A stretch of 64,000 nt of DNA from an uncultured Gammaproteobacteria bacterium (GTDB taxonomy: Bacteria > Patescibacteriota > Microgenomatia > UBA10105 > UBA927), in NCBI GenBank assembly GCA_964361785.1, contig CAYIBX010000001.1, positions 5,857-69,856 on the forward strand, written 5' to 3'. The notes under the pieces were generated by a model. The model did not search any database and was not told the origin of the DNA. It saw only the letters and a list, made by a program, of their open reading frames with translations. A program made the position numbers and the translations under genes. How positions within the stretch are numbered: the stretch's first letter is position 1; each line of letters starts with the position of its first letter. Shown piece after piece: positions 1 to 64,000 of this stretch.

Positions 1-1
1 G

Positions 2-1132
2 TTGGCCTATAGGTCGATGATTATATTGAGAATAAGTGCCAGTGGAGAAAGAGCTCGCAATATCCTTATGTTGATAGTTTTGATGATTGTTGTTGTTGGT
101 ACGTCCGTTACTGCAATGGTTGATCGCAATCGTGTGGCTCCCGTGTGGGGAGTGCACGATATTATTCTGCAAGAAGAACAAGCATTACGATTCTTATTAC
201 AGGGAAAAAATCCGTACAAAGAGACCTACTTTGGCACTCCAGTTGAGTCATTTCACTACGCAGAGATAGATAATGAAAATGCTGTTAATCCTGCGCTCTA
301 TCATTTTGTAATGCCACCGTGGTATTTACTTTTTCCGTTTGGATTTTATGTGCTTGGTGTGAAATTATTAGGATTCTTTGATGCCCGTATGGCGCTTCTT
401 TTTTGCATGGTCGGATTACTATTGATTTTATGGAGGTGGATAAAAGATATAAATGTTAAGCGGCTTTCAGTGGTACTCGCTTCACTTTCACCATCAATCT
501 TTGATTATTTTATCGAAGGCAGGAGCGACGTGTTTGCATTTTTTTGGCTCCTTTTGTCGTTATATATATTGTCGTTAAAAAAACCAGCGATAGCTTCGTT
601 TGTTTTTGGTCTTGCGATCATGAGCAAGCAAACCATATGGATCGCGGTTCCTTTTTATTTTATGTATCTTTATGTCACAGAGGTCAGAAAAAGAAGCCGC
701 ATGTGGGTATCCGTTGTCGTTACCTGTCTTGTGTCGATGGGTCTTACACTCCCATTCTTATGGTGGGACGCGCGCGCGTTTATCGATAGTGTTTTCTTGT
801 ATCTCACCGGAGGTACCATCGGAAGTTATCCGGTATCAGGGTACGGGTTCAGTATGATACTTGTTAATGTTGGTATTATAAAAAATATCTACGACCCGTA
901 TCCATTTTATATCTATCAGGGTATGTTTGGATTGCCGCTTCTACTTTTACTTTTGCGCTGGGTCGTCAAAATACCAAAAATATCAACTGTCTTATTTTCA
1001 TACGGCACTTTTCTTTGGTTTTTTTGGTATATGAGTAGATACTTTAATAATAGTCACATAGGATACATATCACTTATTTTTTTGATTGCAGGAATGCTTT
1101 TTATGAATGAACGAGAAGCGAAAAAAATATGA
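2..1132 (+). CDS. Polytopic membrane protein, 5'-partial, possible GT-C-type glycosyltransferase (DUF2029/PimE-like guess)
   Basis: ORF open from the window edge. The protein is very hydrophobic with more than 8 predicted TM stretches. It ends in an ATGA overlap with the next gene and sits inside a glycosyltransferase operon. Confidence 0.45.
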   Translation: MAYRSMIILRISASGERARNILMLIVLMIVVVGTSVTAMVDRNRVAPVWGVHDIILQEEQALRFLLQGKNPYKETYFGTPVESFHYAEIDNENAVNPALYHFVMPPWYLLFPFGFYVLGVKLLGFFDARMALLFCMVGLLLILWRWIKDINVKRLSVVLASLSPSIFDYFIEGRSDVFAFFWLLLSLYILSLKKPAIASFVFGLAIMSKQTIWIAVPFYFMYLYVTEVRKRSRMWVSVVVTCLVSMGLTLPFLWWDARAFIDSVFLYLTGGTIGSYPVSGYGFSMILVNVGIIKNIYDPYPFYIYQGMFGLPLLLLLLRWVVKIPKISTVLFSYGTFLWFFWYMSRYFNNSHIGYISLIFLIAGMLFMNEREAKKI

Positions 1133-2733
1133 AAGTTAGCTATATCCTACTTGGGATTATTGTCGTTCTCGCAGCGTGGCTTAGACTAACAAATCTTACC
1201 TCTAATCCGCCAGCGCTTTCATGGGATGAAGTATCTATAGGCTACAACGCGAATACTATTTTATCTAAAGGTACTGATGAGCATGGTGTGCGATTTCCTC
1301 TTGGAGCTTTTGCCGGATTTGGTGATTACAAACCATCACTTCCTATTTATCTTACCGTTCCTTTTATCGCAGTTTTTGGTTTGTCTGATTTGGCAGTTCG
1401 GTTGCCCTCTTCCATTTTTGGCATACTGACGGTGTTGTTGATGTATTTTCTTGTGAAAGAATTATTCTCCAATCAAAGACTTGCTCTTTTAAGCGCCTTA
1501 TTTTTGGCTATCTCTCCGTGGCACATTATGCTCTCTAGAACTGGATTTGAAGCAAATATTGCAGCATTTTTTGTTACACTTGGCGTGTATCTTCTATTAG
1601 TTTCACGAAAGAATTCAAACGTATTGCCTTTCGCCTTTTTGCCATTCGTCTTAGGCATGTATACGTTTAATTCAGCACGGTATGCAGGACCTCTTATCGC
1701 TTTTGGAGTGCTCTGTTTTTCGTGGGGTGCAATTTCGAAAGCGAAAACTTCTCTTTATAAAGGATTGATTATCGCAGCAATTGCTTTACTGCCGCTTATG
1801 CCGCATCTTGTTTCGAAAGAAGCCAGACTTCGGTTTCAAGAGGTAAGTATTTTTACAGATCTTCAAGTCATACTTACTTCAAACCAACGAAGTCTGGTAG
1901 ATGGAAATTCGTGGTGGTCCAAAGTCGTTGACAACAGGCGATTTGGATATGGCAGAGAATATCTTGTGCATTTTTTGGATAACGTAGAACCTCGATTTCT
2001 TTTTATCAAAGGGGATGGAAATCCTAAATTTTCTATTCAGGATACAGGACAATTACTGCTTGTTACCGCCCCGTTTATTTTTATCGGATGGTTAGCGCTT
2101 TTTGCGCGTCAGCCGAAAATAGCAGGATTGCTTCTTTTTTGGCTGTTGGCTTCCATTGCACCAGCAGCAGTTGCTCGTGAAACGCCACATGCTCTTCGGG
2201 TGGAAAATGGATTGCCGGTATGGATCATCATTACGGCATACGGATATGTACAGTTTCTGAGTATGTTTGCCGGCAAAAAGCTGCGGTTATTCGTTGGTAT
2301 TGTCATGGTTCTTTTAGTGCTTGGAAACTTTGGTTATTTTTGGCATACGTATACGACACATTATAAAAAAGAATATTCAGGCGAATGGCAATATGGGTAC
2401 AAAGAAGCTATTGAGTATAGCGAGAGTGTGAAAGAAAAGTATGACGTGATAGTACTCACAGAGAGCCTCGGCCGGCCATATATCTACACGCTTTTTTATG
2501 GAAAGTATGACCTTTCATTTTTCCAAACCACTAAAGATGCCTCGTTTGATAAAGAGGGATTTTATAATGTTTATCGGTTTGGCAAATATCGATTTGTACG
2601 ACACATAAACGAGAAGTATGAGGGTCGCGTGCTCTATATACTCCCAATAAACGAAGTCCCAGAGAATGCAAAAGTCTTAAAAAACATTTCGCTATTAAAT
2701 GGCTTTATCGGGCTTGTGATATTTGAGTTATAA
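1129..2733 (+). CDS. GT39-family (PMT/ArnT-like) polyprenyl-phosphate-sugar-dependent membrane glycosyltransferase, paralog 1
   Basis: 534 aa multi-TM protein. N-terminal loop has 'WDEVSIGYNANT...GTDEHG' (DE motif), then 'ISPWH' and 'ARETPHALR', which are typical of GT39/PMT. It is the first of three tandem paralogs. Confidence 0.7.
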   Translation: MKVSYILLGIIVVLAAWLRLTNLTSNPPALSWDEVSIGYNANTILSKGTDEHGVRFPLGAFAGFGDYKPSLPIYLTVPFIAVFGLSDLAVRLPSSIFGILTVLLMYFLVKELFSNQRLALLSALFLAISPWHIMLSRTGFEANIAAFFVTLGVYLLLVSRKNSNVLPFAFLPFVLGMYTFNSARYAGPLIAFGVLCFSWGAISKAKTSLYKGLIIAAIALLPLMPHLVSKEARLRFQEVSIFTDLQVILTSNQRSLVDGNSWWSKVVDNRRFGYGREYLVHFLDNVEPRFLFIKGDGNPKFSIQDTGQLLLVTAPFIFIGWLALFARQPKIAGLLLFWLLASIAPAAVARETPHALRVENGLPVWIIITAYGYVQFLSMFAGKKLRLFVGIVMVLLVLGNFGYFWHTYTTHYKKEYSGEWQYGYKEAIEYSESVKEKYDVIVLTESLGRPYIYTLFYGKYDLSFFQTTKDASFDKEGFYNVYRFGKYRFVRHINEKYEGRVLYILPINEVPENAKVLKNISLLNGFIGLVIFEL

Positions 2734-2735
2734 CA

Positions 2736-4361
2736 ATGAAAAAAACATTATTGCTCGGATCAATTCTAATTCTTGCTGCGGTGCTGCGATTTTGGCAGTT
2801 AGGCGCCGTGCCGCCAAGTCCTGATTGGGATGAAGCAGCATTAGGGTACAACGCGTATTCACTGCTTACTACTGGCCGCGATGAGTATGGTACGCATTGG
2901 CCACTTGCTTTACGATCATTTGATGATTATAAGCCTCCGCTCTATGCATATTTAGCAATACCATCCATTAAAGTTTTTGGTCTTTCTCTTTTTTCCGTGA
3001 GACTGCCTGCCGCAATTATGGGTGTTTTAGGCGTCTTGGGGACATATTTTTTAGTGACCTTTTTGTTTAAAAATTTGACACTTGGACTTTTGAGCGCGAT
3101 TCTTTTGGCCATATCGCCATGGCATTTACAATTTTCGCGTATCGCATTTGAAGCAAATGTTGGGGTGACCCTCAATATTTGGGGCATGTATTTTCTTTTT
3201 AAGTCTTTAAACAATGGCAAGGTGATGCCAATTTCTGCTTTTATTTTAGGACTCGGGTTTTACGCGTATCATAGTGAGAGAGTATTTATACCCCTTTTTA
3301 TTCTTTTGGTGTTCGTGTTGTTTAGTAAGAAGTTTTTCGCAAAGTGGAAATATTTTTTAGTATCTCTCGGAGTAGGTGCTATTATCGTCGCTCCATTATT
3401 TCCCATTGTTTTCGGAAACAATGGCCTTACCCGGCTGAAAGGAACCAGTAGCCTTTCCGATCAGACGGGTCTACTTTCTAAAAGTGTAGCTAGGTTAGAA
3501 GACGATGTAATACGCGGGGATTTATTTGGCGCCATGTGGGAAAACAGACGCTTGGTGTATGTCAAGACTATTGCAGATGGATACCTCTCACATTTTTCTC
3601 TCAAATGGTTGTTTTTGACGGGGGACAATGGGCGACATCATGCGCCTGATATGGGCCTTATGTATCTTTGGGAATTGCCATTTTTTCTTTGGGGCATGGT
3701 GGAGGTGTTTAAACGCGGCGGTGTCAATGCAAAATTACTTTTTGGATGGCTTCTGTTAGTCCCTGTCGCTGCATCTGTCACTTCAGAGACTCCTCATGCG
3801 ATACGAACACTTGTAGCACTGCCTTTGCCGCAAATTTTTACTGCTTTTGGTCTCTTTAGCGTCTATATCAATTTTATGAAGAAGATAAAAAATCTTACAA
3901 AGAATATGCGTGTGGTTGTTTTCGCTATTTTCGTTTTTAGTTTTTTGGCTTTAGTATTTAACATCGGTTATTACTTTCATATGTACTACTCGCACATGAA
4001 CATCGAGTATTCTCAAGTTTGGCAATATGGATACAAACAAGCAGTCGAATACACAGAGGCGCATAAATCAAAGTATAAGAAGATAGTTGTGTCTACGAAA
4101 TTAGAACAACCGCACATGTTCTATTTATTTTTTATGAAATATGATCCCAGCTTCTATTTAGCTGGAGGCGGCACGGCGTCGGGTGGATTTGCCGAGGTGA
4201 GAAACAGATTTGATGTGTATGAATTTCGGCCTATTCACTGGCCGAATGAATTGCACGACGGCTCGATTTTGTATGTAGGAACACCGCGGGAAATTCTTAC
4301 AGATCCCATATACAGAATTTCATTTCTTAATGGGTTCGAGGCGATACGAATTGCAGAGTAA
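2736..4361 (+). CDS. GT39-family membrane glycosyltransferase, paralog 2
   Basis: 541 aa. Shares 'DWDEAALGYNAYS...GRDEYG', 'ISPWH' and 'SETPHAIR' with its neighbours. Confidence 0.7.
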   Translation: MKKTLLLGSILILAAVLRFWQLGAVPPSPDWDEAALGYNAYSLLTTGRDEYGTHWPLALRSFDDYKPPLYAYLAIPSIKVFGLSLFSVRLPAAIMGVLGVLGTYFLVTFLFKNLTLGLLSAILLAISPWHLQFSRIAFEANVGVTLNIWGMYFLFKSLNNGKVMPISAFILGLGFYAYHSERVFIPLFILLVFVLFSKKFFAKWKYFLVSLGVGAIIVAPLFPIVFGNNGLTRLKGTSSLSDQTGLLSKSVARLEDDVIRGDLFGAMWENRRLVYVKTIADGYLSHFSLKWLFLTGDNGRHHAPDMGLMYLWELPFFLWGMVEVFKRGGVNAKLLFGWLLLVPVAASVTSETPHAIRTLVALPLPQIFTAFGLFSVYINFMKKIKNLTKNMRVVVFAIFVFSFLALVFNIGYYFHMYYSHMNIEYSQVWQYGYKQAVEYTEAHKSKYKKIVVSTKLEQPHMFYLFFMKYDPSFYLAGGGTASGGFAEVRNRFDVYEFRPIHWPNELHDGSILYVGTPREILTDPIYRISFLNGFEAIRIAE

Positions 4362-4366
4362 AAGGC

Positions 4367-6010
4367 ATGTCTATGTTTAATCGTACATATTTAGGTTTCA
4401 CGTTCATTTTACTTTTTGCAGCGTTTTTGCGGCTTTATGCATTGGCTTTCGTGCCGCCTTCACCTTCTCTTGATGAAGTTTCCATAGGCTACAACGCATA
4501 TTCCATACTTACGACGGGCAAAGATGAGTATGGGTATAGATTGCCGCTTCTTCTTCGCGCGTATGATGATTGGCGCCCTGCGCTGTACGTATACATGGTC
4601 ATCCCGTTTGTAAAATTAATGGGTCTTTCATCTTTAGCTGTTCGATTTCCGTCTATAATTTTGTCGCTTTTTGCTGTGTATCTGATGTTTCGTCTCGGCA
4701 AACTTTTTTCGCGGTTTAACAGTCGATTACGATACTTAGGTGAGGCGGCATCGTTTTTTATAGCAATATCGCCGTGGCATATTTATATTTCCCGTTTAGG
4801 ACATGAAGCGAATTTAGGATTTACGTTAACGCTTGCGGGAGTGTATGCACTGTGTGTGTTTATTATAGAAAAAAAACAATGGTATCTTTTGTGGGCATCA
4901 ATATTGTTTGGCGCCTCACTTCATGGGTACCAAAGTCAAAAAGTTATTACACCAATTCTTCTTATAGCATTTGGCGCAATGTATTGGAAAGAATGCGTAA
5001 AACATATAAAAGCGGCGTGTCTATCAGTATGTGTATTTCTTCTTATTGTACTTCCTGCCGTGTATGTAACGGTTACCGGAGAGGGATTGAGCAGGCTTAA
5101 AGGTACGAGTGCATTCTCTGTCGATGCCCCAGTGTACACACAAGCGTTTCAAGCCTTACAAATTGCAAAAAGTTCTAACGACGTTATAGGAAAGATAATA
5201 AATAATCATAAAGTAGTTATGGCAAGAGTTTTTACCAATAATTACTTTTCTCATTTTGCCCCACCATGGTTATTTATGGGAAGCGAACGGGAAGCTCATA
5301 AAGTGCCGAATATGGGCCTTTTGTATTCATGGGAATTGGTAAGTGTACTTGTGGGGCTTATTTATCTTATTGTTTTTAGCAGTATAGATTTTCGTGTATT
5401 GCTTTTTTTATTGGTGTGGGGACTTTCAGGCCCATTGCCCGCCGCGATTACAACCCAAGCTCCACACGCCATGCGTAGCTTTACATGGCTTCCTCCATTG
5501 GCGCTTATCAGCGCTATTGGTGTGTTGGAATTATGGTATGTCGCAAGAAAAATTACATGGACGCGCTGGATTATCGTAGGAGGAATTATTTTATTAAGCC
5601 TCATGCAATTTGGAAAAGGGTATTTTATAACGTTTCCTCGTACACAATCAGATTCGTTTCAGTATGCCATGAAAGATACGATGGCTTTTGTACAGGGAAC
5701 GAAAAATGAATATAAACAAATTGTCTTTTCAAATAACAGCAATTTGTATCAGTCGTATATGTTTTATCTTTTTTATACCTCGTTTGATCCTAGCCGTTAT
5801 CAAACGCTCGGCGGCAGTGTGTCAGGCGGATATGACAAGCCGCATACGATTAAGAATTTTGAATTTCGCTCAATAAACTGGTCTACAGAAGTGCTCAAAG
5901 CTGATACGCTGTATATTACTGATAGTAAAGAGGCGCCTACGCGAAAACGCGTGGTAAATATATTTAAGAATCTTGACGGGAAAGAAGCAATTATTGCATT
6001 TACCTTATGA
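4367..6010 (+). CDS. GT39-family membrane glycosyltransferase, paralog 3
   Basis: 547 aa. Carries 'LDEVSIGYNAYS...GKDEYG', 'ISPWH' and 'TQAPHAMR'. Its stop overlaps the next start (ATGA). Confidence 0.7.
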   Translation: MSMFNRTYLGFTFILLFAAFLRLYALAFVPPSPSLDEVSIGYNAYSILTTGKDEYGYRLPLLLRAYDDWRPALYVYMVIPFVKLMGLSSLAVRFPSIILSLFAVYLMFRLGKLFSRFNSRLRYLGEAASFFIAISPWHIYISRLGHEANLGFTLTLAGVYALCVFIIEKKQWYLLWASILFGASLHGYQSQKVITPILLIAFGAMYWKECVKHIKAACLSVCVFLLIVLPAVYVTVTGEGLSRLKGTSAFSVDAPVYTQAFQALQIAKSSNDVIGKIINNHKVVMARVFTNNYFSHFAPPWLFMGSEREAHKVPNMGLLYSWELVSVLVGLIYLIVFSSIDFRVLLFLLVWGLSGPLPAAITTQAPHAMRSFTWLPPLALISAIGVLELWYVARKITWTRWIIVGGIILLSLMQFGKGYFITFPRTQSDSFQYAMKDTMAFVQGTKNEYKQIVFSNNSNLYQSYMFYLFYTSFDPSRYQTLGGSVSGGYDKPHTIKNFEFRSINWSTEVLKADTLYITDSKEAPTRKRVVNIFKNLDGKEAIIAFTL

Positions 6011-7530
6011 AAAATTTTCATCACCGAAATACGCGCCGGTATGTACTACTACTTATTATCATTATCCTCATTGGATTATTGCCAAGAGCGGTAGAGATCT
6101 TAAGCGGTAATTTTCTCTTTGGGTACGATATGGGACTGTTTTTTGAGAAGGTTAAACGTATTGTCGTTGATCATACGTTTACACTCATCGGTGAAGAGGT
6201 TGGCGGGAGGGGAGGATTTTTTCAAGGTCCGGGATTTTATTATCTTTTGGCTATTCCATTTTTCTTATCCGGTGGTGATCCGTATAGCGGGATGGTGCTG
6301 ATGTTTTTGACTGGATCAGCAACACTTATTCTGACAGCGGTGCTTGCCGCTCGGGCCTTGGGATGGATAGAGGCGTTGTTTATTGTTTTTCTTATGGCTG
6401 TTTCGCCTGCGATGGTGGCGCAATCCCGCTTTATATGGAATCCTTTTTTTATCCCATTGATAACCGTTGGCGTATTATTTCTTTTTTATGAAGTTCTCAA
6501 AAAGAAAGAAATTACGCTTCCAGCACTATTTTTGAGTCTTTCAATGATGTTTCATTTTGAAATAGCTACGGGCATTATGATGTTTTTGGAATTTTCTATC
6601 TTCACCGCGTATCTATGGCGTGTGCGCATGGTGCGTGGAAGGTATGTATTGGCTGCGTATGCAGCATTTTTCCTATCTCAAATTCATTTTGTTTTGTTTG
6701 ATTTGCGTCACGACTTTCTTATCACCAAAGGTATTCTAGCCACGGCATTTGGCAAAGATCCCTCTTCCCACAATGTTACCTTGTTATACGCACAGCGTAT
6801 GATTGAGAATCACTGGGATGTGTTTCGGTATAATTTTTTATCTACTTTCGCGTATTCAAATGTAATTTGGCCGGTGTTACTCGTGTTGGTCGGGGTTGGT
6901 GCATATGCCATGATACGGGATAAGCATGTAGATGATGCGCATAAAAAGTTTCTTGTATTTTTGTGTATTTCGCCAATTGTTATGTTTGTTTTATATATGA
7001 AATATCTTTGGCCGATGTGGGAGTGGTGGTTATTGGAGCTGGGTGTTGTTTATATATTTGTGGTTGGACTCGTTTTTTCATGGGGGTGGAAGCGAGGTAG
7101 CATATGGAGGGGAATTGTCGCTATACTTACATGCTTGTTTCTTTTTTCGCATATAAACTCAACGATTCAGTTTTATCGATTAGACTATCACGATTATGGC
7201 GGCACGCATAAAATTCGAGGAAAAATAGATGCTATAGATTCAATCTACCAAGATGCAGCCGGTAAACCATTTAATCTTCTTGTATTTACGCCGCCCGTAT
7301 ATACATATCCGTATGATTATTTATTTTGGTGGCATGGAAAGAGAAAATACGGGTATGTACCAACAAAAGAAAAAAAAGATACGTTCTATCTTCTTATTGA
7401 GCCAGATCCACAAAAGCCATGGAGTTATGAAGGCTGGCTTGAGACAGTTATTAAAACCGGCACAGTAGAGAAAACTTGGAAATTACCGAGCGGATTTATT
7501 ATTGAAAAAAGAGTGGAGATGTCTCCATGA
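6007..7530 (+). CDS. Polytopic membrane protein, putative GT-C-type glycosyltransferase
   Basis: 507 aa with more than 10 hydrophobic segments. It is in operonic overlap with the GT39 genes upstream and the YfhO-like gene downstream. Confidence 0.45.
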   Translation: MKNFHHRNTRRYVLLLIIIILIGLLPRAVEILSGNFLFGYDMGLFFEKVKRIVVDHTFTLIGEEVGGRGGFFQGPGFYYLLAIPFFLSGGDPYSGMVLMFLTGSATLILTAVLAARALGWIEALFIVFLMAVSPAMVAQSRFIWNPFFIPLITVGVLFLFYEVLKKKEITLPALFLSLSMMFHFEIATGIMMFLEFSIFTAYLWRVRMVRGRYVLAAYAAFFLSQIHFVLFDLRHDFLITKGILATAFGKDPSSHNVTLLYAQRMIENHWDVFRYNFLSTFAYSNVIWPVLLVLVGVGAYAMIRDKHVDDAHKKFLVFLCISPIVMFVLYMKYLWPMWEWWLLELGVVYIFVVGLVFSWGWKRGSIWRGIVAILTCLFLFSHINSTIQFYRLDYHDYGGTHKIRGKIDAIDSIYQDAAGKPFNLLVFTPPVYTYPYDYLFWWHGKRKYGYVPTKEKKDTFYLLIEPDPQKPWSYEGWLETVIKTGTVEKTWKLPSGFIIEKRVEMSP

Positions 7531-9149
7531 AGAAACTATCTTTTAACTGGTTTATCTGGCTTATACTTCTTATTGTTTCGCTACTACCTCTTTTTGACTT
7601 GTTTAATTCAGGATTGCCCATAACGCATGATGGCAAAGATCATGTCGCAAGGATTGCCAATTTTTATCAATCTCTTTCTGAAGGTAACTTTGTTCCGCGA
7701 TGGGCTGGTAACCTTAACTGGGGATATGGGCATCCGGTGATGATGTTTTTGTATCCGTTGCCCTCTTATATTGCGTCAGCGTTTCATGTAATCGGATTTT
7801 CATTGGTCGATAGTGTCAAGCTTGTTTTTGCATTTGGATTTATTGCAAGTGTTGTATCTATGTATCTGTTTGCCTCATATCGTTTTGGCTATTTAGCTGG
7901 GATTCTTGCAGCATTGCTCTATGGTTTTGCTCCTTACAGGTTTGTGGATATGTATGTGCGCGGGGCAATTGGTGAACATATGGCGTTTATTTTCCTGCCA
8001 CTTGTTCTTTTAGGTTTATGGCAATCATCTATCGTTCTCATCGCAATGAGTATGGCCTTTTTACTTCTTTCTCATAATGCGGTGAGCTTGATGATGCTTC
8101 CTATCATAGCAGTATTTGTGGTGTACCTACTGGTTTTTGAGTCGAAGCGAAAACGGGAATTTCTTTTTAGATCTCTGACCGGTTTAATCCTAGGATTTGT
8201 CTTGTCTGCATTTTTTTGGTTGCCGGCCTATATGGAAGGCAAATACACACTGCGAGACATAGTAACCAAAGGCGAATTTACTTCACGGTTTGTTAATGTA
8301 GCTGATTTTTTCAACCCTACTTGGGGATATGGCACGGCAAATGAAATATCAAAGTTTTTGGGGTTTTCAAACATTTTTATTTTATTGTTAGCTCTGGTTC
8401 TTTTTCATTCGATGAGAAAGCCGTCAAAAGTACTGATTGGCGGCGCGTTGCTTTATACAATAGTATCTCTCGTATTAATGACTAATGTATCAGCGCCTGT
8501 TTGGCAGATAGTTTCGCTCATTCAGAAATTTCAGTTTCCGTGGAGGTTTTTACATGTCACGACGTTTCTGATTCCTATCATCGGGGCAGTTGTTGTTTCA
8601 CATATTGACATCAAGCGAAGGTTAAAAGTTGTCATAGTTTTTTCTGTTATCGCTATTATCGGTAGTTTTTCGATGTGGCATGCAAGAGATTACGTATCGA
8701 TGTCTGACAGTAATTTTACCGGTATGTATAATGGCACTACGGATACAGGAGAGAGCTCACCGATCTGGTCTATTCGTTTTATGGAAACGAAAGCCAAAGC
8801 TCCTATCGAAGTGATCAGCGGAAAAGGCGTGTCGATCTTTGTTGGCCCACGAAGGAGCACACATCATTCATATCGTGTCTTTTCGTTAGAATCTACGAAG
8901 CTTGTAGAAAATACACTCTATTTTCCCAATTGGGAGGTGTTTGTAGATAAAACACCTGTCCCTATAGAATTTCAAAATCCTAACTATCGTGGCTTACTGA
9001 CATTTGATGTCCCTGCAGGGGATCATGCAGTTGATGTTGTGTTTACGGACACCAAGCTTCGTATATTGGCCAATTGGATTTCAATCGGAGGATTTATGCT
9101 CACAATTGGGTTTCTTGTTACAATGCGATTATGGCAAAAAAGAACGTAA
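7527..9149 (+). CDS. YfhO-like GT-C membrane glycosyltransferase, paralog A
   Basis: 540 aa multi-TM protein with N-terminal 'HDGKDHVARI...PRWAGNLNWGYGHP', 'FVDMYVRGAIGE', and a C-terminal extracytoplasmic beta-domain ending 'YFPNWEVFVDKTPV'. This tail resembles the YfhO family tail 'PGWKAYVDGK'. Paralog of 11556..13202. Confidence 0.55.
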   Translation: MKKLSFNWFIWLILLIVSLLPLFDLFNSGLPITHDGKDHVARIANFYQSLSEGNFVPRWAGNLNWGYGHPVMMFLYPLPSYIASAFHVIGFSLVDSVKLVFAFGFIASVVSMYLFASYRFGYLAGILAALLYGFAPYRFVDMYVRGAIGEHMAFIFLPLVLLGLWQSSIVLIAMSMAFLLLSHNAVSLMMLPIIAVFVVYLLVFESKRKREFLFRSLTGLILGFVLSAFFWLPAYMEGKYTLRDIVTKGEFTSRFVNVADFFNPTWGYGTANEISKFLGFSNIFILLLALVLFHSMRKPSKVLIGGALLYTIVSLVLMTNVSAPVWQIVSLIQKFQFPWRFLHVTTFLIPIIGAVVVSHIDIKRRLKVVIVFSVIAIIGSFSMWHARDYVSMSDSNFTGMYNGTTDTGESSPIWSIRFMETKAKAPIEVISGKGVSIFVGPRRSTHHSYRVFSLESTKLVENTLYFPNWEVFVDKTPVPIEFQNPNYRGLLTFDVPAGDHAVDVVFTDTKLRILANWISIGGFMLTIGFLVTMRLWQKRT

Positions 9150-9901
9150 CCATTTCTGTAGCAATTGCGACGCACAATGAAGCTGTCAAACTCGGGGACT
9201 GTTTGTCTTCAGTAGCATCGTGGGCAGATGAACTAGTGGTTGTTGATGGCGGATCAGTAGATGGAACGCCTGAGATAGCAAAGCGGTTTGGCGCTATCGT
9301 ATACAAACGGGATAACCCACCTATGTTTCATATAAATAAACAGTATGCCATAAATGCGTGTAGGTGTGATTGGATATTACAGTTAGATGCAGATGAGATT
9401 ATAAGCCCAAAGCTTCGAGGCGAAATTCAGTCAGTAATAAAGAAAAAGAATACAAATATTGGGTATCAAATGCCCAGAAAAAATTTCTTCATTGGTAAGT
9501 GGCTTTCCAAAGGAGGGCAGTATCCTGATTATCTTGTGCGTTTGTTTAAAAGGGGTAAAGGTATATTGCCTTGTAAGTCAGTACATGAGCAGATTGTCAT
9601 AGATGGAGAGATCGGAACGCTTACAGAACCACTCCTTCACTATACCAACAACACGCTCGAAGAGTATTGGGCAAAAGCGGATACGTATACGTCGCTTACA
9701 GCTCTAGATTTGCGAAAGATGTATAAAACCCCAACGCTTAATTTATTGTTATCGTATTGTTTGATTAAACCGATTGTTACATTTTTTTCGATCTATCTTC
9801 GACACAAGGGGTTTGTCGATGGATGGCAGGGCATGCAATTTGCACTATTTTCAAGCCTTCACTTTCCTATGGCATACAAAAAGTTTAGAGCGTTACGATG
9901 A
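9131..9901 (+). CDS. Family 2 glycosyltransferase
   Basis: 'MAKKNVTISVAIATHNEAVKL...VVVDGGSVDGT' shows a GT-A fold with DxD-type motifs. The start is chosen at the internal ATG, not the extended ORF 9074. Confidence 0.75.
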   Translation: MAKKNVTISVAIATHNEAVKLGDCLSSVASWADELVVVDGGSVDGTPEIAKRFGAIVYKRDNPPMFHINKQYAINACRCDWILQLDADEIISPKLRGEIQSVIKKKNTNIGYQMPRKNFFIGKWLSKGGQYPDYLVRLFKRGKGILPCKSVHEQIVIDGEIGTLTEPLLHYTNNTLEEYWAKADTYTSLTALDLRKMYKTPTLNLLLSYCLIKPIVTFFSIYLRHKGFVDGWQGMQFALFSSLHFPMAYKKFRALR

Positions 9902-9902
9902 C

Positions 9903-10433
9903 ATGAAATATATTGTTTCTATACTTCTTTTTGCAATAGTCATTTTTACTCCCGCACGTGTACATGCTGAATACGTATTGCCATATCCATCATTCATGCC
10001 CGGAAATAAAATTTATAGAGTGTCAAGAATGTTTGATCAGCTGAAACGATATTGGAGTTTTGGCAGTATTGCGCAAACAAAATATACCATGAATATGGCA
10101 GATAAATATCTTGTTGAGGCAAAGACGCTATTTGAGTACAAACAGTATTTATTGGCTTTTGACGCATTAGACCGGTCTGACAAGGAGATTGTGAAATTAT
10201 CAAAACAAGTTCAGAGTGGCATTGAAGAAAAGAAAAATATGTCGCTCGTTGTCGAATCTATAAAAGAAGAGATGAGCGTTCACGAGATGTTACTTACAAA
10301 GCTCCAAAAAGAAATGCCATCAGAGTTTATATGGACGCCGGAAAAGCAAGCTTCTACCGTATTATCCATTCGTGAGAGGTTGATGATATCTATAAAACTT
10401 CGTCAAGATATACGCGTGAGTATGAATGAGTAA
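9903..10433 (+). CDS. Secreted hypothetical protein with predicted coiled-coil
   Basis: 'MKYIVSILLFAIVIFTPARVHA' signal peptide at an internal ATG of ORF 9774..10433. The rest is K/E-rich and helical. Confidence 0.5.
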   Translation: MKYIVSILLFAIVIFTPARVHAEYVLPYPSFMPGNKIYRVSRMFDQLKRYWSFGSIAQTKYTMNMADKYLVEAKTLFEYKQYLLAFDALDRSDKEIVKLSKQVQSGIEEKKNMSLVVESIKEEMSVHEMLLTKLQKEMPSEFIWTPEKQASTVLSIRERLMISIKLRQDIRVSMNE

Positions 10434-11559
10434 TATGAAAGCAATACTTGTTTGGTATGTAGTAGTGGGATGTTTATTCTCACTTTTTTCATTTGGGTTC
10501 GTTGATCCGAATTTTAGTATTTCGACTCATCCATTGGCATTATCTATCCTCAATCCCTTGATTCATATCGTGTATAAAACACCGATTATAGCTGCGACTC
10601 TGTATACATTGTTTGTTATCATTTTTTTTATCTTGTATGCATTGATTATTAGGATAAAGACGCTCCTGACACTAAAAACATATTGGAAATTTTTGTTATT
10701 GCTAAGTATTATCTTTTTTCTATCCTATCCTTCATTATCTCATGACATATTCAACTATATCCTTAGCGCAAAAGTGGCATATTTTTATCGAGAAAATCCC
10801 TATCTTGTAATGCCGACAGAACTTCTTGGTGAGCCGATGCTCGGGTTTACGAGAGCCGCCAATAAGCTTGCGCTATACGGGCCAGTGTGGATACTTGCTA
10901 CGTGGATTCCGTATGTACTTTCTTTTGGTAATGTATTGGTCGCGTTGTATACCTTTAAACTATTGGTGATCACCTCATATGTGACGATATGTATTCTCAT
11001 ATATAAAATGACCAAGGATGTGCGTCGAGTCCTATTTTTTGCATGTAATCCACTTGTGATTATCGAAACATTTGTTTCCGGTCACAACGATACGTTCATG
11101 ATGGCGCTTGTTCTCTATGGAATATATCTTTGCAGGAGCAATCAATTATTCGCGCAAATTGCAGGATGGGGTTTTATGACTGCATCAGTATTAGTAAAGG
11201 GTGCAACTATTGTTTTATTGCCGCTTTTTGTATTTTTCCGAACTTTGTCAGACGAAAAACTATTTTTTTGGGCTAGCGTGTGTAGTTTCGGTGTCTTTTT
11301 ACTGACGCCACTTCGCGAAGAACTGTATCCGTGGTACGCCATATGGTTTCTTGTATTTGTATCACTGTTGCCTATGGGCAAAAGATCCTTTATTCATGGA
11401 GCCGCGTATATGTTAAGCTTTGGATTAATGCTGCGGTATTTGCCGTGGATAGCGACGCGAGAATATGGCGGCACAGGTCCGATGATACGGCTTTTTGTGA
11501 CATGGGTGCCGTTGGCTTGTTATAGTTTTTGGTATAAAATTTTTGTGAACAAACGATGA
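10426..11559 (+). CDS. Polytopic membrane protein, possible GT-C/DUF2029-like
   Basis: 377 aa with about 10 TM segments. It lies between the two YfhO-like paralogs. Confidence 0.45.
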   Translation: MSNMKAILVWYVVVGCLFSLFSFGFVDPNFSISTHPLALSILNPLIHIVYKTPIIAATLYTLFVIIFFILYALIIRIKTLLTLKTYWKFLLLLSIIFFLSYPSLSHDIFNYILSAKVAYFYRENPYLVMPTELLGEPMLGFTRAANKLALYGPVWILATWIPYVLSFGNVLVALYTFKLLVITSYVTICILIYKMTKDVRRVLFFACNPLVIIETFVSGHNDTFMMALVLYGIYLCRSNQLFAQIAGWGFMTASVLVKGATIVLLPLFVFFRTLSDEKLFFWASVCSFGVFLLTPLREELYPWYAIWFLVFVSLLPMGKRSFIHGAAYMLSFGLMLRYLPWIATREYGGTGPMIRLFVTWVPLACYSFWYKIFVNKR

Positions 11560-13202
11560 AATTTTTATTGCTCGCGCTTATTCCGGCAATATTTGCATCG
11601 CAATGGCTTTTTGGTGCTCGATTTATCCCGACGCATGACGGAGAGTATCATATTATTCGTTTCTGGCAGTTTTATAAGATGTTGTCTCAAGGGTATGTAT
11701 TTCCTCGATGGGCGCCTGATTTAAATAGTGGATACGGCTTACCGCTTTTTCTTTTTCATTATCCATTCCCTAACTATATAGGAAGTTTATTCCATGCATT
11801 GGGCGCGACGTTTGTCGACACCGTGAAGCTCACACTTGCGTTGGGGTATCTTATCGCTATTGTGTGGTGCTTTTTGTGGCTTAGAAAAGTATTTGGAAAT
11901 ATACCAGCGCTTATCGGTACGATTATATGTTCCATGGTGCCGTATTGGTTTTTGGATATTTATGTACGGGGATCAGTGGGAGAGGTGTGGGCGCTTTCTT
12001 TTGTACTATTAACCCTTGCAGCGTTAGAATATGGTGTTTCCTTTGGTGTAGCAATAGGGATAGCCGGTATTATAGTAAGTCACAATATTACAGCACTCAT
12101 ATTTATTCCAATTATTTTTTTGTATGCGTGGTATCGCAAACGAGGCAACATCTTAGCAATCGCTACAGGAATTGGATTAGCAACGTATTTTTGGCTGCCG
12201 GCACTTGTTGAGAGTCGTTTCATGGTGGGTTTAAATAGTGTTTCGTATGCTGATCATTTTCCGGATCTTTTTCAGCTGCTCTTCCCATCGTGGGGAACGG
12301 GATTTTCGGGTGTAGGGATTACAGCTGATGAGATGTCGTATCAAATTGGCATCGTGCCGCTTCTTGTATTATGTATCAGTTTTTTTATGGCTATGAGAAA
12401 GAAAGTATTACGAGCAATAATTTTTCCCGTTCTTTGTGTGACAGCAATTGCAATTTTTGGTATGACAGAGTACTCGTTGCCATTATGGCGATACGTGCCG
12501 CTTATGGGCAATATTCAGTATCCATGGAGATTATTGATGGTTACCACCATTGCCACTGGGTATCTTGGAGCGCTTCTTACTGCAGTGACACCACGATGGA
12601 TTATGGTAGGGTTCACTGTTCTGGCTTTTATAGCAAGTTTTTCCTACATGAAACCAGTGACGTATGAAAAACGGGATGATGCACATTACCTTTCTCGGCG
12701 AGAGTTTACCGATGGCACATCATCTCTCGGTAATTCTTTTTCTACAATCTGGACAGAATGGAAAAAAGAGCGGTTTTCTACAAGGTTTCAAGCGAGTACT
12801 GGGGATGCCATTATAAATTTGTACAAAGAGACCCCACTTTCATATGAGATGACTATCAATGCGAAAACAGAGATCACTGTTTCAGCGCAGATACTCTATT
12901 TTCCGGGGTGGAAAGCGTACGTTGACGGTAAAGAAACAACCATCTCCTACCAAACTGACGGTATTATCCATGTGAACATGCCAGTTGGTGAGCATGAGCT
13001 TCGCATTAAATTTACAGAGACGCCCTTGCAACTATTTGCCGACGGCATATCACTACTCAGTTTGTTCTCTTTGTTAGCTTTCGGTATACTTAAAGGTACT
13101 CATGCGTATCGCAATAAGTTCAGCACCCCTTTCAAGCGGCCACAAAACACGGGGAGTGGGCGTATATACCCGAGAACTCATCAACGCACTCAAAAAAAAT
13201 AA
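11556..13202 (+). CDS. YfhO-like GT-C membrane glycosyltransferase, paralog B
   Basis: 'HDGEYHIIRF...PRWAPDLNSGYGLP', 'FLDIYVRGSVGE', and a C-terminal 'YFPGWKAYVDGKET'. Collinear with 7527..9149. The basic tail overlaps the next gene by 100 nt. Confidence 0.55.
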   Translation: MKFLLLALIPAIFASQWLFGARFIPTHDGEYHIIRFWQFYKMLSQGYVFPRWAPDLNSGYGLPLFLFHYPFPNYIGSLFHALGATFVDTVKLTLALGYLIAIVWCFLWLRKVFGNIPALIGTIICSMVPYWFLDIYVRGSVGEVWALSFVLLTLAALEYGVSFGVAIGIAGIIVSHNITALIFIPIIFLYAWYRKRGNILAIATGIGLATYFWLPALVESRFMVGLNSVSYADHFPDLFQLLFPSWGTGFSGVGITADEMSYQIGIVPLLVLCISFFMAMRKKVLRAIIFPVLCVTAIAIFGMTEYSLPLWRYVPLMGNIQYPWRLLMVTTIATGYLGALLTAVTPRWIMVGFTVLAFIASFSYMKPVTYEKRDDAHYLSRREFTDGTSSLGNSFSTIWTEWKKERFSTRFQASTGDAIINLYKETPLSYEMTINAKTEITVSAQILYFPGWKAYVDGKETTISYQTDGIIHVNMPVGEHELRIKFTETPLQLFADGISLLSLFSLLAFGILKGTHAYRNKFSTPFKRPQNTGSGRIYPRTHQRTQKK

Positions 13203-14163
13203 TACCGTTTCCATCCACGAATTTTCTAGCTTTCGTGATATTCCAAAAGAAGTAGACCTTGTTCACTTCACAAATTTTGATCCATTTTTTTTGACACTTC
13301 CATTTATTTTCAACAAACCATTTGTAGTGACGGTGCATGACCTTACGCCGCTCGTGTTTCCGGAGCATTTTCCCAGAGGAATTCGCGGTGAGTTGAAGTG
13401 GCAAATACAAAAATGGAATATATCCCCCGCCGCAAGGATTATTACCGATAGTATTATTTCAAAAAATGATGTCGTAAACATATTGCGTAGACCTGCAGAT
13501 ACAATTGATGTAGTGCCGTTAGCATCAAGCAGTGCGTTTATAAAACCTATTAGCACCGATGCCGTGAAACGCGTGGCAAAAAAGTATGCACCCCCCAAAC
13601 GATTTGCAATGTACGTAGGGGACGTCAATTGGAACAAAAATATTCTTGGACTTCTCAACGCGTGGCAAATTCTGGTTGCGAAAGGTGCGATGCGATTCGG
13701 CGAGAAGCTGTTTCTAGTGGGACAAGCTTTTTTGGGTGATTCAACGGAAGCGAAAACTATTGATACCTATGTTAAAAAATTTCATCTTGAATCATCTATA
13801 GAGAGAGTAGGTCAAGTATCGGATGATGATTTGCCTGCGTTTCTTTCTCAAGCGAGTGTGTGTGTACTTCCATCGTATTATGAAGGATTTGGATTGCCGG
13901 TTCTTGAGGCGATGTCTGCAGGTACGGTGGTGATCGCGACACATGGCGGGAGCTTGAAAGAAATTGCTGGCCCATCACTCATTTGTGATCCGGATGACAA
14001 CGAAAGCATTGCTCGAAAGATAGAAGAAGCATTTTCACTGTCCCAATCAAAACGGGAAGAATTGATACGTGAGGGTCATGCGTGGGCGAAGAAATTTAGT
14101 TGGGATCGTGCAGCTTGCGAAACAATAGCCGTGTATAATACCGTAATTAACCCTTCGATATAA
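13102..14163 (+). CDS. Family 4 (GT-B) glycosyltransferase
   Basis: 'MRIAISSAP...GVGVYTREL' N-terminus and the 'EGFGLPVLEAMSAGTVVIA' motif. Confidence 0.8.
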   Translation: MRIAISSAPLSSGHKTRGVGVYTRELINALKKNNTVSIHEFSSFRDIPKEVDLVHFTNFDPFFLTLPFIFNKPFVVTVHDLTPLVFPEHFPRGIRGELKWQIQKWNISPAARIITDSIISKNDVVNILRRPADTIDVVPLASSSAFIKPISTDAVKRVAKKYAPPKRFAMYVGDVNWNKNILGLLNAWQILVAKGAMRFGEKLFLVGQAFLGDSTEAKTIDTYVKKFHLESSIERVGQVSDDDLPAFLSQASVCVLPSYYEGFGLPVLEAMSAGTVVIATHGGSLKEIAGPSLICDPDDNESIARKIEEAFSLSQSKREELIREGHAWAKKFSWDRAACETIAVYNTVINPSI

Positions 14164-14196
14164 CGTAGGGTTTGACATATAAACCTTAGATTATAC

Positions 14197-14225
14197 TTGA
14201 CAGGTAGGCAATACGAGTATATACT
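14197..14225 (+). promoter_or_regulatory. Sigma70-like promoter (TTGACA-17 nt-TATACT) abutting the ATG at 14232
   Basis: Direct read: ttgaca(14197-14202), ggtaggcaatacgagta(17), tatact(14220-14225). It sits in the only sizable intergenic gap of the first 33 kb. Confidence 0.5.
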
Positions 14226-14231
14226 GCAACT

Positions 14232-15593
14232 ATGGATAGAGAAGTGTGTCAAACGTTAATTTCGACATGGAACCCTCACTTTACTGATCCTTTGAAAGGT
14301 AAATGGATACATACTGTGCCTCGAGAGAAGTATCTTGAGCGCCTCAAAAAACTTCTGGATATTCGTCATGTGTTGATACTTACTGGTGTTCGTCGTGCAG
14401 GGAAATCAACACTGATGCATCAGCTTATGGAGCATCTTATCGTTGAGAAAGGCATACCGGCCAAAAACGTGGTGTATTTGTTTTTGGAGGATATATTGGT
14501 GCAGCAGTATTTGACACAAGGCTGGAAACTCTTGGAAGATATTTTTATCTATTATATGGAGACTTACAACCCGCAAGGGAAAGTTTATATATTTTTGGAT
14601 GAAATTCAAGGAATTAAAGACTTCAATCGTTGGATAAGCAGTAAGTATGAGCGGAAAGATCCTGTTAAGTTTATACTTTCCGGATCACGCCGATCGTTGG
14701 TTGAGTCAGAGTCGGCGACAGTTTTGACCGGCAGAAACGTTCAAGTAGACGTCTACCCCTTTAACTTTTATGAATATTTGCGCATAAAAGGAATTACTAT
14801 AGAAGGGCAAGCGAATATATCATCGATTCTCAAGGCTAATTTCTCCCAACAAACGAAAATTTTACATCACTTGGGGAATTATATGAAAGAAGGCGGGTAT
14901 CCTGAGATAGTGCTTACCGAAGATGAAGATGTCAAACGGACATTGGCATCAAATTATTTTAGAGATACGGTTTCAAGAGACGTTGTGGTGCCCAATGGTG
15001 TTCGAAATCAGCAGGAAGTAGAAGTATTAGGACTTCAGATTATGTCTGATTTTACAAAAACGCATACATACAGTAGTTTATCTCGATCGCAGAAACTCTC
15101 TTTAGAGACTACCAAGTCCTACATCGAGTATTTTCAGCGGGCATATTTACTCTTTGAGAGTAAGCATTATTCGTATAAAACGAAGGAGACGCAGGATGTG
15201 CAAAGAGCCCGAAAGATGTACGTAGTCGATAATGGACTGCGAAATTTTAACGTGCCGCTTTTACGGCCTGATATCGGGCAATGTGCGGAAAATGTAGTAT
15301 ACATGGAGTTAAAAAAACAATCGCAGGCGATTTACTATTGGAAAGGCAAAAAAGAGATAGATTTTGTGACTATGGATCCTGCGTTGGCTTTTTATAATGT
15401 TTCATATACTGATCAGCCGCATGAGAGAGAAACACAGGGCATGGTAGAAGGATTGCAGGAGTTTAATAAGGAAAAAGGATATGTGTTGACGAAAAATTAT
15501 TCGGCTATACAAAAGATAGATGGAAAAACTTTGGAATTTATTCCGCTCTGGGCGTGGTTAGTCTTCCATGGTAAGGCATTTTTCAACGCATGA
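14232..15593 (+). CDS. AAA-type ATPase with DUF4143-like C-terminal domain
   Basis: Walker A 'GVRRAGKST'. Size and layout match the AAA_14 + DUF4143 family. It is unrelated to glycan synthesis and is preceded by its own promoter. Confidence 0.65.
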   Translation: MDREVCQTLISTWNPHFTDPLKGKWIHTVPREKYLERLKKLLDIRHVLILTGVRRAGKSTLMHQLMEHLIVEKGIPAKNVVYLFLEDILVQQYLTQGWKLLEDIFIYYMETYNPQGKVYIFLDEIQGIKDFNRWISSKYERKDPVKFILSGSRRSLVESESATVLTGRNVQVDVYPFNFYEYLRIKGITIEGQANISSILKANFSQQTKILHHLGNYMKEGGYPEIVLTEDEDVKRTLASNYFRDTVSRDVVVPNGVRNQQEVEVLGLQIMSDFTKTHTYSSLSRSQKLSLETTKSYIEYFQRAYLLFESKHYSYKTKETQDVQRARKMYVVDNGLRNFNVPLLRPDIGQCAENVVYMELKKQSQAIYYWKGKKEIDFVTMDPALAFYNVSYTDQPHERETQGMVEGLQEFNKEKGYVLTKNYSAIQKIDGKTLEFIPLWAWLVFHGKAFFNA

Positions 15594-16342
15594 AAAAATT
15601 TTCTGTAATCATACCTGTATACAACGAAAAGACGACAGTAGAAGAAGTGCTTACTCGCGTGTCCCAAACGAAGGTTGTAGGGTGGGAGAAAGAAATCATT
15701 ATTATCGATGACGGATCGACCGATGGCACGCAAGAGATACTGAAAACATGGGTGAAGAAGGTAGAGGTCATTTTCAAGAAGAAAAATGAAGGCAAAGGAT
15801 CGGCGGTAACAATAGGGATTACGATGGCCACTGGTGATATTATTCTTATCCAAGATGCTGATTTAGAATACAGTCCATCCGATTATCCGATACTGTTGGC
15901 TCCATTTGAAAACGGTCGGGTTCATGTCGTATATGGATCACGATTTTTGGGTGGACACTTATCTACTATGTTTGTCTATGCGTTGGGAAATAAATTTGTC
16001 ACACTCGTTACCAATATTCTTTACAACACAAATATTACGGACATGGAGACAGGATACAAAGTATTTGATGCATCAGTATTGAAAAATATACGTATTAAAG
16101 CAAAGCGGTTTGATTTTGAACCGGAAATTACTGCAAAGGTGTTGCGGAGCGGGTTTCAAATATATGAAGTGCCTATTTCGTATTTTGGTCGCAAATTCTC
16201 CGAAGGCAAGAAGCTCACGTGGCGTGATGGAGTGACGGCACTTTTTACACTGTTGCGATTACGATTTTGGTCGCCGACCCGCTTCGCCCGCCTAGACTCG
16301 GCGAGACTAGTCGAAGCTTCAGCGAGGCGAGCCCGAACATGA
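15590..16342 (+). CDS. Family 2 glycosyltransferase (Dpm1/polyprenyl-phosphate sugar synthase-like)
   Basis: 'FSVIIPVYNEKTTVEEV...IIIDDGSTDGT...QDADLEY'. The last ~22 codons are read from a GC-rich repeat module (see findings). Confidence 0.8.
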   Translation: MKKFSVIIPVYNEKTTVEEVLTRVSQTKVVGWEKEIIIIDDGSTDGTQEILKTWVKKVEVIFKKKNEGKGSAVTIGITMATGDIILIQDADLEYSPSDYPILLAPFENGRVHVVYGSRFLGGHLSTMFVYALGNKFVTLVTNILYNTNITDMETGYKVFDASVLKNIRIKAKRFDFEPEITAKVLRSGFQIYEVPISYFGRKFSEGKKLTWRDGVTALFTLLRLRFWSPTRFARLDSARLVEASARRART

Positions 16343-17589
16343 AAAAATTAATTCTAAAACTTCGTACGCTTGTCGCGCATCCATTGGCGAAAGGAAGCCT
16401 CATTATTTTAATTGGTTCTATGGTGGCCAATGTAGGCGCGTATGCATATCATGTACTCGTAGGGAGATTATTAGGACCAGTTATATATGGAGAATTTTCG
16501 GCGTTATTATCATTATTTTACATCATAAATATCGGTTCTGGCGTCGTACAGACTGTCCTTGCGAAGTTTTTTTCACAGCTTCGCGCGAGAAAATTACTGC
16601 AAGAAGTTCCTACACTTTTTTGGGTGGCGTTTCGATATATTTGCGCTGGTTCATTGATCGGCTTGCTTGTTGTGATAGTTTCATCTAACGCATTGGGTGA
16701 ATTTTTACATATATCTTCAAGTTACTTTATATGGCTCTATTTCTTATTTGTGAGTTTCATTTTTTCTGTCATAAACATAAGCATCATGCAATCATTTCAA
16801 CTATTTTTGGCATCCAGTGTGGTGACCAATATCGGAATGCTGTTGCGATTAATATTTGGGGTGTTAGGAGCGCCATTTGGGCTCATAGGAGTACTTATAG
16901 GAAATATCATATCCAACGTGATTTCATACGTTATAAATTTTGTGCCGATTTGGGGTCTTATAAGGGTAAAGTCAAAATCGTTATCGATCACAAAAGCTGA
17001 CGCGGCGGTCTATAGTCTTCCTACGTTACTGGCTACACTTGGTACCATCGCACTCTATAGTCAAGATGTTTTGCTTGTGAAGCATTTTTTCTCTCCATAT
17101 GAAGCAGGGATTTACGCATCTCTTGCAGTGCTTGGAAAGGTAATATTTTATACTTCAGCGGCGTTAGGGTTTGTGATGTTCCCGATGATAGTTGAGAAAA
17201 AAGAATTAAAGCTTTCACACCATCGTATGGTTTTTGGCGCGCTCGGTGGAGTGGCTCTACTATCAGGCATGTTAACGTTAGGTTATTTTCTTGCACCAAC
17301 CTTTATCGTTCGGATTATGTATGGAACAGCATTTGATGGCGCTATTCCTTTTATGGGCTTATTTGGTATATTTATCACATTTTTTACGCTGGTTAATTTA
17401 CTTACCACTATTTTTCTTGCTATCGGCAGAACGCGCGTATGGGTGATTACTATGGGAGCGGCAATAACACAAGCAATAGGATTGTGGTTTTTTCATGCGT
17501 CACTCTATCAGGTGATTTATATAAATATCGCAGTCGCGTTTTTTACTTGTATGATCCTTTTGATATACTACCGCTATGGGAAAGATTAA
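16339..17589 (+). CDS. Wzx-like oligosaccharide flippase (MOP superfamily polysaccharide biosynthesis protein)
   Basis: About 416 aa with about 12-14 TM segments. Start taken at 'MKKLILKL' with ATGA overlap to the GT2 gene. The longer ORF from 16267 is rejected. Confidence 0.6.
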   Translation: MKKLILKLRTLVAHPLAKGSLIILIGSMVANVGAYAYHVLVGRLLGPVIYGEFSALLSLFYIINIGSGVVQTVLAKFFSQLRARKLLQEVPTLFWVAFRYICAGSLIGLLVVIVSSNALGEFLHISSSYFIWLYFLFVSFIFSVINISIMQSFQLFLASSVVTNIGMLLRLIFGVLGAPFGLIGVLIGNIISNVISYVINFVPIWGLIRVKSKSLSITKADAAVYSLPTLLATLGTIALYSQDVLLVKHFFSPYEAGIYASLAVLGKVIFYTSAALGFVMFPMIVEKKELKLSHHRMVFGALGGVALLSGMLTLGYFLAPTFIVRIMYGTAFDGAIPFMGLFGIFITFFTLVNLLTTIFLAIGRTRVWVITMGAAITQAIGLWFFHASLYQVIYINIAVAFFTCMILLIYYRYGKD

Positions 17590-18379
17590 GCCAAAATTAT
17601 TATCATTGATTATTCCTGTATATAAACAGGAAAGAACAATCCAAAAACAGCTCCAGTCTATACTAGGCGAATTTACATTATTGTCCATTCCGTATGAAAT
17701 AATAGTCGTTATCGACGGCAAGGTCGACAATAGTGAAAAAGAAGCACGAAAGGTTCATTCCAATAAGCTTATCGTCACAGGATATAACACAAATCATGGC
17801 AAAGGGTATGCCGTGCGTTTTGGTATGGCGAAAAGTCATGGGGATATCATAGGGTTTATCGATTCTGGAGGAGATGTAAGCGAATTAGGGCTTTCTATGA
17901 TGCTCGAGCATTTTTATTGGTATAATGCGGATATTATAGTCGGGAGCAAGCGGCACCCAGTATCTAAAGTAAAATATCCATTTGAGAGAAAGATATTATC
18001 CTTTGGCTATCAGCAACTTACACGCGTATTGTTTGGCTTAAATTTAAAGGATACGCAGGTCGGGATAAAGCTTTATAGAAGGAACGTGTTGGAGGATGTA
18101 TTACCAAGGTTACTGGTAAAGCAATTTGCGTTTGATATAGAAATCTTGGCAGTCGCTAACCACTTAGGGTATACGCGAATCTTTGAAGCGCCAATTGAGT
18201 TAGATTTTACGGGAGTATCGAGTATTACATCGTATTCTGTTTGGAAAGTAGTGTATCGCATGCTTTGGGATACGTTTGCTGTTTTTTATCGATTAAAAAT
18301 TCTTCATTATTACGACAACATTAATAAAAAGAAGTGGATGTTTGATCCTGAATTAAACTTCAAAATCGCATTGCCATAG
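17576..18379 (+). CDS. Family 2 glycosyltransferase
   Basis: 'LSLIIPVYKQERTI...VVIDGKVDNS...IDSGGDV' shows a GT-A fold. Confidence 0.7.
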   Translation: MGKIKPKLLSLIIPVYKQERTIQKQLQSILGEFTLLSIPYEIIVVIDGKVDNSEKEARKVHSNKLIVTGYNTNHGKGYAVRFGMAKSHGDIIGFIDSGGDVSELGLSMMLEHFYWYNADIIVGSKRHPVSKVKYPFERKILSFGYQQLTRVLFGLNLKDTQVGIKLYRRNVLEDVLPRLLVKQFAFDIEILAVANHLGYTRIFEAPIELDFTGVSSITSYSVWKVVYRMLWDTFAVFYRLKILHYYDNINKKKWMFDPELNFKIALP

Positions 18380-18393
18380 TTTTTAAATAATGT

Positions 18394-19416
18394 ATGAACG
18401 TATGTATTACAGGAGGCGCTGGATTTATCGGGAGTAACGCGGCTGCGTATTATCTAAAAAAAGGCGCGTCAGTTACGATTTATGATAATCTTTCAAGAAA
18501 GGGTGCAGAAAAAAATCTTTTATGGTTAAAGACTCTTGGGGGAAAACTTGATGTCATAGTCGGGGATATTCGATCAGTTGAGGATTTAGATAAGGCAAAA
18601 GTAGCATTTGCATCTGCTGATCTTATGTTACATTTAGCCGCTCAAGTGGCAGTAACAACATCTGTCACCAATCCTCGTGAAGATTTTGATATCAATGCTT
18701 TGGGCACTTTCAATATTCTTGAAACGATGCGGTTATCGGGAAGTAAAGCTAAATTTATCTATTCATCGACCAATAAAGTATATGGTGGTATGGAAGACGT
18801 CACTGTTATTGAAGAAGCGACACATTATGCATATAAAGATCTTCTATTGGGGGTAAGTGAAGAAAGAGGATTAGATTTTCATTCTCCGTATGGATGCTCG
18901 AAGGGATCGGCTGATCAATATGTGCACGATTATGGCAGGATATATGGGCTTGATACGGTGGTGATGAGGCAATCATGTATTTATGGCCCGAGACAATTTG
19001 GCGTTGAGGATCAAGGGTGGGTTGCATGGTTTATCATCGCACTTAGTACAGGTGTACCGCTTTCCATTTACGGAGATGGTAAACAGGTTCGTGATCTTCT
19101 GTGTGTAGATGATTTGATAGCAGCGTATGATATGGCATTTATAGCAGGTGAGAAGACGCGCGGTGGTATTTATAATATAGGTGGGGGTTCTAAAAACGTT
19201 ATGTCTGTATGGCTCGAATTTGGTCCAATGCTCGAGAAGCTGTTTGGACGAAAAATATCACCTACATTTTATGATTGGCGGCCAGGAGATCAAAAAGTGT
19301 TTGTCTCAAATATAACAAAAGCTAAAGATGAATTTGGATGGACACCTACGATATCTGTCTCTGACGGTGTCGAAAAACTTCATAGGTGGATTACTACAAA
19401 TACTGACCTATTTTGA
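18394..19416 (+). CDS. NAD-dependent sugar-nucleotide epimerase (CDP-paratose/tyvelose 2-epimerase-like SDR)
   Basis: 'MNVCITGGAGFIGSN...YDNLSRKGAEKNLLWL' plus a YxxxK SDR catalytic region. Confidence 0.65.
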   Translation: MNVCITGGAGFIGSNAAAYYLKKGASVTIYDNLSRKGAEKNLLWLKTLGGKLDVIVGDIRSVEDLDKAKVAFASADLMLHLAAQVAVTTSVTNPREDFDINALGTFNILETMRLSGSKAKFIYSSTNKVYGGMEDVTVIEEATHYAYKDLLLGVSEERGLDFHSPYGCSKGSADQYVHDYGRIYGLDTVVMRQSCIYGPRQFGVEDQGWVAWFIIALSTGVPLSIYGDGKQVRDLLCVDDLIAAYDMAFIAGEKTRGGIYNIGGGSKNVMSVWLEFGPMLEKLFGRKISPTFYDWRPGDQKVFVSNITKAKDEFGWTPTISVSDGVEKLHRWITTNTDLF

Positions 19417-19424
19417 CTTAAATT

Positions 19425-20546
19425 ATGGATATTCTTTTTCTTAATTGGAAGGATCTTAGGAACCCCGATGTGGGAGGCGCTGAGATCATCGTGTATGAGT
19501 TAGCTAAACGATTGGTGGCAGATGGACACCGTGTGACATGGTTTTGTCGCTCTTTTGTTGGTGCAAGAGAACATGATATATATGACGGGATCGAGATTAT
19601 TCGTCGAGGCAATAAGATTACTGTTTACTGGGAAGCCTATAGATATTATCAATCTTTAATGAATAAGCCAGATATGATAATAGACTGCATCAATACAATT
19701 TGTTGGCAGACACCGTTGTATATTCCAAAATCTAATCGAGTCATGTTGGTGAACCAGTTGGCCAAAGAGGTGTTTTTTTATGAACTTCCTTTTCCGCTAT
19801 CATACATAGCATATGTATTAGAACGGATTGAGTATCTTACATACAGGGACACAAAAGTTTTTTGTTATGCCCCAAGTACAAAAAAAGATTTAGAGACGTT
19901 TGGCATACCGGAAAAAAATACTTCCGTATTCCCACTCGGAGTAGATCATAATCGATATAAATCAGGGAAGAAATCAAAAGATCCGTTTTTTCTTTTTGTC
20001 GCACGGTTGACGTCCATGAAACGGCCGGACTTGTGTGTGGAAGCTATGCGAGTTGTTGTAAAAAAGTATTCCAAGGCAAAGCTTGCAATAGTGGGGTATG
20101 GACCAATGGAGAATAAATTAGAAGGTATGATACAAAAATATGGTTTAGAAAAAAACGTTTACTTAGTAAACAAAAATACACTCTATTTTGATAAAGACCC
20201 GAAGGATGTAAAGGTGAGGCTCATGCAGCAAGCATGGGCACTTCTTTTACCCTCAGTTAAAGAAGGGTGGGGCATGGTGGTGACGGAAGCGGCTGCGTGC
20301 AGTACACCATCAATTGTCACGTCAGTTACGGGACTTATAGACGCAGTCGAACATAATAAAACTGGAATTGTTGTGGATTACGATATATCAGCTGACGGAT
20401 TTGCTAATCAAATACTATCTCTGATTAGTGATAGAGCACTATCAACTACGTTAGGAAAAAACGCTATGCGACGTAGTAAATCGTTTAATTGGGATAAATC
20501 GTATCAAATTTTTTCTTCGCTACTTTTTGGGTATGAAACACACTAA
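19425..20546 (+). CDS. Family 4 glycosyltransferase
   Basis: 'LNWKDLRNPDVGGAE' N-terminus, typical of GT4, and 'EGWGMVVTEAAACSTP'. Confidence 0.75.
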   Translation: MDILFLNWKDLRNPDVGGAEIIVYELAKRLVADGHRVTWFCRSFVGAREHDIYDGIEIIRRGNKITVYWEAYRYYQSLMNKPDMIIDCINTICWQTPLYIPKSNRVMLVNQLAKEVFFYELPFPLSYIAYVLERIEYLTYRDTKVFCYAPSTKKDLETFGIPEKNTSVFPLGVDHNRYKSGKKSKDPFFLFVARLTSMKRPDLCVEAMRVVVKKYSKAKLAIVGYGPMENKLEGMIQKYGLEKNVYLVNKNTLYFDKDPKDVKVRLMQQAWALLLPSVKEGWGMVVTEAAACSTPSIVTSVTGLIDAVEHNKTGIVVDYDISADGFANQILSLISDRALSTTLGKNAMRRSKSFNWDKSYQIFSSLLFGYETH

Positions 20547-21579
20547 TCATCTTCCCACCATATCCATAGTAACTGCAACATACAATTCTATTCGTACCAT
20601 AGAACGATGTTTGCAAAGTATTCGAACACAACACTATCCCCAACAAAATATTGAAATTATCGTCGTTGACGGAGGTTCTATAGACGCCACCCTTACTATA
20701 GCTAAAAAATATAATGCGCGTATTTACACCATTGATCCAAAGAAACAAAATGCAGAATATAACAAAAGTATTGGTATTAAAAATGCAAAAAATGAGCTTC
20801 TTGCGATGATAGATCACGATAACGTGCTCCCTCATGCCCGTTGGCTGTCAAAGATAGTGCGACCATTTGTGGAAAATAAAAATATAGTAGGTGTTGAGAC
20901 ACTTAGATATCAGTATGACAAGAAAGAAGGCTTACTTGATCGATATTTTGCGCTGTTTGGCACGGGAGATCCCTTTGTATGGTATTTAGGCAGATCAGAT
21001 AGGCTTTCCTATATGTTTGATCGATATAATCTAGCGGGAGAGATTGTTTTTGATGGAGACTATTATATTGTGCGTTTTTCTGTAGATAGAATACCAACCA
21101 TAGGTGCTAATGGGTTTATTGTGCGTCGTGAGACTCTTATGAACAATGCCCAAGCGACACCGGGAAAGTATTTTGACATGGATGTAAATGTAGACCTTAT
21201 CACCAAAGGATTTGATACCTATGCATTTGTCGATGATGCGATTTTGCATTTAACTGGATATGGAAACATATGGTCTTATCTAAAACGAAGAATGCTGTTT
21301 ATGAATCAGTATCACCTGGGTGAGAAATCACTTGAACGAAAGCGCGTTCGTCGATACGAAATATTTACAAAGAAAGAACTTTGGCGTCTGGTACTGGCGA
21401 TTTTTTACTGTGTCACACTTGTTGTTCCTTTCTATGATAGCTGTAGAGGATGTCTAAAAATTCGAGACAGAGCATGGTTTTTGCATCCTCTGATGGGTGT
21501 GGGATTCGTCTTTATTTACAGTTGGGTTATAATAAGACACCAAATATATTACAATGCAAATAAAATCTTGGGAAAATAG
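20527..21579 (+). CDS. Family 2 glycosyltransferase
   Basis: 'ISIVTATYNSIRTIERCL...IIVVDGGSIDAT'. Confidence 0.7.
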   Translation: MGMKHTNHLPTISIVTATYNSIRTIERCLQSIRTQHYPQQNIEIIVVDGGSIDATLTIAKKYNARIYTIDPKKQNAEYNKSIGIKNAKNELLAMIDHDNVLPHARWLSKIVRPFVENKNIVGVETLRYQYDKKEGLLDRYFALFGTGDPFVWYLGRSDRLSYMFDRYNLAGEIVFDGDYYIVRFSVDRIPTIGANGFIVRRETLMNNAQATPGKYFDMDVNVDLITKGFDTYAFVDDAILHLTGYGNIWSYLKRRMLFMNQYHLGEKSLERKRVRRYEIFTKKELWRLVLAIFYCVTLVVPFYDSCRGCLKIRDRAWFLHPLMGVGFVFIYSWVIIRHQIYYNANKILGK

Positions 21580-22489
21580 TCGCGTACTTATTACTGGATC
21601 AAGTGGATTTATCGGGAGACATCTGGTTTCCTATCTTTTGGGAAAAAAAGCAAAGATACTTGGTCTATCAAGACATCCGTATAATTTTACGATAGAAAAA
21701 AAAGTTGATGTCGCGAATAAAGCTGAATTATTGAAAGCATTCAAGCAATTTAAACCTGATGCGTGTTTTCATTTAGCAAGCGAAGCGCTGGTTGAGGCTG
21801 GGTCTATTGATCCGTATGGGACATTTAATAATAATATTACGAGTGCGTTAAATGTCCTTGAGATTTCGCGAAGCTATAATATACAGCGGATTATTATTGC
21901 GTCTACCTCTCATGTGTATGGGGCAGCGCCACTTCCATATCGGGAAGATGAGCCGCCACGACCGTCAAGACCTTACGAAACATCAAAAACGTGTGTAGAC
22001 CTTATCGCGCAGTCTTATGCAGATAGTTTTAATCTACCGGTTTTAATTCCACGATTTGTAAATATTTATGGTCCGAGCGATCTTAATTTTTCACGCGTGA
22101 TCCCCAAAACCATGCAAAGCGTCGTGAGTGGCAAAAATCCCACCATGTGGGGGGGAAGTGCGAAACGAGAATATTTGTATATAGATGATGCAATACGGGC
22201 ATACAGTATGCTCGGGTTAATTACGGATTCACAGCTAGAAAAGAATAGAATATATAATGTCGGAACTGGAAAGCCTATCTCAGTGAATGATTTAATGGTG
22301 AAAATCATAGCTCTTAGTGAAAAAATATTGTCTATCAAAAAAATTGAGAATGGCCGAGAAGAAGAATTGCTTGAGCAGGTTGTTTCATGGGGAAAAATGA
22401 AGCGAACTTTTCAATGGATTCCACGAACGAATATGGATCGAGGCTTGAGATTAACGTATAAATGGTATAAAACAATACAAGGAGAATAG
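21554..22489 (+). CDS. NAD-dependent epimerase/dehydratase (SDR)
   Basis: 'VLITGSSGFIGRHLVSYL' Rossmann motif and 'YETSK' catalytic region. Confidence 0.7.
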   Translation: MQIKSWENSRVLITGSSGFIGRHLVSYLLGKKAKILGLSRHPYNFTIEKKVDVANKAELLKAFKQFKPDACFHLASEALVEAGSIDPYGTFNNNITSALNVLEISRSYNIQRIIIASTSHVYGAAPLPYREDEPPRPSRPYETSKTCVDLIAQSYADSFNLPVLIPRFVNIYGPSDLNFSRVIPKTMQSVVSGKNPTMWGGSAKREYLYIDDAIRAYSMLGLITDSQLEKNRIYNVGTGKPISVNDLMVKIIALSEKILSIKKIENGREEELLEQVVSWGKMKRTFQWIPRTNMDRGLRLTYKWYKTIQGE

Positions 22490-22490
22490 T

Positions 22491-23672
22491 ATGATTCCAC
22501 TGATCAAATCTACATTTTATAACGAAAAAAATACGAAAAAATTGTTATGTAAGTTTATCCTGAAAGCAGATAAATTAAGTATTGGTGAACAATGTCGTAA
22601 ATTCGAACAGAAGTTTTCGAACTATCAAGATCGTAAACATTGTTTGTTCGTAAACAGTGGTAGTTCAGCAAATTTAGCTCTCATTCAAGCACTTCTTAAT
22701 TTAGGGAGGATTAAAAAAGGAGATGCAGTCGGTTTTTCTGCGTTGACGTGGTCGACCAACGTCATGCCGCTTATCCAATTGGGATTACATCCCGTCGCTA
22801 TAGACATAGAGCTTGACACCCTTAATATTTCCACGCGCACGTTAAAAGAAGTGCTCAAAAAAAGAAAGATCAAAATGTTATTTCTTACAAATCTTTTGGG
22901 GTTTTGTGATGATATAGATGCAATAGCTAGCCTTTGTAAACAAAATAATATTATATTTATTGAGGATAATTGTGAGTCACTTGGCACTGTTTATAAAGGC
23001 AAAAAGCTTGGTAACTGGGGATTAGCGAGCACGTTTTCATTTTATGTAGGGCACCATATGTCCACCGTCGAGGGTGGCGCAGTCGTGACGGATGATGAAG
23101 AATTGATGACGATGCTTCATCTGGTACGTGCACATGGGTGGGATCGCAATTTGACAGAAGATAAGCAATTGTTTTTGCGCGTAAAGCATGACGTAAATTC
23201 TACGTTTTACTCTCGCTACACCTTTTATGATTTGGGGTATAACTTGAGAACGACAGAAATTCAGGGATTTTTGGGAAACAATCAGATCCGCTATCTGCCT
23301 ACTATTATAAAGAAACGAGAACGTAACTTTTTGTTTATGGCAAAACAAATTTATACCAGAACGGATTTATTTTATCCCATAAGATACGATCATATTGATA
23401 GAGTTTCTAATTTTGCCGTACCCGTGATTTGTCGTTCGCAAAAAATTCGTGACGCGCTGGTAGAAGCGTGTGATGGAAAAGTAGAAATACGACCAGTGGT
23501 AGGCGGTGACATGACCAAGCAACCATTTTTCAAAAAATATATGAAAGGGGCTCTCCGGTCATACACAAAGAATGCCCGTTTGGTTCACGAACAAGGACTG
23601 TATTTTGGTAATAATCCTGATATGATCAAAAAAGAAATGGCAACAATCGTGCGTATTTTTACTTCCCTTTAA
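22491..23672 (+). CDS. DegT/RfbH/ColD-family PLP/PMP-dependent sugar 3-dehydratase or aminotransferase
   Basis: 'FVNSGSSANLALIQALL' (the SGSSANL variant typical of 3-dehydratases E1/ColD). 393 aa, which fits ColD size. Confidence 0.6.
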   Translation: MIPLIKSTFYNEKNTKKLLCKFILKADKLSIGEQCRKFEQKFSNYQDRKHCLFVNSGSSANLALIQALLNLGRIKKGDAVGFSALTWSTNVMPLIQLGLHPVAIDIELDTLNISTRTLKEVLKKRKIKMLFLTNLLGFCDDIDAIASLCKQNNIIFIEDNCESLGTVYKGKKLGNWGLASTFSFYVGHHMSTVEGGAVVTDDEELMTMLHLVRAHGWDRNLTEDKQLFLRVKHDVNSTFYSRYTFYDLGYNLRTTEIQGFLGNNQIRYLPTIIKKRERNFLFMAKQIYTRTDLFYPIRYDHIDRVSNFAVPVICRSQKIRDALVEACDGKVEIRPVVGGDMTKQPFFKKYMKGALRSYTKNARLVHEQGLYFGNNPDMIKKEMATIVRIFTSL

Positions 23673-23679
23673 TGAATCT

Positions 23680-24558
23680 ATGAACCACGCATTTAACTAT
23701 GAAGAAAAATTTATGGGCGTCTCTTCAAAGAAGCGCAATAATTTTAAAAGAACATTTCAGGATGATTATCGGCTTAAACGCATGGCAGAGGCTTTAAAAC
23801 TCAAAAAAGGAAAGCTTTTAGACATCGGCTGCGGTGGGGGCATAATTACTGAAAGCCTACCGTATTACTATCGAGGCGTGAAGGTATTTGGATGCGATAT
23901 TTCGAAAACTGCAATTGCATATGCAAAAAAGTTTGGAAGTGGGAAAGCGACCTATGATGTCTTAAAGGGTAAAAAATTTCCGTATAAAGACTCTACATTT
24001 GATGCGTGTATTTGTTTGGACGTCATGGAGCATGTGCCAGATGTTGATTTTTTTTTGAAGGAGATAAGACGGATTCTCAAAAAAAATGGAAAGTTTTTTC
24101 TACTGGTTCCTTGTGAAAATCAACCCATGACGTATACGTGGTTGTTTCCGAAGATCGGTTTCGGGAGACTGACCTTTAAGCATTGGGGGCACGTTCACCC
24201 TGAATTTACGCATGCATCCGTTCTTACTATGCTGAAAAATCACGGGTTTCATGTGAATAGACAAACGTATAGTGAACATTGGCTTTATCAACTCAGTAAT
24301 ATTTTTCTATATTTTTTACCCAAAGAGCTTTTGGAACTCGTTGTAGGTAAACATCAGGCCCAAAAATATAACGATCAAGGGGTTGTGAAGATGCAGGTAA
24401 TTGGAAAAAAATCGAGAGATTTGTTTTCTATCGTTAGAAATGTGTGGATGAAAATTACGGGACTTGTCGGTTTGGTGAGAGGGTGGGAAATAGAGGCAGG
24501 AAAGCATACGAGTTTTGGCGCTTGGAAAATACATATTTATGCCACAATCAAAAAATAG
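23680..24558 (+). CDS. Class I SAM-dependent methyltransferase
   Basis: 'LLDIGCGGGIITESL' motif I, followed by 'CLDVMEHV'. Confidence 0.7.
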   Translation: MNHAFNYEEKFMGVSSKKRNNFKRTFQDDYRLKRMAEALKLKKGKLLDIGCGGGIITESLPYYYRGVKVFGCDISKTAIAYAKKFGSGKATYDVLKGKKFPYKDSTFDACICLDVMEHVPDVDFFLKEIRRILKKNGKFFLLVPCENQPMTYTWLFPKIGFGRLTFKHWGHVHPEFTHASVLTMLKNHGFHVNRQTYSEHWLYQLSNIFLYFLPKELLELVVGKHQAQKYNDQGVVKMQVIGKKSRDLFSIVRNVWMKITGLVGLVRGWEIEAGKHTSFGAWKIHIYATIKK

Positions 24559-25534
24559 TACCGTTTGGAACGGAAAGAAAGTGCTCGTAACCGGTGGCAC
24601 AGGGTTTATTGGTAGTCACGTGGTAGAACAGCTTGTGTCTCTGAAAGCAAAGGTTAGGGTACTTGATCGAATGAGAGATGGAGTCATAAAAAATATTGAA
24701 TATCTTAAAGATACGGTTCAATTTATTTCTGGTGATTGTGCTGACGAGTCTGAGGCGTTAAAAGCTTGTGAAGGGCAACAAGTGGTGATGAATTTGGCAG
24801 CCAAAGTGGGCGGCATAGCCTACAACAGCACGCATCAGGCCACGATGCTTTTTGATAACTTAAAAATTGCCTCTGTCATGATTGAAGCGGCAAGATGCAC
24901 AAACGTTGAGCGATTTTTGGTTGTATCATCTGCGTGTATTTATCCTGCTGATGCCAAAATTCCCACTGCCGAATCAGAAGGATTTTTACGAGAGCCAGAG
25001 CCGACTAATGGCGGATACGGATGGGCCAAACGCATGGCAGAAAAGCTAGGAATGTATTATAGTCAGCAGTATGGAATGAAAGTGGGAATTGTGAGGCCAT
25101 ATAATGCATATGGACCTCGTGATCATTTCGATCCAGAGAAGTCTCACGTGATACCCGCACTTATCAAACGAGTGTTTGATGGAGAGAATCCATTGAGAGT
25201 GTGGGGATCCGGCAACCAGACAAGAGCATTTTTGTATGTTGAGGATTTTGCCAAGGGTCTCATTGACGCCATAGACAAATATCCCGTAGCAGACCCAGTT
25301 AATATAGGAACTAATGAAGAAGTATCTATAAATACACTTGTGGAAATTATTGTATCCATATCAGGAAAGAATACTAAAATTGAATTTGATACATCAAAAC
25401 CTGATGGAAGCCCTAGAAGAAATAGCGATAATACCAAAGCAATTGAAAAAATTGGATTTCGTGCACAAACAAAATTAGTCGATGGTCTCAAGAAAACAAT
25501 TGATTGGTATAAAAAAGAGCAAAATATATCATGA
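24539..25534 (+). CDS. GDP-L-fucose synthase / GDP-colitose synthase-like SDR (Fcl/ColC family)
   Basis: '[15 protein letters not shown]' and '[34 protein letters not shown]' closely track the Fcl signature 'SSCIYP...EPTNEPYAIAK'. Start at the internal ATG, 'MPQSKN'. Confidence 0.6.
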
Positions 25535-26577
25535 AAAAGAAAAAAGTCTTGATTAGTGGTTCAGCGGGGCTTATCGGATCTGAAGCGGTGCGATTTTTTT
25601 GTGCCAAAGGATTTGAAGTGCATGGAATTGATAATAATATGCGCAAGTATTTTTTTGGTGCTGATGGAGATACAAGTTGGATAAGAAAGAAGTTAACCAA
25701 AGAACAAGAATCATACGTTCATCACACAGTAGACATACGCGACGAGAAAAAGATTAGTGATATTTTCAAAAAAAATCGGTTTGATCTCATCATCCATACT
25801 GCAGCTCAACCATCTCATGACTGGGCAGCCAAAGAGCCCATCACTGACTTTTCTATCAATGCAGTCGGAACGCTTATCATACTTGAAAATCTTCGTACAT
25901 ATGCCAAAGATGCGACGTTTATATTCACTTCTACAAATAAAGTGTATGGAGACATACCAAATCGTCTGCCAGTTATAGAACAGAAGACTCGATATGAACT
26001 ACCTCCGTCTCATAAATTTTATAAAGGGATAGATGAATCGATGAGCATAGATCAGTGTACACACAGTGTTTTTGGCGTATCCAAATCAGCAGCTGACCTC
26101 ATGGTACAGGAATATGGGCGTTATTTTGGTCTTCATACAGTTATTTTTCGTGGCGGGTGTCTCACTGGCCCCGCTCATTCAGCAGCCAAACTTCATGGAT
26201 TTTTGGCGTACCTTATTAAGTGTATTAAAGAAGGACGACAGTATTCGATAATTGGATATAAGGGGAAGCAAGTGCGCGACAACATTCATTCTCACGATTT
26301 GATCTCGGCGTTTTATGAAGTATATAAAAAGCCACGAGTGGGAGAAGTATATAATATCGGTGGATCACGGCACTCTAATGTTTCGATTCTTGAGGCAGTG
26401 GCAAAGATCGAAGCCATTGTGGGCAAGAAGGCGAAAATAAAGTATATAGATACACCTCGAATTGGCGACCATATCTGGTATATTTCTGATGTGTCGAAGT
26501 TTCAATCACACTATCCGAATTGGCAGTATACCTATGATGGCGATAGGATACTAGAAGATATATGCAACGTCGCCTGA
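25531..26577 (+). CDS. NAD-dependent epimerase/dehydratase (SDR)
   Basis: '[30 protein letters not shown]' and 'YGVSKSAAD'. Confidence 0.65.
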
Positions 26578-27722
26578 ACACTCCCCAACAGGTCATCATA
26601 GTGACGCATACGCTTTTTTATGGTGCGTCAGAGGCGCTTCGTGATTATCTTATTTCTCAAAAAATACAGTCACTGATATACATCGGTCATCCATTGCTTG
26701 CAGAAAATTCAATGTACACGCAAAGTGCATATAGAAATGGAAAAATCGTGCATACAAAAAACATCAGGCGAATTTCTTCGGGATCTGTAGTGTCATTTTT
26801 TCGCGACGCATTCGCGACAATTATTGAATGTGTGAAATTTCAAAGAGCGCCATACATGTATATAGGCGTTAATCCTCTAAACGCTTGTGTCGGGGTCTTA
26901 CTTCGCGTGTTTGGAATTGTCGAGAGAGTGGTGTTTTATGCGATTGATTTTAGTCCAAGGCGAAGTAGTAATACGTTGATTAATTATATCTATCACAGCA
27001 TGGAGCGTTTCGCGGTCAGATACTCTGATACATGTTGGAATGTGTCGGCGAGAATAGAAGAGGGGAGAAAAGAGTATTTAAACCTCGTAACTCCAAAGAA
27101 TAAACAAATAGTCGTGCCTATTGGCGTTTGGGCAAAGGATATTGTAAAGAAGATAAAACTCAAAAATGACTATCGCCTTATATTTGTAGGACACTTGCTT
27201 GAAAAACAAGGGGTGCAGGAGGTAATTCGCGCACTGCCAACAATATTAAAAAAGTTGCCAAAAGTAACGTTTACCATTATAGGTGGTGGAGAGTACGAAC
27301 AACATCTTCGAGATCTTGTAGAATCGCTATCTTTAGAAAAATATGTGCAGTTTATGGGATGGCAATCTGACCAAGCAGTCATACGAAACGAAATTATAAA
27401 ATCAGATATAGCTTTGGCTACGTATATGCCAAGCGGGAGAGATACGACAAATTTTAGTTACTATGCAGATCCGACAAAGATAAAAATCTATCTTTCTTGT
27501 GGTGTACCGGTAATGATGACAGATGTTTCATACAATGCAAAGACACTTATGGGAGCTGGAGTGGTGGTTGTGGTACCATATGAAACACATGCTATTGCTT
27601 CTGCAATCATTCGTTTATTTACGCATACGAATACGTTATACAAGATGAAAGATCTGACTATAAAAGAATCACATAAATTTTGTTGGGATAAGATATTTGA
27701 AAAAGCGTTTCAATCCGTATGA
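26562..27722 (+). CDS. GT-B-type glycosyltransferase (GT4-like), paralog of 28591..29700
   Basis: The C-terminal half '[18 protein letters not shown]...[22 protein letters not shown]' is collinear with 'HYTDPGKVKTYIELGLPVIMTN' in 28591..29700. Confidence 0.5.
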
Positions 27723-28594
27723 ATCATCCACTTCTAAAATATCTTTGTTGCCCCGTGTGTAAACTAGCGCTTGTTTCCAAATCAAAAAGCCTGTATTGCA
27801 AGAAATGTAAGAAGGAATATAGTATTTCAAACGGAATACCAATTCTTATTAATCTTTCCACATTACCTACTCACTTACAAAATCAAGTGAAATATTTTGA
27901 GAAGGAGGATTTATCACGAGGAAAATATGCACTCGAAGCGTGGCAAAAAAGATATGTTGATAATTTTTTGATGCATACAAAATTGCAGAAGAATTCTATA
28001 GTTATTGATAATGCGACGGGAAGCGGATATATGGCTATTGAACTAGCCAAAAAAGGGTACGACGTTATTGCGATGGATCTTACGTTTGCAGAGCTGGTGA
28101 AGCTTAAAGCAAATATTTTAAAATTGAAATTACAAAAAAATGTTTTATTAACCTGTGCAAGTTCCGAGGAGTTACCCATAAAAGCAAAAAGCGCTGACGG
28201 GATGGTGGCAAATGCGATACTTGAACATCTCCCACATGAAAAGAAAGCTATCAAAGAAATTGAGCGCGTACTCAAACGTAAGGCTTTGTTGATGCTTGCA
28301 ATGCCCATTCATTTAAAATATGTTTGGCCGTTTCTCTGGCCGGTGAATATACTTCATGATAAAAAGATTGGTCATCTTAGGAGGTATACAAGAAAAACTA
28401 TATTAAACGGATTCTCTCGTTTTACAGAGCTGAAAACCTATTACACAGGAAACCTCGGGAAAGTATTCTTTTTATTATGTAAAATTTTTACAAAAAATCC
28501 ACGATGGGATGATCTGGGAGAAAGAATTGATATGTATACTGAGCAAATTCCATTTGGCGCGAGTAATGTGGTGAGCATCCTTCAAAAAAAATGA
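27719..28594 (+). CDS. SAM-dependent methyltransferase with N-terminal Trm112-like zinc ribbon
   Basis: 'CPVCK...CKKCKKEY' Cys4 motif, then 'VIDNATGSGYMAIELAKKGYDVIAMDL'. Confidence 0.65.
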   Translation: MNHPLLKYLCCPVCKLALVSKSKSLYCKKCKKEYSISNGIPILINLSTLPTHLQNQVKYFEKEDLSRGKYALEAWQKRYVDNFLMHTKLQKNSIVIDNATGSGYMAIELAKKGYDVIAMDLTFAELVKLKANILKLKLQKNVLLTCASSEELPIKAKSADGMVANAILEHLPHEKKAIKEIERVLKRKALLMLAMPIHLKYVWPFLWPVNILHDKKIGHLRRYTRKTILNGFSRFTELKTYYTGNLGKVFFLLCKIFTKNPRWDDLGERIDMYTEQIPFGASNVVSILQKK

Positions 28595-29700
28595 AAGATC
28601 GAATATTTCGATACGATACCATATTTATGTACGGCAGTTTGCAAAGTGTAGGTCATATAATGGATTACTTTATCAAACATACCAAAAAACTTGTTGTATA
28701 CATTATCATGCCGAGAGTAAATGGTAGTGCAAATGACCTACGCGTGTATGAACGAGGCATAGTAAAGCACGAGCATAGCGTTGGTTCGTCAACAAATATA
28801 TTTCTCTATTATTTCATATGGTGGTATTACCAAAATCTTTTTTTGCTGCAATACTTTTCCCGTTCAGAACAAGTATTAGTGTTTGGTGGACATCCTGTAG
28901 CGTTTATCGGTATGAGTATGATGAAATTATTACGAAGGCTGAAGTATGCATACTGGATAGGAGATTATTATCCTCCAGTTCATTGGTCGCTCATCCTTTT
29001 TGAAAAACTTAAAAAATATTACCATGATCGAATACCCTTTACGTATTATTTAAGTGACAGAATTAATAATATTTATAACAGCAAGGTCATTACACTTCCT
29101 AATAAAAAGACAGTTATGTGGGGAGTAAAGCCACATACGGGATCAAAAAAGCAAATTACTTCACCGTTTAAATTATTGTTTGTAGGTGTCATACGACCAT
29201 CACAGGGAATTGAGGACTTACTGCTGTTTATAAAAAATACTCCGAAGGTACAACTTTCAATTGTCGGAGTTTGTGAGAAAATACTTTATGAAAAATACGT
29301 TACACTGATTGAGAAGTATCACGTTGCTGATCGAGTTTGGTTCCCAAATACGTTTGTGAGTGATGAAGAACTCAAAAAGTTAAGTAATCGTCATCACATA
29401 GGAATCGCACTGTATGAAAAGGGAGAGCATACGGCTACACATTATACGGATCCTGGGAAAGTGAAAACGTATATAGAATTAGGTCTGCCAGTTATAATGA
29501 CGAATACATCTGCTATAGCGGTGTATATAAAGCAATATATGGCTGGTGAGCTCGTGAACGGAACAAAAGAGCTTCCTGCGGCGTTAGAACGAATGAAGAG
29601 ACAATATGGCGTATATCAAAAAGGTGTACATGCGTTAGCACAGTATTTTGAGTATGAAAAATATTACAGTCAATCATTTCAGGTGTTAGAAACCATATGA
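28591..29700 (+). CDS. GT-B-type glycosyltransferase-like protein, paralog of 26562..27722
   Basis: Shared C-terminal motif block with 26562..27722. Confidence 0.45.
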   Translation: MKDRIFRYDTIFMYGSLQSVGHIMDYFIKHTKKLVVYIIMPRVNGSANDLRVYERGIVKHEHSVGSSTNIFLYYFIWWYYQNLFLLQYFSRSEQVLVFGGHPVAFIGMSMMKLLRRLKYAYWIGDYYPPVHWSLILFEKLKKYYHDRIPFTYYLSDRINNIYNSKVITLPNKKTVMWGVKPHTGSKKQITSPFKLLFVGVIRPSQGIEDLLLFIKNTPKVQLSIVGVCEKILYEKYVTLIEKYHVADRVWFPNTFVSDEELKKLSNRHHIGIALYEKGEHTATHYTDPGKVKTYIELGLPVIMTNTSAIAVYIKQYMAGELVNGTKELPAALERMKRQYGVYQKGVHALAQYFEYEKYYSQSFQVLETI

Positions 29701-30674
29701 AACGACCAACAATAAGCGTCATTATTCCTGTATATAATGTAGAAAGCATTTTGAAAGAAGTGCTTGTTAGCCTCATTATACAAACATACCCGATAGAGGA
29801 AATAATTCTCATTGATAATCATTCCGATGATAAATCTGTGAAAGTAGCAGATGAATTCATTCGAACTCACAAAAAAATAGCTATTCGCATCATTAAACGA
29901 AAACAAACATACGGACTTTCGCATAGTTATAATTTAGGAGCAAAGGAGACGAAATCAGAGTATATCGTGACACTTCATTCAGATAGCATGTTGCCTACTA
30001 AATTTGAGCTTTCACGGTTAATGGAGCCTTTAATAAAAAACACTGTTGATTATGTGGCGGCAATGCCGATTGTTGTGCATCGAAAACAAGAATGGGATAC
30101 CTACAATTTTTGGCAAAAGTGCCTTTTTGCTCAAGTAGTAGGAAAAGAACAGCATTCGTTAAATGGCAAATTTGATGCATACAGACGAGTAGTATTCATG
30201 TCGATTGAAGGTTTTGATATAAAAAATTTTAATCATTATATTGGTTCGGAAGATGCAGATATGAATTTTCGATTAGCTTCGCGAGGAAAGATAGCCGTTA
30301 CAAATGCTTGTGTAGTCCATCTTCATGGAAAAGATGCAAATTATAGCATGCAAGACTGGATGAAACGTAGAAAATTTTTAGCAATATCGTATGCTTTGCA
30401 GATACGGCTTCATTGGAGAGTAATGGGAGTTGGTTTTATTCCTTTTCTCGTGAAGCCTATGTTAGTTGTTTTGACAGTTTTATCATTTTTATATCCGTTA
30501 CTTGTGCTGCCATTAATTATTTTTCCTTTCTGGTATATGCGGACCATGTTTATAGATTCGGTATCGCGAAGAGATAGAAATATACTACTGTTACCGATTG
30601 TTGTGATCTGTTTGGTGTTTCTCGAAACATTCTGGATGACGAAAGGTTTGTTTGTAAGGAGATATTCGTTATAA
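29697..30674 (+). CDS. Family 2 glycosyltransferase with C-terminal TM segments
   Basis: 'ISVIIPVYNVESIL...ILIDNHSDDKS' followed by a hydrophobic C-terminus. Confidence 0.7.
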   Translation: MKRPTISVIIPVYNVESILKEVLVSLIIQTYPIEEIILIDNHSDDKSVKVADEFIRTHKKIAIRIIKRKQTYGLSHSYNLGAKETKSEYIVTLHSDSMLPTKFELSRLMEPLIKNTVDYVAAMPIVVHRKQEWDTYNFWQKCLFAQVVGKEQHSLNGKFDAYRRVVFMSIEGFDIKNFNHYIGSEDADMNFRLASRGKIAVTNACVVHLHGKDANYSMQDWMKRRKFLAISYALQIRLHWRVMGVGFIPFLVKPMLVVLTVLSFLYPLLVLPLIIFPFWYMRTMFIDSVSRRDRNILLLPIVVICLVFLETFWMTKGLFVRRYSL

Positions 30675-30684
30675 TGACTGTATT

Positions 30685-31467
30685 ATGAAGACTATTATTT
30701 TATCCGGTGGATTAGGATACAGATTAAAGGAAGAAACGGAGTTTAAACCAAAGCCAATGGTGCTTATTGGTGGAAAGCCTATTTTGTGGCATATCATGAA
30801 GATTTATGCGCATCATGGCTTTAACGAATTTATTATTGCATTAGGATATAAAGGTGATTACATAAAAGATTATTTCTTAAATCAAAAATATTTTTTGCAT
30901 GATTTTACGCTTCACACAAAAACAGGAGCAACGAAGATTCATAGGGATAAGACGGATGGAAAGTTAATTGATGATTTTAAAATTACCTTCGTTGATACCG
31001 GTCAGGAAACGTTACCCGGAGAGAGAATATTGCGATGTAAGGATTACATTCCTGCTGATGAAGATTTTATGGTGACGTATGGAGACGGGGTAGGCGATAT
31101 AAATATCTCTAAACTCGTCGCATTTCACAAAAAAATGAAGACAATTGGTACGATTAGCGGCGTTCATCCAAGAAGTAAATATGGACTCATACAGCTCGGT
31201 GTTAAACGGGCGGTATTTCAGTTTAAGGAAAAGCCGGTACTCAAGGACTGGATTAACGGTGGCTTTATGATTTTTAACAGAAAGTTTTTTGATAATTTGC
31301 GGGAAGGTGAAACTGAGCACCCAGCGCTTCAACGCCTAGCGAAACAACAACAGCTATCGATGTATCAACATGAAGGATTTTGGCACTGCATGGACACATA
31401 TGCTGATGTAGAGCATTTGAATGCATATTGGCAAGATACCCAACCATGGAAGCTATGGGAAAATTAA
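30685..31467 (+). CDS. rfbF: Glucose-1-phosphate cytidylyltransferase
   Basis: 'MKTIILSGGLGYRLKEETEFKPKPMVLIGGKPILWHIMKIYAHHG' is nearly collinear with the RfbF/DdhA N-terminus. 260 aa. Confidence 0.85.
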   Translation: MKTIILSGGLGYRLKEETEFKPKPMVLIGGKPILWHIMKIYAHHGFNEFIIALGYKGDYIKDYFLNQKYFLHDFTLHTKTGATKIHRDKTDGKLIDDFKITFVDTGQETLPGERILRCKDYIPADEDFMVTYGDGVGDINISKLVAFHKKMKTIGTISGVHPRSKYGLIQLGVKRAVFQFKEKPVLKDWINGGFMIFNRKFFDNLREGETEHPALQRLAKQQQLSMYQHEGFWHCMDTYADVEHLNAYWQDTQPWKLWEN

Positions 31468-32405
31468 AAGGCAAAATTTTTTTGGTTACTGGTGGCACAG
31501 GATTTGTTGGAAGCCATTTAGTAGAATCCCTTATCTCTGAAGGATCTCGTGTAATCGTGCCTTTTCGAAGTCTTGATCCAAGTTCATATTTTACCACACA
31601 AAAACTTGCAAAGAAAGTAACGCTTGTTTCAGGTGATCTCAAAGACTTTTCTCGAATGTTTGACATTGTAACCAAATATGAAATAGATTATATTTTTCAT
31701 TTAGGGGCACAGGCGATTGTCACTACGGCGTATAATAATCCACGAGAAACCATCGTCACAAACGTTTTGGGGACCACGAATATACTTGAGGCGGCACGAC
31801 TCTATGGAAGAGTTAAGGGTATAATAGTCGCTTCGTCTGACAAAGCGTATGGCAAGTCAACAGGAAAGTATGTTGAGTCTGATCCCCTTCGTGGCGATCA
31901 TCCATATGAGGTTTCAAAATCTTCTGCAGATTTAATTTCTTTTGCGTACGCTAAGACTTATAATATGCCCATTGTAGTAACTCGATTTGGTAATATATAC
32001 GGAGAAGGGGATTTAAATTTTAACAGAATTATTCCGAGCGTGTTAAAATCCATAATAACTAATTCGATGCTTGAAGTTAGAAGTGACGGAACATTTGTGC
32101 GTGATTACGTATACATAAAGGATGTAGTAGCCGGATATAGAGTTCTTCTTGATCATATTGATAAGGTTGGAGGAGAAGCATATAATTTTTCATCAGATGA
32201 TTCGTTAACAGTTCTTGAGGTTATCAAGACGATCGAAACAATATTGAAGAAAAAGGTACAATACTCGATTCTTAATACACAGCAAAATGAAATACCCTAC
32301 CAGTCATTAAATTTTGACAAGGTGAAAGGATTGGGATACGCTCCATCGTACACGTTGAAAAAAATCTTAGCGAAAGTATATTTGTGGTATTTAAATAATA
32401 TATGA
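31428..32405 (+). CDS. rfbG: CDP-glucose 4,6-dehydratase-like SDR
   Basis: '[21 protein letters not shown]' and 'YEVSKSSAD'. It lies between two cytidylyltransferases. The true start may be the ATG at 31455. Confidence 0.6.
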   Translation: MARYPTMEAMGKLKGKIFLVTGGTGFVGSHLVESLISEGSRVIVPFRSLDPSSYFTTQKLAKKVTLVSGDLKDFSRMFDIVTKYEIDYIFHLGAQAIVTTAYNNPRETIVTNVLGTTNILEAARLYGRVKGIIVASSDKAYGKSTGKYVESDPLRGDHPYEVSKSSADLISFAYAKTYNMPIVVTRFGNIYGEGDLNFNRIIPSVLKSIITNSMLEVRSDGTFVRDYVYIKDVVAGYRVLLDHIDKVGGEAYNFSSDDSLTVLEVIKTIETILKKKVQYSILNTQQNEIPYQSLNFDKVKGLGYAPSYTLKKILAKVYLWYLNNI

Positions 32406-33187
32406 AAGTAATTATTTTATGCGGCGGGCGGGGTATACGACTTTTTGATGAGTCTGTGTATATTCCTAAGGGGATGGTTCGACTTGGGTATCGGCCAATA
32501 TTGTGGCACATCATGAAGCGTTTTGCTTTAGCAGGTCATACTGATTTTATCCTTGCATTAGGCACGAAAGGAGAGCTTATCCGAGATTACTTTTTGCATT
32601 ACGACAGATACGTAGCGGATACACAAATCACTCTTGGATCAGAAAAGATTGAAATATTGTCGAAACATCAGGAAGAAAAATGGCGTATTACTTTTGTGGA
32701 TACGGGCGAGAATTCTAATTCAGGATCCCGGATACACAGATGCAAAGAATATATTCAGGATGAAGATTTTTTTATTACCTACGCGGATACTCTAGCGGAT
32801 GTGGATATCCCCAGATTAGTCCAATTTCACAAAAAATTAAATAAAACTCTCACACTTACGGGTGTTATACCGCCATATCGCGAAGGAGAGTATATCGTAG
32901 AGAAGAATTTAATCACAGGTCCGTATGACGCAAAGAAAGATGTTGCGGTAAAGCGTCAGAGGTATGTGAATGGCGGATATATGATGGCAAACACTAAGCT
33001 CATGTCATATTTGACATCTTTTAGTGAATGCCGTTTAGAATCGGAAGTGTTTACGAATTTAATAAAAGAAAATCAACTTGCGTTATTTCCACATCATAAA
33101 TTTTGGCGATGGCTTGATACGGATAGGGATTATCTTTATTTGCAGGAATTAGTGGATAAAAACGCAATGTATTGGTTGCAGGAATAA
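32402..33187 (+). CDS. Glucose-1-phosphate cytidylyltransferase, second paralog
   Basis: 'MKVIILCGGRGIRLFDESVYIPKGMVRLGYRPILWHIMKRFALAGH'. Confidence 0.8.
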   Translation: MKVIILCGGRGIRLFDESVYIPKGMVRLGYRPILWHIMKRFALAGHTDFILALGTKGELIRDYFLHYDRYVADTQITLGSEKIEILSKHQEEKWRITFVDTGENSNSGSRIHRCKEYIQDEDFFITYADTLADVDIPRLVQFHKKLNKTLTLTGVIPPYREGEYIVEKNLITGPYDAKKDVAVKRQRYVNGGYMMANTKLMSYLTSFSECRLESEVFTNLIKENQLALFPHHKFWRWLDTDRDYLYLQELVDKNAMYWLQE

Positions 33188-33200
33188 GGAGTAATGCTCT

Positions 33201-33737
33201 ATGAGTAAGGAACAGAGAGTTGTTATGATTGCCGGTAATGGATTCGACGAAGTGGAAGTAAAAGTTCCGATGGAATATCTGCCAAAGAATGGTATTGAAC
33301 TTGATCTGGCCACGCTATACAGAACTGCCGACGTGCCGATAGAAGGAAAAAAGGGGTATCGGATAGAGCCGACCGTACATGTTTCTGATTTAAAGCCGGA
33401 AAATTATGATGCGGTATTGCTCCCTGGCGGGCATGAGGGGCCGGACCGCGTACGCGGAAATGAGACGGTCATTAAATTCGTTCAGGACATGAATGCATCT
33501 GGAAAGATCGTTGCGGCGATTTGCCATGGGCCATGGGTGCTTTGTACTGCCGAAATTCTTCATGGAAAAAAAGCGACATGTTACCCTGCTATGAAAGCCG
33601 ATCTTGTTCATGCAGGAGCTATATATGTTTCTGAAAATGTTGTGGCAGATGGAAATCTTATTACAGCAGACAGACCAGAAACGAGTGAGGCGTGGTGTAA
33701 TAAAATCGTAGAAGTTTTACATAAGAAACAAGAATGA
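33201..33737 (+). CDS. DJ-1/PfpI family protein
   Basis: 'AAICHGPWVL' nucleophile-elbow motif. An AAGGAG RBS lies 9 nt upstream. Confidence 0.8.
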   Translation: MSKEQRVVMIAGNGFDEVEVKVPMEYLPKNGIELDLATLYRTADVPIEGKKGYRIEPTVHVSDLKPENYDAVLLPGGHEGPDRVRGNETVIKFVQDMNASGKIVAAICHGPWVLCTAEILHGKKATCYPAMKADLVHAGAIYVSENVVADGNLITADRPETSEAWCNKIVEVLHKKQE

Positions 33738-33787
33738 GGACGCAGCATCCTGATTGAGCGTTTTATTATTCATGATTTCCCATTTTT

Positions 33788-34558
33788 ATGATCAATCGCT
33801 TTTATAGGTCGAAATTTGATATCGAAAATTTGTCCAAACTTCGTACCTCAATTCCTACAGATGTCGATAATTTTAACTATCGGGGTATTGTGGTTAATAA
33901 ACCATGGGGATATGAATATCTATTGTATGAAAATCATGATGTCGCAGCGTGGGTATTGCATTTAAATAATAATCATAAAACATCTATGCATTGTCATCCT
34001 AATAAAAAAACGTCTCTTATAGTTGTTTCAGGTGAAGTTGTATGTAGTACTCTTGAGGGTTGGCTAACGAGAAAGCAGGGAGATGGAATAATCATTGAGG
34101 AAGGGGTATTTCATACCACGCGTGCAGTTTCCAAAGGTGGGGCGCTCGTTATAGAAGTGGAATGTCCACCGAATAAAAAAGATCTTGTTAGGCTAAAAGA
34201 TGCGTATGGTAGGGAAGATCAGGGATATGAGGGAGCCTCTCAAATGTCAAAGAATCTCGACGCATATACCTATGTAGATTTTCATACATATTCCAATGGC
34301 AAAAAAATGGAAAAATTACTTGATCACACAACGCTTACAATTGCTCATCATCCATATACCAAAGACGTTGGTGAATGTATTCGAAAAGCACGCGGGGAGC
34401 TTTTTTGTTTACTCAAGGGGAAGCTGCATGATGTTGATGGTCGATTGATTTTATCTGCTGGTGAAGTGGCGTTAGTTTCTTCATTGCGCAATATGACACA
34501 CATAGAAAATTTCTCTGATATACTCTATCTCACCTTATCTTATGGCAAAAACAGTTAA
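33788..34558 (+). CDS. Cupin-domain protein
   Basis: 'HCHPNKKTSLIVVSGEV' cupin motif. Confidence 0.5.
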   Translation: MINRFYRSKFDIENLSKLRTSIPTDVDNFNYRGIVVNKPWGYEYLLYENHDVAAWVLHLNNNHKTSMHCHPNKKTSLIVVSGEVVCSTLEGWLTRKQGDGIIIEEGVFHTTRAVSKGGALVIEVECPPNKKDLVRLKDAYGREDQGYEGASQMSKNLDAYTYVDFHTYSNGKKMEKLLDHTTLTIAHHPYTKDVGECIRKARGELFCLLKGKLHDVDGRLILSAGEVALVSSLRNMTHIENFSDILYLTLSYGKNS

Positions 34559-36356
34559 ACTCTCAGATTATATCGTCTCATTTTTTGTAAATAACGGCAT
34601 TCGTGACGCGTTTATGGTGACTGGTGGCGGGGCTATGCATCTGAATGAATCGTTTGGTAATAATCCGCGTTTACGATATTGGTGTAATCATCATGAGCAG
34701 GCTTCGGCAATAGGAGCAGAAGGATATACTCGGCTTTCTGGAAAAATTGCCGCTGTACAGGTTACTACTGGACCGGGAGGAACGAACGCAATTACCGGAC
34801 TTATAGGTATGTGGCTTGATTCTATTCCCGGTCTGTATATTTCCGGTCAGGCGAAGTTAGAGATGACGGTAGGTGATACCAAAGTCCGGCAAATCGGTTT
34901 ACAGGAAATACCGATTGTTCCGGTTGTTCAATCAATTACTAAATATGCGGTCATGATTACGGATCCGAATAAGATTAAATATCATTTAGAAAAAGCTTTA
35001 TATTTGGCTACAACTGGCCGACCAGGACCCTGTTGGATAGATGTTCCTCTCGATATACAGGCAGCAATGATTGATCCGGAGAGTTTGCCGGCATTCTCTC
35101 CGAATGAAGTTTCTATTGATATCGATAGTGAAACATCACTTCAGAATGCAGTAGATAAAACTGTGACGCTTTTAAAAATCAAGAAGCGCCCGGTGATGCT
35201 CGCCGGTAACGGAATTCGTCTTTCCGGCGCAGCTGATTTATTTCTTCGACTTGCTGAACGTCTCAACATACCTGTATTGACTGCGGTAACGGCTCATGAC
35301 TTGATCCCATCAGATCACCCGCTTTTCTTCGGCCGCCCGGCATTATTTGGTGAGCGCGTAGGAAATTTTGTCGTGCAGAATTGTGACTTACTGATCAGTA
35401 TCGGTACACGACTTTCGACGTGGACCATTTCGTATGCCTATGACACGTTTGCGCGTGCTGCTACACACGTTATGGTGGATATTGACCGAGAGGAACTCAA
35501 AAAGAAAACAGTACATCCAGATATACTAGTTTGTGCCGACGCAAAGATATTTATAGAAAGATTAAGTCAACAAACAAAAAATACCATATTTCCTCACCGT
35601 GAGGAATGGTTTGATTACTGCAAAAGAATCAGAACGGCATATCCTGCAGTGACGACTGAAATGAAGAGTCAAAAAAAATATGTTAATTCTTATTATTTTA
35701 TGGACGTGCTTTCAGATTGTATGAAGGAAAATGAAGTTATCGTTGTGGGTGATGGCACGGCATTTACGTGTACTTATCAGAGTATCCGAATTAAAAAAGG
35801 CCAACGCCTGATCGGAAACATCGGTTCTGCTCCGATGGGATATGATATCTCTGCAGCAATCGGTGCTTGTATTGCCAATGGGAAAAAACGAGTTGTATGT
35901 ATAGCAGGTGACGGGAGTATTCAGCTTAATATCCAGGAATTGCAGACAATTGTGCATCATAAATTTCCGATAAAAATATTTCTTATCAATAATAATGGAT
36001 ATCTTGCGATACGTAACACGCAAAAGAATTTTTTTAATCATCTTGTAGGAGAGGGTCCTAAAAGTGGTATTAGCTTTCCTAATATGCAAAAAATTGCAAA
36101 AGCGTATGGAATTACATCTGATCGTGTATCGACACATAAGAGCTTAAAGAAAAAGATACAAAAGGCACTTGCGGCACGCGGGCCCTATATACTTGAGATA
36201 ATGATGGATCCATGGCAGCCGTTAATTCCGAAAGTTTCTTCATATGTGCGTGCAGATGGTAAGCTCATCTCTAAGCCTATGGAAGATATGTGGCCATTTT
36301 TACCCCGAGAAGAGTTTCTAAAGAATATGATCGTTCCTCCCTTGAATGAGACATGA
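34542..36356 (+). CDS. Thiamine-diphosphate-dependent enzyme (acetolactate synthase/YerE-like)
   Basis: 'TGPGGTNAITGL' and the ThDP-binding motif 'IAGDGSIQLNIQEL...NN'. 604 aa. Confidence 0.8.
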   Translation: MAKTVKLSDYIVSFFVNNGIRDAFMVTGGGAMHLNESFGNNPRLRYWCNHHEQASAIGAEGYTRLSGKIAAVQVTTGPGGTNAITGLIGMWLDSIPGLYISGQAKLEMTVGDTKVRQIGLQEIPIVPVVQSITKYAVMITDPNKIKYHLEKALYLATTGRPGPCWIDVPLDIQAAMIDPESLPAFSPNEVSIDIDSETSLQNAVDKTVTLLKIKKRPVMLAGNGIRLSGAADLFLRLAERLNIPVLTAVTAHDLIPSDHPLFFGRPALFGERVGNFVVQNCDLLISIGTRLSTWTISYAYDTFARAATHVMVDIDREELKKKTVHPDILVCADAKIFIERLSQQTKNTIFPHREEWFDYCKRIRTAYPAVTTEMKSQKKYVNSYYFMDVLSDCMKENEVIVVGDGTAFTCTYQSIRIKKGQRLIGNIGSAPMGYDISAAIGACIANGKKRVVCIAGDGSIQLNIQELQTIVHHKFPIKIFLINNNGYLAIRNTQKNFFNHLVGEGPKSGISFPNMQKIAKAYGITSDRVSTHKSLKKKIQKALAARGPYILEIMMDPWQPLIPKVSSYVRADGKLISKPMEDMWPFLPREEFLKNMIVPPLNET

Positions 36357-37326
36357 ACATATGAAAATAGCTTTTTTTGACCTTCTACAATCTGAGCAGA
36401 GAGTATTCAAAATAATTTCTGCAAATTACGATTGTGTGTTTAATAAATCGTCACTTACGAAACAAATTGCCTCCACAATTTCTGACACGCAAGTTCTCTA
36501 CATACGAAGTATTGCAAAACTTACAAAAGAAATACTTGTTGAGCTTCCACAACTGGAATTTATCACGACAAGATCGACAGGGTTTGATCATATCGACCTA
36601 GAGTACTGCAAGAAACATAAGATAGTAGTCTCGAGTGTTCCGACGTATGCCACGAATGCAGTTGCTGAGCATACATTTGCATTATTGCTCGGGTTATCCA
36701 GAAAACTATTATTGTGCATCAATCAAACGAAGCATGGCATTGTCGACGCAGAAAAATTGCGCGGGTTTGAATTGAAAGGCAAGACATTGGGAGTTATAGG
36801 ATTTGGAAACATAGGTTCACGGGTCGTTGAAATAGCGCGCGGATTTGACATGCATATACTTGTTACGACAAAACATCCGAGCACTTCGCGCGCAAATAAG
36901 CATAGAGTTCAGTTTGTCGATCTACCAACATTATTACAAAAAAGCGATATCGTAAGTCTTCATGTGCCGCTGACTGATGAAACCAAACATATGATCAATC
37001 AAAACAATATACACCTATTTAAAAAAGATAGTATCCTTATCAATACTTCAAGGGGACCGGTAGTAGATACAGATGCATTAATTTTAGGTTTAGAGACAGG
37101 TGTGCTCGCAGGAGCGGGGATTGATGTTTTGGAAGATGAGCGCGTGTTTAAACGTAAATATCGCACTCTGCGTAATAGGTCGCGGTTTCTTTTGGAACAT
37201 AACAACGTTATTATTACACCGCATAATGCATATAATACCAAAGAAGCATATCAAACCATTTTAAATCTTAGTGCAGAAAATATTAGTGCTTATATAAAAG
37301 GAAAACCAATAAATCGGGTACTATAA
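36346..37326 (+). CDS. D-isomer-specific 2-hydroxyacid dehydrogenase family, NAD-binding
   Basis: 'GKTLGVIGFGNIGSRVVEIARGFDMHIL'. Confidence 0.75.
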   Translation: MRHEHMKIAFFDLLQSEQRVFKIISANYDCVFNKSSLTKQIASTISDTQVLYIRSIAKLTKEILVELPQLEFITTRSTGFDHIDLEYCKKHKIVVSSVPTYATNAVAEHTFALLLGLSRKLLLCINQTKHGIVDAEKLRGFELKGKTLGVIGFGNIGSRVVEIARGFDMHILVTTKHPSTSRANKHRVQFVDLPTLLQKSDIVSLHVPLTDETKHMINQNNIHLFKKDSILINTSRGPVVDTDALILGLETGVLAGAGIDVLEDERVFKRKYRTLRNRSRFLLEHNNVIITPHNAYNTKEAYQTILNLSAENISAYIKGKPINRVL

Positions 37327-37328
37327 AA

Positions 37329-37964
37329 TTGGTTATGATAAAAGCTGTGTTATTTGATTACGATGGTGTTCTTGCTGATACTATGAGGGACAATGATATT
37401 GCGTGGAAAAACGCGTTTGCTAAACAAGGGGTGACATTGGGGATTATGGAGTATCTACTGCTTGAGGGAATGACTCCACACGCTATAGCTACCAAACTTA
37501 CAAAAGACCATGGTCTTTCTGAGAGCGTTATAGCTGATATCATAGAAGATAAGAAAAAATATTATAAGGAAAATAATTCTTTTCGATTGTATCCAGGTGT
37601 TCAAAAATTTATCACGTCACTTCACCATCGAGGTATCAAACTTGCTTTGGTTTCAGGAGCAGCATCTCATCGTATAGAAGAGATGACTCCGAAAGAATTG
37701 CTTGTGCTTTTTGATGTCATCATAACGGCTGATGATGAAATTGCGTCAAAACCAAATCCTGATCCATATTTGAAAGCATTGAAAAAGATTGGAGTATCGG
37801 CCAACGAAGCTGTTGTCGTCGAAAATGCTCCATTAGGTATACAATCGGCAAGAGCGGCCGCTATTTACTGTATTGCCGTAACATCAACCCTTCCCGAAAT
37901 AGTGTTAAAAAATGCAGATAGAGTTGTACAAGATTTTAATGAGTTATCATCTGTTATTGAATAA
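37329..37964 (+). CDS. HAD-superfamily hydrolase (beta-phosphoglucomutase-like)
   Basis: 'IKAVLFDYDGVLADT' motif I. Confidence 0.75.
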   Translation: MVMIKAVLFDYDGVLADTMRDNDIAWKNAFAKQGVTLGIMEYLLLEGMTPHAIATKLTKDHGLSESVIADIIEDKKKYYKENNSFRLYPGVQKFITSLHHRGIKLALVSGAASHRIEEMTPKELLVLFDVIITADDEIASKPNPDPYLKALKKIGVSANEAVVVENAPLGIQSARAAAIYCIAVTSTLPEIVLKNADRVVQDFNELSSVIE

Positions 37965-37969
37965 TATAT

Positions 37970-38848
37970 ATGAAGACTCGAATTTTTCTTACGGGAGGCA
38001 GCGGTTTTATTGGAAGAAATATTTTAGAGCAGCTAGGTGAAAAGTACGCTATTGTAGCTCCCACACATACGCAGTTGGATCTTGGAAATGTTGACAGAGT
38101 GGAAGCTTTTTTAAAACAGTATCCTGTGGATGTTGTAGTGCACACGGCAAATATAGGGGGAAATATAGCAGAAAAGAATATATCTGGCGTCATGGCATAT
38201 AATTTACGTATTTTTTTTAATCTTGTACATAATCATAGATATTTCAAAAAGTTTATTTATTTAGGTTCAGGTGCACAATACGGAAAACAGTCATCAATTA
38301 TACGTGTGCGTGAAGAAGAATTGGATACGCGCATACCATCTGACGAGTTCGCATTGTACAAATATGTGTGTGCACAATTTATAGAAGGTACACCACTAAA
38401 CACGGTAAATCTCAGTATTTTCGGAATATATGGAAAATATGAAGAATATGCGTTTCGATTTATTTCACAGAGCCTTTGTCGCGCGTTGTTTGATTTACCA
38501 ATTGTAATAAAACAAAATGTTAAATTTGACTATATTTATGTAGATGATTTTATTCGTATCCTTGAGTATTTTATAGAACATGATCAACAATATCGAACAT
38601 ATAACATCGGGACCGGCATACCGATTGATCTGGTTACAATAGCCCAGCGTATTGTTATAATTACAAAAAAGAATATCCCTATACTTTTTGAAAAGAAGGG
38701 GCTGAATTTAGAGTATACATGCGACACAGCTAGACTACGCAAAGAATTGTCTGGCTTTCAATATACAGATTTTGACACAGCACTGTCTCGGCTCTACGAT
38801 TGGTATAAGAATAGGAAAACGTTATTGCGGAAGGAATTACTCATTTAA
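37970..38848 (+). CDS. NAD-dependent epimerase/dehydratase (SDR)
   Basis: 'RIFLTGGSGFIGRNILEQL'. Confidence 0.65.
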   Translation: MKTRIFLTGGSGFIGRNILEQLGEKYAIVAPTHTQLDLGNVDRVEAFLKQYPVDVVVHTANIGGNIAEKNISGVMAYNLRIFFNLVHNHRYFKKFIYLGSGAQYGKQSSIIRVREEELDTRIPSDEFALYKYVCAQFIEGTPLNTVNLSIFGIYGKYEEYAFRFISQSLCRALFDLPIVIKQNVKFDYIYVDDFIRILEYFIEHDQQYRTYNIGTGIPIDLVTIAQRIVIITKKNIPILFEKKGLNLEYTCDTARLRKELSGFQYTDFDTALSRLYDWYKNRKTLLRKELLI

Positions 38849-38852
38849 TATT

Positions 38853-39752
38853 ATGATGAAAAAAATTACAGATTCTCAATATTTTATTAGATTGTATCTC
38901 TATTATTTTGTATTTCAGGCACTACTGAAAAGTGTGTTGCCAACACTTCTTAATACAGAATTAAGCTTGTTTCGACGGTTACACACCCTCGCGTTGGAGA
39001 CTAGATTTTTTTTGAAAGCAGTATATATAAAATTATTTAGGATTCATGTAACGCATGAATCGTTTTTTGGCTATACAATGGAATTTCCTAATTACCTAGA
39101 ATTTGCGCTCCTTTTTATCGAGATATTCGGTATTCAAGAATATAAACTGAATAAGGAGAAAAACCGCATGATGATTATTGATTGTGGCAGCAGTTGGGGT
39201 ATGTCCCTGCTATATTTTAAACATATTTGTCCAGATGCGAAGATCGTTGCGCTTGAAGCAAATAAAAATACTGTTACTTACTTAATTAAGAATATAAAGA
39301 CGAATCACTTACATGATGTTCGGGTGCAGGTAGCATTTGTGACGGGTTTGAAAAAAAAGAATCATTCGTTTTATACATTTCAATCCAATGACGGATGGTC
39401 AGTCTCGGATACCGGAGCCTCTGATTTCGTTGAAGGACGAAAAGATTTGGTGGTTTCTCAGGTGAGGTCGATTCGTTTATCGCAGTTTCTTGGATCAAAA
39501 AAAGTAGATGTCGTGAAGCTTGATATAGAAGGTATGGAAGGGGAGGTTCTAGCGGAATCAAGGAATTATTTAGATCGCGTTGGGGAGTTTGTCATAGAAT
39601 ATCATCCAGGAATGAATAAGAAAAAAAATTCGTTGAAGAGAATCCTCACGTTATTGGAATTAAATAATTTTATCGTGAATGTTAATAATACAAAATCTAT
39701 CATAACAAATGAACATTCATTGAAAATGATACATGCAATGCGTAAAAAATAG
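38853..39752 (+). CDS. FkbM-family methyltransferase
   Basis: 'MIIDCGSSWGMSLLYF...VVKLDIEGMEGEVL'. Start at the internal ATG, 'MMKKITDSQY'. Confidence 0.65.
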   Translation: MMKKITDSQYFIRLYLYYFVFQALLKSVLPTLLNTELSLFRRLHTLALETRFFLKAVYIKLFRIHVTHESFFGYTMEFPNYLEFALLFIEIFGIQEYKLNKEKNRMMIIDCGSSWGMSLLYFKHICPDAKIVALEANKNTVTYLIKNIKTNHLHDVRVQVAFVTGLKKKNHSFYTFQSNDGWSVSDTGASDFVEGRKDLVVSQVRSIRLSQFLGSKKVDVVKLDIEGMEGEVLAESRNYLDRVGEFVIEYHPGMNKKKNSLKRILTLLELNNFIVNVNNTKSIITNEHSLKMIHAMRKK

Positions 39753-39816
39753 TTTCTTCAATTTTAAAAATATGACTGTTAGAGTTTCACGGGAAAAAAT
39801 TGTTTAAACGTCTGTT

Positions 39817-39844
39817 TGTGATTTGATCTATACCTCGATACAAT
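39817..39844 (+). promoter_or_regulatory. Candidate promoter TTGATC-16-TACAAT upstream of the RfbH-like gene
   Basis: Read in the 103-nt intergenic gap. -10 'tacaat' at 39839-39844, 11 nt before the ATG at 39856. Confidence 0.35.
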
Positions 39845-39855
39845 AGCATCCATAT

Positions 39856-41154
39856 ATGAAAATCGCATTAGCCTCACACATTCGTGCACATTATAAAGCT
39901 ACATTTAACAAATCGAAATTTATTCCAAACGTAACCCCTGTGCCGGTTTCGGGGAAAGTGTTTGATGAAAAAGAAATGATAAACGGCATAGAAGCCGTGC
40001 TTGATGGCTGGTGGACAGAGGGACGATTTGCTGAAAGTTTTGAACGAAAGTTTCGAGATTATCTCGGGGTGAAATATGTAAGCTTGGTGAATTCTGGATC
40101 GTCTGCAAATCTTATCGCACTCTCGGCTCTTACGAGTAATGTGTTTGGTGAACGGGCATTAAAGGTGGGTGATGAGGTGATTACCGTCGCCACAGGATTT
40201 CCTACTACTGTGAATCCAATTTTACAAAATGGTCTTATACCAGTATTTATCGATAATGATTTAGGGACAAAGAATGCGACGGTGCAGGCGATACGAAAAG
40301 CGATAACTCCTAAAACCAAAGCCATCATGATGGCGCACACACTCGGTAATCCTATCCCGCTAAGCGGGATTATGGAACTTGTGAAAAAGCACAATCTTTG
40401 GTTTATAGAAGATTGTTGTGACGCGTTAGGATCTACATACAATGGAAAGTTAGTTTCGACTTTTGGACATGTCGCGACGTTTTCATTTTATCCTGCTCAC
40501 CAAATTACGACGGGTGAAGGAGGAGCGGTAGTAACCAGTAATCCGTTTATCCATAAAGCGATACGGCAGTTTCGAGATTGGGGAAGGGATTGTTGGTGTG
40601 ACACGGGGAAAGATAATACCTGCGGCAAACGTTTTCGTTGGCAGCTTGGAGATTTACCATTTGGGTATGATCATAAGTATATCTATTCGCAGGTTGGATA
40701 TAATCTAAAACTTACTGATATGCAGGCAGCTATAGGACTGGCACAGCTTGATAAGTTGCCGAAATTTATAAAGGCAAGAAAAGCCAACTACCAGGCGTTG
40801 CTAAAAGGACTATCCAAGTATAAAAAATATTTCTTGTTTATGGATGTAGAAAAGGGAGCTGATCCCTGTTGGTTTGGATTTCCTATAGTCATTGCTGATG
40901 GTGCACCATTTACTAGGTTGGAGCTTGTAGAGTGGCTCGAGGATCATAAGATAGGGACGCGAAATCTATTTGCTGGTAATTTATTAAAACATCCGGCATA
41001 TCGTGGAAGAAAGGATATGCGAGTCGTGGGTCTGTTATCCAATTCCGATAAAATTATGAATGATGGATTTTGGATTGGTGTGTATCCAGGAATCACTCCT
41101 AATATGTTCTCCTATGTGATCTCCGTAATAAGCGAGTTTATATCCCAGTATTAA
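39856..41154 (+). CDS. rfbH: CDP-6-deoxy-D-xylo-4-hexulose 3-dehydrase (E1)-like, DegT family
   Basis: 'VNSGSSANLIALSALTSNVFGERALKVGDEVITVATGFPTTVNPILQNGLIPVFIDNDLGT' is collinear with RfbH/DdhC. 432 aa. Confidence 0.8.
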   Translation: MKIALASHIRAHYKATFNKSKFIPNVTPVPVSGKVFDEKEMINGIEAVLDGWWTEGRFAESFERKFRDYLGVKYVSLVNSGSSANLIALSALTSNVFGERALKVGDEVITVATGFPTTVNPILQNGLIPVFIDNDLGTKNATVQAIRKAITPKTKAIMMAHTLGNPIPLSGIMELVKKHNLWFIEDCCDALGSTYNGKLVSTFGHVATFSFYPAHQITTGEGGAVVTSNPFIHKAIRQFRDWGRDCWCDTGKDNTCGKRFRWQLGDLPFGYDHKYIYSQVGYNLKLTDMQAAIGLAQLDKLPKFIKARKANYQALLKGLSKYKKYFLFMDVEKGADPCWFGFPIVIADGAPFTRLELVEWLEDHKIGTRNLFAGNLLKHPAYRGRKDMRVVGLLSNSDKIMNDGFWIGVYPGITPNMFSYVISVISEFISQY

Positions 41155-41161
41155 AGTATCT

Positions 41162-42031
41162 ATGAGTAAAATATTGCAAAGCATGTTAGGTTTTTTGTAT
41201 AAGATAGTTGGACCAGATTGGGTATTTTTTATTCTCATGGGTCCTGTGGGTCAGACCCTGATAAAAATATTCATACGACTTAGTAAAGATCCGATTTGTT
41301 TTCGTTCTAAATATGGATTTGCTATGGAAGTTTCCCCTTATGAATACTGGATGAGCGGCTATATGTTTTTGGGTGAAACAAACCCGCAAGAGACAGCAGT
41401 TATTGTCAGTGTCCTTCGTGTTGGTGATACCATGATAGACGCAGGCGCGCATGCTGGTTGGTATAGTCTTGTTGCTAGCCAATGCGTAGGGAGCGAGGGA
41501 TCTGTTCTGTCATTTGAGCCCAATCCAGTATGTGCAGATGTATTGAATCGTAATATCAAAATGAACGGATTTGATAATATTCAGATTATCCAGGATGCAC
41601 TTTCCAATAAGAGTGGCACATCACGCTTGTGGGTGGGGGATGATATGGGAGGATCACTGATCAAAGATCAAGCACAACACATAACAAAAAATAAAGTGAA
41701 AAGCATTACAGTAAAAACTCTTCGACTCGATGATTTTTTGAAAAAGCAGAAAACCATAAAGAATATCCGATGCATAAAAGTTGATGTTGAGGGAGCAGAG
41801 GTAGAAGTTTTGTTAGGGGCAAAAAAAATCCTACTTCAACATAAGCCAATAATTTTAGCAGAAGTATATTGTAAAGATCAGAAGCAACTAAGAAGAAGAG
41901 ATAAACTTTTTGTGTATTTAAAATCCTTGGGTTATGAACCGTTTTTGTTCACAAGAGACGGACTGAGAATAACAGAATATACACATATCTCTCATGATAC
42001 AATCAACATTGTTTTAAAACCCCATGTTTAA
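41162..42031 (+). CDS. FkbM-family methyltransferase
   Basis: 'MIDAGAHAGWYSLVAS...IRCIKVDVEGAEVEVL'. Confidence 0.65.
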   Translation: MSKILQSMLGFLYKIVGPDWVFFILMGPVGQTLIKIFIRLSKDPICFRSKYGFAMEVSPYEYWMSGYMFLGETNPQETAVIVSVLRVGDTMIDAGAHAGWYSLVASQCVGSEGSVLSFEPNPVCADVLNRNIKMNGFDNIQIIQDALSNKSGTSRLWVGDDMGGSLIKDQAQHITKNKVKSITVKTLRLDDFLKKQKTIKNIRCIKVDVEGAEVEVLLGAKKILLQHKPIILAEVYCKDQKQLRRRDKLFVYLKSLGYEPFLFTRDGLRITEYTHISHDTINIVLKPHV

Positions 42032-42314
42032 TCCTTTATTGCAGCTTACAGATTACTATGACTCTGCTCTTATTTATAAACCGAATGTTTTTTTCGTTGT
42101 ATCTCCAGTATTCATAATCATGTTGTTGTATTGGTTAGTGCGACGCATGAGTGACGTTATCATGTTTGTGCGCTATATCATTTCGTCAAAATCCTCGAAA
42201 CTGAATGCTCGGTATCGTTGGTTTAAAAATGTATACTTACAAGCTCAAAAGCAATACAAACGTATAATAAAAAAGATTGCTGATGAGATTTTACTTCCGG
42301 AGGATGAAGCATGA
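42024..42314 (+). CDS. Small membrane protein, hypothetical
   Basis: 96 aa, one TM segment, operonic overlaps. Confidence 0.35.
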   Translation: MFNPLLQLTDYYDSALIYKPNVFFVVSPVFIIMLLYWLVRRMSDVIMFVRYIISSKSSKLNARYRWFKNVYLQAQKQYKRIIKKIADEILLPEDEA

Positions 42315-42805
42315 AATATTTAGCGGTATTGTTTCTTTTGATATGTTCGTTTCTGATTCCACCGAGTGTCAATGCTCAATACAGGTATCCGTGGCCAGGC
42401 ATACTACAGGATCACCCTCTTTATAAAATCAAAGTTTTACGAAATAAGATTATCGAGAAGCTTATTTATAGCCCAGTTCGGAGGGTGGAGTACGACCTCC
42501 TGACTGCGGATAAAATGCTTTATGCAGCAGAGCTTCTGAATACAAAAGGGGAAACAAGACTGGCGAAAGAGACAATTCTTAAAGGAGAGAATTATATGAG
42601 TAAGCTGGTATCTGATTATTTTCACGCGTCTGCATCCGGGTACCGTATTCCAGAATCATTGTCAGTGCGAATAAGCCAAGCGCACGTGGCACATCAGACG
42701 TTGATTATCAATTTGGTCGCCAAAGCTGCACCACAGGACAAAAAAACCTACGAGGATGTGTTATATTTTTCGAGAAAAAATCAAGATATGCTTGAGGGGG
42801 AATGA
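42311..42805 (+). CDS. Secreted hypothetical protein
   Basis: 'MKYLAVLFLLICSFLIPPSVNA' signal peptide. Confidence 0.45.
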   Translation: MKYLAVLFLLICSFLIPPSVNAQYRYPWPGILQDHPLYKIKVLRNKIIEKLIYSPVRRVEYDLLTADKMLYAAELLNTKGETRLAKETILKGENYMSKLVSDYFHASASGYRIPESLSVRISQAHVAHQTLIINLVAKAAPQDKKTYEDVLYFSRKNQDMLEGE

Positions 42806-42848
42806 AGCGAGAACACACAATAATTATGAGAATAATCATTTGAAGCCA

Positions 42849-45284
42849 ATGAATAGATTAAAGTTCAGTTCATTAGTTAGATTTGTTCCGATCTTATTTG
42901 CGATAGCACTTTTTGTTTTGCCATTCGTTTGGTATCGGCATGGTGAAATTGATCTTGGTGGTGATTTCAGCAGGCTGTATTTGTATGCGCCGTGGCGGTA
43001 TCTGCAGATTTTTGGGCTGTACAGCATCGTCCCTGAGGGGATTGGTCGGGTGACCCCTAATCAATATTATCTACCGTATCTTTTGTTTCTCGCGGGAATT
43101 AATCAGATTCTTCGATCACCATACTTGCTCATCCACGTATTTAGCGGTTTAAAGCTTGCGGTAGGTTTCCTTGCAATGTACGCCATTGTGAGAAACTTTG
43201 TTGGAAAACGTGCGCACCACCTCATAGCAGAGTTATCTGCTCTTCTTGCCGGAATCTTTTATATCTTTTCTCCATCAGTCATCGGCAATATGAATAACTC
43301 CTTACTATCACACGATCAGGTTTTTCTTAATCCACTCATGTTCTACTTGATGCTGCGTTTCATTCAGAGTAAGAAATGGGTATTTGTCGCTGTTGCATTT
43401 TGCGTCACTTTATTATTCTCGGGTAACTTTTCGTGGTTTAGCGCGCCTCCAATGTTTGCTTTTTATCCAATTGCGATAGTTTTTCTTATGCTGTACGCAG
43501 TAATCGTCCTAAAATCCAAAATCCCGTACAAAAAGATAGGCTTTGGCCTCGTTTTGTTTTTAGGATTACACTTATTTCATTTATTACCCGAAGCAAAAAG
43601 CCTGTTAACACAGGGAAGTTATACAAATGTTCGATTCTTTGACCGGCAGACCATTGTTCAAGAAGGCGTTCAGTACTTTATAGCAGTTCTTTCTCTTTCA
43701 AAGGCAAGCCTTAATTTTCTTTTCCCGTCGACAATCTCATTTTTTGCGCCTCTTGTGATTTTAGTCCCGCTTACAATGATTTTGGGGGTGTGCCTGAGAA
43801 AAACAAAGCATGCAGATTTACCTCTAGTGATGTCGTTTTTCGTTCTTACATTTTTTTTGGTTACGGCCAACATCACCCATATAGGCGTGGAGTTTTATAA
43901 ACGACTATTCTATATTCCAGGCTTTTCCATGTTTAGAAACTTTATCGGACAATGGCAATTCGTATATAATTTTTTTGCTGCACTTTTTCTAGGACTTGCC
44001 GCAGAACAACTCATGCTCCGTACGAAGAAATATTATGGGATGTATTTCATTTCAATTGTTCTCTTGGGCGTTATAGTTAACGCCACGCCGTTTATTTCTG
44101 GAAATTTGGCTAATCCGGTTCGCTGGGGATCAAAGGGTGTTCGTACAGCCATCATTATGGACCCTGCGTATCTAAGAGTATTAGATTACATACATGCACT
44201 ACCGTCGGACGGAAAAATTCTCACGCTTCCATTTACGGACTGGGGAGCTCAAGTGGTTCACGGACTCAATAATGCAGCCTATGTCGGTCCATCAACGATT
44301 TCTTATCTTGCAGGAAAACCGGATTTTTCAGGATACCAAATGATTGCACCGTTTCCGGAAATTTTCTTTAGACTCTCGCGAGAGAAGAATTATGCAGCTC
44401 TTCGACGTTTATTTAGGCTTCTTAATATTCGATACATTTATCACAACAGCGCGCACAATATCTATGACGACATATTTCCTCAGTTTCCTTATACCTATGC
44501 GCGACTTTCACTTCCGGACACCCAGGACGGCATGACGGAACTGGTACAGAAACTAGGCGCGAAGAAGATTTTTTCTCTGAAAAGCTATAACATATACGAG
44601 CTTTCTGATTTTCTTCCCATCGTATACGTTCCGACGTCCGTTGTGTTTTATCAGAATTCCATAAACGATTGGTACGGACAGACGGCATCGTTTTTTATAA
44701 ACGATACGTCGGTACAGCTGCGACAGGTATACGCTGATCAAAAAGATTGTGGTGTACTTGATCAACGTTTATGTGAGACAAATATACATGTCTTGCAGAA
44801 AACAACCCCAAAACTTACGATTATCCGGATCAATCCAACGCGTTACAAAATTGGCGTTTCAGGTATCACGGGTCCGTTTTTGTTAGCGTTTCTTCAAGGG
44901 TACGATAAAGCATGGACGGCGTACATTTCAGATCAGACTCAGGACGGTAGCGGTCCGTATGACCAATCATATCTTGAAGGTGACGTGAAGGAAAAAAGTG
45001 CGTCTTATGCGACCGATACACTATTTGATACCCATTTTTTTTCGACACGTGGACTCAAAGCGGTCGCTTCATCTCGACATATTCTGGTGAATGGCTATGC
45101 GAATGGATGGTATATAACCAACCAGGACATAGATGGTCGCGACGCTGTTACTATCATATTGGAGATGCGGGATCAAAAATATTTTGTCATAGGACTTACG
45201 GTTTCGTTTGCCTGTGCGCTATTTCTCACTGTCAGTATTCTGTTTAGTATAATAAGAAATCGGTTGTCGGGAAAAGATATATGA
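42849..45284 (+). CDS. Giant polytopic membrane protein with extracytoplasmic C-terminal domain, GT-C/YfhO-AftD-like, giant-family paralog 1
   Basis: Start at the internal ATG, 'MNRLKFSS'. Motifs 'DLGGDFSRLYLYAPWRYL', 'IPGFSMFRNFIGQW', 'KILTLPFTDWG', 'GPSTISYLAGKPDFSG', C-terminal 'GYANGWYIT'. Confidence 0.6.
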   Translation: MNRLKFSSLVRFVPILFAIALFVLPFVWYRHGEIDLGGDFSRLYLYAPWRYLQIFGLYSIVPEGIGRVTPNQYYLPYLLFLAGINQILRSPYLLIHVFSGLKLAVGFLAMYAIVRNFVGKRAHHLIAELSALLAGIFYIFSPSVIGNMNNSLLSHDQVFLNPLMFYLMLRFIQSKKWVFVAVAFCVTLLFSGNFSWFSAPPMFAFYPIAIVFLMLYAVIVLKSKIPYKKIGFGLVLFLGLHLFHLLPEAKSLLTQGSYTNVRFFDRQTIVQEGVQYFIAVLSLSKASLNFLFPSTISFFAPLVILVPLTMILGVCLRKTKHADLPLVMSFFVLTFFLVTANITHIGVEFYKRLFYIPGFSMFRNFIGQWQFVYNFFAALFLGLAAEQLMLRTKKYYGMYFISIVLLGVIVNATPFISGNLANPVRWGSKGVRTAIIMDPAYLRVLDYIHALPSDGKILTLPFTDWGAQVVHGLNNAAYVGPSTISYLAGKPDFSGYQMIAPFPEIFFRLSREKNYAALRRLFRLLNIRYIYHNSAHNIYDDIFPQFPYTYARLSLPDTQDGMTELVQKLGAKKIFSLKSYNIYELSDFLPIVYVPTSVVFYQNSINDWYGQTASFFINDTSVQLRQVYADQKDCGVLDQRLCETNIHVLQKTTPKLTIIRINPTRYKIGVSGITGPFLLAFLQGYDKAWTAYISDQTQDGSGPYDQSYLEGDVKEKSASYATDTLFDTHFFSTRGLKAVASSRHILVNGYANGWYITNQDIDGRDAVTIILEMRDQKYFVIGLTVSFACALFLTVSILFSIIRNRLSGKDI

Positions 45285-45613
45285 TTATACAACGTTATGT
45301 GCTTCAAGCGCGAAAGTATTTACTAGCAAACAATAACGCCATCATGTCATTGTTGTCATCTATGGTATTGGTGGATATATTTATCATCCCTAGGATGTCA
45401 GATGTCCGGACGTATGGCATCCTATTTCTATATGCAATAGACACATGGGTCATTGGGAGAAAAAGTAAGACCACGTTTATTGGTTGTCTTGCATTGCTTC
45501 TTCTTATGTATGTTCTATATCTTCTTACGGGAACTTCAGAACAAACTGAAAAGGTGGCAGTGTGGCTGTTTCTTTTGTTGTTGATCGGAGTTGTTCAGAT
45601 TTGGAATGAGTAA
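45281..45613 (+). CDS. Small 2-3 TM membrane protein, tandem paralog 1
   Basis: C-terminal 'TEKVAVWLFLLLLIGVVQIW' parallels 'TERLAVWFVLFFVLGIFTQW' of the next gene. Confidence 0.5.
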   Translation: MIIQRYVLQARKYLLANNNAIMSLLSSMVLVDIFIIPRMSDVRTYGILFLYAIDTWVIGRKSKTTFIGCLALLLLMYVLYLLTGTSEQTEKVAVWLFLLLLIGVVQIWNE

Positions 45614-45625
45614 TTTTAAAGTCAC

Positions 45626-45973
45626 ATGAAAAAAGATATTCAAAAAATGATGCATGACACGGCAAAATGGATTCATGGAAATCCACTGACTTTTTTGGCA
45701 TTTGTCTCCATACTCGTTATAGCTGAAGTATTTGCTTTTCCGATTTCATTAGATGTGCGATTGTTTGGTGCACTATTTTTATATTGGTTTCTTGCTCGTA
45801 TAGGAAAGCTTACGAGTGCGCGAGTGTTTCAATTGTGTATTATTTTGTTGACTGGAATGGTTTTAGGATATCTAATCAGCGGAGCAGCAGCGACTACTGA
45901 GCGTTTGGCCGTTTGGTTTGTATTATTTTTCGTTCTCGGAATATTTACGCAGTGGCGGGAGATAACCGCATGA
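45626..45973 (+). CDS. Small 2-3 TM membrane protein, tandem paralog 2
   Basis: See the previous feature. Its stop overlaps the start of giant paralog 2. Confidence 0.5.
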   Translation: MKKDIQKMMHDTAKWIHGNPLTFLAFVSILVIAEVFAFPISLDVRLFGALFLYWFLARIGKLTSARVFQLCIILLTGMVLGYLISGAAATTERLAVWFVLFFVLGIFTQWREITA

Positions 45974-48900
45974 AAGGAAAGTTGCTCCCTACGGTCATTA
46001 CGTGTATTCTTTTCATCATTCCTTTTTTTTGGCTCAAACCCGGATTTATGGATTTAGGGGGGGATTCCAGCCGATTGTACTTTTATGATCCTCTCCGATA
46101 TCTTATTAATTACTCTTTGTTTGTTGTGTCTCCCTCTGGTGGAGGCAGTGAGAATATCGGTTTTATGACGATACCATTTGTGGCTCTTTTGGCAGTAGCA
46201 AAGCGAATACTTGTCTCATCGACAGTACTTATAAGCGCATTTCATGGTTTCAGTTTAGCCGCGAGTTTTTTGTTTGTATATTTATCGGTTGTTCAACTGT
46301 TGCACACTTCCATGAAAGGCGAACGATTAAAAGAATTAGCAGCATTGGCAGGAGGGTTACTCTATGTTTTTTCACCCATTTCAATATTTGGTTGGGATAA
46401 GGTGCTTATAACCCATAATTATGTATTCCTAAACCCTGTCATGTTTTATTTGATGTTGCGATACATGGTGACTGATCGGTTTTTTTATCTTTTTTGGGCG
46501 CTTCTGGTAACTTTTATATTTTCTGCGAATTTTAGTTTTGCAGCTGCACCGGTTTTCTTTGCATTTTATCCAATTTCTCTTGTGTTGTTACTGGTGTATA
46601 AACGACGGGTATTGGATCAAGCTGTTCATTGGAGACAGCTTGGTGTGGCGAGTATTGTATTTATACTTCTTCAGGCGTTTCATATAGTGCCGCAAATTGC
46701 CAGCATGGTAACTCCTGGGAGTGTTTTGTATTCTGCTGTGTTTTCTTCCCAGGGGAAGTTTGATCGCGGACTTGGATACTTTTCCTCCATTGCGCCGAGT
46801 ATAAAAACATCGATTAATGTGATGTTACTTCCGCAGATGACGGAAGTTTCTAAACTCCTTATATTCATGATAATGCTTCCATTGACGGTTATATTAGGGT
46901 TGTTGCGAAGCGGAAAAGAGGAACAACGATTTAAGAAAACGTTCCTGTTGATCGGGGCATTCTTTATTGTGATTTTCTTTTTTGCCACAGGGAATATCAC
47001 TGATCTTGGTCTGTCGGTATATAAAAAATTATTTATACTTCCTGGATTTTCTATCTTTCGTAACTTTTATGGACAGTGGGCGGGTGCATACTTATTTTAT
47101 TATGCGGTGATTTTTGGATTAGCGCTTCCTGTCGTATTAGAGGTGTATAAGAAAGCGAAGGTGTGGCTTTTAGTTTTTGTTTTTTTGCTTCTCGTTAACG
47201 CGTGGCAGTTTATCAACGGATCTTTAACAAATCCACTTTTATGGGATGCTGACAATATTCGGATAGCTATGAATATGGATCCTAATTTTAAACTGGCTCT
47301 TGAGTATATTCGCAAATTGCCCACAGGCGGAAAAGTATTGACGCTCCCACTTACTGATTTTGGCTATCAGATTGTAGCAGGGAAAGATACTGGAGCATAT
47401 CAAGGGCCGTCGATGATTTCATATTTGGGGGGAAAACAGGATTTTTCGGGGACTGGCGAATTTGGAAGATATCGTGAACTTTTTCTTGAAAGCGTACGGG
47501 ATGGAAACATAGATGAGGTGAAGCGTATATTGGGTATCTTAAATATCAGGTATGTGTTTTATACTAGTGACCCGAAGGTGTATGATGCTTTTCTTGAGTT
47601 TCCGTATAATGACGTCAGAAAATATTTTCCCAAACGTCAGAAAGAGTATGCACAGTTTGTCGATTCGCTTGCGCTACGACTCGTAGCTTCTTTTGATAAT
47701 CGATTTTATATTTATGAACTGCCCAGTGAGAATGTGACACCTCGCATTTATATCGCAAAAAATACGACAGCCATATCGCGAGTGGTTGTAGACGCTTCTG
47801 TACCGTTAGAATTGTTGTCTGATGATATTGGTGAGTCTGCGTTTTTTGATGGATCTCAGACGCCATCATCTGCATCGGCATTTTGGTATCCAGCGGAATC
47901 GCAAAGCTCTCTTCTTGCCATGGTAAAAAATCCAGATCCGTTCAGGATCATGCACCATGCGTTCGTGACTACGTCGCCTTCGTCATTTTATTATCCGTTG
48001 ATAGTATTAAAGGAAACAGTAAAATTATGGAAATTTGGCAGAGCCAATTATTTTTCGCGTATCGACCAACAATCATTTTTATCCGCAAAGCGAATTCTTG
48101 AGTTGGAACGTTGGGGCGAGAGTATGTCGGTATTGGGAACGTTACACACACTTTCTGATTTTAACACTGCGCACAAAGAGCCCGGAGTGTCTCGTGATAG
48201 TCCTCGCCTTTGGGATGTTTCTGCATGGAAGCGTTTAAATAGTTGGGAAGCAACACTTGCGCGCTACTATAGATATTTTGACGATAATATAAAAACGATT
48301 GATGCCATAGATCAATCGCTACAATGGAAGATGGAACAAAAATTCCTACTGTCTGAATATTTGCGTCAGCACTACCGACGACTAACGCTTCTGATACAGC
48401 AGCGTGATCCCATAAAAGCACACAGAGACTATCTTGAAGAGATTACGGATATGATATTTGGAAACCTTCTTGAGAGGACCAATGCGGATCTCTCTGATTT
48501 GACTATACCGTATAGCGTGCAATTGCCGAAGGGTAACACTGAATCGTATGGTGTCTATCTTGATAAAAATACGTATGGTATAAATGAGCATTTTTCCATA
48601 ACAGTTGGGGATGAGAAGCTAGATAGTTTGATAACTGAAGAAGGTCGCTGGAATAAATTAGGCACAGTAGTGCAAACAGAAAATGATTCCCTGAATCAAA
48701 TGCGTCTGTCTTTGATTGAACCGAAAAATTTATTAACGGATAATTCAAGGATGATGCTAGAATCAGAACTTTCATCCACAGATTCAGCGAGTTTTGCGAT
48801 AGACGCGCGCTATATAAAGGGCGCAAAGGGATTGGTGTGGAAGATTGACGATTGGCAACCGCAAAGTTATTATCTTTTGACATTTGCCTATCGCACAAGC

Positions 48901-49578
48901 GGGGAGCCGTTTGTCGTTCGGACGCTAGAAAGTGAGATTCTTCGACCCGCTTCGCCCCAGAACGCTCAGCGAGGCGAGCAAGCTCAGGACGGAAAAGTTG
49001 ATAGTACAAATACGATTGTTGAAGATATGTTGAAATCTCCTACATGGGCACAGTATCAAGCAGTGGTCAGGACCAATAAGTTCGTGAATACTGGATTTAT
49101 ACAGATATCTCCATCCACCGATCACTTATCCCTTTCGCGCATAGAGCTCAAGAATGTATCGCTTGTTCATATACCGCATCCTCTCGTGATGCTTTTGAAA
49201 AACAACGAGAAGAAAATTGTGTCGCAACCGACCATATCATTCGTTCAAGTTAATCCAACGCTGTATAAAATTCATGTTTCTGGTGCAGATCAACCATATG
49301 TATTAGCATTGAGTGAAGCGTTTAATCGCAGGTGGCGCGTCTCTCTTGCTGGTTTTGATAAAGGTATCGCCAGCACGCGTCACTTTCAAGCCAATGGGTA
49401 TGCGAATGCGTGGTATATAACGCCAGAAGATGTTGATAGGCAAAGTGAATATGATTTGGAATTGTATATGAGTATGCAATCCTATTTTTATATTGGCGCG
49501 AGTATAAGTATCGTTGCATTAATCGGTTTACTATCGTATGGAATGTGGAGATATATAAAAAAATGGGGTCGCGTATGA
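45970..49578 (+). CDS. Giant (~1200 aa) polytopic membrane protein, giant-family paralog 2, with a ~400-aa extracytoplasmic insertion
   Basis: 'MDLGGDSSRLYFYDPLRYL', 'LPGFSIFRNFYGQW', 'KVLTLPLTDFG', 'GPSMISYLGGKQDFSG', C-terminal 'GYANAWYIT'. Collinear with 42849..45284 except for an extra soluble block from about 47.8 to 49.2 kb. Confidence 0.6.
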   Translation: MKGKLLPTVITCILFIIPFFWLKPGFMDLGGDSSRLYFYDPLRYLINYSLFVVSPSGGGSENIGFMTIPFVALLAVAKRILVSSTVLISAFHGFSLAASFLFVYLSVVQLLHTSMKGERLKELAALAGGLLYVFSPISIFGWDKVLITHNYVFLNPVMFYLMLRYMVTDRFFYLFWALLVTFIFSANFSFAAAPVFFAFYPISLVLLLVYKRRVLDQAVHWRQLGVASIVFILLQAFHIVPQIASMVTPGSVLYSAVFSSQGKFDRGLGYFSSIAPSIKTSINVMLLPQMTEVSKLLIFMIMLPLTVILGLLRSGKEEQRFKKTFLLIGAFFIVIFFFATGNITDLGLSVYKKLFILPGFSIFRNFYGQWAGAYLFYYAVIFGLALPVVLEVYKKAKVWLLVFVFLLLVNAWQFINGSLTNPLLWDADNIRIAMNMDPNFKLALEYIRKLPTGGKVLTLPLTDFGYQIVAGKDTGAYQGPSMISYLGGKQDFSGTGEFGRYRELFLESVRDGNIDEVKRILGILNIRYVFYTSDPKVYDAFLEFPYNDVRKYFPKRQKEYAQFVDSLALRLVASFDNRFYIYELPSENVTPRIYIAKNTTAISRVVVDASVPLELLSDDIGESAFFDGSQTPSSASAFWYPAESQSSLLAMVKNPDPFRIMHHAFVTTSPSSFYYPLIVLKETVKLWKFGRANYFSRIDQQSFLSAKRILELERWGESMSVLGTLHTLSDFNTAHKEPGVSRDSPRLWDVSAWKRLNSWEATLARYYRYFDDNIKTIDAIDQSLQWKMEQKFLLSEYLRQHYRRLTLLIQQRDPIKAHRDYLEEITDMIFGNLLERTNADLSDLTIPYSVQLPKGNTESYGVYLDKNTYGINEHFSITVGDEKLDSLITEEGRWNKLGTVVQTENDSLNQMRLSLIEPKNLLTDNSRMMLESELSSTDSASFAIDARYIKGAKGLVWKIDDWQPQSYYLLTFAYRTSGEPFVVRTLESEILRPASPQNAQRGEQAQDGKVDSTNTIVEDMLKSPTWAQYQAVVRTNKFVNTGFIQISPSTDHLSLSRIELKNVSLVHIPHPLVMLLKNNEKKIVSQPTISFVQVNPTLYKIHVSGADQPYVLALSEAFNRRWRVSLAGFDKGIASTRHFQANGYANAWYITPEDVDRQSEYDLELYMSMQSYFYIGASISIVALIGLLSYGMWRYIKKWGRV

Positions 49579-51566
49579 ATAGAAAAGTTGTGCTTGTTGG
49601 ATTCGCGGCTTTTATGATTGTCATTTTTATATATCGACCATGGTTTACGGGTAGTGAAATTATTGGTGGTGATTGGCCATATCTATTTCCTGAAATGGTA
49701 AACACGATGTCGCGCGTGCCATCCTCATGGCAGGCTGGATACGGGGGAGGATTGGGAGGATTATCCCCAGCATATTTTTTGAGCACCTATAATTTCTTAT
49801 TTGCACAGATTGCCATTTTTACCGGAACTTCTTGGATAGCGATATATAAACTGTTTTGGTTTTTGTGTCCCGTAGTAATATTAGCAGTTGGTGGGTGGCG
49901 TTTGTTGGCAACGGTGTTGCCGAGTTCCTCTTTGTGGATGCGTGCGATGGCATCACTTATTTTGGCGACAAACACGTATGTGCTTATGGTAACCGGTGGT
50001 GGGCAAATGGGAGTGTTTTATGCGGTATCGATTTTTCCATGGGTGCTTTTGTCTTTTTTTCGATTTCTTCGTGATACAAGAAATCCTTGGCCGACAACAC
50101 TTATATTAGGGACAGTGTTTGGTGTTCAAGTGTCTTTAGATCCAAGAATAGCGTATTTATCCGCAATAAGCATGGTAGTGTTGTATTTTTTTGAAGGGGA
50201 CGGATGGGTAAAGTTATGGAGAAGATTACGTTTTGGCGCTGTGGCAGGTATAATAGGGATTTTGTTAAATCTATATTGGGTATTGCCGTTACTCATGCTT
50301 AAAGAGAATACGTTAGACGCATTAGGAAGTGCCTATACGACGGTTTCAGCGCTTCGATTTTTTAGCTTTGCTGATTTTTCTCACGCTCTCTCATTGCTTC
50401 ATCCTAATTGGCCGGAGAATTTGTTTGGGAAAACATATTTTTTACAACCGGAGTTTTTACTGCTTCCAATACTTGCATTTTCAAGTTTACTTTTTGTAAA
50501 AAAGTTTAAAGAGAACACATTAGTTATTGGATTTGCGGCGTTAGGATTAGTCGGAGCCTTTCTATCGAAAGGAGCCAACGAGCCGCTGGGTTTTGTGTAT
50601 GTGTGGGTTTTTGAGCATGTTCCTGGATTTGTGATGTTTCGTGATCCGACGAAATTTTATGTATTGATCATGACGTCGTATGCGGTACTTATACCAATTG
50701 CGCTGTTTTCAATCACCCAAGTGATGAAAAAATATTTGATTAAATTTTTGTGGATTGTTCCAATTGTATTTATTTGTTACTGGATTGTTTTAATTCGACC
50801 AGCAGTGAATGGGTCATTAGGCGGCACATTTACAAAACGAGAAGTGCCCACACAATATATTGCATTGAAAAAAGTGTTACAAAATGAACAAGGATTTTTT
50901 CGTACACTGTGGGTTCCTCGACAAAGTAGATTCGCTTATTCATCATCCAATCAGTTGCCGATAGAAGCTCAACCTCTTTTAGGAGCCACTGATAGCGCAT
51001 CGTTAGAACGTGCATTGCAAGCCCCGACTGTGGGAGGTCAATTAGATATGTTGAGCATCCGTTATATCATAGTTCCTTTTGATCCATATGGAGAAATATT
51101 TACTGATGACAGAAAATATAGTCAAACAAAAAGAGAAGATGTAGAGAAAGTCCTTGATACCGTGCCATGGCTTAGTAAAATTCAGTTGAATGACATCGCG
51201 ATGTACAAAACACCTCAATCGAAAGATCATTTTTCGTTAGAGAACGGAACGATTATAGATTGGCGTAAAATATCTGATGATTCGTATGAAGTTGATGTGC
51301 AGGTTTCACAAGCGACAAAGCTCATGGTTTCAGAGTCATATCATCACGGATGGCAAGCTAATATAAAGGGTGAGCTGGTAGAGGCTATCAAAGAACCATT
51401 TGGCACTATGTCGTTTGCATTACCCCAAGAAGGGTCATATACCGTTGTTATAGAGTTTGCTCCTCGTCGATGGTATTTGTTGGGAAGAATTTTATCGCTG
51501 GTCACTTTGGGTGCTATTGTTCTATGGTTATTTGTATTTCGTGTATATGCTCAAAAAAAACGCTAA
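49575..51566 (+). CDS. Polytopic membrane protein, giant-family paralog 3 (shorter)
   Basis: 'IGGDWPYLFPEM', 'VPGFVMFRDPTKFY', C-terminal 'SESYHHGWQANIKGE' (YfhO-like tail). Start taken at the ATGA-overlap ATG. Confidence 0.5.
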   Translation: MNRKVVLVGFAAFMIVIFIYRPWFTGSEIIGGDWPYLFPEMVNTMSRVPSSWQAGYGGGLGGLSPAYFLSTYNFLFAQIAIFTGTSWIAIYKLFWFLCPVVILAVGGWRLLATVLPSSSLWMRAMASLILATNTYVLMVTGGGQMGVFYAVSIFPWVLLSFFRFLRDTRNPWPTTLILGTVFGVQVSLDPRIAYLSAISMVVLYFFEGDGWVKLWRRLRFGAVAGIIGILLNLYWVLPLLMLKENTLDALGSAYTTVSALRFFSFADFSHALSLLHPNWPENLFGKTYFLQPEFLLLPILAFSSLLFVKKFKENTLVIGFAALGLVGAFLSKGANEPLGFVYVWVFEHVPGFVMFRDPTKFYVLIMTSYAVLIPIALFSITQVMKKYLIKFLWIVPIVFICYWIVLIRPAVNGSLGGTFTKREVPTQYIALKKVLQNEQGFFRTLWVPRQSRFAYSSSNQLPIEAQPLLGATDSASLERALQAPTVGGQLDMLSIRYIIVPFDPYGEIFTDDRKYSQTKREDVEKVLDTVPWLSKIQLNDIAMYKTPQSKDHFSLENGTIIDWRKISDDSYEVDVQVSQATKLMVSESYHHGWQANIKGELVEAIKEPFGTMSFALPQEGSYTVVIEFAPRRWYLLGRILSLVTLGAIVLWLFVFRVYAQKKR

Positions 51567-52782
51567 ATCTATCATCAATAAACGTTCACATGTGTTGATT
51601 GCTACATTTTCACCATGGAAAAATGGTGTGCGTCTGCCTATTAACGGAAATTTGGAGCCGATGCGTGATTACTTTGTGCCGAGAGTGGAAAAGGTAGTGG
51701 TTATTGATCAAGTGTATCCTGGGAGTGATTTTGTATTGCCTAGAGTAGAAGTGTATAAATATGGAAAGTTTGTTTCATTTCTGAAGTCGTCATTTATACT
51801 AACAATTCTTTCTCCTTTATTGTGGTTTTCAAATACGTCGGGAACTCACATCGTGTTTAAGATGAGAGATTATCTTTCCGTTATTGTTGAAGGATTGAGA
51901 ACAAAGAAGCTGTTTGATCTTTTTATCGGGTTTGAAGCGATCAATGCGCTTGCAGGAGTGTTTCTACGACGTTTAGGAAGAGTGAAAAAAGTGGTGTATT
52001 ATGTGTCGGATTATTCACCGAAGCGATATACATTCAATTGGTTTAATGCTCTTTATCTGTGGTTAGATAGGAAAGCATGCATGCAATCTGATGTCATTTG
52101 GGATGTGTCTAAGGCCATGATGCCTGCACGTATACATGCAGGACTAGATTCCAAAAAAACAGCGCCAGTAATTCATGTACCAAATGCATTGTATCCCGCT
52201 CAAATAGACGCGCTTCCGATTGGGAGTATTAAAAAAAATACTCTTGTTTTTTTGGGAACACTAGGATATGAAAATGGACCAGATATTGCAGTGCAAGCGA
52301 CCGCGATAGTTGCAAAAAAAATACCAGATATACAATTACATATTATCGGTGGGAACGAAGCGAATGAAGCGAAGCTTAAGGGTTTAGCAGGAGAGTTGCA
52401 TATTAGAAAGAATGTCATATTTCATGGGTTTATCGCAAATAGAGAAAAAATTTCTAACATTGCTCGTACGTTTCAGGTAGCGCTTGCGCCTTACAAGGAT
52501 ATAGAAGGATCAGCAAGAAAGTATGGTGACGCGACTAAAATACGCGCTTACACCGCAGTGGGATTACCAGTAATTACAACCAGCGTCCCACCCCTTGGCA
52601 AAGACATACAGAAAGCGGGTGCAGGATTGATTGTTAAAGACACGCCTGACGCGTTTGCACAAGCTATTATCAAGATAATAACTACGCCAAAACTTTATCA
52701 ATCTCTGCGTACGGGTTCTATTCATTTCGCGAAAGAAAATACGTGGGATAATGAGTACCAAAAGGCGATTGAGGCCTCATAA
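51547..52782 (+). CDS. Family 4 glycosyltransferase
   Basis: Start at internal 'MLKKNAKS'. GT-B C-terminal domain 'VFLGTLGYENGPDIAVQA...IIGGNEANEAKLKG'. Confidence 0.6.
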   Translation: MLKKNAKSIINKRSHVLIATFSPWKNGVRLPINGNLEPMRDYFVPRVEKVVVIDQVYPGSDFVLPRVEVYKYGKFVSFLKSSFILTILSPLLWFSNTSGTHIVFKMRDYLSVIVEGLRTKKLFDLFIGFEAINALAGVFLRRLGRVKKVVYYVSDYSPKRYTFNWFNALYLWLDRKACMQSDVIWDVSKAMMPARIHAGLDSKKTAPVIHVPNALYPAQIDALPIGSIKKNTLVFLGTLGYENGPDIAVQATAIVAKKIPDIQLHIIGGNEANEAKLKGLAGELHIRKNVIFHGFIANREKISNIARTFQVALAPYKDIEGSARKYGDATKIRAYTAVGLPVITTSVPPLGKDIQKAGAGLIVKDTPDAFAQAIIKIITTPKLYQSLRTGSIHFAKENTWDNEYQKAIEAS

Positions 52783-52793
52783 TTCGAGGGTAG

Positions 52794-53552
52794 CTATTTT
52801 CGTTCAAAAATTGCAACAATCATGTTGCCATAAGTAAACTCGTATGCAATTTCGATTTTGCAGAGAAATGTAGCTAACCAAGAGAATGGAGCCGCAAAGG
52901 AGATTGTATTAAATGTACGAAAAGTAACGAGACGGAAACCACCTTCCCTAAACACCCTCGTTAAATTCTCTTTTGAGTATTTTGCTAAGTGTTGGTGGCC
53001 CTGAAATTTGGGAACAAGGGTCGTTGTGTCAAGAAGTGCTTCCAGGAGCACCCAGGCACTTCGATAATTCGGAGTAATAATACAAACCTTCCCGTTTTTA
53101 CTGATGAGTGCACGAATATTTTTTGCAACTTTTAATGCATCTTTTTCCGGAATATGCTCGATAACATCTACAGCAACTATAAAGTCAAATGGGGCATGAC
53201 GTTTTACCTTTGTGAGATCGCGTATATCAGATTGAACGAGTACTACATTATTTTTTTTGCCGCGTTTGAGTTTATTCTTTAAAAATTTTAGTGGTTCATC
53301 ATTGTAGTCAACGCCGACAATCTTTCTTACTTTTGCGGTGTACCGAAGTTCAAAATTTCCTGAACCCGTACCCAGATCTAGTACGGACGAATGTTTAGTA
53401 AACTTCAGAAGGGTATCTAACACCGTTAATTTATTTTTGTGCCAGTTAGCTTGAAGAAAGTTCTTACTTCGAATTGCCAGATATTGATAATCAGGCGGTA
53501 TACCTAATTTTTTTTCTATAATTACGTGGTCATCGTGTGTATGGTTATGCAT
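52794..53552 (-). CDS. Class I SAM-dependent methyltransferase
   Basis: 'VLDLGTGSGNFELRY' and 'VAVDVIEHI'. Convergent with the upstream + strand operon across an 11-nt gap. Confidence 0.7.
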   Translation of the reverse strand: MHNHTHDDHVIIEKKLGIPPDYQYLAIRSKNFLQANWHKNKLTVLDTLLKFTKHSSVLDLGTGSGNFELRYTAKVRKIVGVDYNDEPLKFLKNKLKRGKKNNVVLVQSDIRDLTKVKRHAPFDFIVAVDVIEHIPEKDALKVAKNIRALISKNGKVCIITPNYRSAWVLLEALLDTTTLVPKFQGHQHLAKYSKENLTRVFREGGFRLVTFRTFNTISFAAPFSWLATFLCKIEIAYEFTYGNMIVAIFERK

Positions 53553-53614
53553 ATATGAGTAGGATTACGCAAGTGTGTATTCGGATTGAGATAGCAAAAC
53601 TTTGTGTAGTTTTG

Positions 53615-54583
53615 TCATATAATGACCGAAGATTTCAATTGTGATTGTGCCCAGTAGTGTGTTTGTGTCAAGCCCTTGGTAAACGATGTGGAGGGTTTGA
53701 AAGAAAAGTCTGTGAAAGCCTTTTTCATATCAGCCTCCATAAAGCGTTGTTCGCCGGGACGCTGATCTTTATAGACGACAGGATACGTATCGGGATTTTT
53801 TCCTGCTGCTTGTATCACTGCTCTCACCATATCTTTGACACTTATTTGTTTACCATTTCCGAGATTGTATACTTGTTGAAATACGTTGGGTTTGTCGATA
53901 GCGAGTGTCCATGCTTTGATGACATTATCTATATAGATAAAATCCCGTGTTTGTAAACCATCTCCATATATAGTAACGGGCTCATTTCGAAGCACATTGC
54001 CGATAAATATGGCGAGCGCCCCTTGGTAGGAATTAGTCAGACTTTGTCTTGGGCCATAGACATTGAACATGCGAAAAGAGGTGACGTTGAATGGTTTTTT
54101 TAGGTCGGTGCGGGCCGCTGTCGCGTGGACGAAGCGCTCCGCGGCATATTTTGAGATTCCATAGTAGGAAACTGGCTTGCAGGAGTGAGTTTCTGATACA
54201 GGGAGCGAGTCTGGATGACCGTAGGCTGTCATGGAGGAAGCGTAGAGAAATCGTGTGACGTTTGCGGCAAGGGCTGCGAGCACCACGTTGACTGTCCCTT
54301 TGAAATTGACATCGATGTCAAAATGCGGATCGGAAAAAGAATTAATATTGGATGCTTGTCCTGCGATATGAAAAATGATGTCTGGTTTCACTTTTTGTAC
54401 GATAGAAAGTATCTTATCTTTGTTTCGTACGTCTTCGATATAGAGTGGTATATTTTTTGGAACAAATGTTTTATTTCCAGTGGCTAGATTGTCTACTACA
54501 TGAACGTTGTATGTCTTTGACAATTTGTCTACAAGGTGAGAACCGATAAATCCTGCACCGCCAGTTATTAATGCTTTTTGCAT
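53615..54583 (-). CDS. NAD-dependent epimerase/dehydratase (UDP-hexose 4-epimerase-like SDR)
   Basis: Start at the internal ATG giving 'MQKALITGGAGFIGSHLVDKL'. The ORF's 63-codon N-terminal extension is rejected. 'YGISKYAAE' present. Confidence 0.7.
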   Translation of the reverse strand: MQKALITGGAGFIGSHLVDKLSKTYNVHVVDNLATGNKTFVPKNIPLYIEDVRNKDKILSIVQKVKPDIIFHIAGQASNINSFSDPHFDIDVNFKGTVNVVLAALAANVTRFLYASSMTAYGHPDSLPVSETHSCKPVSYYGISKYAAERFVHATAARTDLKKPFNVTSFRMFNVYGPRQSLTNSYQGALAIFIGNVLRNEPVTIYGDGLQTRDFIYIDNVIKAWTLAIDKPNVFQQVYNLGNGKQISVKDMVRAVIQAAGKNPDTYPVVYKDQRPGEQRFMEADMKKAFTDFSFKPSTSFTKGLTQTHYWAQSQLKSSVII

Positions 54584-54692
54584 GATGTTAACTGTATCAC
54601 AAAAAATATTATTTTTGTACTCTGATTTGCTATAATCGTCAGATATCACAAGAACTACGAGAAGCAATAATGCAGAAGTCAAAAAAAGAGAA

Positions 54693-55541
54693 TTGATGAT
54701 GCAACAAATTCCAGTGGACAAATTTATAGAGAAATATCGAGTGGACAATCCAGACGTGATTGAAACGCTCAAAAAATTTCCGGTACTAAGTTACTTATTG
54801 GGTTCAGTATCAGAAAAGACATTTGAAAATAATAGAACTGTCACAGAAGGGTCGGCAATGTTTGGGCTGACAAATCCTCAAGATGCAATGCGATGGAAGG
54901 GAATATTTACTCATATCACCGGAGCTTCAAGGCATGTCTATTTTTTGAGTGATAAAATAGCGCATGCGACACCTACGCAAAAACAAAAATTACTTGCATG
55001 AGGGTATACCCAAACATCATTAACATCTCTTGATCCTGATCTTCTTCGTGATCATAAACTTGTCGATCATGCGGGACGAAGACAAATGGATGAATTAGGA
55101 TGGCATGATGTGCGCGACGCTGCACATCCGTCAACGTATTCTTCAGAAAATACGCTGGCATTATTAGAGCGAAATGGGGCTGATCCATATTTTCTTCACC
55201 ATATGAAGGAAGAAGATCACGCGTATCTTTTCTCTCGAGGAAAAAGTGGTCGATTGAAAGATATACAGTTTGCAGTACTCACCTATGGTGATTGGACATT
55301 TGATCAAAAATCCGTGAGCCTCCATGATCGGTTTGTAGGTTTGCGATCACGAAATCGTGCTGACAGGGCAACGCTTGATAGGCTAGAGCATCTAGGGCAA
55401 ACTTTTGAATCGGATTTACAGCATGTGTTTGGCGATTCAATTATCCATGAAATGATGGAATTAAAGCCGTTTGCATGGGAAGAAAAAATGAAAAATGCAT
55501 ATGCTTCAAGTGCAGGATTGCCAGTTTCAATTTTTGTTTAA
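54693..55541 (+). pseudogene. Hypothetical (HD-domain-like?) gene interrupted by an in-frame TGA at 54999-55001
   Basis: ORFs 54693..55001 and 55086..55541 are in the same frame, separated by a single TGA. Local GC is visibly higher than the surroundings. Confidence 0.45.
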
Positions 55542-55786
55542 TGCTTTGCGAGTGTAGCGAGTGTTGCCGCAACGGATGGGTTATTGATAGTCTGTAATGT
55601 CACCCTGTCACCAAATCGTTTTTGAAGAGGAGTTAAAAATTCATCTGCCCATGAAGGAGTCAGCACCACGACGCCCTCAAAATCTATGCATATTTTATCA
55701 AATCTATGCAAATCTATGCAATAGTAGATTTGGAATATTCGAATAAATCTGATTAAAAACCTTATGATACAATGCCTGTATGGCAA
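55538..55786 (-). pseudogene. Degraded DUF4325 (STAS-like)-domain gene remnant
   Basis: The C-terminal 45 aa 'IDFEGVVVLTPSWADEFLTPLQKRFGDRVTLQTINNPSVAATLATLAK' fit the DUF4325 consensus. The N-terminal 35 codons are read across the 11-mer repeats and are implausible. Confidence 0.4.
55677..55731. repeat. Three direct copies of (a)aatctatgca plus an inverted partial copy
   Basis: Read directly: tcaaaatctatgca ...tcaaatctatgca aatctatgca atagtagattt. Confidence 0.7.
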
Positions 55787-55830
55787 AAAAGATGGTAAGT
55801 GTGGTCACTGAGGGGGCTGGGTTTATGGGG
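55757..55830 (+). repeat. Left ~74-bp direct repeat: ghost copy of the UXS promoter/5' end, flanking the TA cassette
   Basis: 'ccttatgatacaatgcctgtatggcaaaaaagatggtaagtgtggtcactgagggggctgggtttatgggga' is about 85% identical to 56511-56584 and encodes a 19-aa stub, MAKKMVSVVTEGAGFMGIK*. Confidence 0.7.
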
Positions 55831-55864
55831 ATAAAATAGTGATATACTTAAAGAGGATAGTTAT

Positions 55865-56155
55865 ATGGTAAATAATACGATTGATCAGATAAAGGTTAAA
55901 GCAGTACCTATTCTTATGAGAGCGGGCGTGACTCGCTCTTCTATTTATGGTTCATATGTACGAGGCGAGCAAAAGCAAGAGAGTGATATTGATTTACTTG
56001 TTGATGTACCGCGAGGAACGAGTCTATTTGATTTAGCGGATTTACAAATAAAGCTTGAAGAGGCGCTTGGTAAAAATGTTGATCTTGTTACCTATGCATC
56101 AGTACATCATCTTTTGAAAGATCGAATTATGGCTGAACAAATAGGCATATTATGA
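55865..56155 (+). CDS. Nucleotidyltransferase-domain antitoxin (MNT/MntA-like)
   Basis: 'GSYVRGEQKQESDIDLLVD' matches the GSx9-13DxD motif. 96 aa. Overlaps the partner gene by 4 nt. Confidence 0.8.
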   Translation: MVNNTIDQIKVKAVPILMRAGVTRSSIYGSYVRGEQKQESDIDLLVDVPRGTSLFDLADLQIKLEEALGKNVDLVTYASVHHLLKDRIMAEQIGIL

Positions 56156-56490
56156 ACAAAGATTACTTTGTTTTTCTCAATCATATAGTGGAAAGTATTA
56201 CTGTTATTGAAGAGTATATACGTAATTGTTCGGAAGAAGAGTTCATGCGATCCCAAGAGAAACAGGACGCGGTGATTCGCAGACTGGAAATCATAGGAGA
56301 AGCAGTCAAAAATATTCCTCAGGAATATCGAGATCAGCATGTGGAAGTTGCCTGGAACAAAGCTATGGGAACGCGAAATATTCTCATTCATCACTACTTC
56401 GGTATTGATATCACAGTCGTGTGGGATACGGTGATAAAAAGTTTGCCTGAATTTAAAAATCAAATTCTTCAATTGCTGAATGAAAAGTAA
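56152..56490 (+). CDS. HepT/DUF86 HEPN-domain toxin
   Basis: 112 aa. The Rx4-6H motif is 'RNILIHHY'. Confidence 0.75.
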   Translation: MNKDYFVFLNHIVESITVIEEYIRNCSEEEFMRSQEKQDAVIRRLEIIGEAVKNIPQEYRDQHVEVAWNKAMGTRNILIHHYFGIDITVVWDTVIKSLPEFKNQILQLLNEK

Positions 56491-56510
56491 TTATAGGAAT
56501 TTTATATATA

Positions 56511-56584
56511 ATCCTTTGATATAATACGCCTATGGCAGGAAAAATGGTAAGTGTAGTCACAGGTGGGGCTGGGTTTATAGGGAG
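56511..56584 (+). repeat. Right ~74-bp direct repeat (authentic UXS promoter/5' end)
   Basis: 'cctttgatataatacgcctatggcaggaaaaatggtaagtgtagtcacaggtggggctgggtttataggga'. Confidence 0.7.
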
Positions 56585-57530
56585 TAATTTAGTGAATAAA
56601 CTCCTTGACTTTGGGCATACGGTCATAGCTGTCGATAATTTAATTACTGGTAGAGTTGAAAACCTCACCGAGGCAATACGTAACTCTCAATTTTCTTTTA
56701 TTCAGGCAGATGTTATAAAAGGCTTGCCGGAGATTTCCGATGTCACGCATGTGTGGCATTTGGCTTCCCCCGCATCGGTTGAAGGGTATCAAAACAATCC
56801 TGAAGAAACAGCGCTGGTCAATTCGGTGGGGACTAGAAATGCGCTTATCTTTGCTAAAGAGCACAATACTCGGCTTATTTATACCTCAACCAGTGAAGTA
56901 TATGGAGACCCAAAACAACATCCGCAAAAGGAAACGTACTGGGGGAATGTGAATCCTAATGGCGTGCGAAGTTGCTACGACGAAAGCAAACGATACGGCG
57001 AAATGATGACCCTGCTTTATCATACAAAACATGGCGTAGACACAAGAATTGCGCGGATATTTAATACGTATGGTCCGAATATGAAAGCGAACGATGGACG
57101 CGTGGTATCTAACTTTATCAATCAAGCGCTTGTTCATAAACCACTGACTGTCTATGGCGACGGACTACAGACGAGATCTTTTTGCTATGTGTCGGATCAG
57201 GTGGCCGGCCTTATTTCTTTGATGGAAAAAGAGAAGGCAAACGGGGAGGTCGTTAATATAGGAAATCCTGAGGAGTATACGGTGATTGATTTAGCCAAAA
57301 AGATTATTTTTCTTACCAATAGTACGTCAGAGATTGTCTATTCGAAACTTCCATCAGACGATCCGGTGAAAAGATGCCCTGATATTACCAAAGCCAAAGA
57401 ATTATTAGATTGGGAGCCTGTCGTTTCTGTTGACGAAGGATTGAAGAAAACTATTGTCTACTATAGACAACAGTTAACACCCGCCTGCAAACGCCTGAGC
57501 GTAGCGATGGCGGGCAGGGTTAACAGTTAA
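56532..57530 (+). CDS. uxs: UDP-glucuronate decarboxylase (UDP-xylose synthase)
   Basis: 'VVTGGAGFIGSNLV...TSTSEVYGDPKQHPQKETYWGNVNPNGVRSCYDESKRYGE...RIARIFNTYGPNM' is the UXS/ArnA-C signature. Confidence 0.85.
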   Translation: MAGKMVSVVTGGAGFIGSNLVNKLLDFGHTVIAVDNLITGRVENLTEAIRNSQFSFIQADVIKGLPEISDVTHVWHLASPASVEGYQNNPEETALVNSVGTRNALIFAKEHNTRLIYTSTSEVYGDPKQHPQKETYWGNVNPNGVRSCYDESKRYGEMMTLLYHTKHGVDTRIARIFNTYGPNMKANDGRVVSNFINQALVHKPLTVYGDGLQTRSFCYVSDQVAGLISLMEKEKANGEVVNIGNPEEYTVIDLAKKIIFLTNSTSEIVYSKLPSDDPVKRCPDITKAKELLDWEPVVSVDEGLKKTIVYYRQQLTPACKRLSVAMAGRVNS

Positions 57531-57770
57531 CAGTTTACTTTTTATGAAAACTCAAGATATAAGTTTTTTTGTAGTTTTTGTCTTACTTTTGGTTAGTCGT
57601 AAGCCGATTTTGTTTGTGTGGTCAGGACTTCTTATGCTTTTTCTAGCTATCCCGTTGTTTGCGTTCCATATATTTTTTACGGCCGAAAGACTTACGTGGT
57701 ATGCGGCTGCGTTCTTTCTTTTCTTCATTCTATTTTCTTTTATACCCTCCCAGAAAGGCAAAATAACAGT

Positions 57771-58763
57771 ATGAAGTTCTTAGTCACTGGCGGCACCGGA
57801 TATATCGGAGGTGCGATGTCTCGGATGCTTGTTTTAAAGGGTCATGAAGTGGTCATCCTTGATACGCTTGAGTACGGGCATAAGCAGGCAATACCCAGTA
57901 CCGCACGACTTATAATCGGAAATGTAGGGGACAAAGATGTGGTATCAGAGATATTTTCTAAGAATTCTATTGATGGAGTGTTGCACTTTGCCGGGTACAC
58001 ATCGGTAGAAGAATCTGTGAAAAATCCAATTCGTTATATAAAGAATAATCTTATTTCACCCACTGTTCTTTTGGAGTGTATGAAAGATGCAGGATCACCG
58101 CCAATCATTTTTTCCTCTACCGCAGCTGTTTATGGTGTTCCAAACATAATTCCAATTCCTGAAACTCATACTATTTGGCCGTTATCGCCCTACGGATTAT
58201 CGAAATGGAATTTCGAGCAATTGCTTTCCGTGTATGAACGATCAGCCGGTATTCGGTCGGTGTCTTTGCGGTATTTTAATGCTTGTGGCGCGGCTATCGA
58301 TGGAACGAATGGCGAGTCGCATGAACCGGAGACGCATCTTATACCCCTTGCGTGTCAGACCGCACTTGGAATTCACAATACGTTTCATATGTTTGGCACG
58401 GATTATCCGACCACGGATGGCACTGCGGTGCGGGACTACATACATATTGATGATCTTTGTGAAGCACATCTTTTGGTCATGGATGCGCTATTAAACGGTC
58501 ACTCAAGCGACGTGTATAACGTGGGTACAGGTACAGGTGCTACGGTTTCTCACGTTGTTTCGTTGGTGAAAAAAATATCAGGCCGAGAGTTTCCTGTGAT
58601 TAACTCACCGAAACGAGCAGGGGATCCCGCCGAGCTTGTGGCAGATCCTACAAAGCTTATGAAAGAATTTGGGTGGGCGCCAAAACATTCAACACTCTCT
58701 GACATTATTTCTTCAGCATGGCGCTGGCATCAAGCACATCCGAAGGGATATGATGCAGTATGA
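57771..58763 (+). CDS. galE: UDP-glucose 4-epimerase
   Basis: Start at internal 'MKFLVTGGTGYIGGAM'. 'YFNACGA' motif. 330 aa. Confidence 0.85.
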   Translation: MKFLVTGGTGYIGGAMSRMLVLKGHEVVILDTLEYGHKQAIPSTARLIIGNVGDKDVVSEIFSKNSIDGVLHFAGYTSVEESVKNPIRYIKNNLISPTVLLECMKDAGSPPIIFSSTAAVYGVPNIIPIPETHTIWPLSPYGLSKWNFEQLLSVYERSAGIRSVSLRYFNACGAAIDGTNGESHEPETHLIPLACQTALGIHNTFHMFGTDYPTTDGTAVRDYIHIDDLCEAHLLVMDALLNGHSSDVYNVGTGTGATVSHVVSLVKKISGREFPVINSPKRAGDPAELVADPTKLMKEFGWAPKHSTLSDIISSAWRWHQAHPKGYDAV

Positions 58764-59344
58764 AAATAGGCATTGATATAAGTCAAATTGCGTTTGAACA
58801 CACAGGGGTCGCTCGATATATGGAGCGTATGGTGATTGAGCTTGTAGAAAAAAGCCCTTCGCATGAATTTATTCTTTTCGGATCATCGCTTCGTAAGTCT
58901 CACATCCTAAAGCAGTTTGCAGCAATCTTAAAGAACAAACATGCCAATGTTCGTTCAATGATTATTCATGTCCCGCCAATACTTCTTGACCTGTTGTGGA
59001 ATAGACTGCATATCATGCCTGTAGAGTGGATTATAGGGCGAGTTGATGTTTTTTGGAGCAGTGACTGGACGCAGCCGCCGCTTACCTATGCCAAAGGTGT
59101 CACGACGATTCACGATCTTTCCATATTTACGTATCCTAAAGATTCAAATCCTGAGCCTCACATCGATATAAAACAAGGCCAGTTTCGGGCAAATATCGTC
59201 GGTGTTCAGAGGCGACGGCTTCATTGGGTCGATCGAGAATGTGCACGGATTTTTTGCGATAGTATTGCTACCAAAAAAGATATCATGAAATTTCTTTCTA
59301 TTTCAGAACAGAAATTGCATGTTGTATATCCTGGGTATTTATAA
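58760..59344 (+). pseudogene. N-terminal-domain-only GT4 glycosyltransferase fragment, truncated tandem paralog of the next gene
   Basis: 'MKIGIDISQIAFEHTGVARYMERMV' is a GT4 N-terminus. It ends 'LHVVYPGYL*', the position matching 'RIVVVYPG' in 59354..60484. The entire C-terminal GT-B domain is missing. Confidence 0.5.
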
Positions 59345-59353
59345 TACACGCGT

Positions 59354-60484
59354 ATGATACTCTCAATTGATGGTTATGAAGCAAATAGTGGGAACAGAGT
59401 AGGGGTTGGGCGATTTGCCTATGAAATGCTCATTGGTATAGAACGAAAGCTCAAGCATGGGGATAGCCAATTTACCAAGGCGCGCGTGTATATGCCGGAT
59501 AAACCAACTGATGACCTGCCTTCTGCTTCTGCTGTATGGGAATATAGTGTGGGTAAACCCAAAAAGCTGTGGACTTTTATTGGTCTTCCATGGCTGTTGT
59601 ACCGCGATGCGCCGATTGCAGATGTCGTATTTTCTCCCACCCATTATATCCCCCGGTTTACAAATATTCCACGCGTGTGTGCCATTATGGACGTGTCGTA
59701 TCTTCATTATCCTGAGATGTTTGACACGTTGGATCTTTATCAATTGACCAAATGGACAGAGTATTCCGTTCGACATGCTAAAAAGGTGATTACGATCAGT
59801 GAATACTCCAAACATGCTATAATGGAAGCCTACAGCATAGCCTCGGAACGCATTGTAGTCGTGTATCCGGGGATGAGTATGAGTCTTTTGGAACAAAAGC
59901 CGCAGAAATCATCACACCTTACGCGTTTTGGTATACGCGCGCCGTATATTCTATCCGTTGGCACCTTGCAGCCGCGAAAAAACTTCGTGCGCCTTATCGA
60001 GGCTTTTTCTCTTTTGGAAGACAAGAATATAGCACTTGTTATCGTAGGCAAAAAGGGTTGGATGTATGAGGAGATTCTTGCAGCCCCCAGTGCGTATGAG
60101 GTAAAAGATCGGGTTAAAATATTGGATTTTGTGACTGATGACGATCTTTCGACTCTGTATACTCATGCGCAGTGTTTTGTCCTTCCGAGTTTATATGAAG
60201 GATTTGGGCTGCCGGTTCTTGAGGCTATGGCGCATGAATGTTCGATAGTGGTCAGTAATGTTTCTAGTGTGCCTGAGATTTCAGGGGACGCGGCTATCTA
60301 TGTGGATCCTTTGAGTGTGTCAAGTATTTGTGAGGGTATCACGAAAGCGCTTTTTGAACATGGGACGAGTCAAGAGAAAGAAAGACTTGCAATTGGAAAG
60401 AAACGAGTGTCGCTTTTTTCTTGGGATACGGCTGCAAAACAAGTAGTATCAATCTTAGAGGAAGTAGGGAAAAAATCGAAATAA
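59354..60484 (+). CDS. Family 4 glycosyltransferase
   Basis: 'EGFGLPVLEAMAHECSIVVSNVSSVPEI'. Confidence 0.8.
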   Translation: MILSIDGYEANSGNRVGVGRFAYEMLIGIERKLKHGDSQFTKARVYMPDKPTDDLPSASAVWEYSVGKPKKLWTFIGLPWLLYRDAPIADVVFSPTHYIPRFTNIPRVCAIMDVSYLHYPEMFDTLDLYQLTKWTEYSVRHAKKVITISEYSKHAIMEAYSIASERIVVVYPGMSMSLLEQKPQKSSHLTRFGIRAPYILSVGTLQPRKNFVRLIEAFSLLEDKNIALVIVGKKGWMYEEILAAPSAYEVKDRVKILDFVTDDDLSTLYTHAQCFVLPSLYEGFGLPVLEAMAHECSIVVSNVSSVPEISGDAAIYVDPLSVSSICEGITKALFEHGTSQEKERLAIGKKRVSLFSWDTAAKQVVSILEEVGKKSK

Positions 60485-60490
60485 CATACT

Positions 60491-61090
60491 ATGAGAGCAA
60501 TTATTGATTTTTGGGTCTATTTAGCAACGCTCACTGGGTTTATCCCAAGTCATACGATTCGATTGTTTTTGTATCGCTATGTTTTTCGCGTCGCAATTGG
60601 CAGTGATTCATCCATCCATTGGTTAGCCCGGTTTAATAATCCAGCTGGGATTTTTATCGGACATAACACGATCATTGGCAATGACGCATTTCTTGATGGG
60701 AGGCATAAACGGGTATGGAGAACGGGAGAAAATAAAACGTTTGGATACCTTCGATCGTTGTTTTCAAATGAGCAGAGGCCGCTTCAGATTGGAAATAATG
60801 TATCTATAGCCGGTGAAGTACGGATATTTACTATGGAACACGACATAGAAAGTGAAGAATTTACAGAAATTGGTGGTTTAGTTGTAATAGAGGATTATGT
60901 GGTAATTGGTACTCGAGTGACCATACTTCCCAGTGTTACCATAGGAAAAGGCGCAGTGATAGCAAGTGGGGCAGTAGTAACTAAAGATGTCCCCGCCTAC
61001 ACTGTGGTTGGTGGTGTACCTGCCAAATACATTAAAGATAGGACAAAAAATTTACATTACACGTTACAATTTGCAAGGTTGTTTCAATAA
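60491..61090 (+). CDS. Hexapeptide-repeat (left-handed beta-helix) sugar O-acetyltransferase
   Basis: '[13 protein letters not shown]...[41 protein letters not shown]'. Confidence 0.8.
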
Positions 61091-61105
61091 CTCTTCCCTC
61101 TATAT

Positions 61106-61972
61106 ATGGATTTATCAATTATTATCGTTAGTTATAATACAGTGAAGTTGACACACGATTGTGTTGCATCTTTGTATCGGAGCCTTGATCACGCTGCATT
61201 TAAATTTGAAATTATCGTCGTTGACAACGTATCTACCGATGGAACGCGACAAATGATTGGTAAAAAGTTTCCGAAAGTGAGGCTCATCAATAACCGTGAG
61301 AATGTTGGATTTGGGAGAGCGAATAATCAAGGAATACGTGCGTCAAAAGGGGAGTATATCCTTCTTCTAAATTCTGATACTGTCGTACTTAATTCGTCCA
61401 TTGGTAAGCTTTACTCGTTTGCCAAACAGCATACCAATGCATTTGTCGGTGGGAAGTTGCTGAATGCTGACAGAAGTCCTCAAACTTCGTGTGGGCCATT
61501 TTTTAGTTTGCCTGTTGTATTTGCTTCGTTATTTCTTAAAAGTGACATACTCGGGATTACGCGTTGGTCACCAGAGCGCACCAGAAAGGTAGACTGGGTA
61601 TCAGGCGCGTGTATGATAGCACCTAAAAAACTGTTTATGAACGATTTGCTGTTTGATGAACAAATCTTTATGTATATGGAGGAGATAGATCTTTTGTATC
61701 GGGCTAGAAAAAAAGGATACTCGACGTATTTTTACCATCGAGCGCTCATTGTTCATCTTGGGGCAGGAAGCTCACAAAATAAGAGAAAAGGGCCAGTGTT
61801 AAATATTTATCGCGGATTATTAACGTTTTATGGTAAATATAAGCCTGAGTGGCAGCTTTCACTGTTGAAAACTTTGTTAAAAACTAAAGCACTTATTGCT
61901 ATCTTGATCTCTGTTATGATGGGAAGAGCGCAGCTTAAAGAAACGTATGCAGAAGCTTACAAACTGGTGTAA
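61106..61972 (+). CDS. Family 2 glycosyltransferase
   Basis: 'LSIIIVSYNTVKLTHDC...IIVVDNVSTDGT'. Confidence 0.8.
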   Translation: MDLSIIIVSYNTVKLTHDCVASLYRSLDHAAFKFEIIVVDNVSTDGTRQMIGKKFPKVRLINNRENVGFGRANNQGIRASKGEYILLLNSDTVVLNSSIGKLYSFAKQHTNAFVGGKLLNADRSPQTSCGPFFSLPVVFASLFLKSDILGITRWSPERTRKVDWVSGACMIAPKKLFMNDLLFDEQIFMYMEEIDLLYRARKKGYSTYFYHRALIVHLGAGSSQNKRKGPVLNIYRGLLTFYGKYKPEWQLSLLKTLLKTKALIAILISVMMGRAQLKETYAEAYKLV

Positions 61973-64000
61973 AAATAAGTGGTTACTGCTCTCCACCTGT
62001 TTTTTGTTGGTGTTTATACCGCTTTATCCTAAATTGCCACTTCTTGACGTGGTGCAAACATGGGTTTATATTCGATTGGAAGATTTTTTGGTGGCTATTG
62101 TTTTAAGTGCCGTAGGACTATTGGCATGGAAGCGAAAAATAGACCTCAACACTCCGCTTACCATACCGATTATTATCTATTGGATGGTCGGATTATTATC
62201 ACTATTTGTTGCGATGATTTTTGTCCGAAATCCAGATTTTATTCCACATTTAGCGTTTTTGCATCTTTTTCGCAGAGTAGAGTATATGGGCATGTTTTTT
62301 GTCGGATACTATGCAGTGCGCAGGAATCCCAAAGCATTGTCTATGTTTTTATGGTCACTTACTATAGCAACGACGATTGTGATTATATATGGTATTGGTC
62401 AGAAATTTAGCGGCTGGCCGGCATTCCTTACCATGAATGAAGAGTTTGCCAAAGGGGTGCCGTTACGACTCCCGCCCACAGCCCGTATAGCATCGACCTT
62501 TGGAGGACATTACGATTTGGCCGCGTATTTAGTGCTTCTGATTCCTCTATTTGGAAGTTTTGTGTTTTCTCTAAAAAAGATCTGGCAAAAGCTTGTCATG
62601 CTTCTGGTAGCCACTGGGTCATTGATACTCCTTCTTTTTACGGCGTCGCGTGTGTCATTTGGCGTGTATTTGGTTTCCATAGTTACTATGTTGTGGTGGA
62701 AAAATAAAAAGATTTGGATTATCCCAGTAGTTGTGGTGAGTATGCTTCTTTTGAATTCTGTATCAACTGCATCTGATCGTTTTTATAAAACAATTCGATT
62801 TTCAGATGTGATCATCGATCTTTCTACTGGTCAGCCTATAGGTACACTAGAGAGTATAAATGGAGCAAATGCTGTGGTAAGTACCCAAGAAAAGCCTGAC
62901 GTGGAGTCGTTACCTACAGGAAGTGGATTTATCAGTGCACCTGCAGTCGCTTCGAAGCCTACAAAGACGTTTAAAACCATAGAAATGTTTGTAAGCACTC
63001 CACTCTCTACAGGATCAGGTGAGATCGCCACAGTATCTGGAAATTTTTTGATCCAAAAAGCATTTGTCTATGACATATCGTTTACTACAAGACTTCAGGG
63101 TCAGTGGCCGAAAGCCATGAATGCGTTTAAGAGAAATATGTTTTTAGGCAGTGGTTACTCAAGCCTCTCTGTCGCGGCAGATTCAGATTATATGCGCATG
63201 CTTGGCGAAACGGGTGTTATTGGTGCGATTGCTTTCTTGGGCATATTTGTAACACTTTTTTTCTTGTATAGGAAACAAAGACCATTTCTTTCTCCCCATG
63301 AAGATGCCTTTGTGACAGGCTTGTCTGCGGGTATCGTAGGGTTATTTTTGAACGCGACACTTATAGATGTGTTTGAAGCATCAAAAGTAGCCTTTACACT
63401 GTGGCCCCTCATTGGTGCGATGGTCGCCGTTTTATCAGTTCGGCCGTGGCGCGAGTCATATCCTAAGCTCCTTATATCTGTCTTTACCAGTCAATTTGCC
63501 ATAATTGTGTATATCGTATGTGCGGTGTTTTTGACATTTAGAGAAAGTATCAATCTCTATTTTGTCGGAGATGATTTCACTTGGCTCAAGTGGGCTGCGT
63601 CTACGACCATGTCTGATTTGCCGAAGTTTTTTGTCGACGCGAGTGGATTTTTTTATAGACCTATAGCAAAAATTGTATATTTTGTCCTCTACAGCCTGTT
63701 TTGGTTAAAGCCGTGGGGATATCATATGGTGCTTATAGGATTTTTTGCGATCATTGCTATCTTTGTGTATCTATTGCAGCGAGGGATGCGCATACGCAAA
63801 AGCATAGCGTTTACAACCACAATGTTATTTGTTGTTTTGTCAGTTCATCATGAAAATGTCGTGTGGATTTCTGGGCTAAGTAGTGTACTTTCTACTATGT
63901 TTCTTGTGATTTCGCTTTGGGCGTGTATGAAGCTAGTAAAGGATCGTAAAGCAATTGGGTTGCAGATTATCTCCGTTTCGTTTCTTTCCCTGTTGTCAGC
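61947..64000 (+). CDS. O-antigen ligase/polymerase-family (Wzy_C-like) polytopic membrane protein, 3'-partial, missing from the ORF track
   Basis: My own translation from the ATG at 61947 shows no stop through position 64000. It reads MQKLTNWCKNKWLLLSTCFLLVFIPLY... and contains 'GSGYSSLSVAADSDYMRMLGETGVIGAIAF', which is an O-antigen-ligase-like loop. It has more than 12 TM segments. Confidence 0.6.
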   Translation, partial: MQKLTNWCKNKWLLLSTCFLLVFIPLYPKLPLLDVVQTWVYIRLEDFLVAIVLSAVGLLAWKRKIDLNTPLTIPIIIYWMVGLLSLFVAMIFVRNPDFIPHLAFLHLFRRVEYMGMFFVGYYAVRRNPKALSMFLWSLTIATTIVIIYGIGQKFSGWPAFLTMNEEFAKGVPLRLPPTARIASTFGGHYDLAAYLVLLIPLFGSFVFSLKKIWQKLVMLLVATGSLILLLFTASRVSFGVYLVSIVTMLWWKNKKIWIIPVVVVSMLLLNSVSTASDRFYKTIRFSDVIIDLSTGQPIGTLESINGANAVVSTQEKPDVESLPTGSGFISAPAVASKPTKTFKTIEMFVSTPLSTGSGEIATVSGNFLIQKAFVYDISFTTRLQGQWPKAMNAFKRNMFLGSGYSSLSVAADSDYMRMLGETGVIGAIAFLGIFVTLFFLYRKQRPFLSPHEDAFVTGLSAGIVGLFLNATLIDVFEASKVAFTLWPLIGAMVAVLSVRPWRESYPKLLISVFTSQFAIIVYIVCAVFLTFRESINLYFVGDDFTWLKWAASTTMSDLPKFFVDASGFFYRPIAKIVYFVLYSLFWLKPWGYHMVLIGFFAIIAIFVYLLQRGMRIRKSIAFTTTMLFVVLSVHHENVVWISGLSSVLSTMFLVISLWACMKLVKDRKAIGLQIISVSFLSLLS

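Follow-up and report, generated by a model that had tools for sequence, protein, structure and literature searches.

Gene content of the locus

The window, the whole 64,000-nucleotide stretch of DNA analyzed here, comes from an ultra-small bacterium of Hainich groundwater that is Gottesmanbacteria-like and belongs to the Microgenomates (CPR/Patescibacteria). Positions 2 to 13202 form a single dense string of plus-strand genes, about 90% of which is taken up by eight genes for membrane glycosyltransferases of the GT-C type. B, C, and D, together with a divergent fourth member, E, are PMT_2/ArnT-like; F and J are YfhO/PTPS_related-like, and A and I are GT87/MptA_B-like. A GmaR/SunS-type GT2 gene (G) and a DUF5667 gene (H) are interspersed with these eight.

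A, 2..1132, plus strand: GT87/MptA_B-like GT-C candidate, C-terminal 376 of 422 aa (profile links)
B, 1129..2733, plus strand: PMT/PMT_2-type GT-C, 534 aa (PMT_2, 42.7 bits; PMT, 41.7 bits)
C, 2736..4361, plus strand: PMT_2-type GT-C, 541 aa (PMT_2, 54.7 bits)
D, 4367..6010, plus strand: PMT_2-type GT-C, 547 aa (PMT_2, 29.0 bits)
E, 6007..7530, plus strand: divergent PMT_2-like GT-C, 507 aa (homologs with PF13231; hhalign)
F, 7527..9149, plus strand: YfhO/PTPS_related-type GT-C, 540 aa (PTPS_related, 59.3 bits; YfhO, 41.3 bits)
G, 9131..9901, plus strand: GmaR/SunS-type GT2 (GT-A), 256 aa (Glycos_transf_2, 64.9 bits)
H, 9903..10433, plus strand: DUF5667 protein with N-terminal signal or anchor, 176 aa (DUF5667, 31.9 bits)
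I, 10426..11559, plus strand: MptA_B/GT87-like GT-C, 377 aa (precomputed PF26314 MptA_B_family match)
J, 11556..13202, plus strand: YfhO/PTPS_related-type GT-C, 548 aa, paralog of F (31% identity)
GT4 gene, 13156..14163, plus strand: cytoplasmic glycosyltransferase (Glycos_transf_1, 99 bits)

From A to the GT4 gene, neighboring genes overlap or are separated by at most 5 nt, and judged from this spacing they are packed like a single operon. Three further GT-C genes lie directly upstream of the window and one extra PMT_2 gene lies downstream; 11 GT-C genes are adjacent to one another, and there are 15 candidates across the contig. An earlier note on this DNA had listed B, C, D, E, F, I, and J at the positions given above, and had omitted A (an extra GT-C candidate), G, and H. 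Its observation of clustered GT-C genes is real, and was understated.

The GT2 gene G shares 19 nt with the 3' end of F, encodes a hydrophobic helix at the C terminus, and is found downstream of F in 33 loci. Its family profile aligned with the GmaR catalytic domain over positions 6 to 196 (E 7e-27), whereas alignment with DPMS and GtrB was confined to the first ~100 residues. Since G is thus of the GmaR/SunS type and not the CsbB/GtrB/DPM1 type, F and G do not make up the classic adjacent pair of synthase and GT-C. The G-H and H-I adjacencies are each kept in 27 loci. The GT4 gene shares 47 nt with the 3' end of J and lies downstream of J or G in 32 loci.

Families, folds, and age of the GT-C genes

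B, C, and D, described earlier as three tandem paralogs, are related far above chance (B and C, 38% identity across 544 aa, E 6e-99; C and D, 33%, E 1e-93; B and D, 30%, E 1e-59), and all three score above the PMT_2 cut-off of 26.1 bits. The motifs once read in all three are the DE loop (SWDE in B, DWDE in C, SLDE in D) and SPWH, both of which we recovered in each gene, and ETPHA.R, which is present in B (ETPHALR) and C and replaced by QAPHAMR in D. More than 4000 homologs of C were found, with orthologs about 60% identical in Gottesmanbacteria and other Patescibacteria. E has no Pfam match of its own; PF13231 is present in many of its homologs, and its family profile (A2) aligned with that of B, C, and D (A1) at an hhalign probability of 95.6% (E 1.3e-8). 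B and E also weakly matched the Agl23 family (TIGR03663).

The two YfhO-like genes, F and J, are likewise paralogs well above chance (E 1e-74 across 520 aa). The sole Pfam match of J is to the YfhO C terminus (26.0 bits, under the 28.5 cut-off). Both proteins carry PRWA..LN.GYG.P, whereas the HDG.DH attributed to both is found in F (THDGKDH) and reads THDGEYH in loop 1 of J; the tail motif is YFPGWKAYVDGKET in J and YFPNWEVFVDKT in F. E and I were the two proteins that had been called further GT-C-like, and the matches given above agree with this for both. The gene for A starts 137 bp before the window and was called in full on the source contig. A scored 19 bits against GT87, under threshold, although its ortholog in locus L007 does match GT87. 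Its family profile (A5) aligned with the I family (A6; hhalign 95.4%, E 1.9e-8) and with the PMT_2 family (78%, E 1.8e-5).

Pfam placed members of the array in PMT_2, PMT, YfhO, and PTPS_related, and all significant PDB matches of the AlphaFold models of C and F were GT-C enzymes (STT3, AglB, PglB, ArnT, ALG12, Pmt4, AftA, and AftD). The AlphaFold2 model of C (pLDDT 80, pTM 0.83) matched STT3, AglB, PglB, ArnT (5ezm, TM-score 0.54 in both directions), ALG12, and Pmt4; that of F (pLDDT 81, pTM 0.84) matched AftD, STT3, ALG12, ArnT, and PglB. These results agree with the lipid-linked-sugar-dependent GT-C class proposed earlier, and the enzymes would use lipid-linked donors. GT39 is too narrow a label: C and D matched only the generic PMT_2 model, and the C model is closer to oligosaccharyltransferases and ArnT (E 1e-8 to 1e-6) than to protein O-mannosyltransferases (Pmt4, E 9.5e-4). 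The YfhO-like and PMT_2-like families showed no kinship at the profile level, and the term GT-C joins them by fold only. Every GT-C candidate has an Asp shortly past the first membrane helix, and this loop-1 Asp is invariant in all six families aligned. Invariant positions are D32 and E33 in the C family, D41 of loop 1 in the E family, H34, D35, G36, and H39 in the F family, H98 and D99 in the A family, and D107 in the I family.

A second cluster lies further downstream in the window.

DUF5667-like gene, 42311..42805, plus strand: second such secreted protein (22% identical to H, 99 aa, E 1e-8)
K, 42756..45284, plus strand: probable AftD/YfhO-like GT-C, 842 aa (hhalign to the F/J family)
L, 45970..49578, plus strand: K paralog, 1202 aa (36-37% identity to K)
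M, 49575..51566, plus strand: MmpA/AftD-N-terminal-like polytopic protein, 663 aa (NCBIfam MmpA family)

K has about 10 hydrophobic helices and 1148 homologs among 50%-identity representatives; its loop-1 GGD is invariant in the aligned family. The K and F/J families aligned at an hhalign probability of 83% (E 9e-6), and L matched K across ~600-640 aa (E 1e-110). Neither K nor L has a Pfam match; by sequence they are probable relatives of AftD and YfhO. The second DUF5667-like gene is directly upstream of K. M is a weaker GT-C candidate, with a match to the MmpA family under the cut-off (51.6 bits, E 5.6e-14) and weak similarity to L (E 1.9e-4). MmpA is reported to be homologous to the AftD N-terminal region, to have no recognizable catalytic domain, and to be needed for trehalose-lipid transport (PMC8698533).

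The paralogs are not near-identical recent duplicates: they are 29-38% identical to one another, compared with 40-62% to orthologs from other orders, and by this measure they are old. Residues 21 to 140 of B, C, and D (the catalytic N-terminal module) are common to the paralogs, whereas residues 141 to 300 differ among them and are conserved inside each orthogroup, with 27 group-specific conserved sites. The diverged loops and the several specificities suggested earlier fit these data, since distinct specificities, which the GT-C paralogs may well have, would be expected to leave such a pattern. The same gene order recurs across Microgenomates-type MAGs: in 80 loci from Gottesman-, Woese-, Levy-, Curtiss-, Roizman-, and Chisholmbacteria, B orthologs adjoin C orthologs in 73. 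Among 50 full-length loci, 4 to 11 GT-C genes (median, 8) occur per ±10 kb. The earlier note spoke of an expansion, which hints at a peculiarity of this genome, and of unusual density; because the array is of ancient origin and keeps its synteny throughout Microgenomates-type MAGs, such density is the norm inside the lineage. As the same block occurs in related species, the array is probably old, common machinery for making a sugar-coated cell surface.

Candidate donor-supply genes and the proposed role of the array

Genes that could supply lipid-linked donors lie 2.4 kb downstream of the array.

P, 15590..16342, plus strand: DPM1/AglJ-like GT2, 250 aa (best PDB and NCBIfam matches)
N, 16339..17589, plus strand: divergent Wzx/MOP-type flippase candidate, 416 aa (Pfam matches of its family)
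Q, 17576..18379, plus strand: GT2 with polyprenyl-phosphate-sugar-synthase-like best matches, 267 aa (NCBIfam)

The position of the P-N pair is consistent with the lipid-linked donor dependence claimed earlier. P is a candidate polyprenyl-phosphate sugar synthase, the donor maker. In the PDB it best matched ArnC, GtrB, and, over the full catalytic domain, the Pyrococcus Dol-P-Man synthase (E 7.9e-20); its top NCBIfam matches, all under the equivalog cut-offs, were AglJ (121 bits), Dol-P hexose transferase, ArnC, PgfS, and PpgS. P has no membrane helix, and a GacJ-like partner was not found; in 34 loci, a P-like gene stands next to a YfhO-like one. N overlaps P by 4 nt and has about 11 membrane helices. 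Among 12 aligned members of its family, 11 matched Polysacc_synt or Polysacc_synt_3 (best E 1.6e-15 and 3.3e-19), the exception being N itself, with neither a Pfam nor a PDB match. Wzx proteins usually move oligosaccharides on a diphosphate linkage rather than single sugars on a monophosphate; no flippase of the GtrA type turned up within the window. Q is 29% identical to P, matched PpgS (38 bits across the full length) and ArnC, and adjoins N in nine loci. The neighbors of the array are of the polysaccharide type (Wzx-like, Wzy_C-like, and GT4/GT2), and just beyond the window are a Bac_transf initiating transferase and a ManC-type gene for GDP-mannose.

We consider it fairly probable that the core of GT-C genes, with P and N as donor supply, glycosylates a cell-surface glycoconjugate. 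We infer the following order of action. On the cytoplasmic face, P (perhaps Q too) would load the sugar of a nucleotide sugar onto polyprenyl phosphate, and N or another flippase would bring the lipid-linked sugars to the outer face. There, the loop-1 Asp of each GT-C, at the start of the first extracytoplasmic loop, would serve in sugar transfer, the position or the acceptor within the glycoconjugate differing from one enzyme to the next. A secondary wall polymer or lipoglycan, made by the surrounding Wzx/Wzy-type genes, is the most probable acceptor.

In actinobacteria, Ppm1 and Pmt use polyprenyl-phosphate-mannose to mannosylate Ser/Thr residues in secreted proteins. Protein O-glycosylation, also suggested by the earlier note, would have the PMT-like members (B and the upstream PMT, perhaps joined by C, D, and E) use this donor to modify secreted proteins in the same way, for example S-layer proteins or pilins, with the other GT-Cs extending the glycans. 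It is possible and not favored; we regard it as unlikely. The true PMT model (PF02366) is matched by B (41.7 bits) and the upstream PMT (32 bits), the loop-1 DE pair is invariant, a DPM1-like synthase and a nearby ManC-type gene are present, and the conserved G is a member of the GmaR/SunS group, in which the enzymes of solved structure glycosylate proteins or peptides. However, a search for Ser/Thr-rich acceptors found no Ser/Thr/Pro-rich secreted protein within the window, the neighboring genes are polysaccharide-type, and both the generic PMT_2 matches of C and D and the fold of C point away from Pmt. In addition, the characterized Gram-positive PMT_2 GT-Cs (GtlB, GacL, CsdD/F, and GtsC) modify polymers, not proteins (PMC8035078).

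Less likely still, the GT-Cs could act in succession outside the membrane, drawing on lipid-phosphate single sugars to make most of a wall polysaccharide or lipoglycan, instead of decorating a ready-made polymer. In mycobacteria, lipomannan, lipoarabinomannan, and arabinogalactan are made in this way by the MptA/MptB/PimE, Emb, and Aft enzymes. The families of these enzymes are represented here (GT87/MptA_B-like A and I, PMT-like, Ppm1/DPM1-like, and as AftD/MmpA-like members F [by its model], K/L, and M), gene order is strictly conserved, and there are at least two synthase-like GT2s (P and Q). However, the island has a full cytoplasmic route (many GT4/GT2, Wzx-like, Wzy_C-like, and Bac_transf), of which a backbone is normally the product, lipid-anchor synthesis genes (e.g., PIM-type) were not seen in the window, and family resemblance does not fix the reaction catalyzed. 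It is very improbable that part of the set (above all K, L, and M, with E or J as further possibilities) consists of noncatalytic GT-C-fold scaffolds or lipid handlers, as MmpA is in Corynebacterium: M has MmpA, noncatalytic by description (PMC8698533), as its best family match, and K and L lack Pfam matches, but the early loop-1 Asp is found in every candidate and invariant in six aligned families (M being outside the alignments), orthologs are conserved across orders, and Patescibacteria are not known to have a mycolate pathway.

Comparison with known systems

Glycosylation of a surface glycoconjugate, the reading we prefer, has close parallels in Gram-positive systems, which unite a GT-A lipid-phosphate-sugar synthase with a flippase of the GtrA or Wzx type and a GT-C of the YfhO or PMT_2 type (PMC8035078). 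As in CsbB-GtcA-YfhO, GtlA-GtlB, and GacI/J-GacK-GacL, three roles are assignable by homology: synthase P, free of membrane helices like GacI; flippase N, Wzx-type like GacK; and GT-Cs of the YfhO and PMT_2 families. Unlike those systems, this one has 11 adjacent GT-C genes and 15 contig candidates, compared with three GT-A/GT-C pairs each reviewed for B. subtilis and L. lactis (PMC8035078). Synthase and GT-C are also not in one-to-one pairs here, the GT2 inside the array is GmaR/SunS type, and neither a GtrA-type flippase nor a GacJ-like partner was found.

B, C, and D are similar in size to ArnT (GT83; ~540 aa), and P resembles ArnC. ArnC and ArnT act in undecaprenyl-phosphate-L-Ara4N transfer to lipid A. 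However, the NCBIfam ArnT equivalog scored 15.9 bits here against a cut-off of 567, and since Patescibacteria are not known to make lipid A, this acceptor should be absent. P also recalls archaeal AglJ (Dol-P-hexose steps, S-layer N-glycosylation), its best NCBIfam match over the whole catalytic domain. Unlike in the archaeal system, the AglJ and Agl23 scores are far under the equivalog cut-offs, and likeness to AglB/STT3-type oligosaccharyltransferases is at the fold level only, with no family match.

Several families co-occur as in the actinobacterial set of Ppm1 and Pmt, PimE, MptA/MptB, Emb, and AftA-D, namely, the PMT-like, GT87/MptA_B-like, AftD-like, and DPM1/Ppm1-like families, although identity to solved actinobacterial enzymes is only 10-15% in fold alignments and the window showed no sign of an envelope of the mycobacterial type. 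The number of GT-Cs per actinobacterial genome appears comparable to that of the host of this array. Mycobacterial GT-C genes are mostly scattered, whereas here they stand in one conserved array.

Layout of the gene array

Ten plus-strand ORFs (genes A to J) occupy positions 2-13202 and are followed by a GT4 glycosyltransferase gene, with gaps of at most 5 nt or overlaps of 4 to 47 nt between neighbors. Eight of the ten encode polytopic membrane proteins, which cover 90% of the bases in this stretch. Genes beyond the window were read on a 113-kb contig that contains it (GCA_038054585.1, JBBUKA010000001.1; labelled Patescibacteria), obtained from 0.1-0.2 µm filtered Hainich groundwater. The nearest relatives are Candidatus Gottesmanbacteria MAGs.

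Genes of the array and its flanks (window positions)
A, 2-1132, +, no above-threshold Pfam match; the full protein has 422 aa and its start precedes the window
B, 1129-2733, +, Pfam PMT_2 and PMT
C, 2736-4361, +, Pfam PMT_2
D, 4367-6010, +, Pfam PMT_2
E, 6007-7530, +, no above-threshold Pfam match
F, 7527-9149, +, Pfam PTPS_related and YfhO
G, 9131-9901, +, Pfam GT2
H, 9903-10433, +, DUF5667 protein
I, 10426-11559, +, no above-threshold Pfam match in the scan
J, 11556-13202, +, YfhO C-terminus only, sub-threshold
PMT protein, 545 aa, just upstream of the window, opposite strand, PF02366 match of 32 bits
YfhO protein, 784 aa, just upstream of the window, opposite strand, 66.9 bits
PTPS_related protein, 542 aa, just upstream of the window, opposite strand
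PMT_2 protein, 488 aa, just past the window end, after a Wzy_C-like protein, Pfam match

The earlier note had described a cluster of GT-C paralogs at 1129-13202. The cluster is real and has to be extended, as there are 11 adjacent GT-C genes and 15 GT-C candidates on the whole contig. The minus-strand block upstream (PMT, YfhO and PTPS_related) lies 41 bp from gene A (L001 5678-5720), so any common control region must be very compact. Neither a promoter scan (48 vs 55±8.7) nor a terminator scan (20 vs 17±3.9) found enrichment, which leaves gene spacing as the evidence for operon structure. The sole sizeable gap (68 nt) contains a strong promoter-like site, TTGACA-17-TATACT, at 14197-14225. It precedes an AAA_14/DUF4143 ATPase gene (14232-15593, +) that stands between the GT4 gene and P, a candidate polyprenyl-phosphate sugar synthase. 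The order J-GT4-P-N (N being a candidate flippase gene) is kept in loci L018, L021 and L023 without the ATPase gene, which therefore looks like an insertion.

Enzyme class and divergence of the paralogs

To place the proteins structurally, C and F were modeled with AlphaFold2 from family alignments (pLDDT 80 and pTM 0.83 for C; pLDDT 81 and pTM 0.84 for F). All significant PDB matches of both models were GT-C enzymes (probability 1.00, TM-score 0.4-0.55): STT3, AglB, PglB, ArnT, ALG12, Pmt4, AftA and DPY19 for C, and AftD, STT3, ALG12, ArnT, PglB, EmbC and AftA/B for F. The other members were assigned to GT-C through Pfam or hhalign. PDB sequence searches with single GT-C proteins or family profiles gave nothing significant (best match ArnT, E 0.38), so the relation to solved structures is visible by fold comparison alone. 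A transporter identity was rejected, since transporter folds matched the C and F models at a TM-score of only ~0.1. The GT-C class proposed in the earlier note is thus borne out by the model matches together with the Pfam and hhalign links.

An Asp follows shortly after the first membrane helix in all 14 candidates read (all but the PMT_2 gene past the window), and a loop-1 acidic residue is invariant in six family alignments (D32/E33, D41, D35, D70, D99 and D107). The N-terminal Lys residues, taken together with the first membrane helix, would place the loop-1 Asp on the outer side of the membrane. Profile comparison by hhalign found no relation between the YfhO-like and PMT_2-like families (probability 5.5%) or between the I family and PMT_2.

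The name GT39, used in the earlier note for B, C and D, proved too specific. B matches PF02366 (PMT) at 41.7 bits, with the match confined to model positions 2-155 of 245, and in the Pfam scan C and D matched PMT_2 only. The loop-1 Asp-Glu pair reads SWDE in B, DWDE in C and SLDE in D, and it is invariant across 17 sequences. Acidic residues in loop 1 also occur in ArnT-like enzymes, so the pair is not specific to GT39. Pmt4 is the 20th structural neighbor of the C model (E 9.5e-4, TM-score 0.44), behind STT3/AglB/PglB (E 1e-8 to 1e-5) and ArnT (E 5.5e-6, TM-score 0.54); PMTs are not its closest structural neighbors. The E family has 570 homologs, many with PF13231, and matches the B/C/D profile by hhalign (95.6%, E 1.3e-8). 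By this profile similarity, E is a fourth, divergent PMT_2-type protein.

Pairwise BLAST gave 38% identity for B and C (E 6e-99), 33% for C and D (E 1e-93) and 30% for B and D (E 1e-59). We compared divergence along these proteins with 69 B, 89 C and 18 D orthologs. Residues 21-140, which hold loop 1 and the SPWH region, are common to the paralogs (consensus identity 0.57-0.72). Residues 141-300 reach 0.08-0.47 between paralogs vs 0.46-0.74 within each orthogroup, where they are moderately conserved. Twenty-seven positions are kept within the orthogroups yet differ between them, and several of these adjoin the Asp-Glu pair. Such a pattern fits enzymes that would share one chemistry and differ in substrate recognition. 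The distinct specificities proposed in the earlier note are therefore a probable diversification that the alignments fit and do not prove. Its quoted motifs are present, except that D has QAPHAMR where ETPHA.R was expected and J has HDGEYH in place of HDG.DH.

F exceeds the cut-offs of both PTPS_related (59.3 bits) and YfhO (41.3 bits). J, its full-length paralog (31% identity, E 1e-74, pairwise BLAST), reaches 26.0 bits for YfhO vs a cut-off of 28.5. For A, the GT87 score is 19 bits vs a 25-bit cut-off, and its L007 ortholog has a GT87 match. I has a precomputed match to PF26314 (MptA_B_family), yet that model gave no match in the Pfam copy scanned. The A and I families are homologous (hhalign 95.4%, E 1.9e-8), and A is more weakly related to PMT_2 (78%).

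Three further large polytopic proteins are encoded downstream.

Large downstream GT-C candidates (window positions)
K, 42756-45284, +, polytopic, no Pfam match, paralog of L
L, 45970-49578, +, polytopic, no Pfam match, paralog of K
M, 49575-51566, +, large polytopic protein, no Pfam family, sub-threshold match to the MmpA family

K and L share an invariant GGD in loop 1 and reach 83% by hhalign to the F/J family. The K family has 1148 relatives (50%-identity representatives) in two size classes of ~800 and ~1200 aa, again with invariant GGD; in some homologs, methyltransferase or CBM_4_9 domains are fused to the protein. The MmpA family matched by M is actinobacterial, and MmpA has been reported to be similar to the N-terminal region of AftD (PMC8698533). 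Between K and L lie two small paralogous membrane proteins (45281-45613 and 45626-45973, +; 110 and 115 aa) that have no assigned family and are 33% identical to each other (E 1e-19).

Conservation and age of the array

C has more than 4000 homologs, and its orthologs are ~60% identical. When one genome per species was scanned, at least 587 relatives emerged, of which the best 80 loci were analyzed by classifying their ORFs against the window's proteins. Where the taxon label was informative, these 80 came from Gottesman-, Woese-, Levy-, Curtiss-, Roizman- or Chisholmbacteria MAGs. Many MAG records with the array are titled "uncultured Gammaproteobacteria" (L010, L014, L016, L021-L026 and others); these titles look like generic mislabels, since gene content and best matches are clearly of Microgenomates type.

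The recurrent gene order is B C [D] [E] F G [H I J] GT4 [P N Q], where Q is a second synthase-like GT2. B and C are adjacent in 73 loci, F and G in 33, G and H in 27, H and I in 27, and I and J in 22. Within ±10 kb of the C ortholog, the 50 full-length loci hold 4 to 11 GT-C genes (median 8), which take up 59% of the bases. A genome-specific expansion, which the wording of the earlier note implies, is thus wrong: the array is conserved and collinear across the whole lineage. Recent duplication was likewise rejected. The paralogs are 29-38% identical and, in B, C and D, diverged in residues 141-300, so they are not the near-identical recent copies that would have refuted the earlier note. They are also less alike than orthologs from other orders (40-62%), which indicates that the duplications predate the radiation of the group.

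Candidate donor supply and the surrounding glycan region

P (15590-16342) has as its best solved relatives the Pyrococcus dolichol-phosphate-mannose synthase (E 7.9e-20, whole catalytic domain), ArnC and GtrB. Its best NCBIfam matches (AglJ, Dol-P hexose transferase, ArnC, PgfS and PpgS) all fall below equivalog cut-offs. The next gene, N (16339-17589), shares 4 nt with P and encodes ~11 membrane helices. Its own sequence matched no flippase family; the matches to Wzx-type Polysacc_synt families come from its orthologs. Q (17576-18379) is a second GT2 of the same kind as P. P, N and the GT-C genes lie on one strand within 18 kb, so that a predicted synthase, a candidate flippase and GT-C enzymes are encoded together, as in a transmembrane glycosylation system made of multiple components. 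With a DPM1/AglJ-like synthase and a Wzx-type flippase candidate in the same locus, the GT-C enzymes would use a polyprenyl-phosphate-linked sugar donor.

The GT2 conserved beside the YfhO-like F belongs to the GmaR/SunS group, where a synthase of the CsbB/GtrB type was expected. The G family profile's match to GmaR spans the entire catalytic domain (E 7e-27), and SunS was matched too, whereas its matches to DPMS and GtrB were confined to the generic first ~100 residues; G as a CsbB-type donor synthase for F was therefore rejected. The DPM1-like P lies 2.4 kb downstream of J, and in 34 other loci such a synthase adjoins a long YfhO-like gene. At the head of the array in loci from Levy-, Curtiss- and Chisholmbacteria, that gene has one or two P-like genes beside it. 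GmaR and SunS act in protein or peptide glycosylation, so some link to protein glycosylation is possible. The Ser/Thr-rich acceptors that the earlier note had suggested looking for did not turn up in the window, where a scan for Ser/Thr/Pro-rich secreted proteins returned spurious antisense ORFs only. H and its DUF5667 paralog (42311-42805) each lie directly upstream of a GT-C gene, and one may speculate that they are acceptor-recognition partners of these enzymes.

The remaining window is dense in sugar-nucleotide and glycosyltransferase genes. A run at 33788-42031 (+) encodes a cupin, a thiamine-diphosphate enzyme (604 aa), a 2-hydroxyacid dehydrogenase, a HAD hydrolase, an epimerase, two FkbM methyltransferases and a strong DegT-family enzyme (311 bits), which suggests that a deoxy-sugar is made here in branched or heavily modified form. 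A nucleotidyltransferase/HepT-like toxin-antitoxin pair (~55865-56490, +; 96 and 112 aa; precomputed Pfam, identical contig) sits among the sugar genes. A 194-aa ORF with an N-terminal Glyco_transf_4 domain only (58760-59344, +) is followed immediately by a complete GT4 gene (59354-60484) and may represent a glycosyltransferase that was split or truncated. The last gene (61947-63998, +) continues past the window end and encodes a Wzy_C-like protein of 993 aa (29.9 bits, sub-threshold); a PMT_2-like module at its end was unsupported (probability 0.6%). On the contig it is followed (L091 10842-20867) by the PMT_2 gene, three GT4 genes, one GT2 gene, a ManC-type GDP-mannose gene and a Bac_transf initiating transferase, so the glycan region extends well beyond the window.

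The locus is best read as an unusual version of a known kind of system: one conserved, collinear array that encodes many GT-C enzymes and is typical of an entire lineage of ultra-small bacteria. A literature search of incomplete coverage found no paper describing it. Patescibacteria, whose genomes measure roughly 1 Mb, are currently understood to rely on contact with other cells; to our knowledge, their envelope chemistry is almost unknown. Here ~20 kb of genome is spent on one array with 11 GT-C genes, inside a glycan-synthesis region of more than 75 kb. Retention of this gene order in several candidate orders points to a surface glycan that is complex, specific and important to these organisms. 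The array offers concrete targets for glycan analysis and for the interpretation of cryo-tomography, and its uncharacterized GT-C subfamilies (the E family, the K/L/M family and the short PTPS_related type) are targets for biochemistry.

A further-reaching reading, which we consider rather unlikely, is that construction of the main envelope glycan of Microgenomates takes place for the most part outside the cell. At least 11 GT-C enzymes, forming a fixed and collinear set, would act sequentially on polyprenyl-phosphate single sugars, with the DUF5667 proteins and the GmaR-type GT2 as acceptor-recognition or priming subunits. If true, extracellular assembly would define the envelope of a major ultra-small bacterial group, and outside Actinobacteria it would be the first pathway in which a glycan is assembled extracytoplasmically in this way. 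Assembly of this kind would resemble the mycobacterial arabinogalactan and lipoarabinomannan pathways, which likewise proceed by sequential extracytoplasmic steps.

Follow-up and report, generated by a model that had tools for sequence, protein, structure and literature searches.

Gene clusters with YerE-like enzymes are predicted to number more than 200 (PMC9306805, PMC12247030), and their accessory genes as a rule provide the donor keto acid (PMC9306805). An earlier note on the DNA described here took Yersinia as the only known case of such a ThDP-dependent enzyme acting in branched-sugar synthesis, but ErwE, MMAR_2332, MyGE and JanthE have also been characterised (PMC9306805, PMC12247030). 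JanthE, a YerE-like lyase and the nearest characterised relative of the enzyme reported here, accepts ketones (PMC12247030); its physiological substrate is not established (PMC12188165).

The window, a stretch of 64,000 nucleotides from contig CAYIBX010000001.1, is as a whole a glycan cluster with GT1, GT2, GT4, GT-C, SDR, DegT and methyltransferase genes. The interval from 30685 to 41154 is a single operon of a Patescibacteria (CPR) MAG, and its genes and those flanking it are as follows.

29697..30674, + strand: GT2 glycosyltransferase (PF00535, E 2.6e-25)
30685..31467, + strand: RfbF1, glucose-1-phosphate cytidylyltransferase-like (TIGR02623, 280.8 bits)
31428..32405, + strand: RfbG-like NDP-hexose 4,6-dehydratase, a short-type extended SDR (PF16363, E 3e-50; PF01370)
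32402..33187, + strand: RfbF2, a divergent second cytidylyltransferase paralog (TIGR02623, 223.4 bits)
33201..33737, + strand: DJ-1/PfpI family protein (PF01965, E 2.4e-51)
33788..34558, + strand: bicupin of 256 aa, weakly PMI-like (Cupin_2, E 1.8e-7)
34542..36356, + strand: putative ThDP-dependent carboligase, YerE-like, 604 aa in three domains (PF02776, PF00205, PF02775)
36346..37326, + strand: D-isomer 2-hydroxyacid dehydrogenase (PF02826, PF00389)
37329..37964, + strand: HAD-IA hydrolase with a DxDG motif (PF13419, E 9e-30)
37970..38848, + strand: extended SDR of 292 aa, SDR292 (PF01370, E 3e-26)
38772..39752, + strand: FkbM methyltransferase 1 (PF05050, E 3.4e-11; TIGR01444, 71.7 bits, cutoff 37.7)
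39856..41154, + strand: RfbH/E1, CDP-4-keto-6-deoxy-D-glucose 3-dehydrase (PMP, [2Fe-2S]; NF011936, 662.7 bits, cutoff 423)
41162..42031, + strand: FkbM methyltransferase 2 (PF05050, E 8e-22; TIGR01444, 109.4 bits)

These genes are all transcribed from the + strand and are packed almost without gaps; chance is ruled out by E-values of 1e-20 to 1e-199 and by synteny that is conserved in other genomes. All ORFs named previously are present, but the second FkbM gene lies a little beyond the end of the interval assigned to the operon, and the DJ-1/PfpI and bicupin genes within the interval had been overlooked. For several ORFs the mechanically called start probably lies 5′ of the true one, and 31446 or 31455, 36361, 37335 and 38853 are likelier positions.

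RfbH is, as judged by its active-site residues, an authentic E1 3-dehydrase and not a Lys aminotransferase, in agreement with the earlier reading. It matches the Yersinia pseudotuberculosis E1 structure 3BCX with 517 bits, has a His (H215, equivalent to E1 H220) where aminotransferases have Lys, and retains all of the Fe-S ligands (C187/C188, C246, C248 and C256, corresponding to E1 C192/C193, C251, C253 and C261). RfbF1 matches TIGR02623 over its full length with a score slightly below the NCBIfam cutoff of 300.25, and in CPR loci its gene is always followed by the RfbG-like gene. The product of the latter has Y160xxxK and S-D-K (136–139) motifs, scores below cutoff with both TIGR02622 (182 bits, cutoff 278) and TIGR01181 (171 bits), and among PDB entries matches dTDP-glucose 4,6-dehydratase with 137 bits and the CDP-glucose 4,6-dehydratases 1WVG/1RKX with 114–116 bits. 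RfbF2, also below the NCBIfam equivalog cutoff, has 177 bits to Salmonella typhi RfbF (1TZF) and retains the equivalents of R15, K25 and R111. Because the window contains no E3 reductase (RfbI/AscD) and both RfbF proteins and the dehydratase are below equivalog cutoffs, the earlier statement that these genes establish the CDP-4-keto-3,6-dideoxyglucose route was too strong, although their clustering and the presence of a true E1 stand.

The genes from RfbF2 to SDR292 belong to a conserved CPR module containing an RfbF paralog, DJ-1, a bicupin, the ThDP enzyme, a 2-hydroxyacid dehydrogenase, an SDR and often a HAD protein. This module is previously undescribed and constitutes the novelty of the locus, the Yersinia-type branched-sugar pathway itself being already known. 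RfbF2, DJ-1 and the bicupin co-occur only in the module (L002, L081, L083, L084, L089–L092), and the DJ-1 gene is immediately 5′ of the bicupin gene in all CPR module loci as well as in the Pacearchaeota locus L037. The DJ-1/PfpI protein scores above cutoff with TIGR01382 (157.3 bits, cutoff 139) and has a Cys108-His nucleophile elbow. The bicupin has two cupin barrels in an AF2 model (pLDDT 90.3), with invariant residues that include H68, H70, K73, H109, E123, E125, R135 and R142, and its gene overlaps the start of the ThDP gene. Of the best 148 representative matches, 20 are bicupin-ThDP fusions, which are present at L021, L027 and L037 as well; bicupin-HAD fusions occur in P0397, P0425 and P0452, and an SDR-cupin fusion in P0410. 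The HAD protein, a candidate phosphatase, pyrophosphatase or mutase, scores below cutoff with NF053653 (BT2127-type diphosphatase; 143.9 bits) and matches 3DV9 (94 bits) and BT2127 (3QU2; 86 bits); its gene is present in L002, L037, L081, L083, L089 and L090 and missing from L091 and L092. Together, RfbF2, DJ-1, the bicupin and HAD make up an accessory set of putative function that is typical of CPR and physically linked to the ThDP enzyme. A role in sugar-phosphate supply would also be in keeping with the cupin-HAD fusions and with the weak PMI-like signal.

We consider it rather probable that the operon supplies a surface glycan with a yersiniose-type sugar, a CDP-activated 3,6-dideoxyhexose that is C-branched and O-methylated. 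The earlier note had reached a similar prediction, and it is a fair one given the clustered RfbF, RfbG-type and true E1 genes, the YerE-like ThDP enzyme and the lack of IlvN in the window. By homology, RfbF1 would form CDP-glucose and the RfbG-like SDR would convert this to CDP-4-keto-6-deoxyglucose, from which RfbH, with the His and Fe-S ligands noted above, would take off the 3-OH; its electrons presumably come from a general ferredoxin or flavodoxin system, the donor not being encoded in the operon. The ThDP enzyme would decarboxylate a 2-oxo acid and join the acyl carbanion to the C4 ketone of the sugar, a branching step suggested by the similarity to JanthE and by gene linkage across phyla. 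SDR292, from its adjacency, may reduce the new side-chain carbonyl, the FkbM enzymes would O-methylate the product, and the neighbouring GT2 would transfer the sugar. The 2-hydroxyacid dehydrogenase would most likely oxidise a 2-hydroxy acid and so deliver the 2-oxo acid donor, tentatively pyruvate from lactate, with hydroxypyruvate from glycerate or glyoxylate from glycolate as other candidates; the NAD(P)H that the SDR uses would be regenerated in the same reaction.

Sequence comparisons support the assignment of the ThDP enzyme to a sugar-linked YerE-like group (the JanthE-type clade). It aligns with JanthE (8RPH) from residues 4 to 596, including the C-terminal tail, with 440 bits, whereas the PpYerE-type structure 5AHK reaches only 232 bits; it contains E52 and G456-D-G...N483/N484. 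That it is instead a housekeeping acetohydroxyacid synthase (AHAS) of branched-chain amino acid synthesis is extremely improbable, although the top NCBIfam names are AHAS large subunits and some homologs carry the JGI name ‘acetolactate synthase’. None of the AHAS models comes near its cutoff (TIGR00118 with 338.6 versus 538 bits, the remainder with ~300 versus 738–976 bits), and AHAS alignments, at ~245 bits little more than half of the JanthE score, stop short of the C-terminal tail. The gene sits in a glycan operon of a Patescibacteria MAG, with no IlvC, IlvD or IlvN in the window; the earlier note had likewise favoured a sugar role over IlvB/IlvG and had proposed the absence of an IlvN partner as a check. 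A neighbour-joining tree, in which YpYerE and ErwE were not among the sequences placed, puts the enzyme within the RfbF/G/H-linked clade, far away from the E. coli outgroup sequences IlvB and IlvI. The exact clade has no member with an established physiological substrate, which counts against the branched-sugar reading, as do the lack of E3 in the window, the below-cutoff scores of both RfbF proteins and the dehydratase, and the low score with 5AHK. At least 592 relatives with 45–54% identity are spread over many phyla, and neighbourhoods were counted at 80 loci of other genomes and at 37 loci with full 10-kb flanks. Within 10 kb of the ThDP gene in these 37, RfbH is found at 26, RfbF (RfbF1 homologs) at 28 and either of the two at 33; among the 80, RfbF1 homologs (40–81% identity) adjoin the ThDP gene at 42, and SDR292 homologs (35–57% identity) do so at 30 loci across phyla. 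A rival reading, which we regard as improbable, is that the operon produces a 3,6-dideoxyhexose of the ordinary, unbranched kind (abequose, paratose or ascarylose type), SDR292 serving as its C4 reductase while the ThDP enzyme and the dehydrogenase have unrelated functions. It accounts poorly for such linkage, and the ThDP gene moreover overlaps its operon neighbours. In its favour, sugars of this kind need at minimum only RfbF, RfbG, RfbH and an SDR, and SDR292 weakly resembles the nucleotide-sugar 4-reductases GDP-fucose synthase and RmlD.

The dehydrogenase directly 3′ of the ThDP gene, and overlapping it, had been assigned as a YerF-like reductase of the acetyl branch, and some dehydrogenase is conserved at this slot in CPR. 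Its closest PDB matches are PGDH (1WWK; 201 bits) and D-LDH (3KB6; 198 bits), and its nearest non-cassette relatives are CPR/DPANN proteins named ‘D-lactate dehydrogenase’ (45–50% identity). This D-2-HADH family occupies the slot in the window, L089 and L090, whereas the unrelated Ldh_2 family (PF02615) occupies it in seven CPR loci (L002, L081, L083, L084, L085, L091 and L092), and the two interchange among close relatives with ThDP enzymes 77–84% identical to that of the window. This exchange of folds is a non-orthologous displacement and suggests that a step between 2-hydroxy and 2-oxo acids is conserved. The substrates of both families are 2-hydroxy or 2-oxo carboxylic acids, whereas the branching product would be a nucleotide sugar bearing an alpha-hydroxy ketone. 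The dehydrogenase slot is missing from all 80 non-module loci (D-2-HADH, 0/80), where SDR292 is common; the YerF-type reductase is thus probably SDR292, with the caveat that its family has F, H or Y in the column of the canonical catalytic Tyr, and there is little probability that it is the dehydrogenase. A different division of labour, which we judge unlikely, is that RfbF2, DJ-1, the bicupin, the ThDP enzyme, the dehydrogenase and HAD make and activate another building block while RfbF1, RfbG and RfbH form an ordinary dideoxyhexose in parallel. A sugar phosphate might, for example, be lengthened by a DXP synthase-like acyloin condensation, after which the PMI-like bicupin would isomerise it, HAD would act as a mutase or phosphatase and RfbF2 would carry out the activation. 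Consistent with this are the separate fusions of the bicupin with the ThDP enzyme and with HAD, the fused cupin of P0417 that passes the PF01050 mannose-6-P isomerase threshold (30.7 versus 23.6 bits), the beta-phosphoglucomutase-like character of HAD and the conservation of a second nucleotidylyltransferase in the module. At the three cupin-ThDP fusion loci the neighbours include radical-SAM genes, and RfbF/G/H are missing within 10 kb, such that the ThDP unit can act in other contexts. However, the CPR ThDP enzymes nest in a large clade whose sole recurrent neighbours are RfbF, RfbG, RfbH and SDR, without cupin, HAD or RfbF2, and L085 similarly has ThDP-Ldh_2 with RfbF, RfbG and RfbH and none of these three. 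The acceptance of ketones by the nearest characterised enzyme (PMC12247030) also argues against it, and the SDR-cupin fusion suits a nucleotide-sugar substrate for the cupin.

A GT2 gene is directly before RfbF1 in L081 (45% identical to the GT2 of the window) and also in L089, L090 and L091, and FkbM genes come after the SDR or HAD gene in L089, L090 and L091.

The window is a long plus-strand glycan-biosynthesis region with a GC content of ~39–40%. Across it are encoded glycosyltransferases of the GT1, GT2, GT4 and GT-C types, a DegT aminotransferase and methyltransferases, as well as numerous extended SDRs and large polytopic membrane proteins. Its ThDP enzyme and bicupin are each 100% identical to proteins of a Patescibacteria MAG, which identifies the host as a CPR bacterium. 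The sugar operon spans 29697–42031 on the plus strand and its genes either overlap or are separated by gaps of 0–103 nt (some of the mechanically called ORF starts are placed too far upstream). The genes are arranged as follows:

29697–30674, plus strand, GT2 glycosyltransferase
30685–31467, plus strand, RfbF1
31428–32405, plus strand, RfbG-like SDR
32402–33187, plus strand, RfbF2
33201–33737, plus strand, DJ-1/PfpI protein
33788–34558, plus strand, bicupin
34542–36356, plus strand, ThDP enzyme (604 aa)
36346–37326, plus strand, D-2-hydroxyacid dehydrogenase
37329–37964, plus strand, HAD protein
37970–38848, plus strand, 292-aa SDR (SDR292)
38772–39752, plus strand, FkbM methyltransferase
39856–41154, plus strand, RfbH (E1)
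41162–42031, plus strand, FkbM methyltransferase

The ORFs named in an earlier note on this region were correctly identified, but the DJ-1 and bicupin genes were overlooked and the second FkbM gene lies just past the end of the segment it described. Its prediction of a branched or methylated dideoxy sugar is right in outline, and the operon probably specifies a YerE-type, C-branched and O-methylated 3,6-dideoxyhexose. Both FkbM methyltransferases score above the TIGR01444 cutoff (71.7 and 109.4 bits; cutoff 37.7). Among the mechanistic steps, direct sequence evidence is provided by the E1 active site and the ThDP motifs, and we infer the others from homology, synteny and gene fusion. The core of the pathway is already known in kind; what is new is a conserved add-on module in CPR genomes (RfbF2, DJ-1, bicupin, ThDP enzyme, dehydrogenase and SDR292, often with the HAD gene), the exchange of its dehydrogenase, and the fusions of its cupin.

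In yersiniose formation, CDP-4-keto-3,6-dideoxyglucose receives a pyruvate-derived acetyl carbanion through YerE, and the resulting branch is reduced by YerF; the same reaction is catalyzed by ErwE, MMAR_2332 and MyGE with longer hydroxylated keto acids supplied by cluster-encoded aldolases, and a 2024 in silico study is reported to have predicted more than 200 YerE-like clusters (PMC9306805, PMC12247030). This kind of pathway is thus known beyond Yersinia, and the view that Yersinia is its only known case is outdated. Literature other than the 2024 cluster survey yielded no link between CPR bacteria and CDP-dideoxyhexoses or yersiniose. The operon shares with the yersiniose A pathway of Y. 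pseudotuberculosis O:6 (DdhA–D, YerE, YerF) a cytidylyltransferase, a 4,6-dehydratase, an E1 3-dehydrase, an AHAS-like ThDP enzyme and an NAD(P)H reductase, and would follow the same logic, in which an acyl carbanion is added to the C4 ketone of CDP-4-keto-3,6-dideoxyglucose before the branch is reduced (PMC9306805, PMC12247030). It differs in having no E3 (DdhD) among the window ORFs scanned, in its short and divergent dehydratase, in the addition of RfbF2, DJ-1, bicupin, 2-hydroxyacid dehydrogenase, HAD and two FkbM methyltransferase genes, and in its host, which is a CPR bacterium and not a Gram-negative with LPS. The erwiniose, caryophyllose and gastriose clusters (ErwE, MMAR_2332, MyGE), for which a 'unifying scheme' for acyl-branched sugars has been proposed, similarly place a YerE-like enzyme beside enzymes for the 2-oxo-acid donor, together with a reductase and, in some of them, a SAM methyltransferase (PMC9306805). 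A pyruvate aldolase, in some cases along with an acetaldehyde dehydrogenase, makes their donor, whereas the window operon has no aldolase and the neighboring slot is filled by a 2-hydroxyacid dehydrogenase (of the D-2-hydroxyacid dehydrogenase or Ldh_2 type).

RfbH exceeds the NF011936 cutoff of 423 with 662.7 bits, and its match to the sequence of the Y. pseudotuberculosis E1 crystal structure 3BCX scores 517 bits. The earlier note had considered that it might instead be an aminotransferase with the conserved lysine, but H215 aligns with E1 H220 at the position of the Schiff-base lysine of aminotransferases, and the [2Fe-2S] ligands are all kept with the spacing C-X57-C-X1-C-X7-C (C188, C246, C248 and C256, aligning with C193, C251, C253 and C261), as is the cysteine aligned with E1 C192. 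An aminotransferase is therefore ruled out and the alignment identifies the gene product as a genuine 3-dehydrase. The complete route that the earlier note regarded as established is overstated with respect to E3 (RfbI/AscD/DdhD), since no Fer2 or FNR-type domain is present in the window ORFs scanned with Pfam; a crude motif scan also finds no plant-type ferredoxin motif in any frame of the window. The same type of scan finds an E3-like ORF in only one of 40 RfbH-bearing loci, and absence of a nearby E3 is the norm in related loci too. General reductases can serve E1-type enzymes, as for SpnQ.

Both RfbF paralogs fall below the TIGR02623 cutoff of 300.25 bits (RfbF1, 280.8; RfbF2, 223.4). In an alignment to the S. 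typhi enzyme 1TZF, RfbF2 retains R15, K25 and R111, as does RfbF1 by inspection, and T14 of 1TZF is replaced by Y in RfbF1 and by I in RfbF2. The RfbG-like dehydratase likewise scores below the cutoffs of both the CDP-type model TIGR02622 (182 bits; cutoff 278.45) and the dTDP-type model TIGR01181 (171 bits). It contains Y160xxxK and an S-D-K motif, the D-K pair of which we take to be a CDP-glucose-type signature, and its position after RfbF1 is conserved in CPR loci.

The ThDP enzyme contains all three ThDP domains (PF02776, PF00205 and PF02775, with the middle domain PF00205 at 113.8 bits), the catalytic glutamate E52 and a canonical G456-D457-G458...N483/N484 motif, as tested with GDG-X(24-27)-N. 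In fold, catalytic Glu and GDG...NN motif it does not differ from the three-domain AHAS large subunit (IlvB/IlvG/IlvI). Comparison with YerE-type enzymes and IlvB, as suggested in the earlier note, was made with JanthE, 5AHK and AHAS as references. Among solved structures JanthE is by far the closest (8RPH; 440.5 bits over residues 4–596, including a C-terminal tail that the two enzymes have in common and that is extra relative to AHAS), and plant and bacterial AHAS enzymes score ~245 bits (best 245.9). The enzyme is JanthE-type, a further difference from the yersiniose A pathway, and is not close to the structure 5AHK, which we take to be PpYerE (232 bits). It scores 338.6 bits on TIGR00118 (cutoff 538.35) and ~225–310 bits on the PRK AHAS models (cutoffs 738–1084), below all AHAS cutoffs. 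Its gene lies in a glycan operon with the bicupin and 2-hydroxyacid dehydrogenase genes as immediate neighbors, and neither an IlvN-type subunit nor any other ilv-type domain was found among the ~50 window ORFs scanned with Pfam (of 56 ORFs of at least 150 aa), so that the absence of an IlvN partner expected for a sugar enzyme holds in the window. In a neighbor-joining tree of 95 sequences and 601 columns, with JanthE and E. coli IlvB and IlvI as references, the enzyme and its CPR orthologs form one clade nested inside a sugar-linked group; JanthE lies just outside this group, a second paralog type ('ThDPb') is more basal, and IlvB and IlvI are distant outgroups. Scores, gene context and tree rule out a housekeeping AHAS, and the alignment and tree comparisons favor a sugar role.

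JanthE (Janthinobacterium sp. HH01; 8RPH/8RPI/8RPJ) is a 'YerE-like' lyase with ThDP and FAD that couples 2-oxo acids to non-activated ketones (PMC12188165, PMC12247030). Its ThDP motif is an unusual CDG whereas the window enzyme has the canonical GDG, and the JanthE hotspot residues Y268 and P293 correspond to F and W. A second ThDP paralog of 592 aa is present in some CPR clusters (loci L085, 15707–17485, and L049, 15886–17676), with best PDB matches to 5AHK (377 bits), JanthE (366 bits) and AHAS (310 bits). In L085 its gene is flanked by RfbG on one side and SDR292-RfbH on the other, and that of the window-type enzyme is paired with Ldh_2, so that one sugar cluster holds two carboligases.

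A scan of one genome per species identified at least 592 loci encoding relatives with 45–54% identity to the ThDP enzyme, in Campylobacter, Clostridium, Bacteroidales, Planctomycetota, Acidobacteriota, CPR bacteria and archaea. ORFs called in the best 80 of these loci, many with incomplete flanks, were compared with the window genes: an RfbG-like gene is present in 58, RfbF in 42 and RfbH in 42, and an SDR292 homolog adjoins the ThDP gene in 30. Of the 37 loci that have complete 10-kb flanks, 26 contain RfbH, 28 contain RfbF and 33 contain at least one of the two. CPR relatives with the module, obtained by exact-protein look-ups and the genome scan, are L002 (Roizmanbacteria), L081/L082, L083, L084 (Berkelbacteria), L089, L090, L091 and L092 (Woesebacteria). 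Their common order is RfbF1, RfbG, RfbF2, DJ-1, bicupin, ThDP enzyme, dehydrogenase and SDR292, often followed by HAD, FkbM, GT2 and RfbH. L090, a close relative, has no RfbG between its two RfbF paralogs, and an NTP_transferase/HAD-like bifunctional gene and a GHMP kinase gene are located upstream of its module (2432–4641).

The slot following the ThDP gene contains a D-2-hydroxyacid dehydrogenase (PF02826) in the window, L089 and L090, and an unrelated Ldh_2 protein (PF02615) in L002, L081, L083, L084, L085, L091 and L092; the ThDP enzymes beside either type are 77–84% identical to that of the window. This non-orthologous displacement suggests that the conserved requirement is for 2-hydroxy/2-oxo-acid oxidoreduction. 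The 2-hydroxyacid dehydrogenase had been put forward as the YerF counterpart, but no dehydrogenase of this slot is present in any of the 80 non-module loci (the best 80 of at least 592). Together with the exchange of families this makes SDR292 the better YerF candidate, as judged by its adjacency to the ThDP gene, and donor supply to the ThDP enzyme is the most plausible role for the dehydrogenase. SDR292 and 28 homologs from the retrieved loci have no conserved Tyr at the canonical YxxxK position; in this column CPR loci have F, Bacteroidota-type loci H and Campylobacter-type loci Y, while K131 is conserved and Y132 mostly so.

The nearest relatives of the window dehydrogenase outside the cassette are CPR and DPANN proteins named D-lactate dehydrogenase by JGI. 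In PDB comparisons PGDH and D-LDH are equal, and its scores do not separate PGDH, D-LDH and glyoxylate reductase; for the Ldh_2 partners the highest scores are to AllD (ureidoglycolate dehydrogenase) and sulfolactate dehydrogenase, below cutoffs. Oxidation of lactate to pyruvate is tentatively ranked first, and would yield a branch that is at first acetyl and later 1-hydroxyethyl, making the dehydrogenase and SDR redox-neutral. Oxidation of glycerate to hydroxypyruvate and of glycolate to glyoxylate are further possibilities; as glycolate is achiral, it would most easily account for the interchange of a D-specific and a typically L-type family. In coenzyme M biosynthesis, the ComB phosphatase is followed by the Ldh_2 dehydrogenase ComC and the ThDP decarboxylase ComDE, and by analogy the HAD, Ldh_2 or D-2-hydroxyacid dehydrogenase, and ThDP genes suggest the same order of chemistry, in which a phospho-2-hydroxy acid would be converted to a 2-hydroxy acid, a 2-oxo acid and finally a ThDP-bound carbanion. 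ComB is not a HAD protein, ComDE belongs to a different ThDP family, and in contrast to the coenzyme M pathway there is no indication of sulfonate chemistry in the window.

The bicupin (256 aa) belongs to a family of CPR proteins named 'hypothetical' or 'mannose-6-phosphate isomerase-like'. An AlphaFold model (pLDDT 90.3) has a two-barrel cupin fold; its invariant H68, H70 and H109, with several invariant Lys and Arg residues, point to a metal site and to a substrate that is either phosphorylated or a nucleotide. A sequence search against PDB returned nothing significant, and a fold search with the model returned generic bicupins alone (oxalate decarboxylase, quercetinase, BacB and PMI; TM 0.3–0.4), so that it provides no functional assignment. 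Searching 1.84 billion representative proteins with a profile of the family identified 429 members at E≤1e-30. Twenty of the best 148 matches are of fusion length (833–884 aa) with the cupin N-terminal, and all three of those checked by Pfam are full cupin-ThDP fusions; further fragments likewise combine cupin and ThDP parts. Three others (P0397, P0425 and P0452) are cupin-HAD fusions with a HAD part 40–42% identical to that of the window, and the cupin follows an Epimerase-family SDR in P0410 and an ATP-grasp ligase in P0416. These fusions place the bicupin, ThDP enzyme and HAD protein in one functional unit.

The cupin may prepare the nucleotide 4-keto sugar by epimerization or keto-isomerization, a step that would have to precede branching because branching consumes the ketone; this fits with both the SDR-cupin and the cupin-ThDP fusions. 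Alternatively, it may be a PMI-like hexose-phosphate isomerase working with the HAD protein and RfbF2. The window HAD is beta-phosphoglucomutase-like or BT2127-like, and the fused cupin of P0417 passes the Pfam PF01050 (PMI) threshold. In type II phosphomannose isomerase/GDP-mannose pyrophosphorylases (ManC/AlgA-type) a nucleotidylyltransferase is likewise associated with a PMI-like cupin, although the window cupin is a separate bicupin, fused elsewhere to a ThDP enzyme or HAD, and the transferase is RfbF-like.

The bicupin and ThDP enzyme form a single protein of 850–862 aa in L037 (Pacearchaeota), L021 (a Nitrospinaceae SAG) and L027 (a Nitrosomonadaceae MAG), and no RfbF, RfbG or RfbH is present within 10 kb of these fusion genes. 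This is the main caution against one acceptor for the whole ThDP clade, and the surroundings represent a different, uncharacterized cluster type. The fusion genes lie amid B12-binding radical-SAM enzymes (L037, 5252–14217; L021, 2992–13383; L027, 5730–13866), with a HemN-like radical-SAM gene in L021 and L037, methyltransferase genes in L021 and L027, and NUDIX hydrolase and PhyH dioxygenase genes in L021. The Pacearchaeota (DPANN) locus L037 encodes DJ-1, the cupin-ThDP fusion and HAD, the core of the possible extension described next.

It is possible, though we consider it rather doubtful, that Patescibacteria have a conserved and undescribed extension of the YerE-type pathway, combining DJ-1, a metal bicupin that is often fused to the ThDP enzyme or a HAD, an interchangeable 2-hydroxyacid dehydrogenase and the additional cytidylyltransferase with a ThDP carboligase, that yields a branched sugar new to glycans for a host-facing episymbiont surface, with the extension core in at least one Pacearchaeota archaeon. 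Such a sugar could for example contain a glycoloyl/dihydroxyethyl or formyl/hydroxymethyl branch, or be branched after cupin-catalyzed keto-isomerization or epimerization. Branched deoxy sugars made by YerE-type enzymes are rare and strongly antigenic, and occur mainly in Gram-negative LPS and mycobacterial lipooligosaccharides; their pathway is notable in CPR bacteria because of their minimal genomes and host-attached life, and suggests investment in an elaborate surface sugar. The ThDP-fused bicupin, swappable 2-hydroxyacid dehydrogenase, DJ-1 and second RfbF provide handles for predicting its structure. For biocatalysis, the ThDP clade is predicted to be a large untapped pool of ketone-accepting carboligases (at least 592 genomic loci), and the natural cupin fusions may give clues to acceptor preparation.

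Upstream of the sugar operon, six tandem ORFs of ~510–550 aa encode polytopic membrane proteins (1129–9149 and 11556–13202) and look like a GT-C paralog array. The ORF at 1129–2733 matches PMT_2/PMT (GT-C glycosyltransferases), and among five of the ORFs there are four significant pairs (30–38% identity); that at 6007–7530 has no significant match to the others. Three large ORFs of 842, 1221 and 673 aa are located directly downstream of the operon (42756–45284, 45913–49578 and 49545–51566). They have no Pfam match and ~7–9 TM-like segments each, and the 842- and 1221-aa products are 36% identical over 643 aa. Possible functions of the three are as a glycan polymerase, a flippase or a novel type of GT-C protein. 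A gene for an AAA_14 and DUF4143 ATPase (14232–15593) is situated amid the glycosyltransferase cluster. A second nucleotide-sugar pathway is located upstream at 21554–26577 and includes an SDR, a DegT aminotransferase (22491–23672), a methyltransferase and two further SDRs; this block also precedes the module in L081 and L089.

Follow-up and report, generated by a model that had tools for sequence, protein, structure and literature searches.

We analysed a 64,000-nucleotide stretch of DNA (the window), in which positions 42849-51566 hold a cassette of plus-strand genes in the order A-s1-s2-B-C, encoding three very large membrane proteins (A, B and C) and two tiny ones (s1 and s2; Table 1). These ORFs are genuine genes, far beyond chance, and their coordinates agree with those of the original prediction. 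That prediction also located the first copy correctly, but the 842 aa assigned to it correspond to the maximal ORF from position 42756, a longer form that overlaps the upstream gene, and the length from MNRLKF is shorter. Start and stop codons overlap at three junctions, namely A/s1, s2/B and B/C.

Table 1. Genes, motifs and inserted domains of the cassette (positions within the window)
Feature	Position	Strand	Description
A	42849..45284	+	811 aa starting MNRLKF
DLGGD motif of A (D35-D39)	42951..42965	+	first extracytoplasmic loop; G37, G38, D39 invariant in 41 homologs
s1	45281..45613	+	110-aa 4-TM mini-protein; start overlaps A stop (ATGA)
s2	45626..45973	+	115-aa 4-TM mini-protein, s1 paralog; stop overlaps B start (ATGA)
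B	45970..49578	+	1202-aa GT-C-fold A paralog with inserted soluble block
DLGGD motif of B (D28-D32)	46051..46065	+	G, G, D invariant in 51 sequences
B insert part 1	47992..48480	+	five-helix soluble bundle, model residues 673-835
B insert part 2	48505..49203	+	beta-sandwich, model residues 844-1076, resembles carbohydrate-binding modules
C	49575..51566	+	663-aa remote A/B homolog, GT-C core + soluble domain + C-terminal TM; start overlaps B stop (ATGA)
GGD motif of C (G31-D33)	49665..49673	+	invariant in 42 homologs

The three large proteins had been described as a trio of collinear paralogs sharing motifs across their full length. On the one hand, A and B are, judged by their sequences, unambiguous paralogs, with 37% identity over 602 aa (BLASTP E 6e-111) and a further 29% across the C-terminal domain. 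On the other hand, C is by the same measure a remote, full-length collinear homolog, less close than A and B are to each other, and its homology is visible only by profile-profile comparison. BLASTP of A against C was not significant (E 0.2) and that of B against C (E 0.003) was confined to one TM stretch, whereas hhalign of the A family against the C family gave a probability of 99.6% and an E value of 3e-24 over 622 collinear columns at 16% identity. Of the listed motifs, C keeps only GGD, PGFxMFR and a weak (L/S)IRY. The suggested equivalence of GYAN(G/A)WYIT and GWQANIKGE proved to be out of register, as HHGWQA of C pairs with YDKAWTA of A in the hhalign alignment. The unconvincing BLASTP comparisons with C could be taken to mean that the shared motifs are a compositional or chance likeness between hydrophobic proteins, but the A-B and the profile-profile A-C values refute this reading, to which we assign practically no probability; the aligned columns include the soluble domains, and the conserved homologs number in the hundreds, with 906 found for C.

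Confident structure models were obtained for A and B. In the model of A, about 13 TM or juxtamembrane helices (residues 1-416) are followed by an extracytoplasmic alpha/beta domain (420-600), a beta-sandwich (600-775) and a C-terminal TM anchor (776-807), and B likewise ends in a single TM helix (1167-1199). In the A, B and C families, the N-terminus carries a net charge of +2, the GGD loop (EL1) of -2 and the C-tail of +2 to +2.8, and this pattern bears out the expectation that the acidic DLGGD loop is extracytoplasmic. An invariant Asp of the GGD motif follows TM1 in each protein (D39 in A, D32 in B and D33 in C), and GGDDSRLY is retained in distant relatives from one PVC bacterium and Methanococcoides. 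Conservation in A covers G37, G38, D39, R42 and P48 of the first loop as well as P461, D464, G480, W689, Y750-A751-N752-W754 and the C634/C642 pair (93% conserved) of the soluble domain, and is thus not restricted to TM helices.

The TM cores of the A and B models can be superimposed on solved GT-C enzymes, among which AftD clearly leads the other matches and is also aligned over the greatest length. Accordingly, the YfhO-like character attributed to the C-terminal domain holds only loosely. In AftD, D41, in the loop equivalent to the GGD loop, is essential, as are K39 of the same loop, K361 and D474 (bioRxiv 10.1101/2019.12.22.885152). In A, similar positions along the sequence are occupied by D39, R363 and D464; D39, a candidate catalytic or metal-binding Asp, may by this positional correspondence be the counterpart of D41.

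Profile searches placed the large proteins outside annotated families. As the original prediction had anticipated, A and B belong to no characterised enzyme family, and sequence searches of Pfam, NCBIfam and PDB gave no match for either. Neither PF11847 at its gathering threshold nor PF09586 YfhO (gathering 28.5 bits) matched A, B or C, and PDB profile searches did not find AftD. Among the relatives, PF11847 was seen in 1 of 41 A-family members (E 0.26) and 3 of 42 C-family members (best 8e-5), and PF09586 in none of the 41 and, weakly, in 5 of the 42 (best E 1.1e-6); a few C relatives thus give weak YfhO, DUF6541 or GT-C_AftD matches. The sole curated model that C matches is NCBIfam MmpA NF053599 (51.7 bits, E 5e-14, far below the 210-bit cutoff), which A and B do not match. 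We consider A, B and C to be GT-C-fold, AftD-like proteins that represent, within a known enzyme class, a new family with a new accessory protein. Since the large proteins lie outside annotated families, the cassette is probably an undescribed part of surface sugar building in ultra-small Patescibacteria.

The extra soluble block reported in B is present (about residues 600-1085), but its size is nearer 480 aa than 400. The helical bundle conserves the polar residues Y673, E680, K705, R706, E709, N755, W757, E758, R763 and Y764, and a structure search with its model returned no informative match and no functional analog. The CBM-like beta-sandwich bears on the nature of the acceptor. If the acceptor were a protein, the three proteins would be PMT/OST/TMEM260-like enzymes for O- or N-glycosylation of S-layer, pilin or other surface proteins. 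We consider this unlikely, given the glycan-binding module in B, the clear lead of the polysaccharide-acting AftD among structural matches and the lack of any MIR or OST-type peptide-binding domain in the models.

The two mini-proteins are paralogs (33% identity, E 1e-19) that lie between the first two large genes, as had been recognised, although they contain four hydrophobic segments instead of the predicted two or three. Their signature comprises an Asp in TM1 (98% conserved, near the outer end of the helix), an invariant Asp in loop 1-2, Glu-Lys before TM4 and a C-terminal W-R-E, and we propose an N-in, C-in topology with the invariant acidic residues facing outside. Only 139 clusters of this family are present among 1.84 billion representatives. 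In size and context (~120 aa, 3-4 TM, beside a GT-C gene), s1 and s2 resemble GtrA-type flippases. However, none of the 34 s-family proteins scanned matched GtrA (PF04138) at E<=10 or any other Pfam entry, and no similarity to a PDB entry was found. The hhalign probability was 0.1% against a GtrA sequence and 0.1% against EmrE; an SMR sequence match was likewise absent, and in place of the membrane-embedded TM1 Glu that is the SMR hallmark there is the TM1 Asp near the outer end. Fusions of the s module occur: in one locus (L048), a single 1336-aa ORF joins a long form of s to an SGNH-like domain and a C-type GT-C that is complete, and s is also found fused to FkbM methyltransferases. In addition, s-like ORFs lie directly 3' of more distant GT-C relatives. 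We give about an even chance to s being a physically docked subunit or adapter, and favour this over the idea that s flips the lipid-linked donor in the manner of GtrA, which we hold to be possible but clearly less probable; the two roles are not exclusive.

The dedicated nature of the small subunits, as well as their co-occurrence with the large proteins in other genomes, is supported by the gene order. The arrangement A-s-B-C is kept in 16 complete Microgenomates loci; s stands directly 5' of B for 21 of 24 B genes, C follows B in 19/22, and s follows A in 24/36. In independent NCBI gene calls the genes measure 802, 119, 1194 and 701 aa, and Pfam matches none of them. In a complete Levyibacteriota chromosome of 0.76 Mb, a doubled cassette occupies at least 12.3 kb, or about 1.6%. 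The flanks encode GT2, GT4, epimerases, aminotransferases and methyltransferases, and the cassette lies in a >50 kb island of GT2, GT4 and sugar-nucleotide-modifying genes; the whole neighbourhood is devoted to glycan synthesis, with no lipid-transport genes. In the window and the about 20-kb loci, no polyprenyl-phosphate-sugar synthase was identified; the search for GtrA covered the 34 s-family mini-proteins. GT2 genes adjoining the cassette in other loci carry C-terminal TM segments, and NCBIfam assigns them only as generic GT2, not as GtrB, ArnC or DPM1.

With the homology, fold, charge-based topology, synteny and fusions observed here, we consider it reasonably likely that A, B and C are three non-redundant GT-C glycosyltransferases that use polyprenyl-phosphate-sugar donors and work with a 4-TM partner on a surface glycan. 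This is close to the original proposal of very large lipid-linked-sugar transferases with small subunits, which fold, topology and synteny support, while the enzymatic activity, the donor and the acceptor are deduced from fold and context. The proteins would reside in the cytoplasmic membrane with the N-terminus inside, exposing the GGD first loop and the large soluble domain outside and being re-anchored by the one C-terminal helix. If they work like all GT-C enzymes characterised so far, a polyprenyl-phosphate-linked donor would supply the sugar on the outer side of the membrane, and the sugar would be added to a growing cell-surface glycan, or possibly to a surface protein instead. The surrounding island may make the glycan precursors, B may hold the acceptor polymer through its CBM-like beta-sandwich, and s would be a dedicated integral-membrane partner, chiefly of B. 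The conserved, translationally coupled A-s-B-C order suggests that the three enzymes may work one after another or together in one complex, like Emb/Aft in mycobacterial arabinan synthesis. More speculatively, A-s-B-C might be a self-contained extracytoplasmic glycan-polymerising machine of Microgenomates and relatives, functionally equivalent to the Emb/Aft line, that builds a CPR-specific wall or surface polymer wholly outside from lipid-linked monosaccharides; s might then represent a new type of obligate GT-C subunit with a second task, that of flipping the polyprenyl-phosphate-sugar donor, which in some lineages the fused FkbM would first methylate in the cytoplasm. We hold this wider picture only tentatively.

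A large part of bacterial diversity belongs to the Patescibacteria (CPR), whose envelopes have hardly been studied. The cassette is a heavy investment for such small genomes and provides a concrete, testable candidate for surface glycan building in episymbiont-like cells. Two or three unannotated families could seed Pfam or CAZy entries, namely the A/B GT-C, the C GT-C and the 4-TM s module with its long and fused forms. For GT-C enzymology, the cassette offers an AftD-like core simpler than AftD itself, with a single C-terminal helix, and a genetically obligate mini-partner whose natural fusion in some lineages is attractive for structural work.

Among known systems, the mycobacterial arabinofuranosyltransferase D, AftD (PDB 6W98/6WBX; PF11847 GT-C_AftD), stands at 12-13% identity. 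It has 16 TM helices, with a five-helix C-terminal bundle that binds acyl carrier protein, and three CBMs, whereas the cassette has none in A and C and one CBM-like module in B. AftD also lacks the soluble helical bundle of B, and the cassette adds the 4-TM mini-protein. To our knowledge, Patescibacteria have no arabinogalactan, unlike the hosts of AftD.

The CsbB/GtrB + GtrA/GtcA + YfhO/GtlB/Gtr* systems, like the cassette, link an external GT-C to a small 3-4 TM protein in a monoderm envelope. A, B and C could be ordinary YfhO/GtlB teichoic-acid transferases of a CsbB-GtcA-YfhO system, too diverged for Pfam: the TM core, C-terminal beta domain and terminal TM helix are common to both, a few C relatives match YfhO weakly, and small partners are typical of such systems (PMC8035078). 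This we regard as very unlikely, given the absence of YfhO matches in the A family and in the window proteins, mini-proteins outside the GtrA family that can be fused to a GT-C or a methyltransferase, no CsbB/GtrB-type GT2 in the loci searched, and three GT-C genes in fixed order with a 480-aa insert, which is not the YfhO pattern.

MmpA (Rv0226c/NCgl2761) resembles C in being a polytopic protein similar to the N-terminal part of AftD, and its one extracytoplasmic domain lies close to the C-terminus. It has about 470-540 aa and the AftD N-terminal fold, with the homology to that part of AftD noted, and is required for trehalose-lipid acetylation and transport; a membrane-anchor role has been proposed, and no catalysis or transferase activity is known (PMC8698533). 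The NF053599 match of C, and the methyltransferases linked to both systems (MtrP there; s-FkbM fusions and inserted methyltransferase genes here), would fit A, B and C being GT-C-derived, non-catalytic scaffolds or lipid-delivery factors of this kind. We consider this improbable: C reaches a quarter of the cutoff score, MmpA is restricted to Corynebacterineae and linked with the handling of trehalose mycolates, and the CBM-like module and the glycan-synthesis neighbourhood speak against it. Moreover, GGD and PGFxMFR have stayed unchanged in three families that diverged long ago and in distant phyla, which fits a retained active site.

Like s, Rv3789 (GtrA/SMR-like, arabinan), ArnE/ArnF and GacJ are proteins of ~110-125 aa with 3-4 TM, encoded beside GT-C or GT-A genes and sometimes as a paralogous pair, and flippase, anchor or activator roles have been proposed for them (PMC8035078; PMC11127046); they show no detectable sequence relationship to s, whose signature is distinct. 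Finally, the Emb/Aft line of mycobacterial arabinan employs several paralogous GT-Cs, some of which carry CBMs; one after another, they act on a single polymer outside the membrane, with a polyprenyl-P-sugar as donor. The likeness is an analogy of logic only, and the genes of the cassette are contiguous and translationally coupled.

In the window, three large GT-C-fold membrane proteins (A, B and C) and two mini-proteins (s1 and s2) are encoded by five close-packed + strand genes between 42.8 and 51.6 kb. The A/s1, s2/B and B/C junctions carry ATGA stop/start overlaps, which points to A-s1-s2-B-C as one translationally coupled operon. We placed the start of A at MNRLKF, where its homologs begin; the longer 842-aa ORF from 42756 runs into the upstream gene. 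A Patescibacteria MAG already has on record a protein identical to A, labelled hypothetical.

Table. Genes of the window cassette and proteins carrying an extended or fused s module in related loci
Feature	Location	Coordinates	Strand	Length
A	window	42849-45284	+	811 aa
s1	window	45281-45613	+	110 aa
s2	window	45626-45973	+	115 aa
B	window	45970-49578	+	1202 aa
C	window	49575-51566	+	663 aa
s-FkbM/RfbT-like fusion	L015	2910-4028		
s-FkbM/RfbT-like fusion	proteins P0390, P0412, P0428			
long-s	L033	16253-17332		
long-s	L035	15720-16691		
long-s	L038	7419-8351		
long-s	L068			
long-s	L069			
long-s	L042			

As the original prediction had stated, no characterised enzyme could be matched: A and B hit no model in Pfam or NCBIfam, and 41 A-family members searched against Pfam gave no consistent family. 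The sole curated model matched by C was NCBIfam MmpA, at 51.7 bits against a cutoff of 210 bits, and a few relatives of C showed weak matches to YfhO, DUF6541 or GT-C_AftD. No significant match came from the PDB when it was searched with the sequences of A and C or with profiles of the A, B and C families, the B insert and s; nor did a literature search on glycosyltransferase families of Microgenomates, or on GT-C proteins of CPR/Patescibacteria, turn up anything relevant. We conclude that the families of this cassette are not annotated in Pfam 2025 and NCBIfam 20, and a reading of A, B and C as plain YfhO enzymes is not supported.

The three large proteins had been described as a trio of paralogs. 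On the one hand, A and B are, by their sequences, clear paralogs (37% identity over 602 residues, E 6e-111 by BLASTP; 29% in the C-terminal domain). On the other hand, C gave no significant BLASTP match to A and matched B over one stretch only (E 0.003), and is a remote homolog of the same architecture, recognised at the profile level only. When profiles of 41 A-type and 42 C-type homologs were compared with hhalign, 622 columns aligned collinearly (probability 99.6%, E 3e-24, 16% identity), covering DLGGD vs IIGGD in the loop, PGFxMFR and the C-terminal domain. The loop GGD and PGFxMFR are common to A and C, but most of the motifs listed as shared are specific to A and B, and GYANGWYIT and GWQANIKGE, which had been proposed as a pair, do not line up in this alignment. 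Conserved positions in the A, B and C families also lie beyond the TM helices, in loops and soluble domains, indicating that the likeness is not compositional; a chance resemblance is refuted.

Confident AlphaFold2 models were obtained from family alignments of A and B homologs (A: pLDDT 86.1, pTM 0.88; B: pLDDT 86.6, pTM 0.80). The model of A starts with a TM core (residues 1-416), whose first loop contains two short helices, and continues with an alpha/beta domain, a beta-sandwich and a single terminal TM helix. The extra soluble block expected in B is present, but comprises ~480 aa rather than ~400 aa; one of its two parts is modelled as a bundle of five helices, in which polar residues are conserved and for which no informative structural match was obtained. 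In all three families, the segment before TM1 has a net charge of +2, the first loop -2 and the C-terminal tail +2 to +2.8, and a Cys pair in the soluble domain of A (C634/C642) is 93% conserved. Charge pattern and Cys pair together indicate that the GGD loop and the large domain lie outside the cell, as in GT-C enzymes and as had been anticipated for the acidic DLGGD loop.

Within this loop, Gly-Gly-Asp is invariant in each of the three families. GGDDSRLY is kept in full-length relatives (22-25% identity) that come from a bacterium of the PVC group and from an archaeon of the genus Methanococcoides, and a G-D after TM1 is retained even in still more distant relatives. In the mycobacterial arabinofuranosyltransferase AftD, K39 and D41 (first loop), E251, K361 and D474 are essential (bioRxiv 10.1101/2019.12.22.885152). 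Considering sequence position, D39, R363 (PGFSMFR) and D464 (LPFTD) of A are putative counterparts. The best-supported reading is that A, B and C belong to an unannotated AftD-like family and would be extracytoplasmic glycosyltransferases, all three with a polyprenyl-phosphate-sugar as the predicted donor. A rival explanation, to which the sub-cutoff match of C is relevant, is an MmpA-like non-catalytic scaffold (PMC8698533). Another concerns the acceptors, which may be protein rather than polysaccharide; Pmt4 and STT3 are the next best folds.

A genome scan with one genome per species yielded 72 loci, on which A-, C- and s-type ORFs were mapped. In 16 loci with a long enough contig, the genes lie on one strand in the fixed order A (~800 aa), s, B (~1190-1290 aa), C (~670-730 aa). 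The co-occurrence of the mini-proteins with this family extends to other genomes: s stands directly before B in 21 of 24 cases and after A in 24 of 36, an A that s does not follow being mostly an extra upstream A paralog. C follows B in 19/22; in the other three cases the B is the first one of a doubled cassette. One such doubled cassette (A-s-B-s-s-B-C) spans at least 12.3 kb of a complete 762,565-bp Levyibacteriota chromosome. NCBI's independent gene calls at another locus give 802, 119, 1194 and 701 aa, with no Pfam match on record. The flanks are variable around a constant core, and methyltransferase or epimerase genes are inserted now and then. Titled records with the cassette come from Levy-, Gottesman- and other Microgenomates/Patescibacteria MAGs. 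Many TPA MAG records with a typical Microgenomates cassette are titled "uncultured Gammaproteobacteria" (among L001-L072), a title that looks like a placeholder or a wrong taxonomic assignment by the submitters.

Two genes (window 9774-10433 and 42311-42805), each lying just upstream of a GT-C gene block, encode DUF5667-like proteins that have a hydrophobic segment at the N-terminus, and the second gene overlaps the maximal ORF of A; this arrangement is kept in the closest relatives only (L001, L009). The variable presence of the upstream DUF5667 gene and of a downstream GT4 gene across loci rules both out as constant cassette parts.

The mini-proteins are paralogous as predicted (s1 vs s2, 33% identity, E 1e-19), but have four hydrophobic segments rather than two or three TM segments. 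An alignment of 45 s proteins from related loci shows a K/R-rich N-terminus, a K/R-rich loop between segments 2 and 3, an Asp within TM1 (98% conserved), an invariant Asp in loop 1-2, an invariant Glu then Lys ahead of TM4, and W-R-E at the C-terminal end. This charge distribution gives a predicted N-in/C-in topology with an acidic cluster at the outer face. The family is small (139 clusters among 1.84 billion representatives), and 34 members showed no relationship to Pfam families; assignment as an SMR or GtrA protein was rejected, as no relationship was seen to EmrE or to a GtrA sequence. Of the two subtypes, after-A and before-B, both window copies belong to the latter, indicating a lineage-specific duplication.

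The s module is also found fused to other domains. In three representative clusters and L015, it carries a C-terminal FkbM (RfbT-like) methyltransferase, which fits a cytoplasmic C-terminus of s. In several loci (L012, L016, L035, L038), a methyltransferase gene lies between s and the next GT-C gene. The s HMM further identified s-like ORFs directly after more distant GT-C relatives (L061, L065, L067, L071), and long-s proteins of 310-360 aa, encoded beside or between GT-C genes, in which an N-terminal TM and a ~180-aa ectodomain precede a C-terminal 4-TM s module (hhalign vs s: probability 97.8%, E 1e-12). The ectodomain has a conserved motif, FRIKE..W...Y...FPFGFP..DSKGK.Y.FE.ES; its identity with the B insert domain was ruled out (hhalign probability 0.5%). 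In one lineage, long-s sits between the second GT-C, only ~740 aa there, and C.

In Gottesmanbacteria UBA6580, one ORF of 1336 aa (L048 12124-16134) combines long-s with an entire C-type GT-C (534 bits) and with an SGNH/GDSL-like domain. This ORF also has an extra TM, and the motifs of its last domain are GDSL, GTNDA and DTIH. By its domain content, the fusion suggests that glycan O-acyl modification may be coupled to the transferase. Together, the s fusions favour a mode of action in which the s module physically contacts the GT-C. We consider that s could act as a flippase of the lipid-linked donor or as a docked subunit, and lean towards the latter.

The cassette is embedded in a glycan-biosynthesis island of >50 kb, nearly all on the + strand, with genes for PMT_2/YfhO-type GT-C, GT2 and GT4 enzymes, ~10 SDR epimerase/dehydratases, DegT aminotransferases, FkbM and other methyltransferases, nucleotidyltransferases and one TPP enzyme. 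Two FkbM genes (38772-39752 and 41162-42031) lie just upstream of the cassette. Window 1129-13202 holds six tandem multi-pass membrane proteins of ~510-550 aa, interrupted by one GT2 and one DUF5667 gene; they match PMT_2, PTPS_related or YfhO, except two without a Pfam match. These are further GT-C-type paralogs, which go undetected by the family HMMs of A and C at E<=1e-5. A gene for an AAA_14 + DUF4143 ATPase (14232-15593) lies mid-island, where a role in glycan synthesis is not obvious. A block encoding a cupin, a three-domain TPP-dependent enzyme, a D-2-hydroxyacid dehydrogenase and a HAD hydrolase (33788-37964), neighboured by sugar epimerases, aminotransferases and FkbM methyltransferases, has a counterpart upstream of the cassette in L006, and may be what we take to be a putative YerE-like route to a branched-chain or acyl-decorated sugar.

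When GtrB/ArnC/DPM1-type GT2s were sought with NCBIfam in the window and related loci, only generic GT2 matches were obtained. The GT2s that adjoin the cassette carry TM segments at the C-terminus (L002, L015, L031 and L035), and window 29697-30674 gave the only faint ArnC match; as the NCBIfam matches are generic, neither was accepted as donor-synthase evidence. Downstream of C in L002, L013, L023, L026 and L073, an SDR epimerase/dehydratase (331-342 aa) is followed by a GT2 (~340 aa), for which a TM segment is predicted at the C-terminus in L002, L023 and L026, the three loci checked. This pair, absent directly downstream of C in the window, is a candidate donor-synthesis module, although its GT2 is not GtrB/ArnC/DPM1 by NCBIfam.

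In the proposed mechanism, A, B and C would work on a surface glycan, either one after another or as a complex, B would hold the acceptor through its CBM-like module, and the 4-TM s would be a dedicated partner of these enzymes. Our results are of solid interest for work on the CPR envelope and on GT-C enzymes, and hold no categorical surprise. In published three- or multi-component systems, GT-C enzymes operate with small 3-4 TM proteins that are thought to be donor flippases or partner activators/anchors (PMC8035078; PMC11127046). The GT-C enzyme class is already known, as is the logic of pairing a GT-C with a small membrane protein inside a glycan island; new are the A-s-B-C cassette in its fixed order, the s module and its fusions, and an architecture in Patescibacteria that is AftD-like but simplified.

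Follow-up and report, generated by a model that had tools for sequence, protein, structure and literature searches.

The 33-nt segment at positions 48947 to 48979 of the window (the whole stretch of DNA analysed here, 64 kb of a 113-kb contig from the 0.1 µm fraction of a Hainich groundwater metagenome, whose proteins carry the NCBI name 'Patescibacteria group') is probably a very small, non-autonomous, GC-rich hairpin repeat, which would have been mobilised in trans and is tolerated, without target duplication, in a loop of the protein whose gene it has entered. This segment (copy 2) is compared in the following with a second occurrence in the same window (copy 1) and with a family of related sequences in other genomes.

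Two copies of the repeat in the window

According to the original prediction, the same two blocks occur in the same order in both copies, with spacers of 8 and 29 nt, and the k-mer scan of the window agrees with this. The 15-mer CGACCCGCTTCGCCC is found at 16275 and 48943 and the 14-mer TCAGCGAGGCGAGC at 16319 and 48966, in all cases on the + strand and nowhere else in the window. The order CGACCCGCTTCGCCC before TCAGCGAGGCGAGC is the same in both copies, with a spacer of 29 nt in copy 1 and of 8 nt in copy 2. Within the window the 14-mers are not common strings, a possibility raised along with the prediction. The complete segment 48941-48985 reads ttcgacccgcttcgccccagaacgctcagcgaggcgagcaagctc. 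The G+C content of the window is 39.6%, and copies 1 and 2 both rank within the top seven of its 40-nt spots by GC content. Repeated 14-mer segments alone are not rare (27 in the window versus approximately 14 in simulated Markov sequences); two collinear blocks that recur at a different distance were found once in the window and in none of 100 first-order Markov simulations. The translation of copy 2 is ...RPASPQNAQRGEQAQDG..., within the gene of a 1202-aa protein, while copy 1 is translated in another frame as PTRFARLDSARLVEASARRART, followed by the stop codon; the similarity of the two copies is therefore located at the DNA level and not at the peptide level. The presence of two copies is confirmed as real and is not due to chance.

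Further copies in the window were sought with the 11-nt termini, allowing up to two mismatches each, and degenerate copies with relaxed searches, and in neither case were any found above shuffle expectation; the copy number in the window is two per 64 kb. A third partial match at 55961 (CGAGGCGAGCAA) was rejected as a chance match. It represents codons for Arg-Gly-Glu-Gln, with VRGEQ in a GSYVRGEQKQESDIDLLV stretch, and the surrounding gene encodes a nucleotidyltransferase-like protein (PF01909).

The conserved ends of the element, CCGCTTCGCCC and GCGAGGCGAGC, are imperfect inverted repeats of 7 to 8 nt (GCT(T)CGCC and GGCGAGC), which enclose a short variable centre. In the canonical 27-mer, CCGCTTCGCCCGCGAAGCGAGGCGAGC, the centre contains GCGAAGC, a very stable DNA mini-hairpin whose stability is missed by the energy model. 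The cores are 27 to 33 nt long, that of copy 1 54 nt, and copy 2 corresponds to the 'GCTCA' variant of the 27-mer with six extra bases (CAGAAC). The predicted folding energies as DNA, with GCT(T)CGCC and GGCGAGC as arms, are between -6.5 and -8.5 kcal/mol. Compared to GC-matched shuffles, these are not exceptional (z = -1 to -2 for the cores and about 0 with flanks), and the weak z-scores render the hairpin structure plausible rather than demonstrated. None of the six reading frames of the element contains a stop codon.

Insertion of copy 2 into the gene of a 1202-aa membrane protein

The features of this site are listed below; L124 is the locus of the closest ortholog of the host gene (P0001/L124) and L108 a 27-mer copy in an rRNA spacer of Curtissbacteria.

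45970-49578, + strand: host gene, encoding the 1202-aa membrane protein (ORF 45913-49578)
48940-48946, + strand: left flank of copy 2, CTTCGAC, already present in the 'empty' site of L124 and recurring beside family copies at the unrelated loci L108, L132 and L007
48947-48979, + strand: core of copy 2, 33 nt, CCGCTTCGCCC-CAGAACGCTCA-GCGAGGCGAGC, with a clean 33-nt gap in L124 and termini that are exact matches
48980-48988, + strand: right flank of copy 2, AAGCTCAGG, equal to the right flank of the L108 copy; L124 has AGGCTCAGG

The 1202-aa protein is polytopic in its N-terminal half, comprises in addition a large soluble block and a C-terminal transmembrane helix, and had no match in Pfam. An 842-aa paralog aligns to its residues 4-595 and 1085-1187. 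Copy 2 lies in frame within the block of approximately 490 aa (residues 596-1084) that is absent from this paralog, as had been predicted. The block, designated an insertion domain in the prediction, is not specific for this genome: it is conserved in the >100 full-length orthologs (about 1170-1290 aa) found in Microgenomates-type Patescibacteria.

The core of copy 2 encodes PASPQNAQRGE, residues 993-1003 of the protein, and the peptide across the insert reads ...EILRPASPQNAQRGEQAQDGK.... An alignment with orthologs, which had been proposed as a check for an indel, showed that these residues are one. P0001/L124 shares 92% of its amino acids with the window protein and 96% of the nucleotides over approximately 1 kb around the site, where exactly 33 nt are absent; at the protein level the difference at the site is exactly the 11 residues. 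L124 reads GAGATTTTTCGA|CAGGCTCAGG, the window GAGATTCTTCGA, the 33 nt and CAAGCTCAGG; in a longer view, ...GAGATTTTTCGA|CAGGCTCAGGATGG... in L124 corresponds to ...GAGATTCTTCGA, the inserted CCCGCTTCGCCCCAGAACGCTCAGCGAGGCGAG and CAAGCTCAGGACGG... in the window. The boundary has an ambiguity of a single C, so that 48946-48978 is equally possible, and apart from this 1-nt ambiguity no target duplication was found between the filled and the empty site. In the alignment of 30 sequences, PASPQNAQRGE is absent from all 29 orthologs, i.e. P0001 and 28 others, which include outgroups at 36-82% identity; conservation of the peptide among orthologs, which had been considered as a counter-argument, was thus not observed. 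In L125 and L126 (78% and 77% nucleotide identity), a 45-nt gap spans the site. The comparison of filled and empty sites fits a gain in the window or a precise loss in L124.

The location of the insert in an exposed loop, also part of the prediction, is supported by modelling the C-terminal 323 residues of the 1202-aa protein with AlphaFold2 (55 aligned sequences, mean pLDDT 82.9). The insert corresponds to residues 114-124 of the modelled fragment, which are placed in a loop with pLDDT values of 57-65 between strands 102-110 and 134-142 (pLDDT >85). The modelled C-terminal domain is similar to the jelly-rolls of CBM4, CBM16 and CBM22 (Foldseek E ~1e-5, target TM ~0.65), and the loop varies in length among the orthologs. 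The insert would thus occupy an exposed variable loop of a CBM-like beta-sandwich. Copy 2 is most likely a tolerated passenger in this loop, and the findings imply no function for the host protein.

The sequences next to the core are not restricted to this site. On both sides of copy 2 (C/TCTTCGAC and AAGCTCAGG), the flanks match those of L108 exactly and those of L132 in part, and the 'empty' site of L124 retains TTCGAC|AGGCTCAGG, flanks as they occur around the L108 copy. Two readings fit these flanks: a larger mobile unit, with a precise loss of its core from L124, or nesting of the core in a small outer element that was already present; both imply an unstable or mobile core. The identical 33 nt were also found in L007, a locus from a separate study, which is 86% identical to the window over approximately 1 kb. 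Over most of the sequence, a sliding-window comparison places L007 nearest to L125, in which the element is absent; identity with the window rises to 93-96% in the approximately 100 nt around the element. From these identity values, L007 looks like a recombination mosaic in which a window-like patch covers the element, so that the copy 2 allele probably also spreads by homologous exchange.

Insertion of copy 1 at the 3' end of a glycosyltransferase gene

15590-16342, + strand: GT2 glycosyltransferase gene (PF00535, E = 3e-34) with copy 1 at its 3' end
16275-16337, + strand: copy 1, a 63-nt in-frame insertion consisting of CGAC, the 54-nt core (16279-16332) and CCGAA; the sites in L127 and L129 are empty

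Copy 1 forms the last 21 codons of the GT2 gene, which is lengthened by this number, and the ATGA stop/start overlap with the following gene is kept despite the insertion. The empty site in the syntenic locus L127 reads GGTCGC|CATGAAAAAA, and the syntenic L129 is also devoid of the insertion. All of the 119 listed GT2 homologs are 226-246 aa long, compared to 250 aa here, and cover 90-94% of the query without the tail. As with copy 2, comparison with the empty sites (L127 and L129) revealed no target duplication, only a 1-nt C ambiguity. The right half of copy 1 (AAGCTTCA-GCGAGGCGAGC) is common to 30-nt variants of the family, and a 24-nt palindromic insert is present in addition, the start of which (GCCTAGACTCGGCGAG) recurs in the Levybacteria copy L063. 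Copy 1 is best explained as another member of the family that was placed independently and whose centre is longer and nested.

A family of related elements in low-GC genomes

The pattern CCGCTTCGCCC-N(0-30)-GCGAGGCGAGC was searched in one genome per GTDB species and retrieved at least 120 loci; both ends are fixed in this pattern, so that their conservation is partly built in. Matches in high-GC genomes have arbitrary spacers and are therefore probably due to chance. The count was restricted to loci with up to 56% G+C, which gave at least 83 distinct copies, including the two of the window and three from a scan of JGI metagenomes with both blocks of the original prediction, all three in unrelated contexts. 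Among the matches listed, 54 of the 83 copies are 27 nt long, and 42 of these 27-mers are exactly CCGCTTCGCCCGCGAAGCGAGGCGAGC, even though five central bases were free in the search pattern. The suggestion of a dispersed small repeat was borne out in that copy 1 is an insertion as well and other genomes contain more than 80 copies that share its ends.

These copies (>80) are distributed over low-GC MAGs of Patescibacteria, Nitrospirota, Omnitrophota and Planctomycetota. By record label, the patescibacterial hosts are Davies-, Levy-, Curtiss-, Falkow- and Magasanikbacteria, Parcubacteria and Saccharibacteria, and the other hosts several Nitrospira (on contigs of hundreds of kb), Omnitrophota, Sedimentisphaerales, Phycisphaerales and Ignavibacteriales. 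Not all of the MAG labels are reliable: that of L007 is Gammaproteobacteria, although the locus shares 86% of its nucleotides with the patescibacterial gene of the window. No cyanobacterial host was found among the matches listed (at least 120 loci). The general family pattern had no match in viral contigs (IMG/VR), so that there is no evidence for a phage vector. Clustering of the genes neighbouring 80 loci revealed no gene family in more than six of them; with no recurrent neighbour gene at these loci, no linked transposase is apparent.

The length of the copies is a multiple of three in 77 of 83 cases and, if the 27-mers are left out, in 23 of 29, compared to a chance expectation of one third. 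Position -1 relative to the left end is a C in 79/83 copies and position -2 a purine in 78/83, with T at -2 in only four of the 83; the consensus at -4 to -1 is C-G-R-C. The dinucleotide RC, which precedes 94-95% of the copies, is either an insertion motif or part of the element itself. At least ten copies lie inside tandem heptamer or octamer arrays, the period of which runs across the element without duplication. Many copies are located in the loop of a larger GC-rich hairpin, e.g. CCCGCC...GGCGGG or GTCATTGCGAG...CTCGCAATGAC, and nested or duplicated forms are represented by L057, L131 and copy 1.

Spanning ORFs of at least 450 nt contain about 69% of the copies, compared to 84% of random positions, and some copies are found in intergenic DNA. 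Copies on the same strand as the spanning ORF outnumber those on the opposite strand (39:16), ORF orientation being only a proxy for the replication strand. The most frequent frame, of the PASPAKRGE type, is used by 22 of the 39 same-strand copies and also by copy 2. In the gene of a valyl-tRNA synthetase (ValRS), the 27-mer matches a gap of exactly 9 residues in the comparison with the Thermus ValRS 1GAX, and further in-frame copies are present in the conserved proteins DnaJ, TsaD (twice) and a PolX-like protein. No Rfam match at E ≤ 1 was found in the whole window or, at the element, in nine family loci, so that a known structured RNA or ribozyme is not supported. Literature searches with 16- to 18-mers of the element and with the common outer-hairpin motif returned nothing relevant among the searchable papers, and keyword searches led only to general reviews of REP, MITE and RPE.

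Proposed mechanism and alternative explanations

Presence/absence differences and the dispersal of the family suggest that the element is mobile, and the term is used here in that sense. Copy 2 would have entered, or would have been copied into, the variable CBM-like loop without target duplication, where it adds 11 hydrophilic residues; it persists because its length is a multiple of three, it carries no stop in six frames and the loop is tolerant. The element may be, or may recently have been, mobilised in trans. The likeliest route would be via single-stranded hairpin DNA and a REP/RAYT- or IS200/IS605-like HUH enzyme, with insertion 3' of the RC motif. Such a single-strand route appears the most economical, since it would explain the hairpin ends, the absence of a duplication, the fixed short 5' motif and the strand bias together. 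After insertion, alleles might also be exchanged between strains by homologous recombination.

Alternatively, the copies might be templated patches, inserted by microhomology-mediated template switching or short-patch gene conversion and then spread by homologous recombination, with no dedicated enzyme. The flanks CGAC and CCGAA of copy 1, which are donor-like in that they recur beside other copies, the 1-nt C microhomology at both junctions and the recombination mosaic of L007, with its window-like patch over the element, make this templated-copy route a serious rival. The extra bases of copy 1 outside the core, in particular, fit sloppy copying better than precise transposition, and the variable and nested centres of the family and the flanks common to copy 2 and L108 point in the same direction. 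Nevertheless, templated copying is unlikely as the main explanation: the same sharp ends and the preceding RC recur in approximately 80 unrelated contexts, clean gaps of 27 nt are found in conserved genes, e.g. that of ValRS, and a 27-mer identical across phyla requires a common active source in any case.

It is considerably less probable that the segment is a selected functional module, which would either provide the CBM-like domain with a flexible charged linker or act as an mRNA hairpin tuning translation or stability. The preferred frame, which is that of copy 2, and the 33 nt kept identical in L007 despite diverged flanks could be taken in favour of selection. The module is, however, missing in the ortholog with 92% identity as well as in all other aligned orthologs, the element occurs in many unrelated proteins and in intergenic DNA, its folding is no better than that of shuffles once flanks are added, and Rfam gave no match.

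An ancestral loop lost by the relatives, with the likeness of copies 1 and 2 as a coincidence of GC-rich low-complexity coding sequence, is very improbable. The loop length does vary among orthologs, and the flanks kept in L124 are compatible with a deletion. This reading is already contradicted, as judged from sequence comparison, by the ortholog alignment (29 of 29 without the 11 aa, including the outgroups) and by the family distribution with the same ends at more than 80 other loci, and further by the different frames of copies 1 and 2 and the lack of a collinear pair in 100 simulations.

An assembly or sequencing artefact, for which nothing speaks beyond the metagenomic origin of the assembly, has a negligible probability: the exact 1202-aa protein with the copy 2 allele is encoded on nine contigs of several Hainich H43 assemblies and the GT2 protein with the copy 1 tail on eight contigs from ENA and Logan assemblies, which excludes a misassembly, and the diverged ortholog L007 from a separate study also carries the element.

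A second mini-element and implications of the family

A different GC-rich element of similar character is present in the window.

57480-57518, + strand: 39-nt hairpin element (CCCGCCTGC...GGCGGGCAGG), flanked by CAGTTAA heptamer repeats

A copy identical in 38 of the 39 positions was found in the unrelated MAG locus L083. This genome thus hosts more than one such mini-element family.

With the mobile hairpin repeat as the preferred reading of copy 2, a broader claim can be put forward tentatively, its chances being somewhat below even. The 27-mer CCGCTTCGCCCGCGAAGCGAGGCGAGC and its multiple-of-three variants might represent undescribed cross-phylum mobile DNA, which causes no target duplication, enters coding sequences including those of essential genes such as ValRS, DnaJ and TsaD, and is currently or was recently active in groundwater Patescibacteria, Nitrospirota, Omnitrophota and Planctomycetota. 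If so, the family would be among the smallest mobile elements known, and low-GC uncultivated bacteria of several phyla would have one tiny hairpin element in common. One sequence common to several phyla would point to common, horizontally shared mobilising machinery or a common source; in groundwater communities, this could be a mobilisation system acting in trans or a donor common to the phyla. Proteins, universally conserved enzymes among them, could gain 9-21 residues from the element without being disrupted. Such lineage-specific indels could mislead ortholog alignment and phylogenomics of candidate phyla, and insertions that lengthen ORFs would yield spurious GC-rich 'hypothetical' peptides; they would also be usable as strain-level markers. 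The phenomenon of very small mobile elements, so far documented in cyanobacteria, would then reach much of the bacterial tree.

Comparison with known repeat systems

Small palindromic repeats are already known as a class, and G+C-rich representatives can be intragenic or lengthen the 3' ends of genes (PMC3184786; PMC3733652). Compared to the descriptions of known systems, the present family is apparently new. A DNA uptake sequence was ruled out, as the copies are indels and not motifs derived by point mutation.

MITEs are likewise non-autonomous and dispersed and possess terminal inverted repeats. Their length of approximately 100-400 bp is not reached by the family (27-54 nt), although inverted ends of 7-8 nt are present, and the target-site duplication of MITEs is missing from copies 1 and 2 when filled and empty sites are compared. 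Derivatives of IS200/IS605 (palindrome-associated elements) resemble the family in their hairpin ends and the lack of a target duplication and may further share with it the fixed adjoining motif and the strand bias, provided that RC is not part of the element and that ORF orientation mirrors the replication strand, but are far longer, and neither tnpA nor tnpB was seen with the family; the likeness is a mechanistic analogy only.

The palindromic elements of Rickettsia (RPE), as far as they are described in the summary of Ogata et al. 2000 in PMC3184786, are 105-146 bp long and restricted to this genus. In the terms of that summary, they share with the family a palindromic sequence and a position in frame within protein genes, including conserved ones, where they are translated as extra surface peptides; the corresponding in-frame insertions here comprise 33 nt (11 codons), 63 nt (21 codons) and, in ValRS, 27 nt (9 codons). 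Measured against the size and lineage given there, the family differs, with a unit of 27-54 nt and hosts among Patescibacteria and other phyla.

REP (repetitive extragenic palindromic) elements consist of a palindromic stem-loop unit of 20-40 bp with an unpaired GTAG or CGTC (TGTC/CCTC) tag at the end (Di Nocera et al. 2013, PMC3733652). They are mainly extragenic, downstream of ORFs, have high copy numbers and are associated with a RAYT gene (PMC3733652), and REPINs/REP are mobilised by RAYT transposases (PMC3733652; Bertels & Rainey 2011, PMC3116915). Like the family, they are G+C-rich imperfect hairpins of 20-40 nt, in which a short conserved motif is left unpaired at one end, dispersed, non-autonomous, free of target duplications and occasionally located inside genes. 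The family cores (27-33 nt) fall within this size and have a stem-loop, the stability of which is not exceptional compared to shuffles. The tag differs, as CGRC is found in the family and GTAG at neither end, and the family stem does not start with the A/T pairs of REP stems. Furthermore, REP are mostly extragenic whereas the retrieved family copies lie mostly within long ORFs; REP are species- or genus-specific whereas the family sequence is common to several phyla; and REP are tied to RAYT, while no RAYT is linked to the family. Membership in the GTAG/CGTC REP is ruled out by the tag and stem rules.

The behaviour of the family appears closest to that of the small dispersed repeats (SDR), compared here by description. 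SDR1-8 of Nostoc and its relatives, reportedly 21-27 nt in size, have been called 'very small mobile repeated elements'; they are said to nest, to embed in tandem heptamer arrays and to be confined to a cyanobacterial subgroup. By this description, the 27-nt size, the hairpin, the nesting, the embedding in heptamer arrays and the lack of an encoded protein are all found in the family as well. While SDRs are reportedly cyanobacterial, the hosts of the family are Patescibacteria, Nitrospirota, Omnitrophota and Planctomycetota, and its copies are often located in coding frames. The family is probably an undescribed, unusually small REP/SDR-like element, which is distributed across phyla and compatible with coding sequence.

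Element copies inside conserved genes

The 27-mer, the canonical form of the element family with the same conserved ends as copies 1 and 2, was found in frame within universally conserved genes (loci L103, approximately 2454-4728, L067, L111 and L020, all from other genomes). In a valyl-tRNA synthetase (ValRS) it splits the TLGWP motif between W and P, and the comparison with PDB 1GAX shows a gap of 9 aa at this point. Further in-frame copies are located in DnaJ, in a PolX-like gene and, in two cases, in TsaD, where AAATGAA heptamers flank both. From the right terminus of the element, a tandem tract of the pentanucleotide GCGAG continues for up to approximately eight copies (L080, L043, L020, L029 and others), which suggests that the right arm can grow by slippage.

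The second carrier of copy 2

L007 (CAYHQC010000008.1), which carries the identical 33 nt of copy 2, was set against window 48253-49250 and against the ortholog loci L124 and L125, both of which lack the insert. Across most of the 1 kb it is 90-100% identical to L125, while two patches, columns 250-400 and approximately 100 nt surrounding the element, are window-like. Judged from this alignment, L007 reads as a recombination mosaic. The record is labeled 'uncultured Gammaproteobacteria'; this taxon label is unreliable, since the sequence is an ortholog of the Patescibacteria gene in the window.

Gene content and other GC-rich sites of the window

Nearly the whole window is filled by a co-oriented glycosylation locus (1-52800), which comprises numerous GT2 and GT4 genes, sugar-nucleotide enzymes and many polytopic paralogs of approximately 510-550 aa with weak matches to PMT_2, YfhO or PTPS_related. 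No Pfam family was found for three large membrane proteins of this locus (842, 1202 and 673 aa).

A stretch of 12 nt at 55961-55972 (CGAGGCGAGCAA) matches copy 2 at its right end. It lies in a nucleotidyltransferase-like ORF, the product of which reads GSYVRGEQKQESDIDLLV, and is read as Arg-Gly-Glu-Gln codons (VRGEQ); as a further element copy, the match appears coincidental. Additional short GC-rich islands (70-80% G+C versus 39.6% in the window) are located at 54106-54145 and 4160-4199, and another at 33419 has the appearance, judged by eye only, of ordinary coding sequence (…PGGHEGPDRVRGNE…).

A GC-rich hairpin distinct from the family of copies 1 and 2 was also observed:

57480-57518 (flanks 57468-57536): 39-nt GC-rich hairpin, CCCGCCTGCAAACGCCTGAGCGTAGCGATGGCGGGCAGG

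It is located at the 3' end of an ORF (56532..57530), with CAGTTAA heptamer repeats on both sides. A copy identical at 38 of the 39 positions is present in an unrelated MAG (isolate HyVt-354, L083, 4966-5004), and the left arm (CCCGCCTGC) also serves as the outer arm enclosing a 27-mer copy in L035.

Comparison with known repeats

At L130 (385-560), the heptamers flanking the element are TCAGTTA and AACTGAT. Direct repeats of TAACTGA are known from Beggiatoaceae and cyanobacteria (PMC4679880), and the heptamers beside some elements, namely those at L130 and at window 57468-57536, resemble them.
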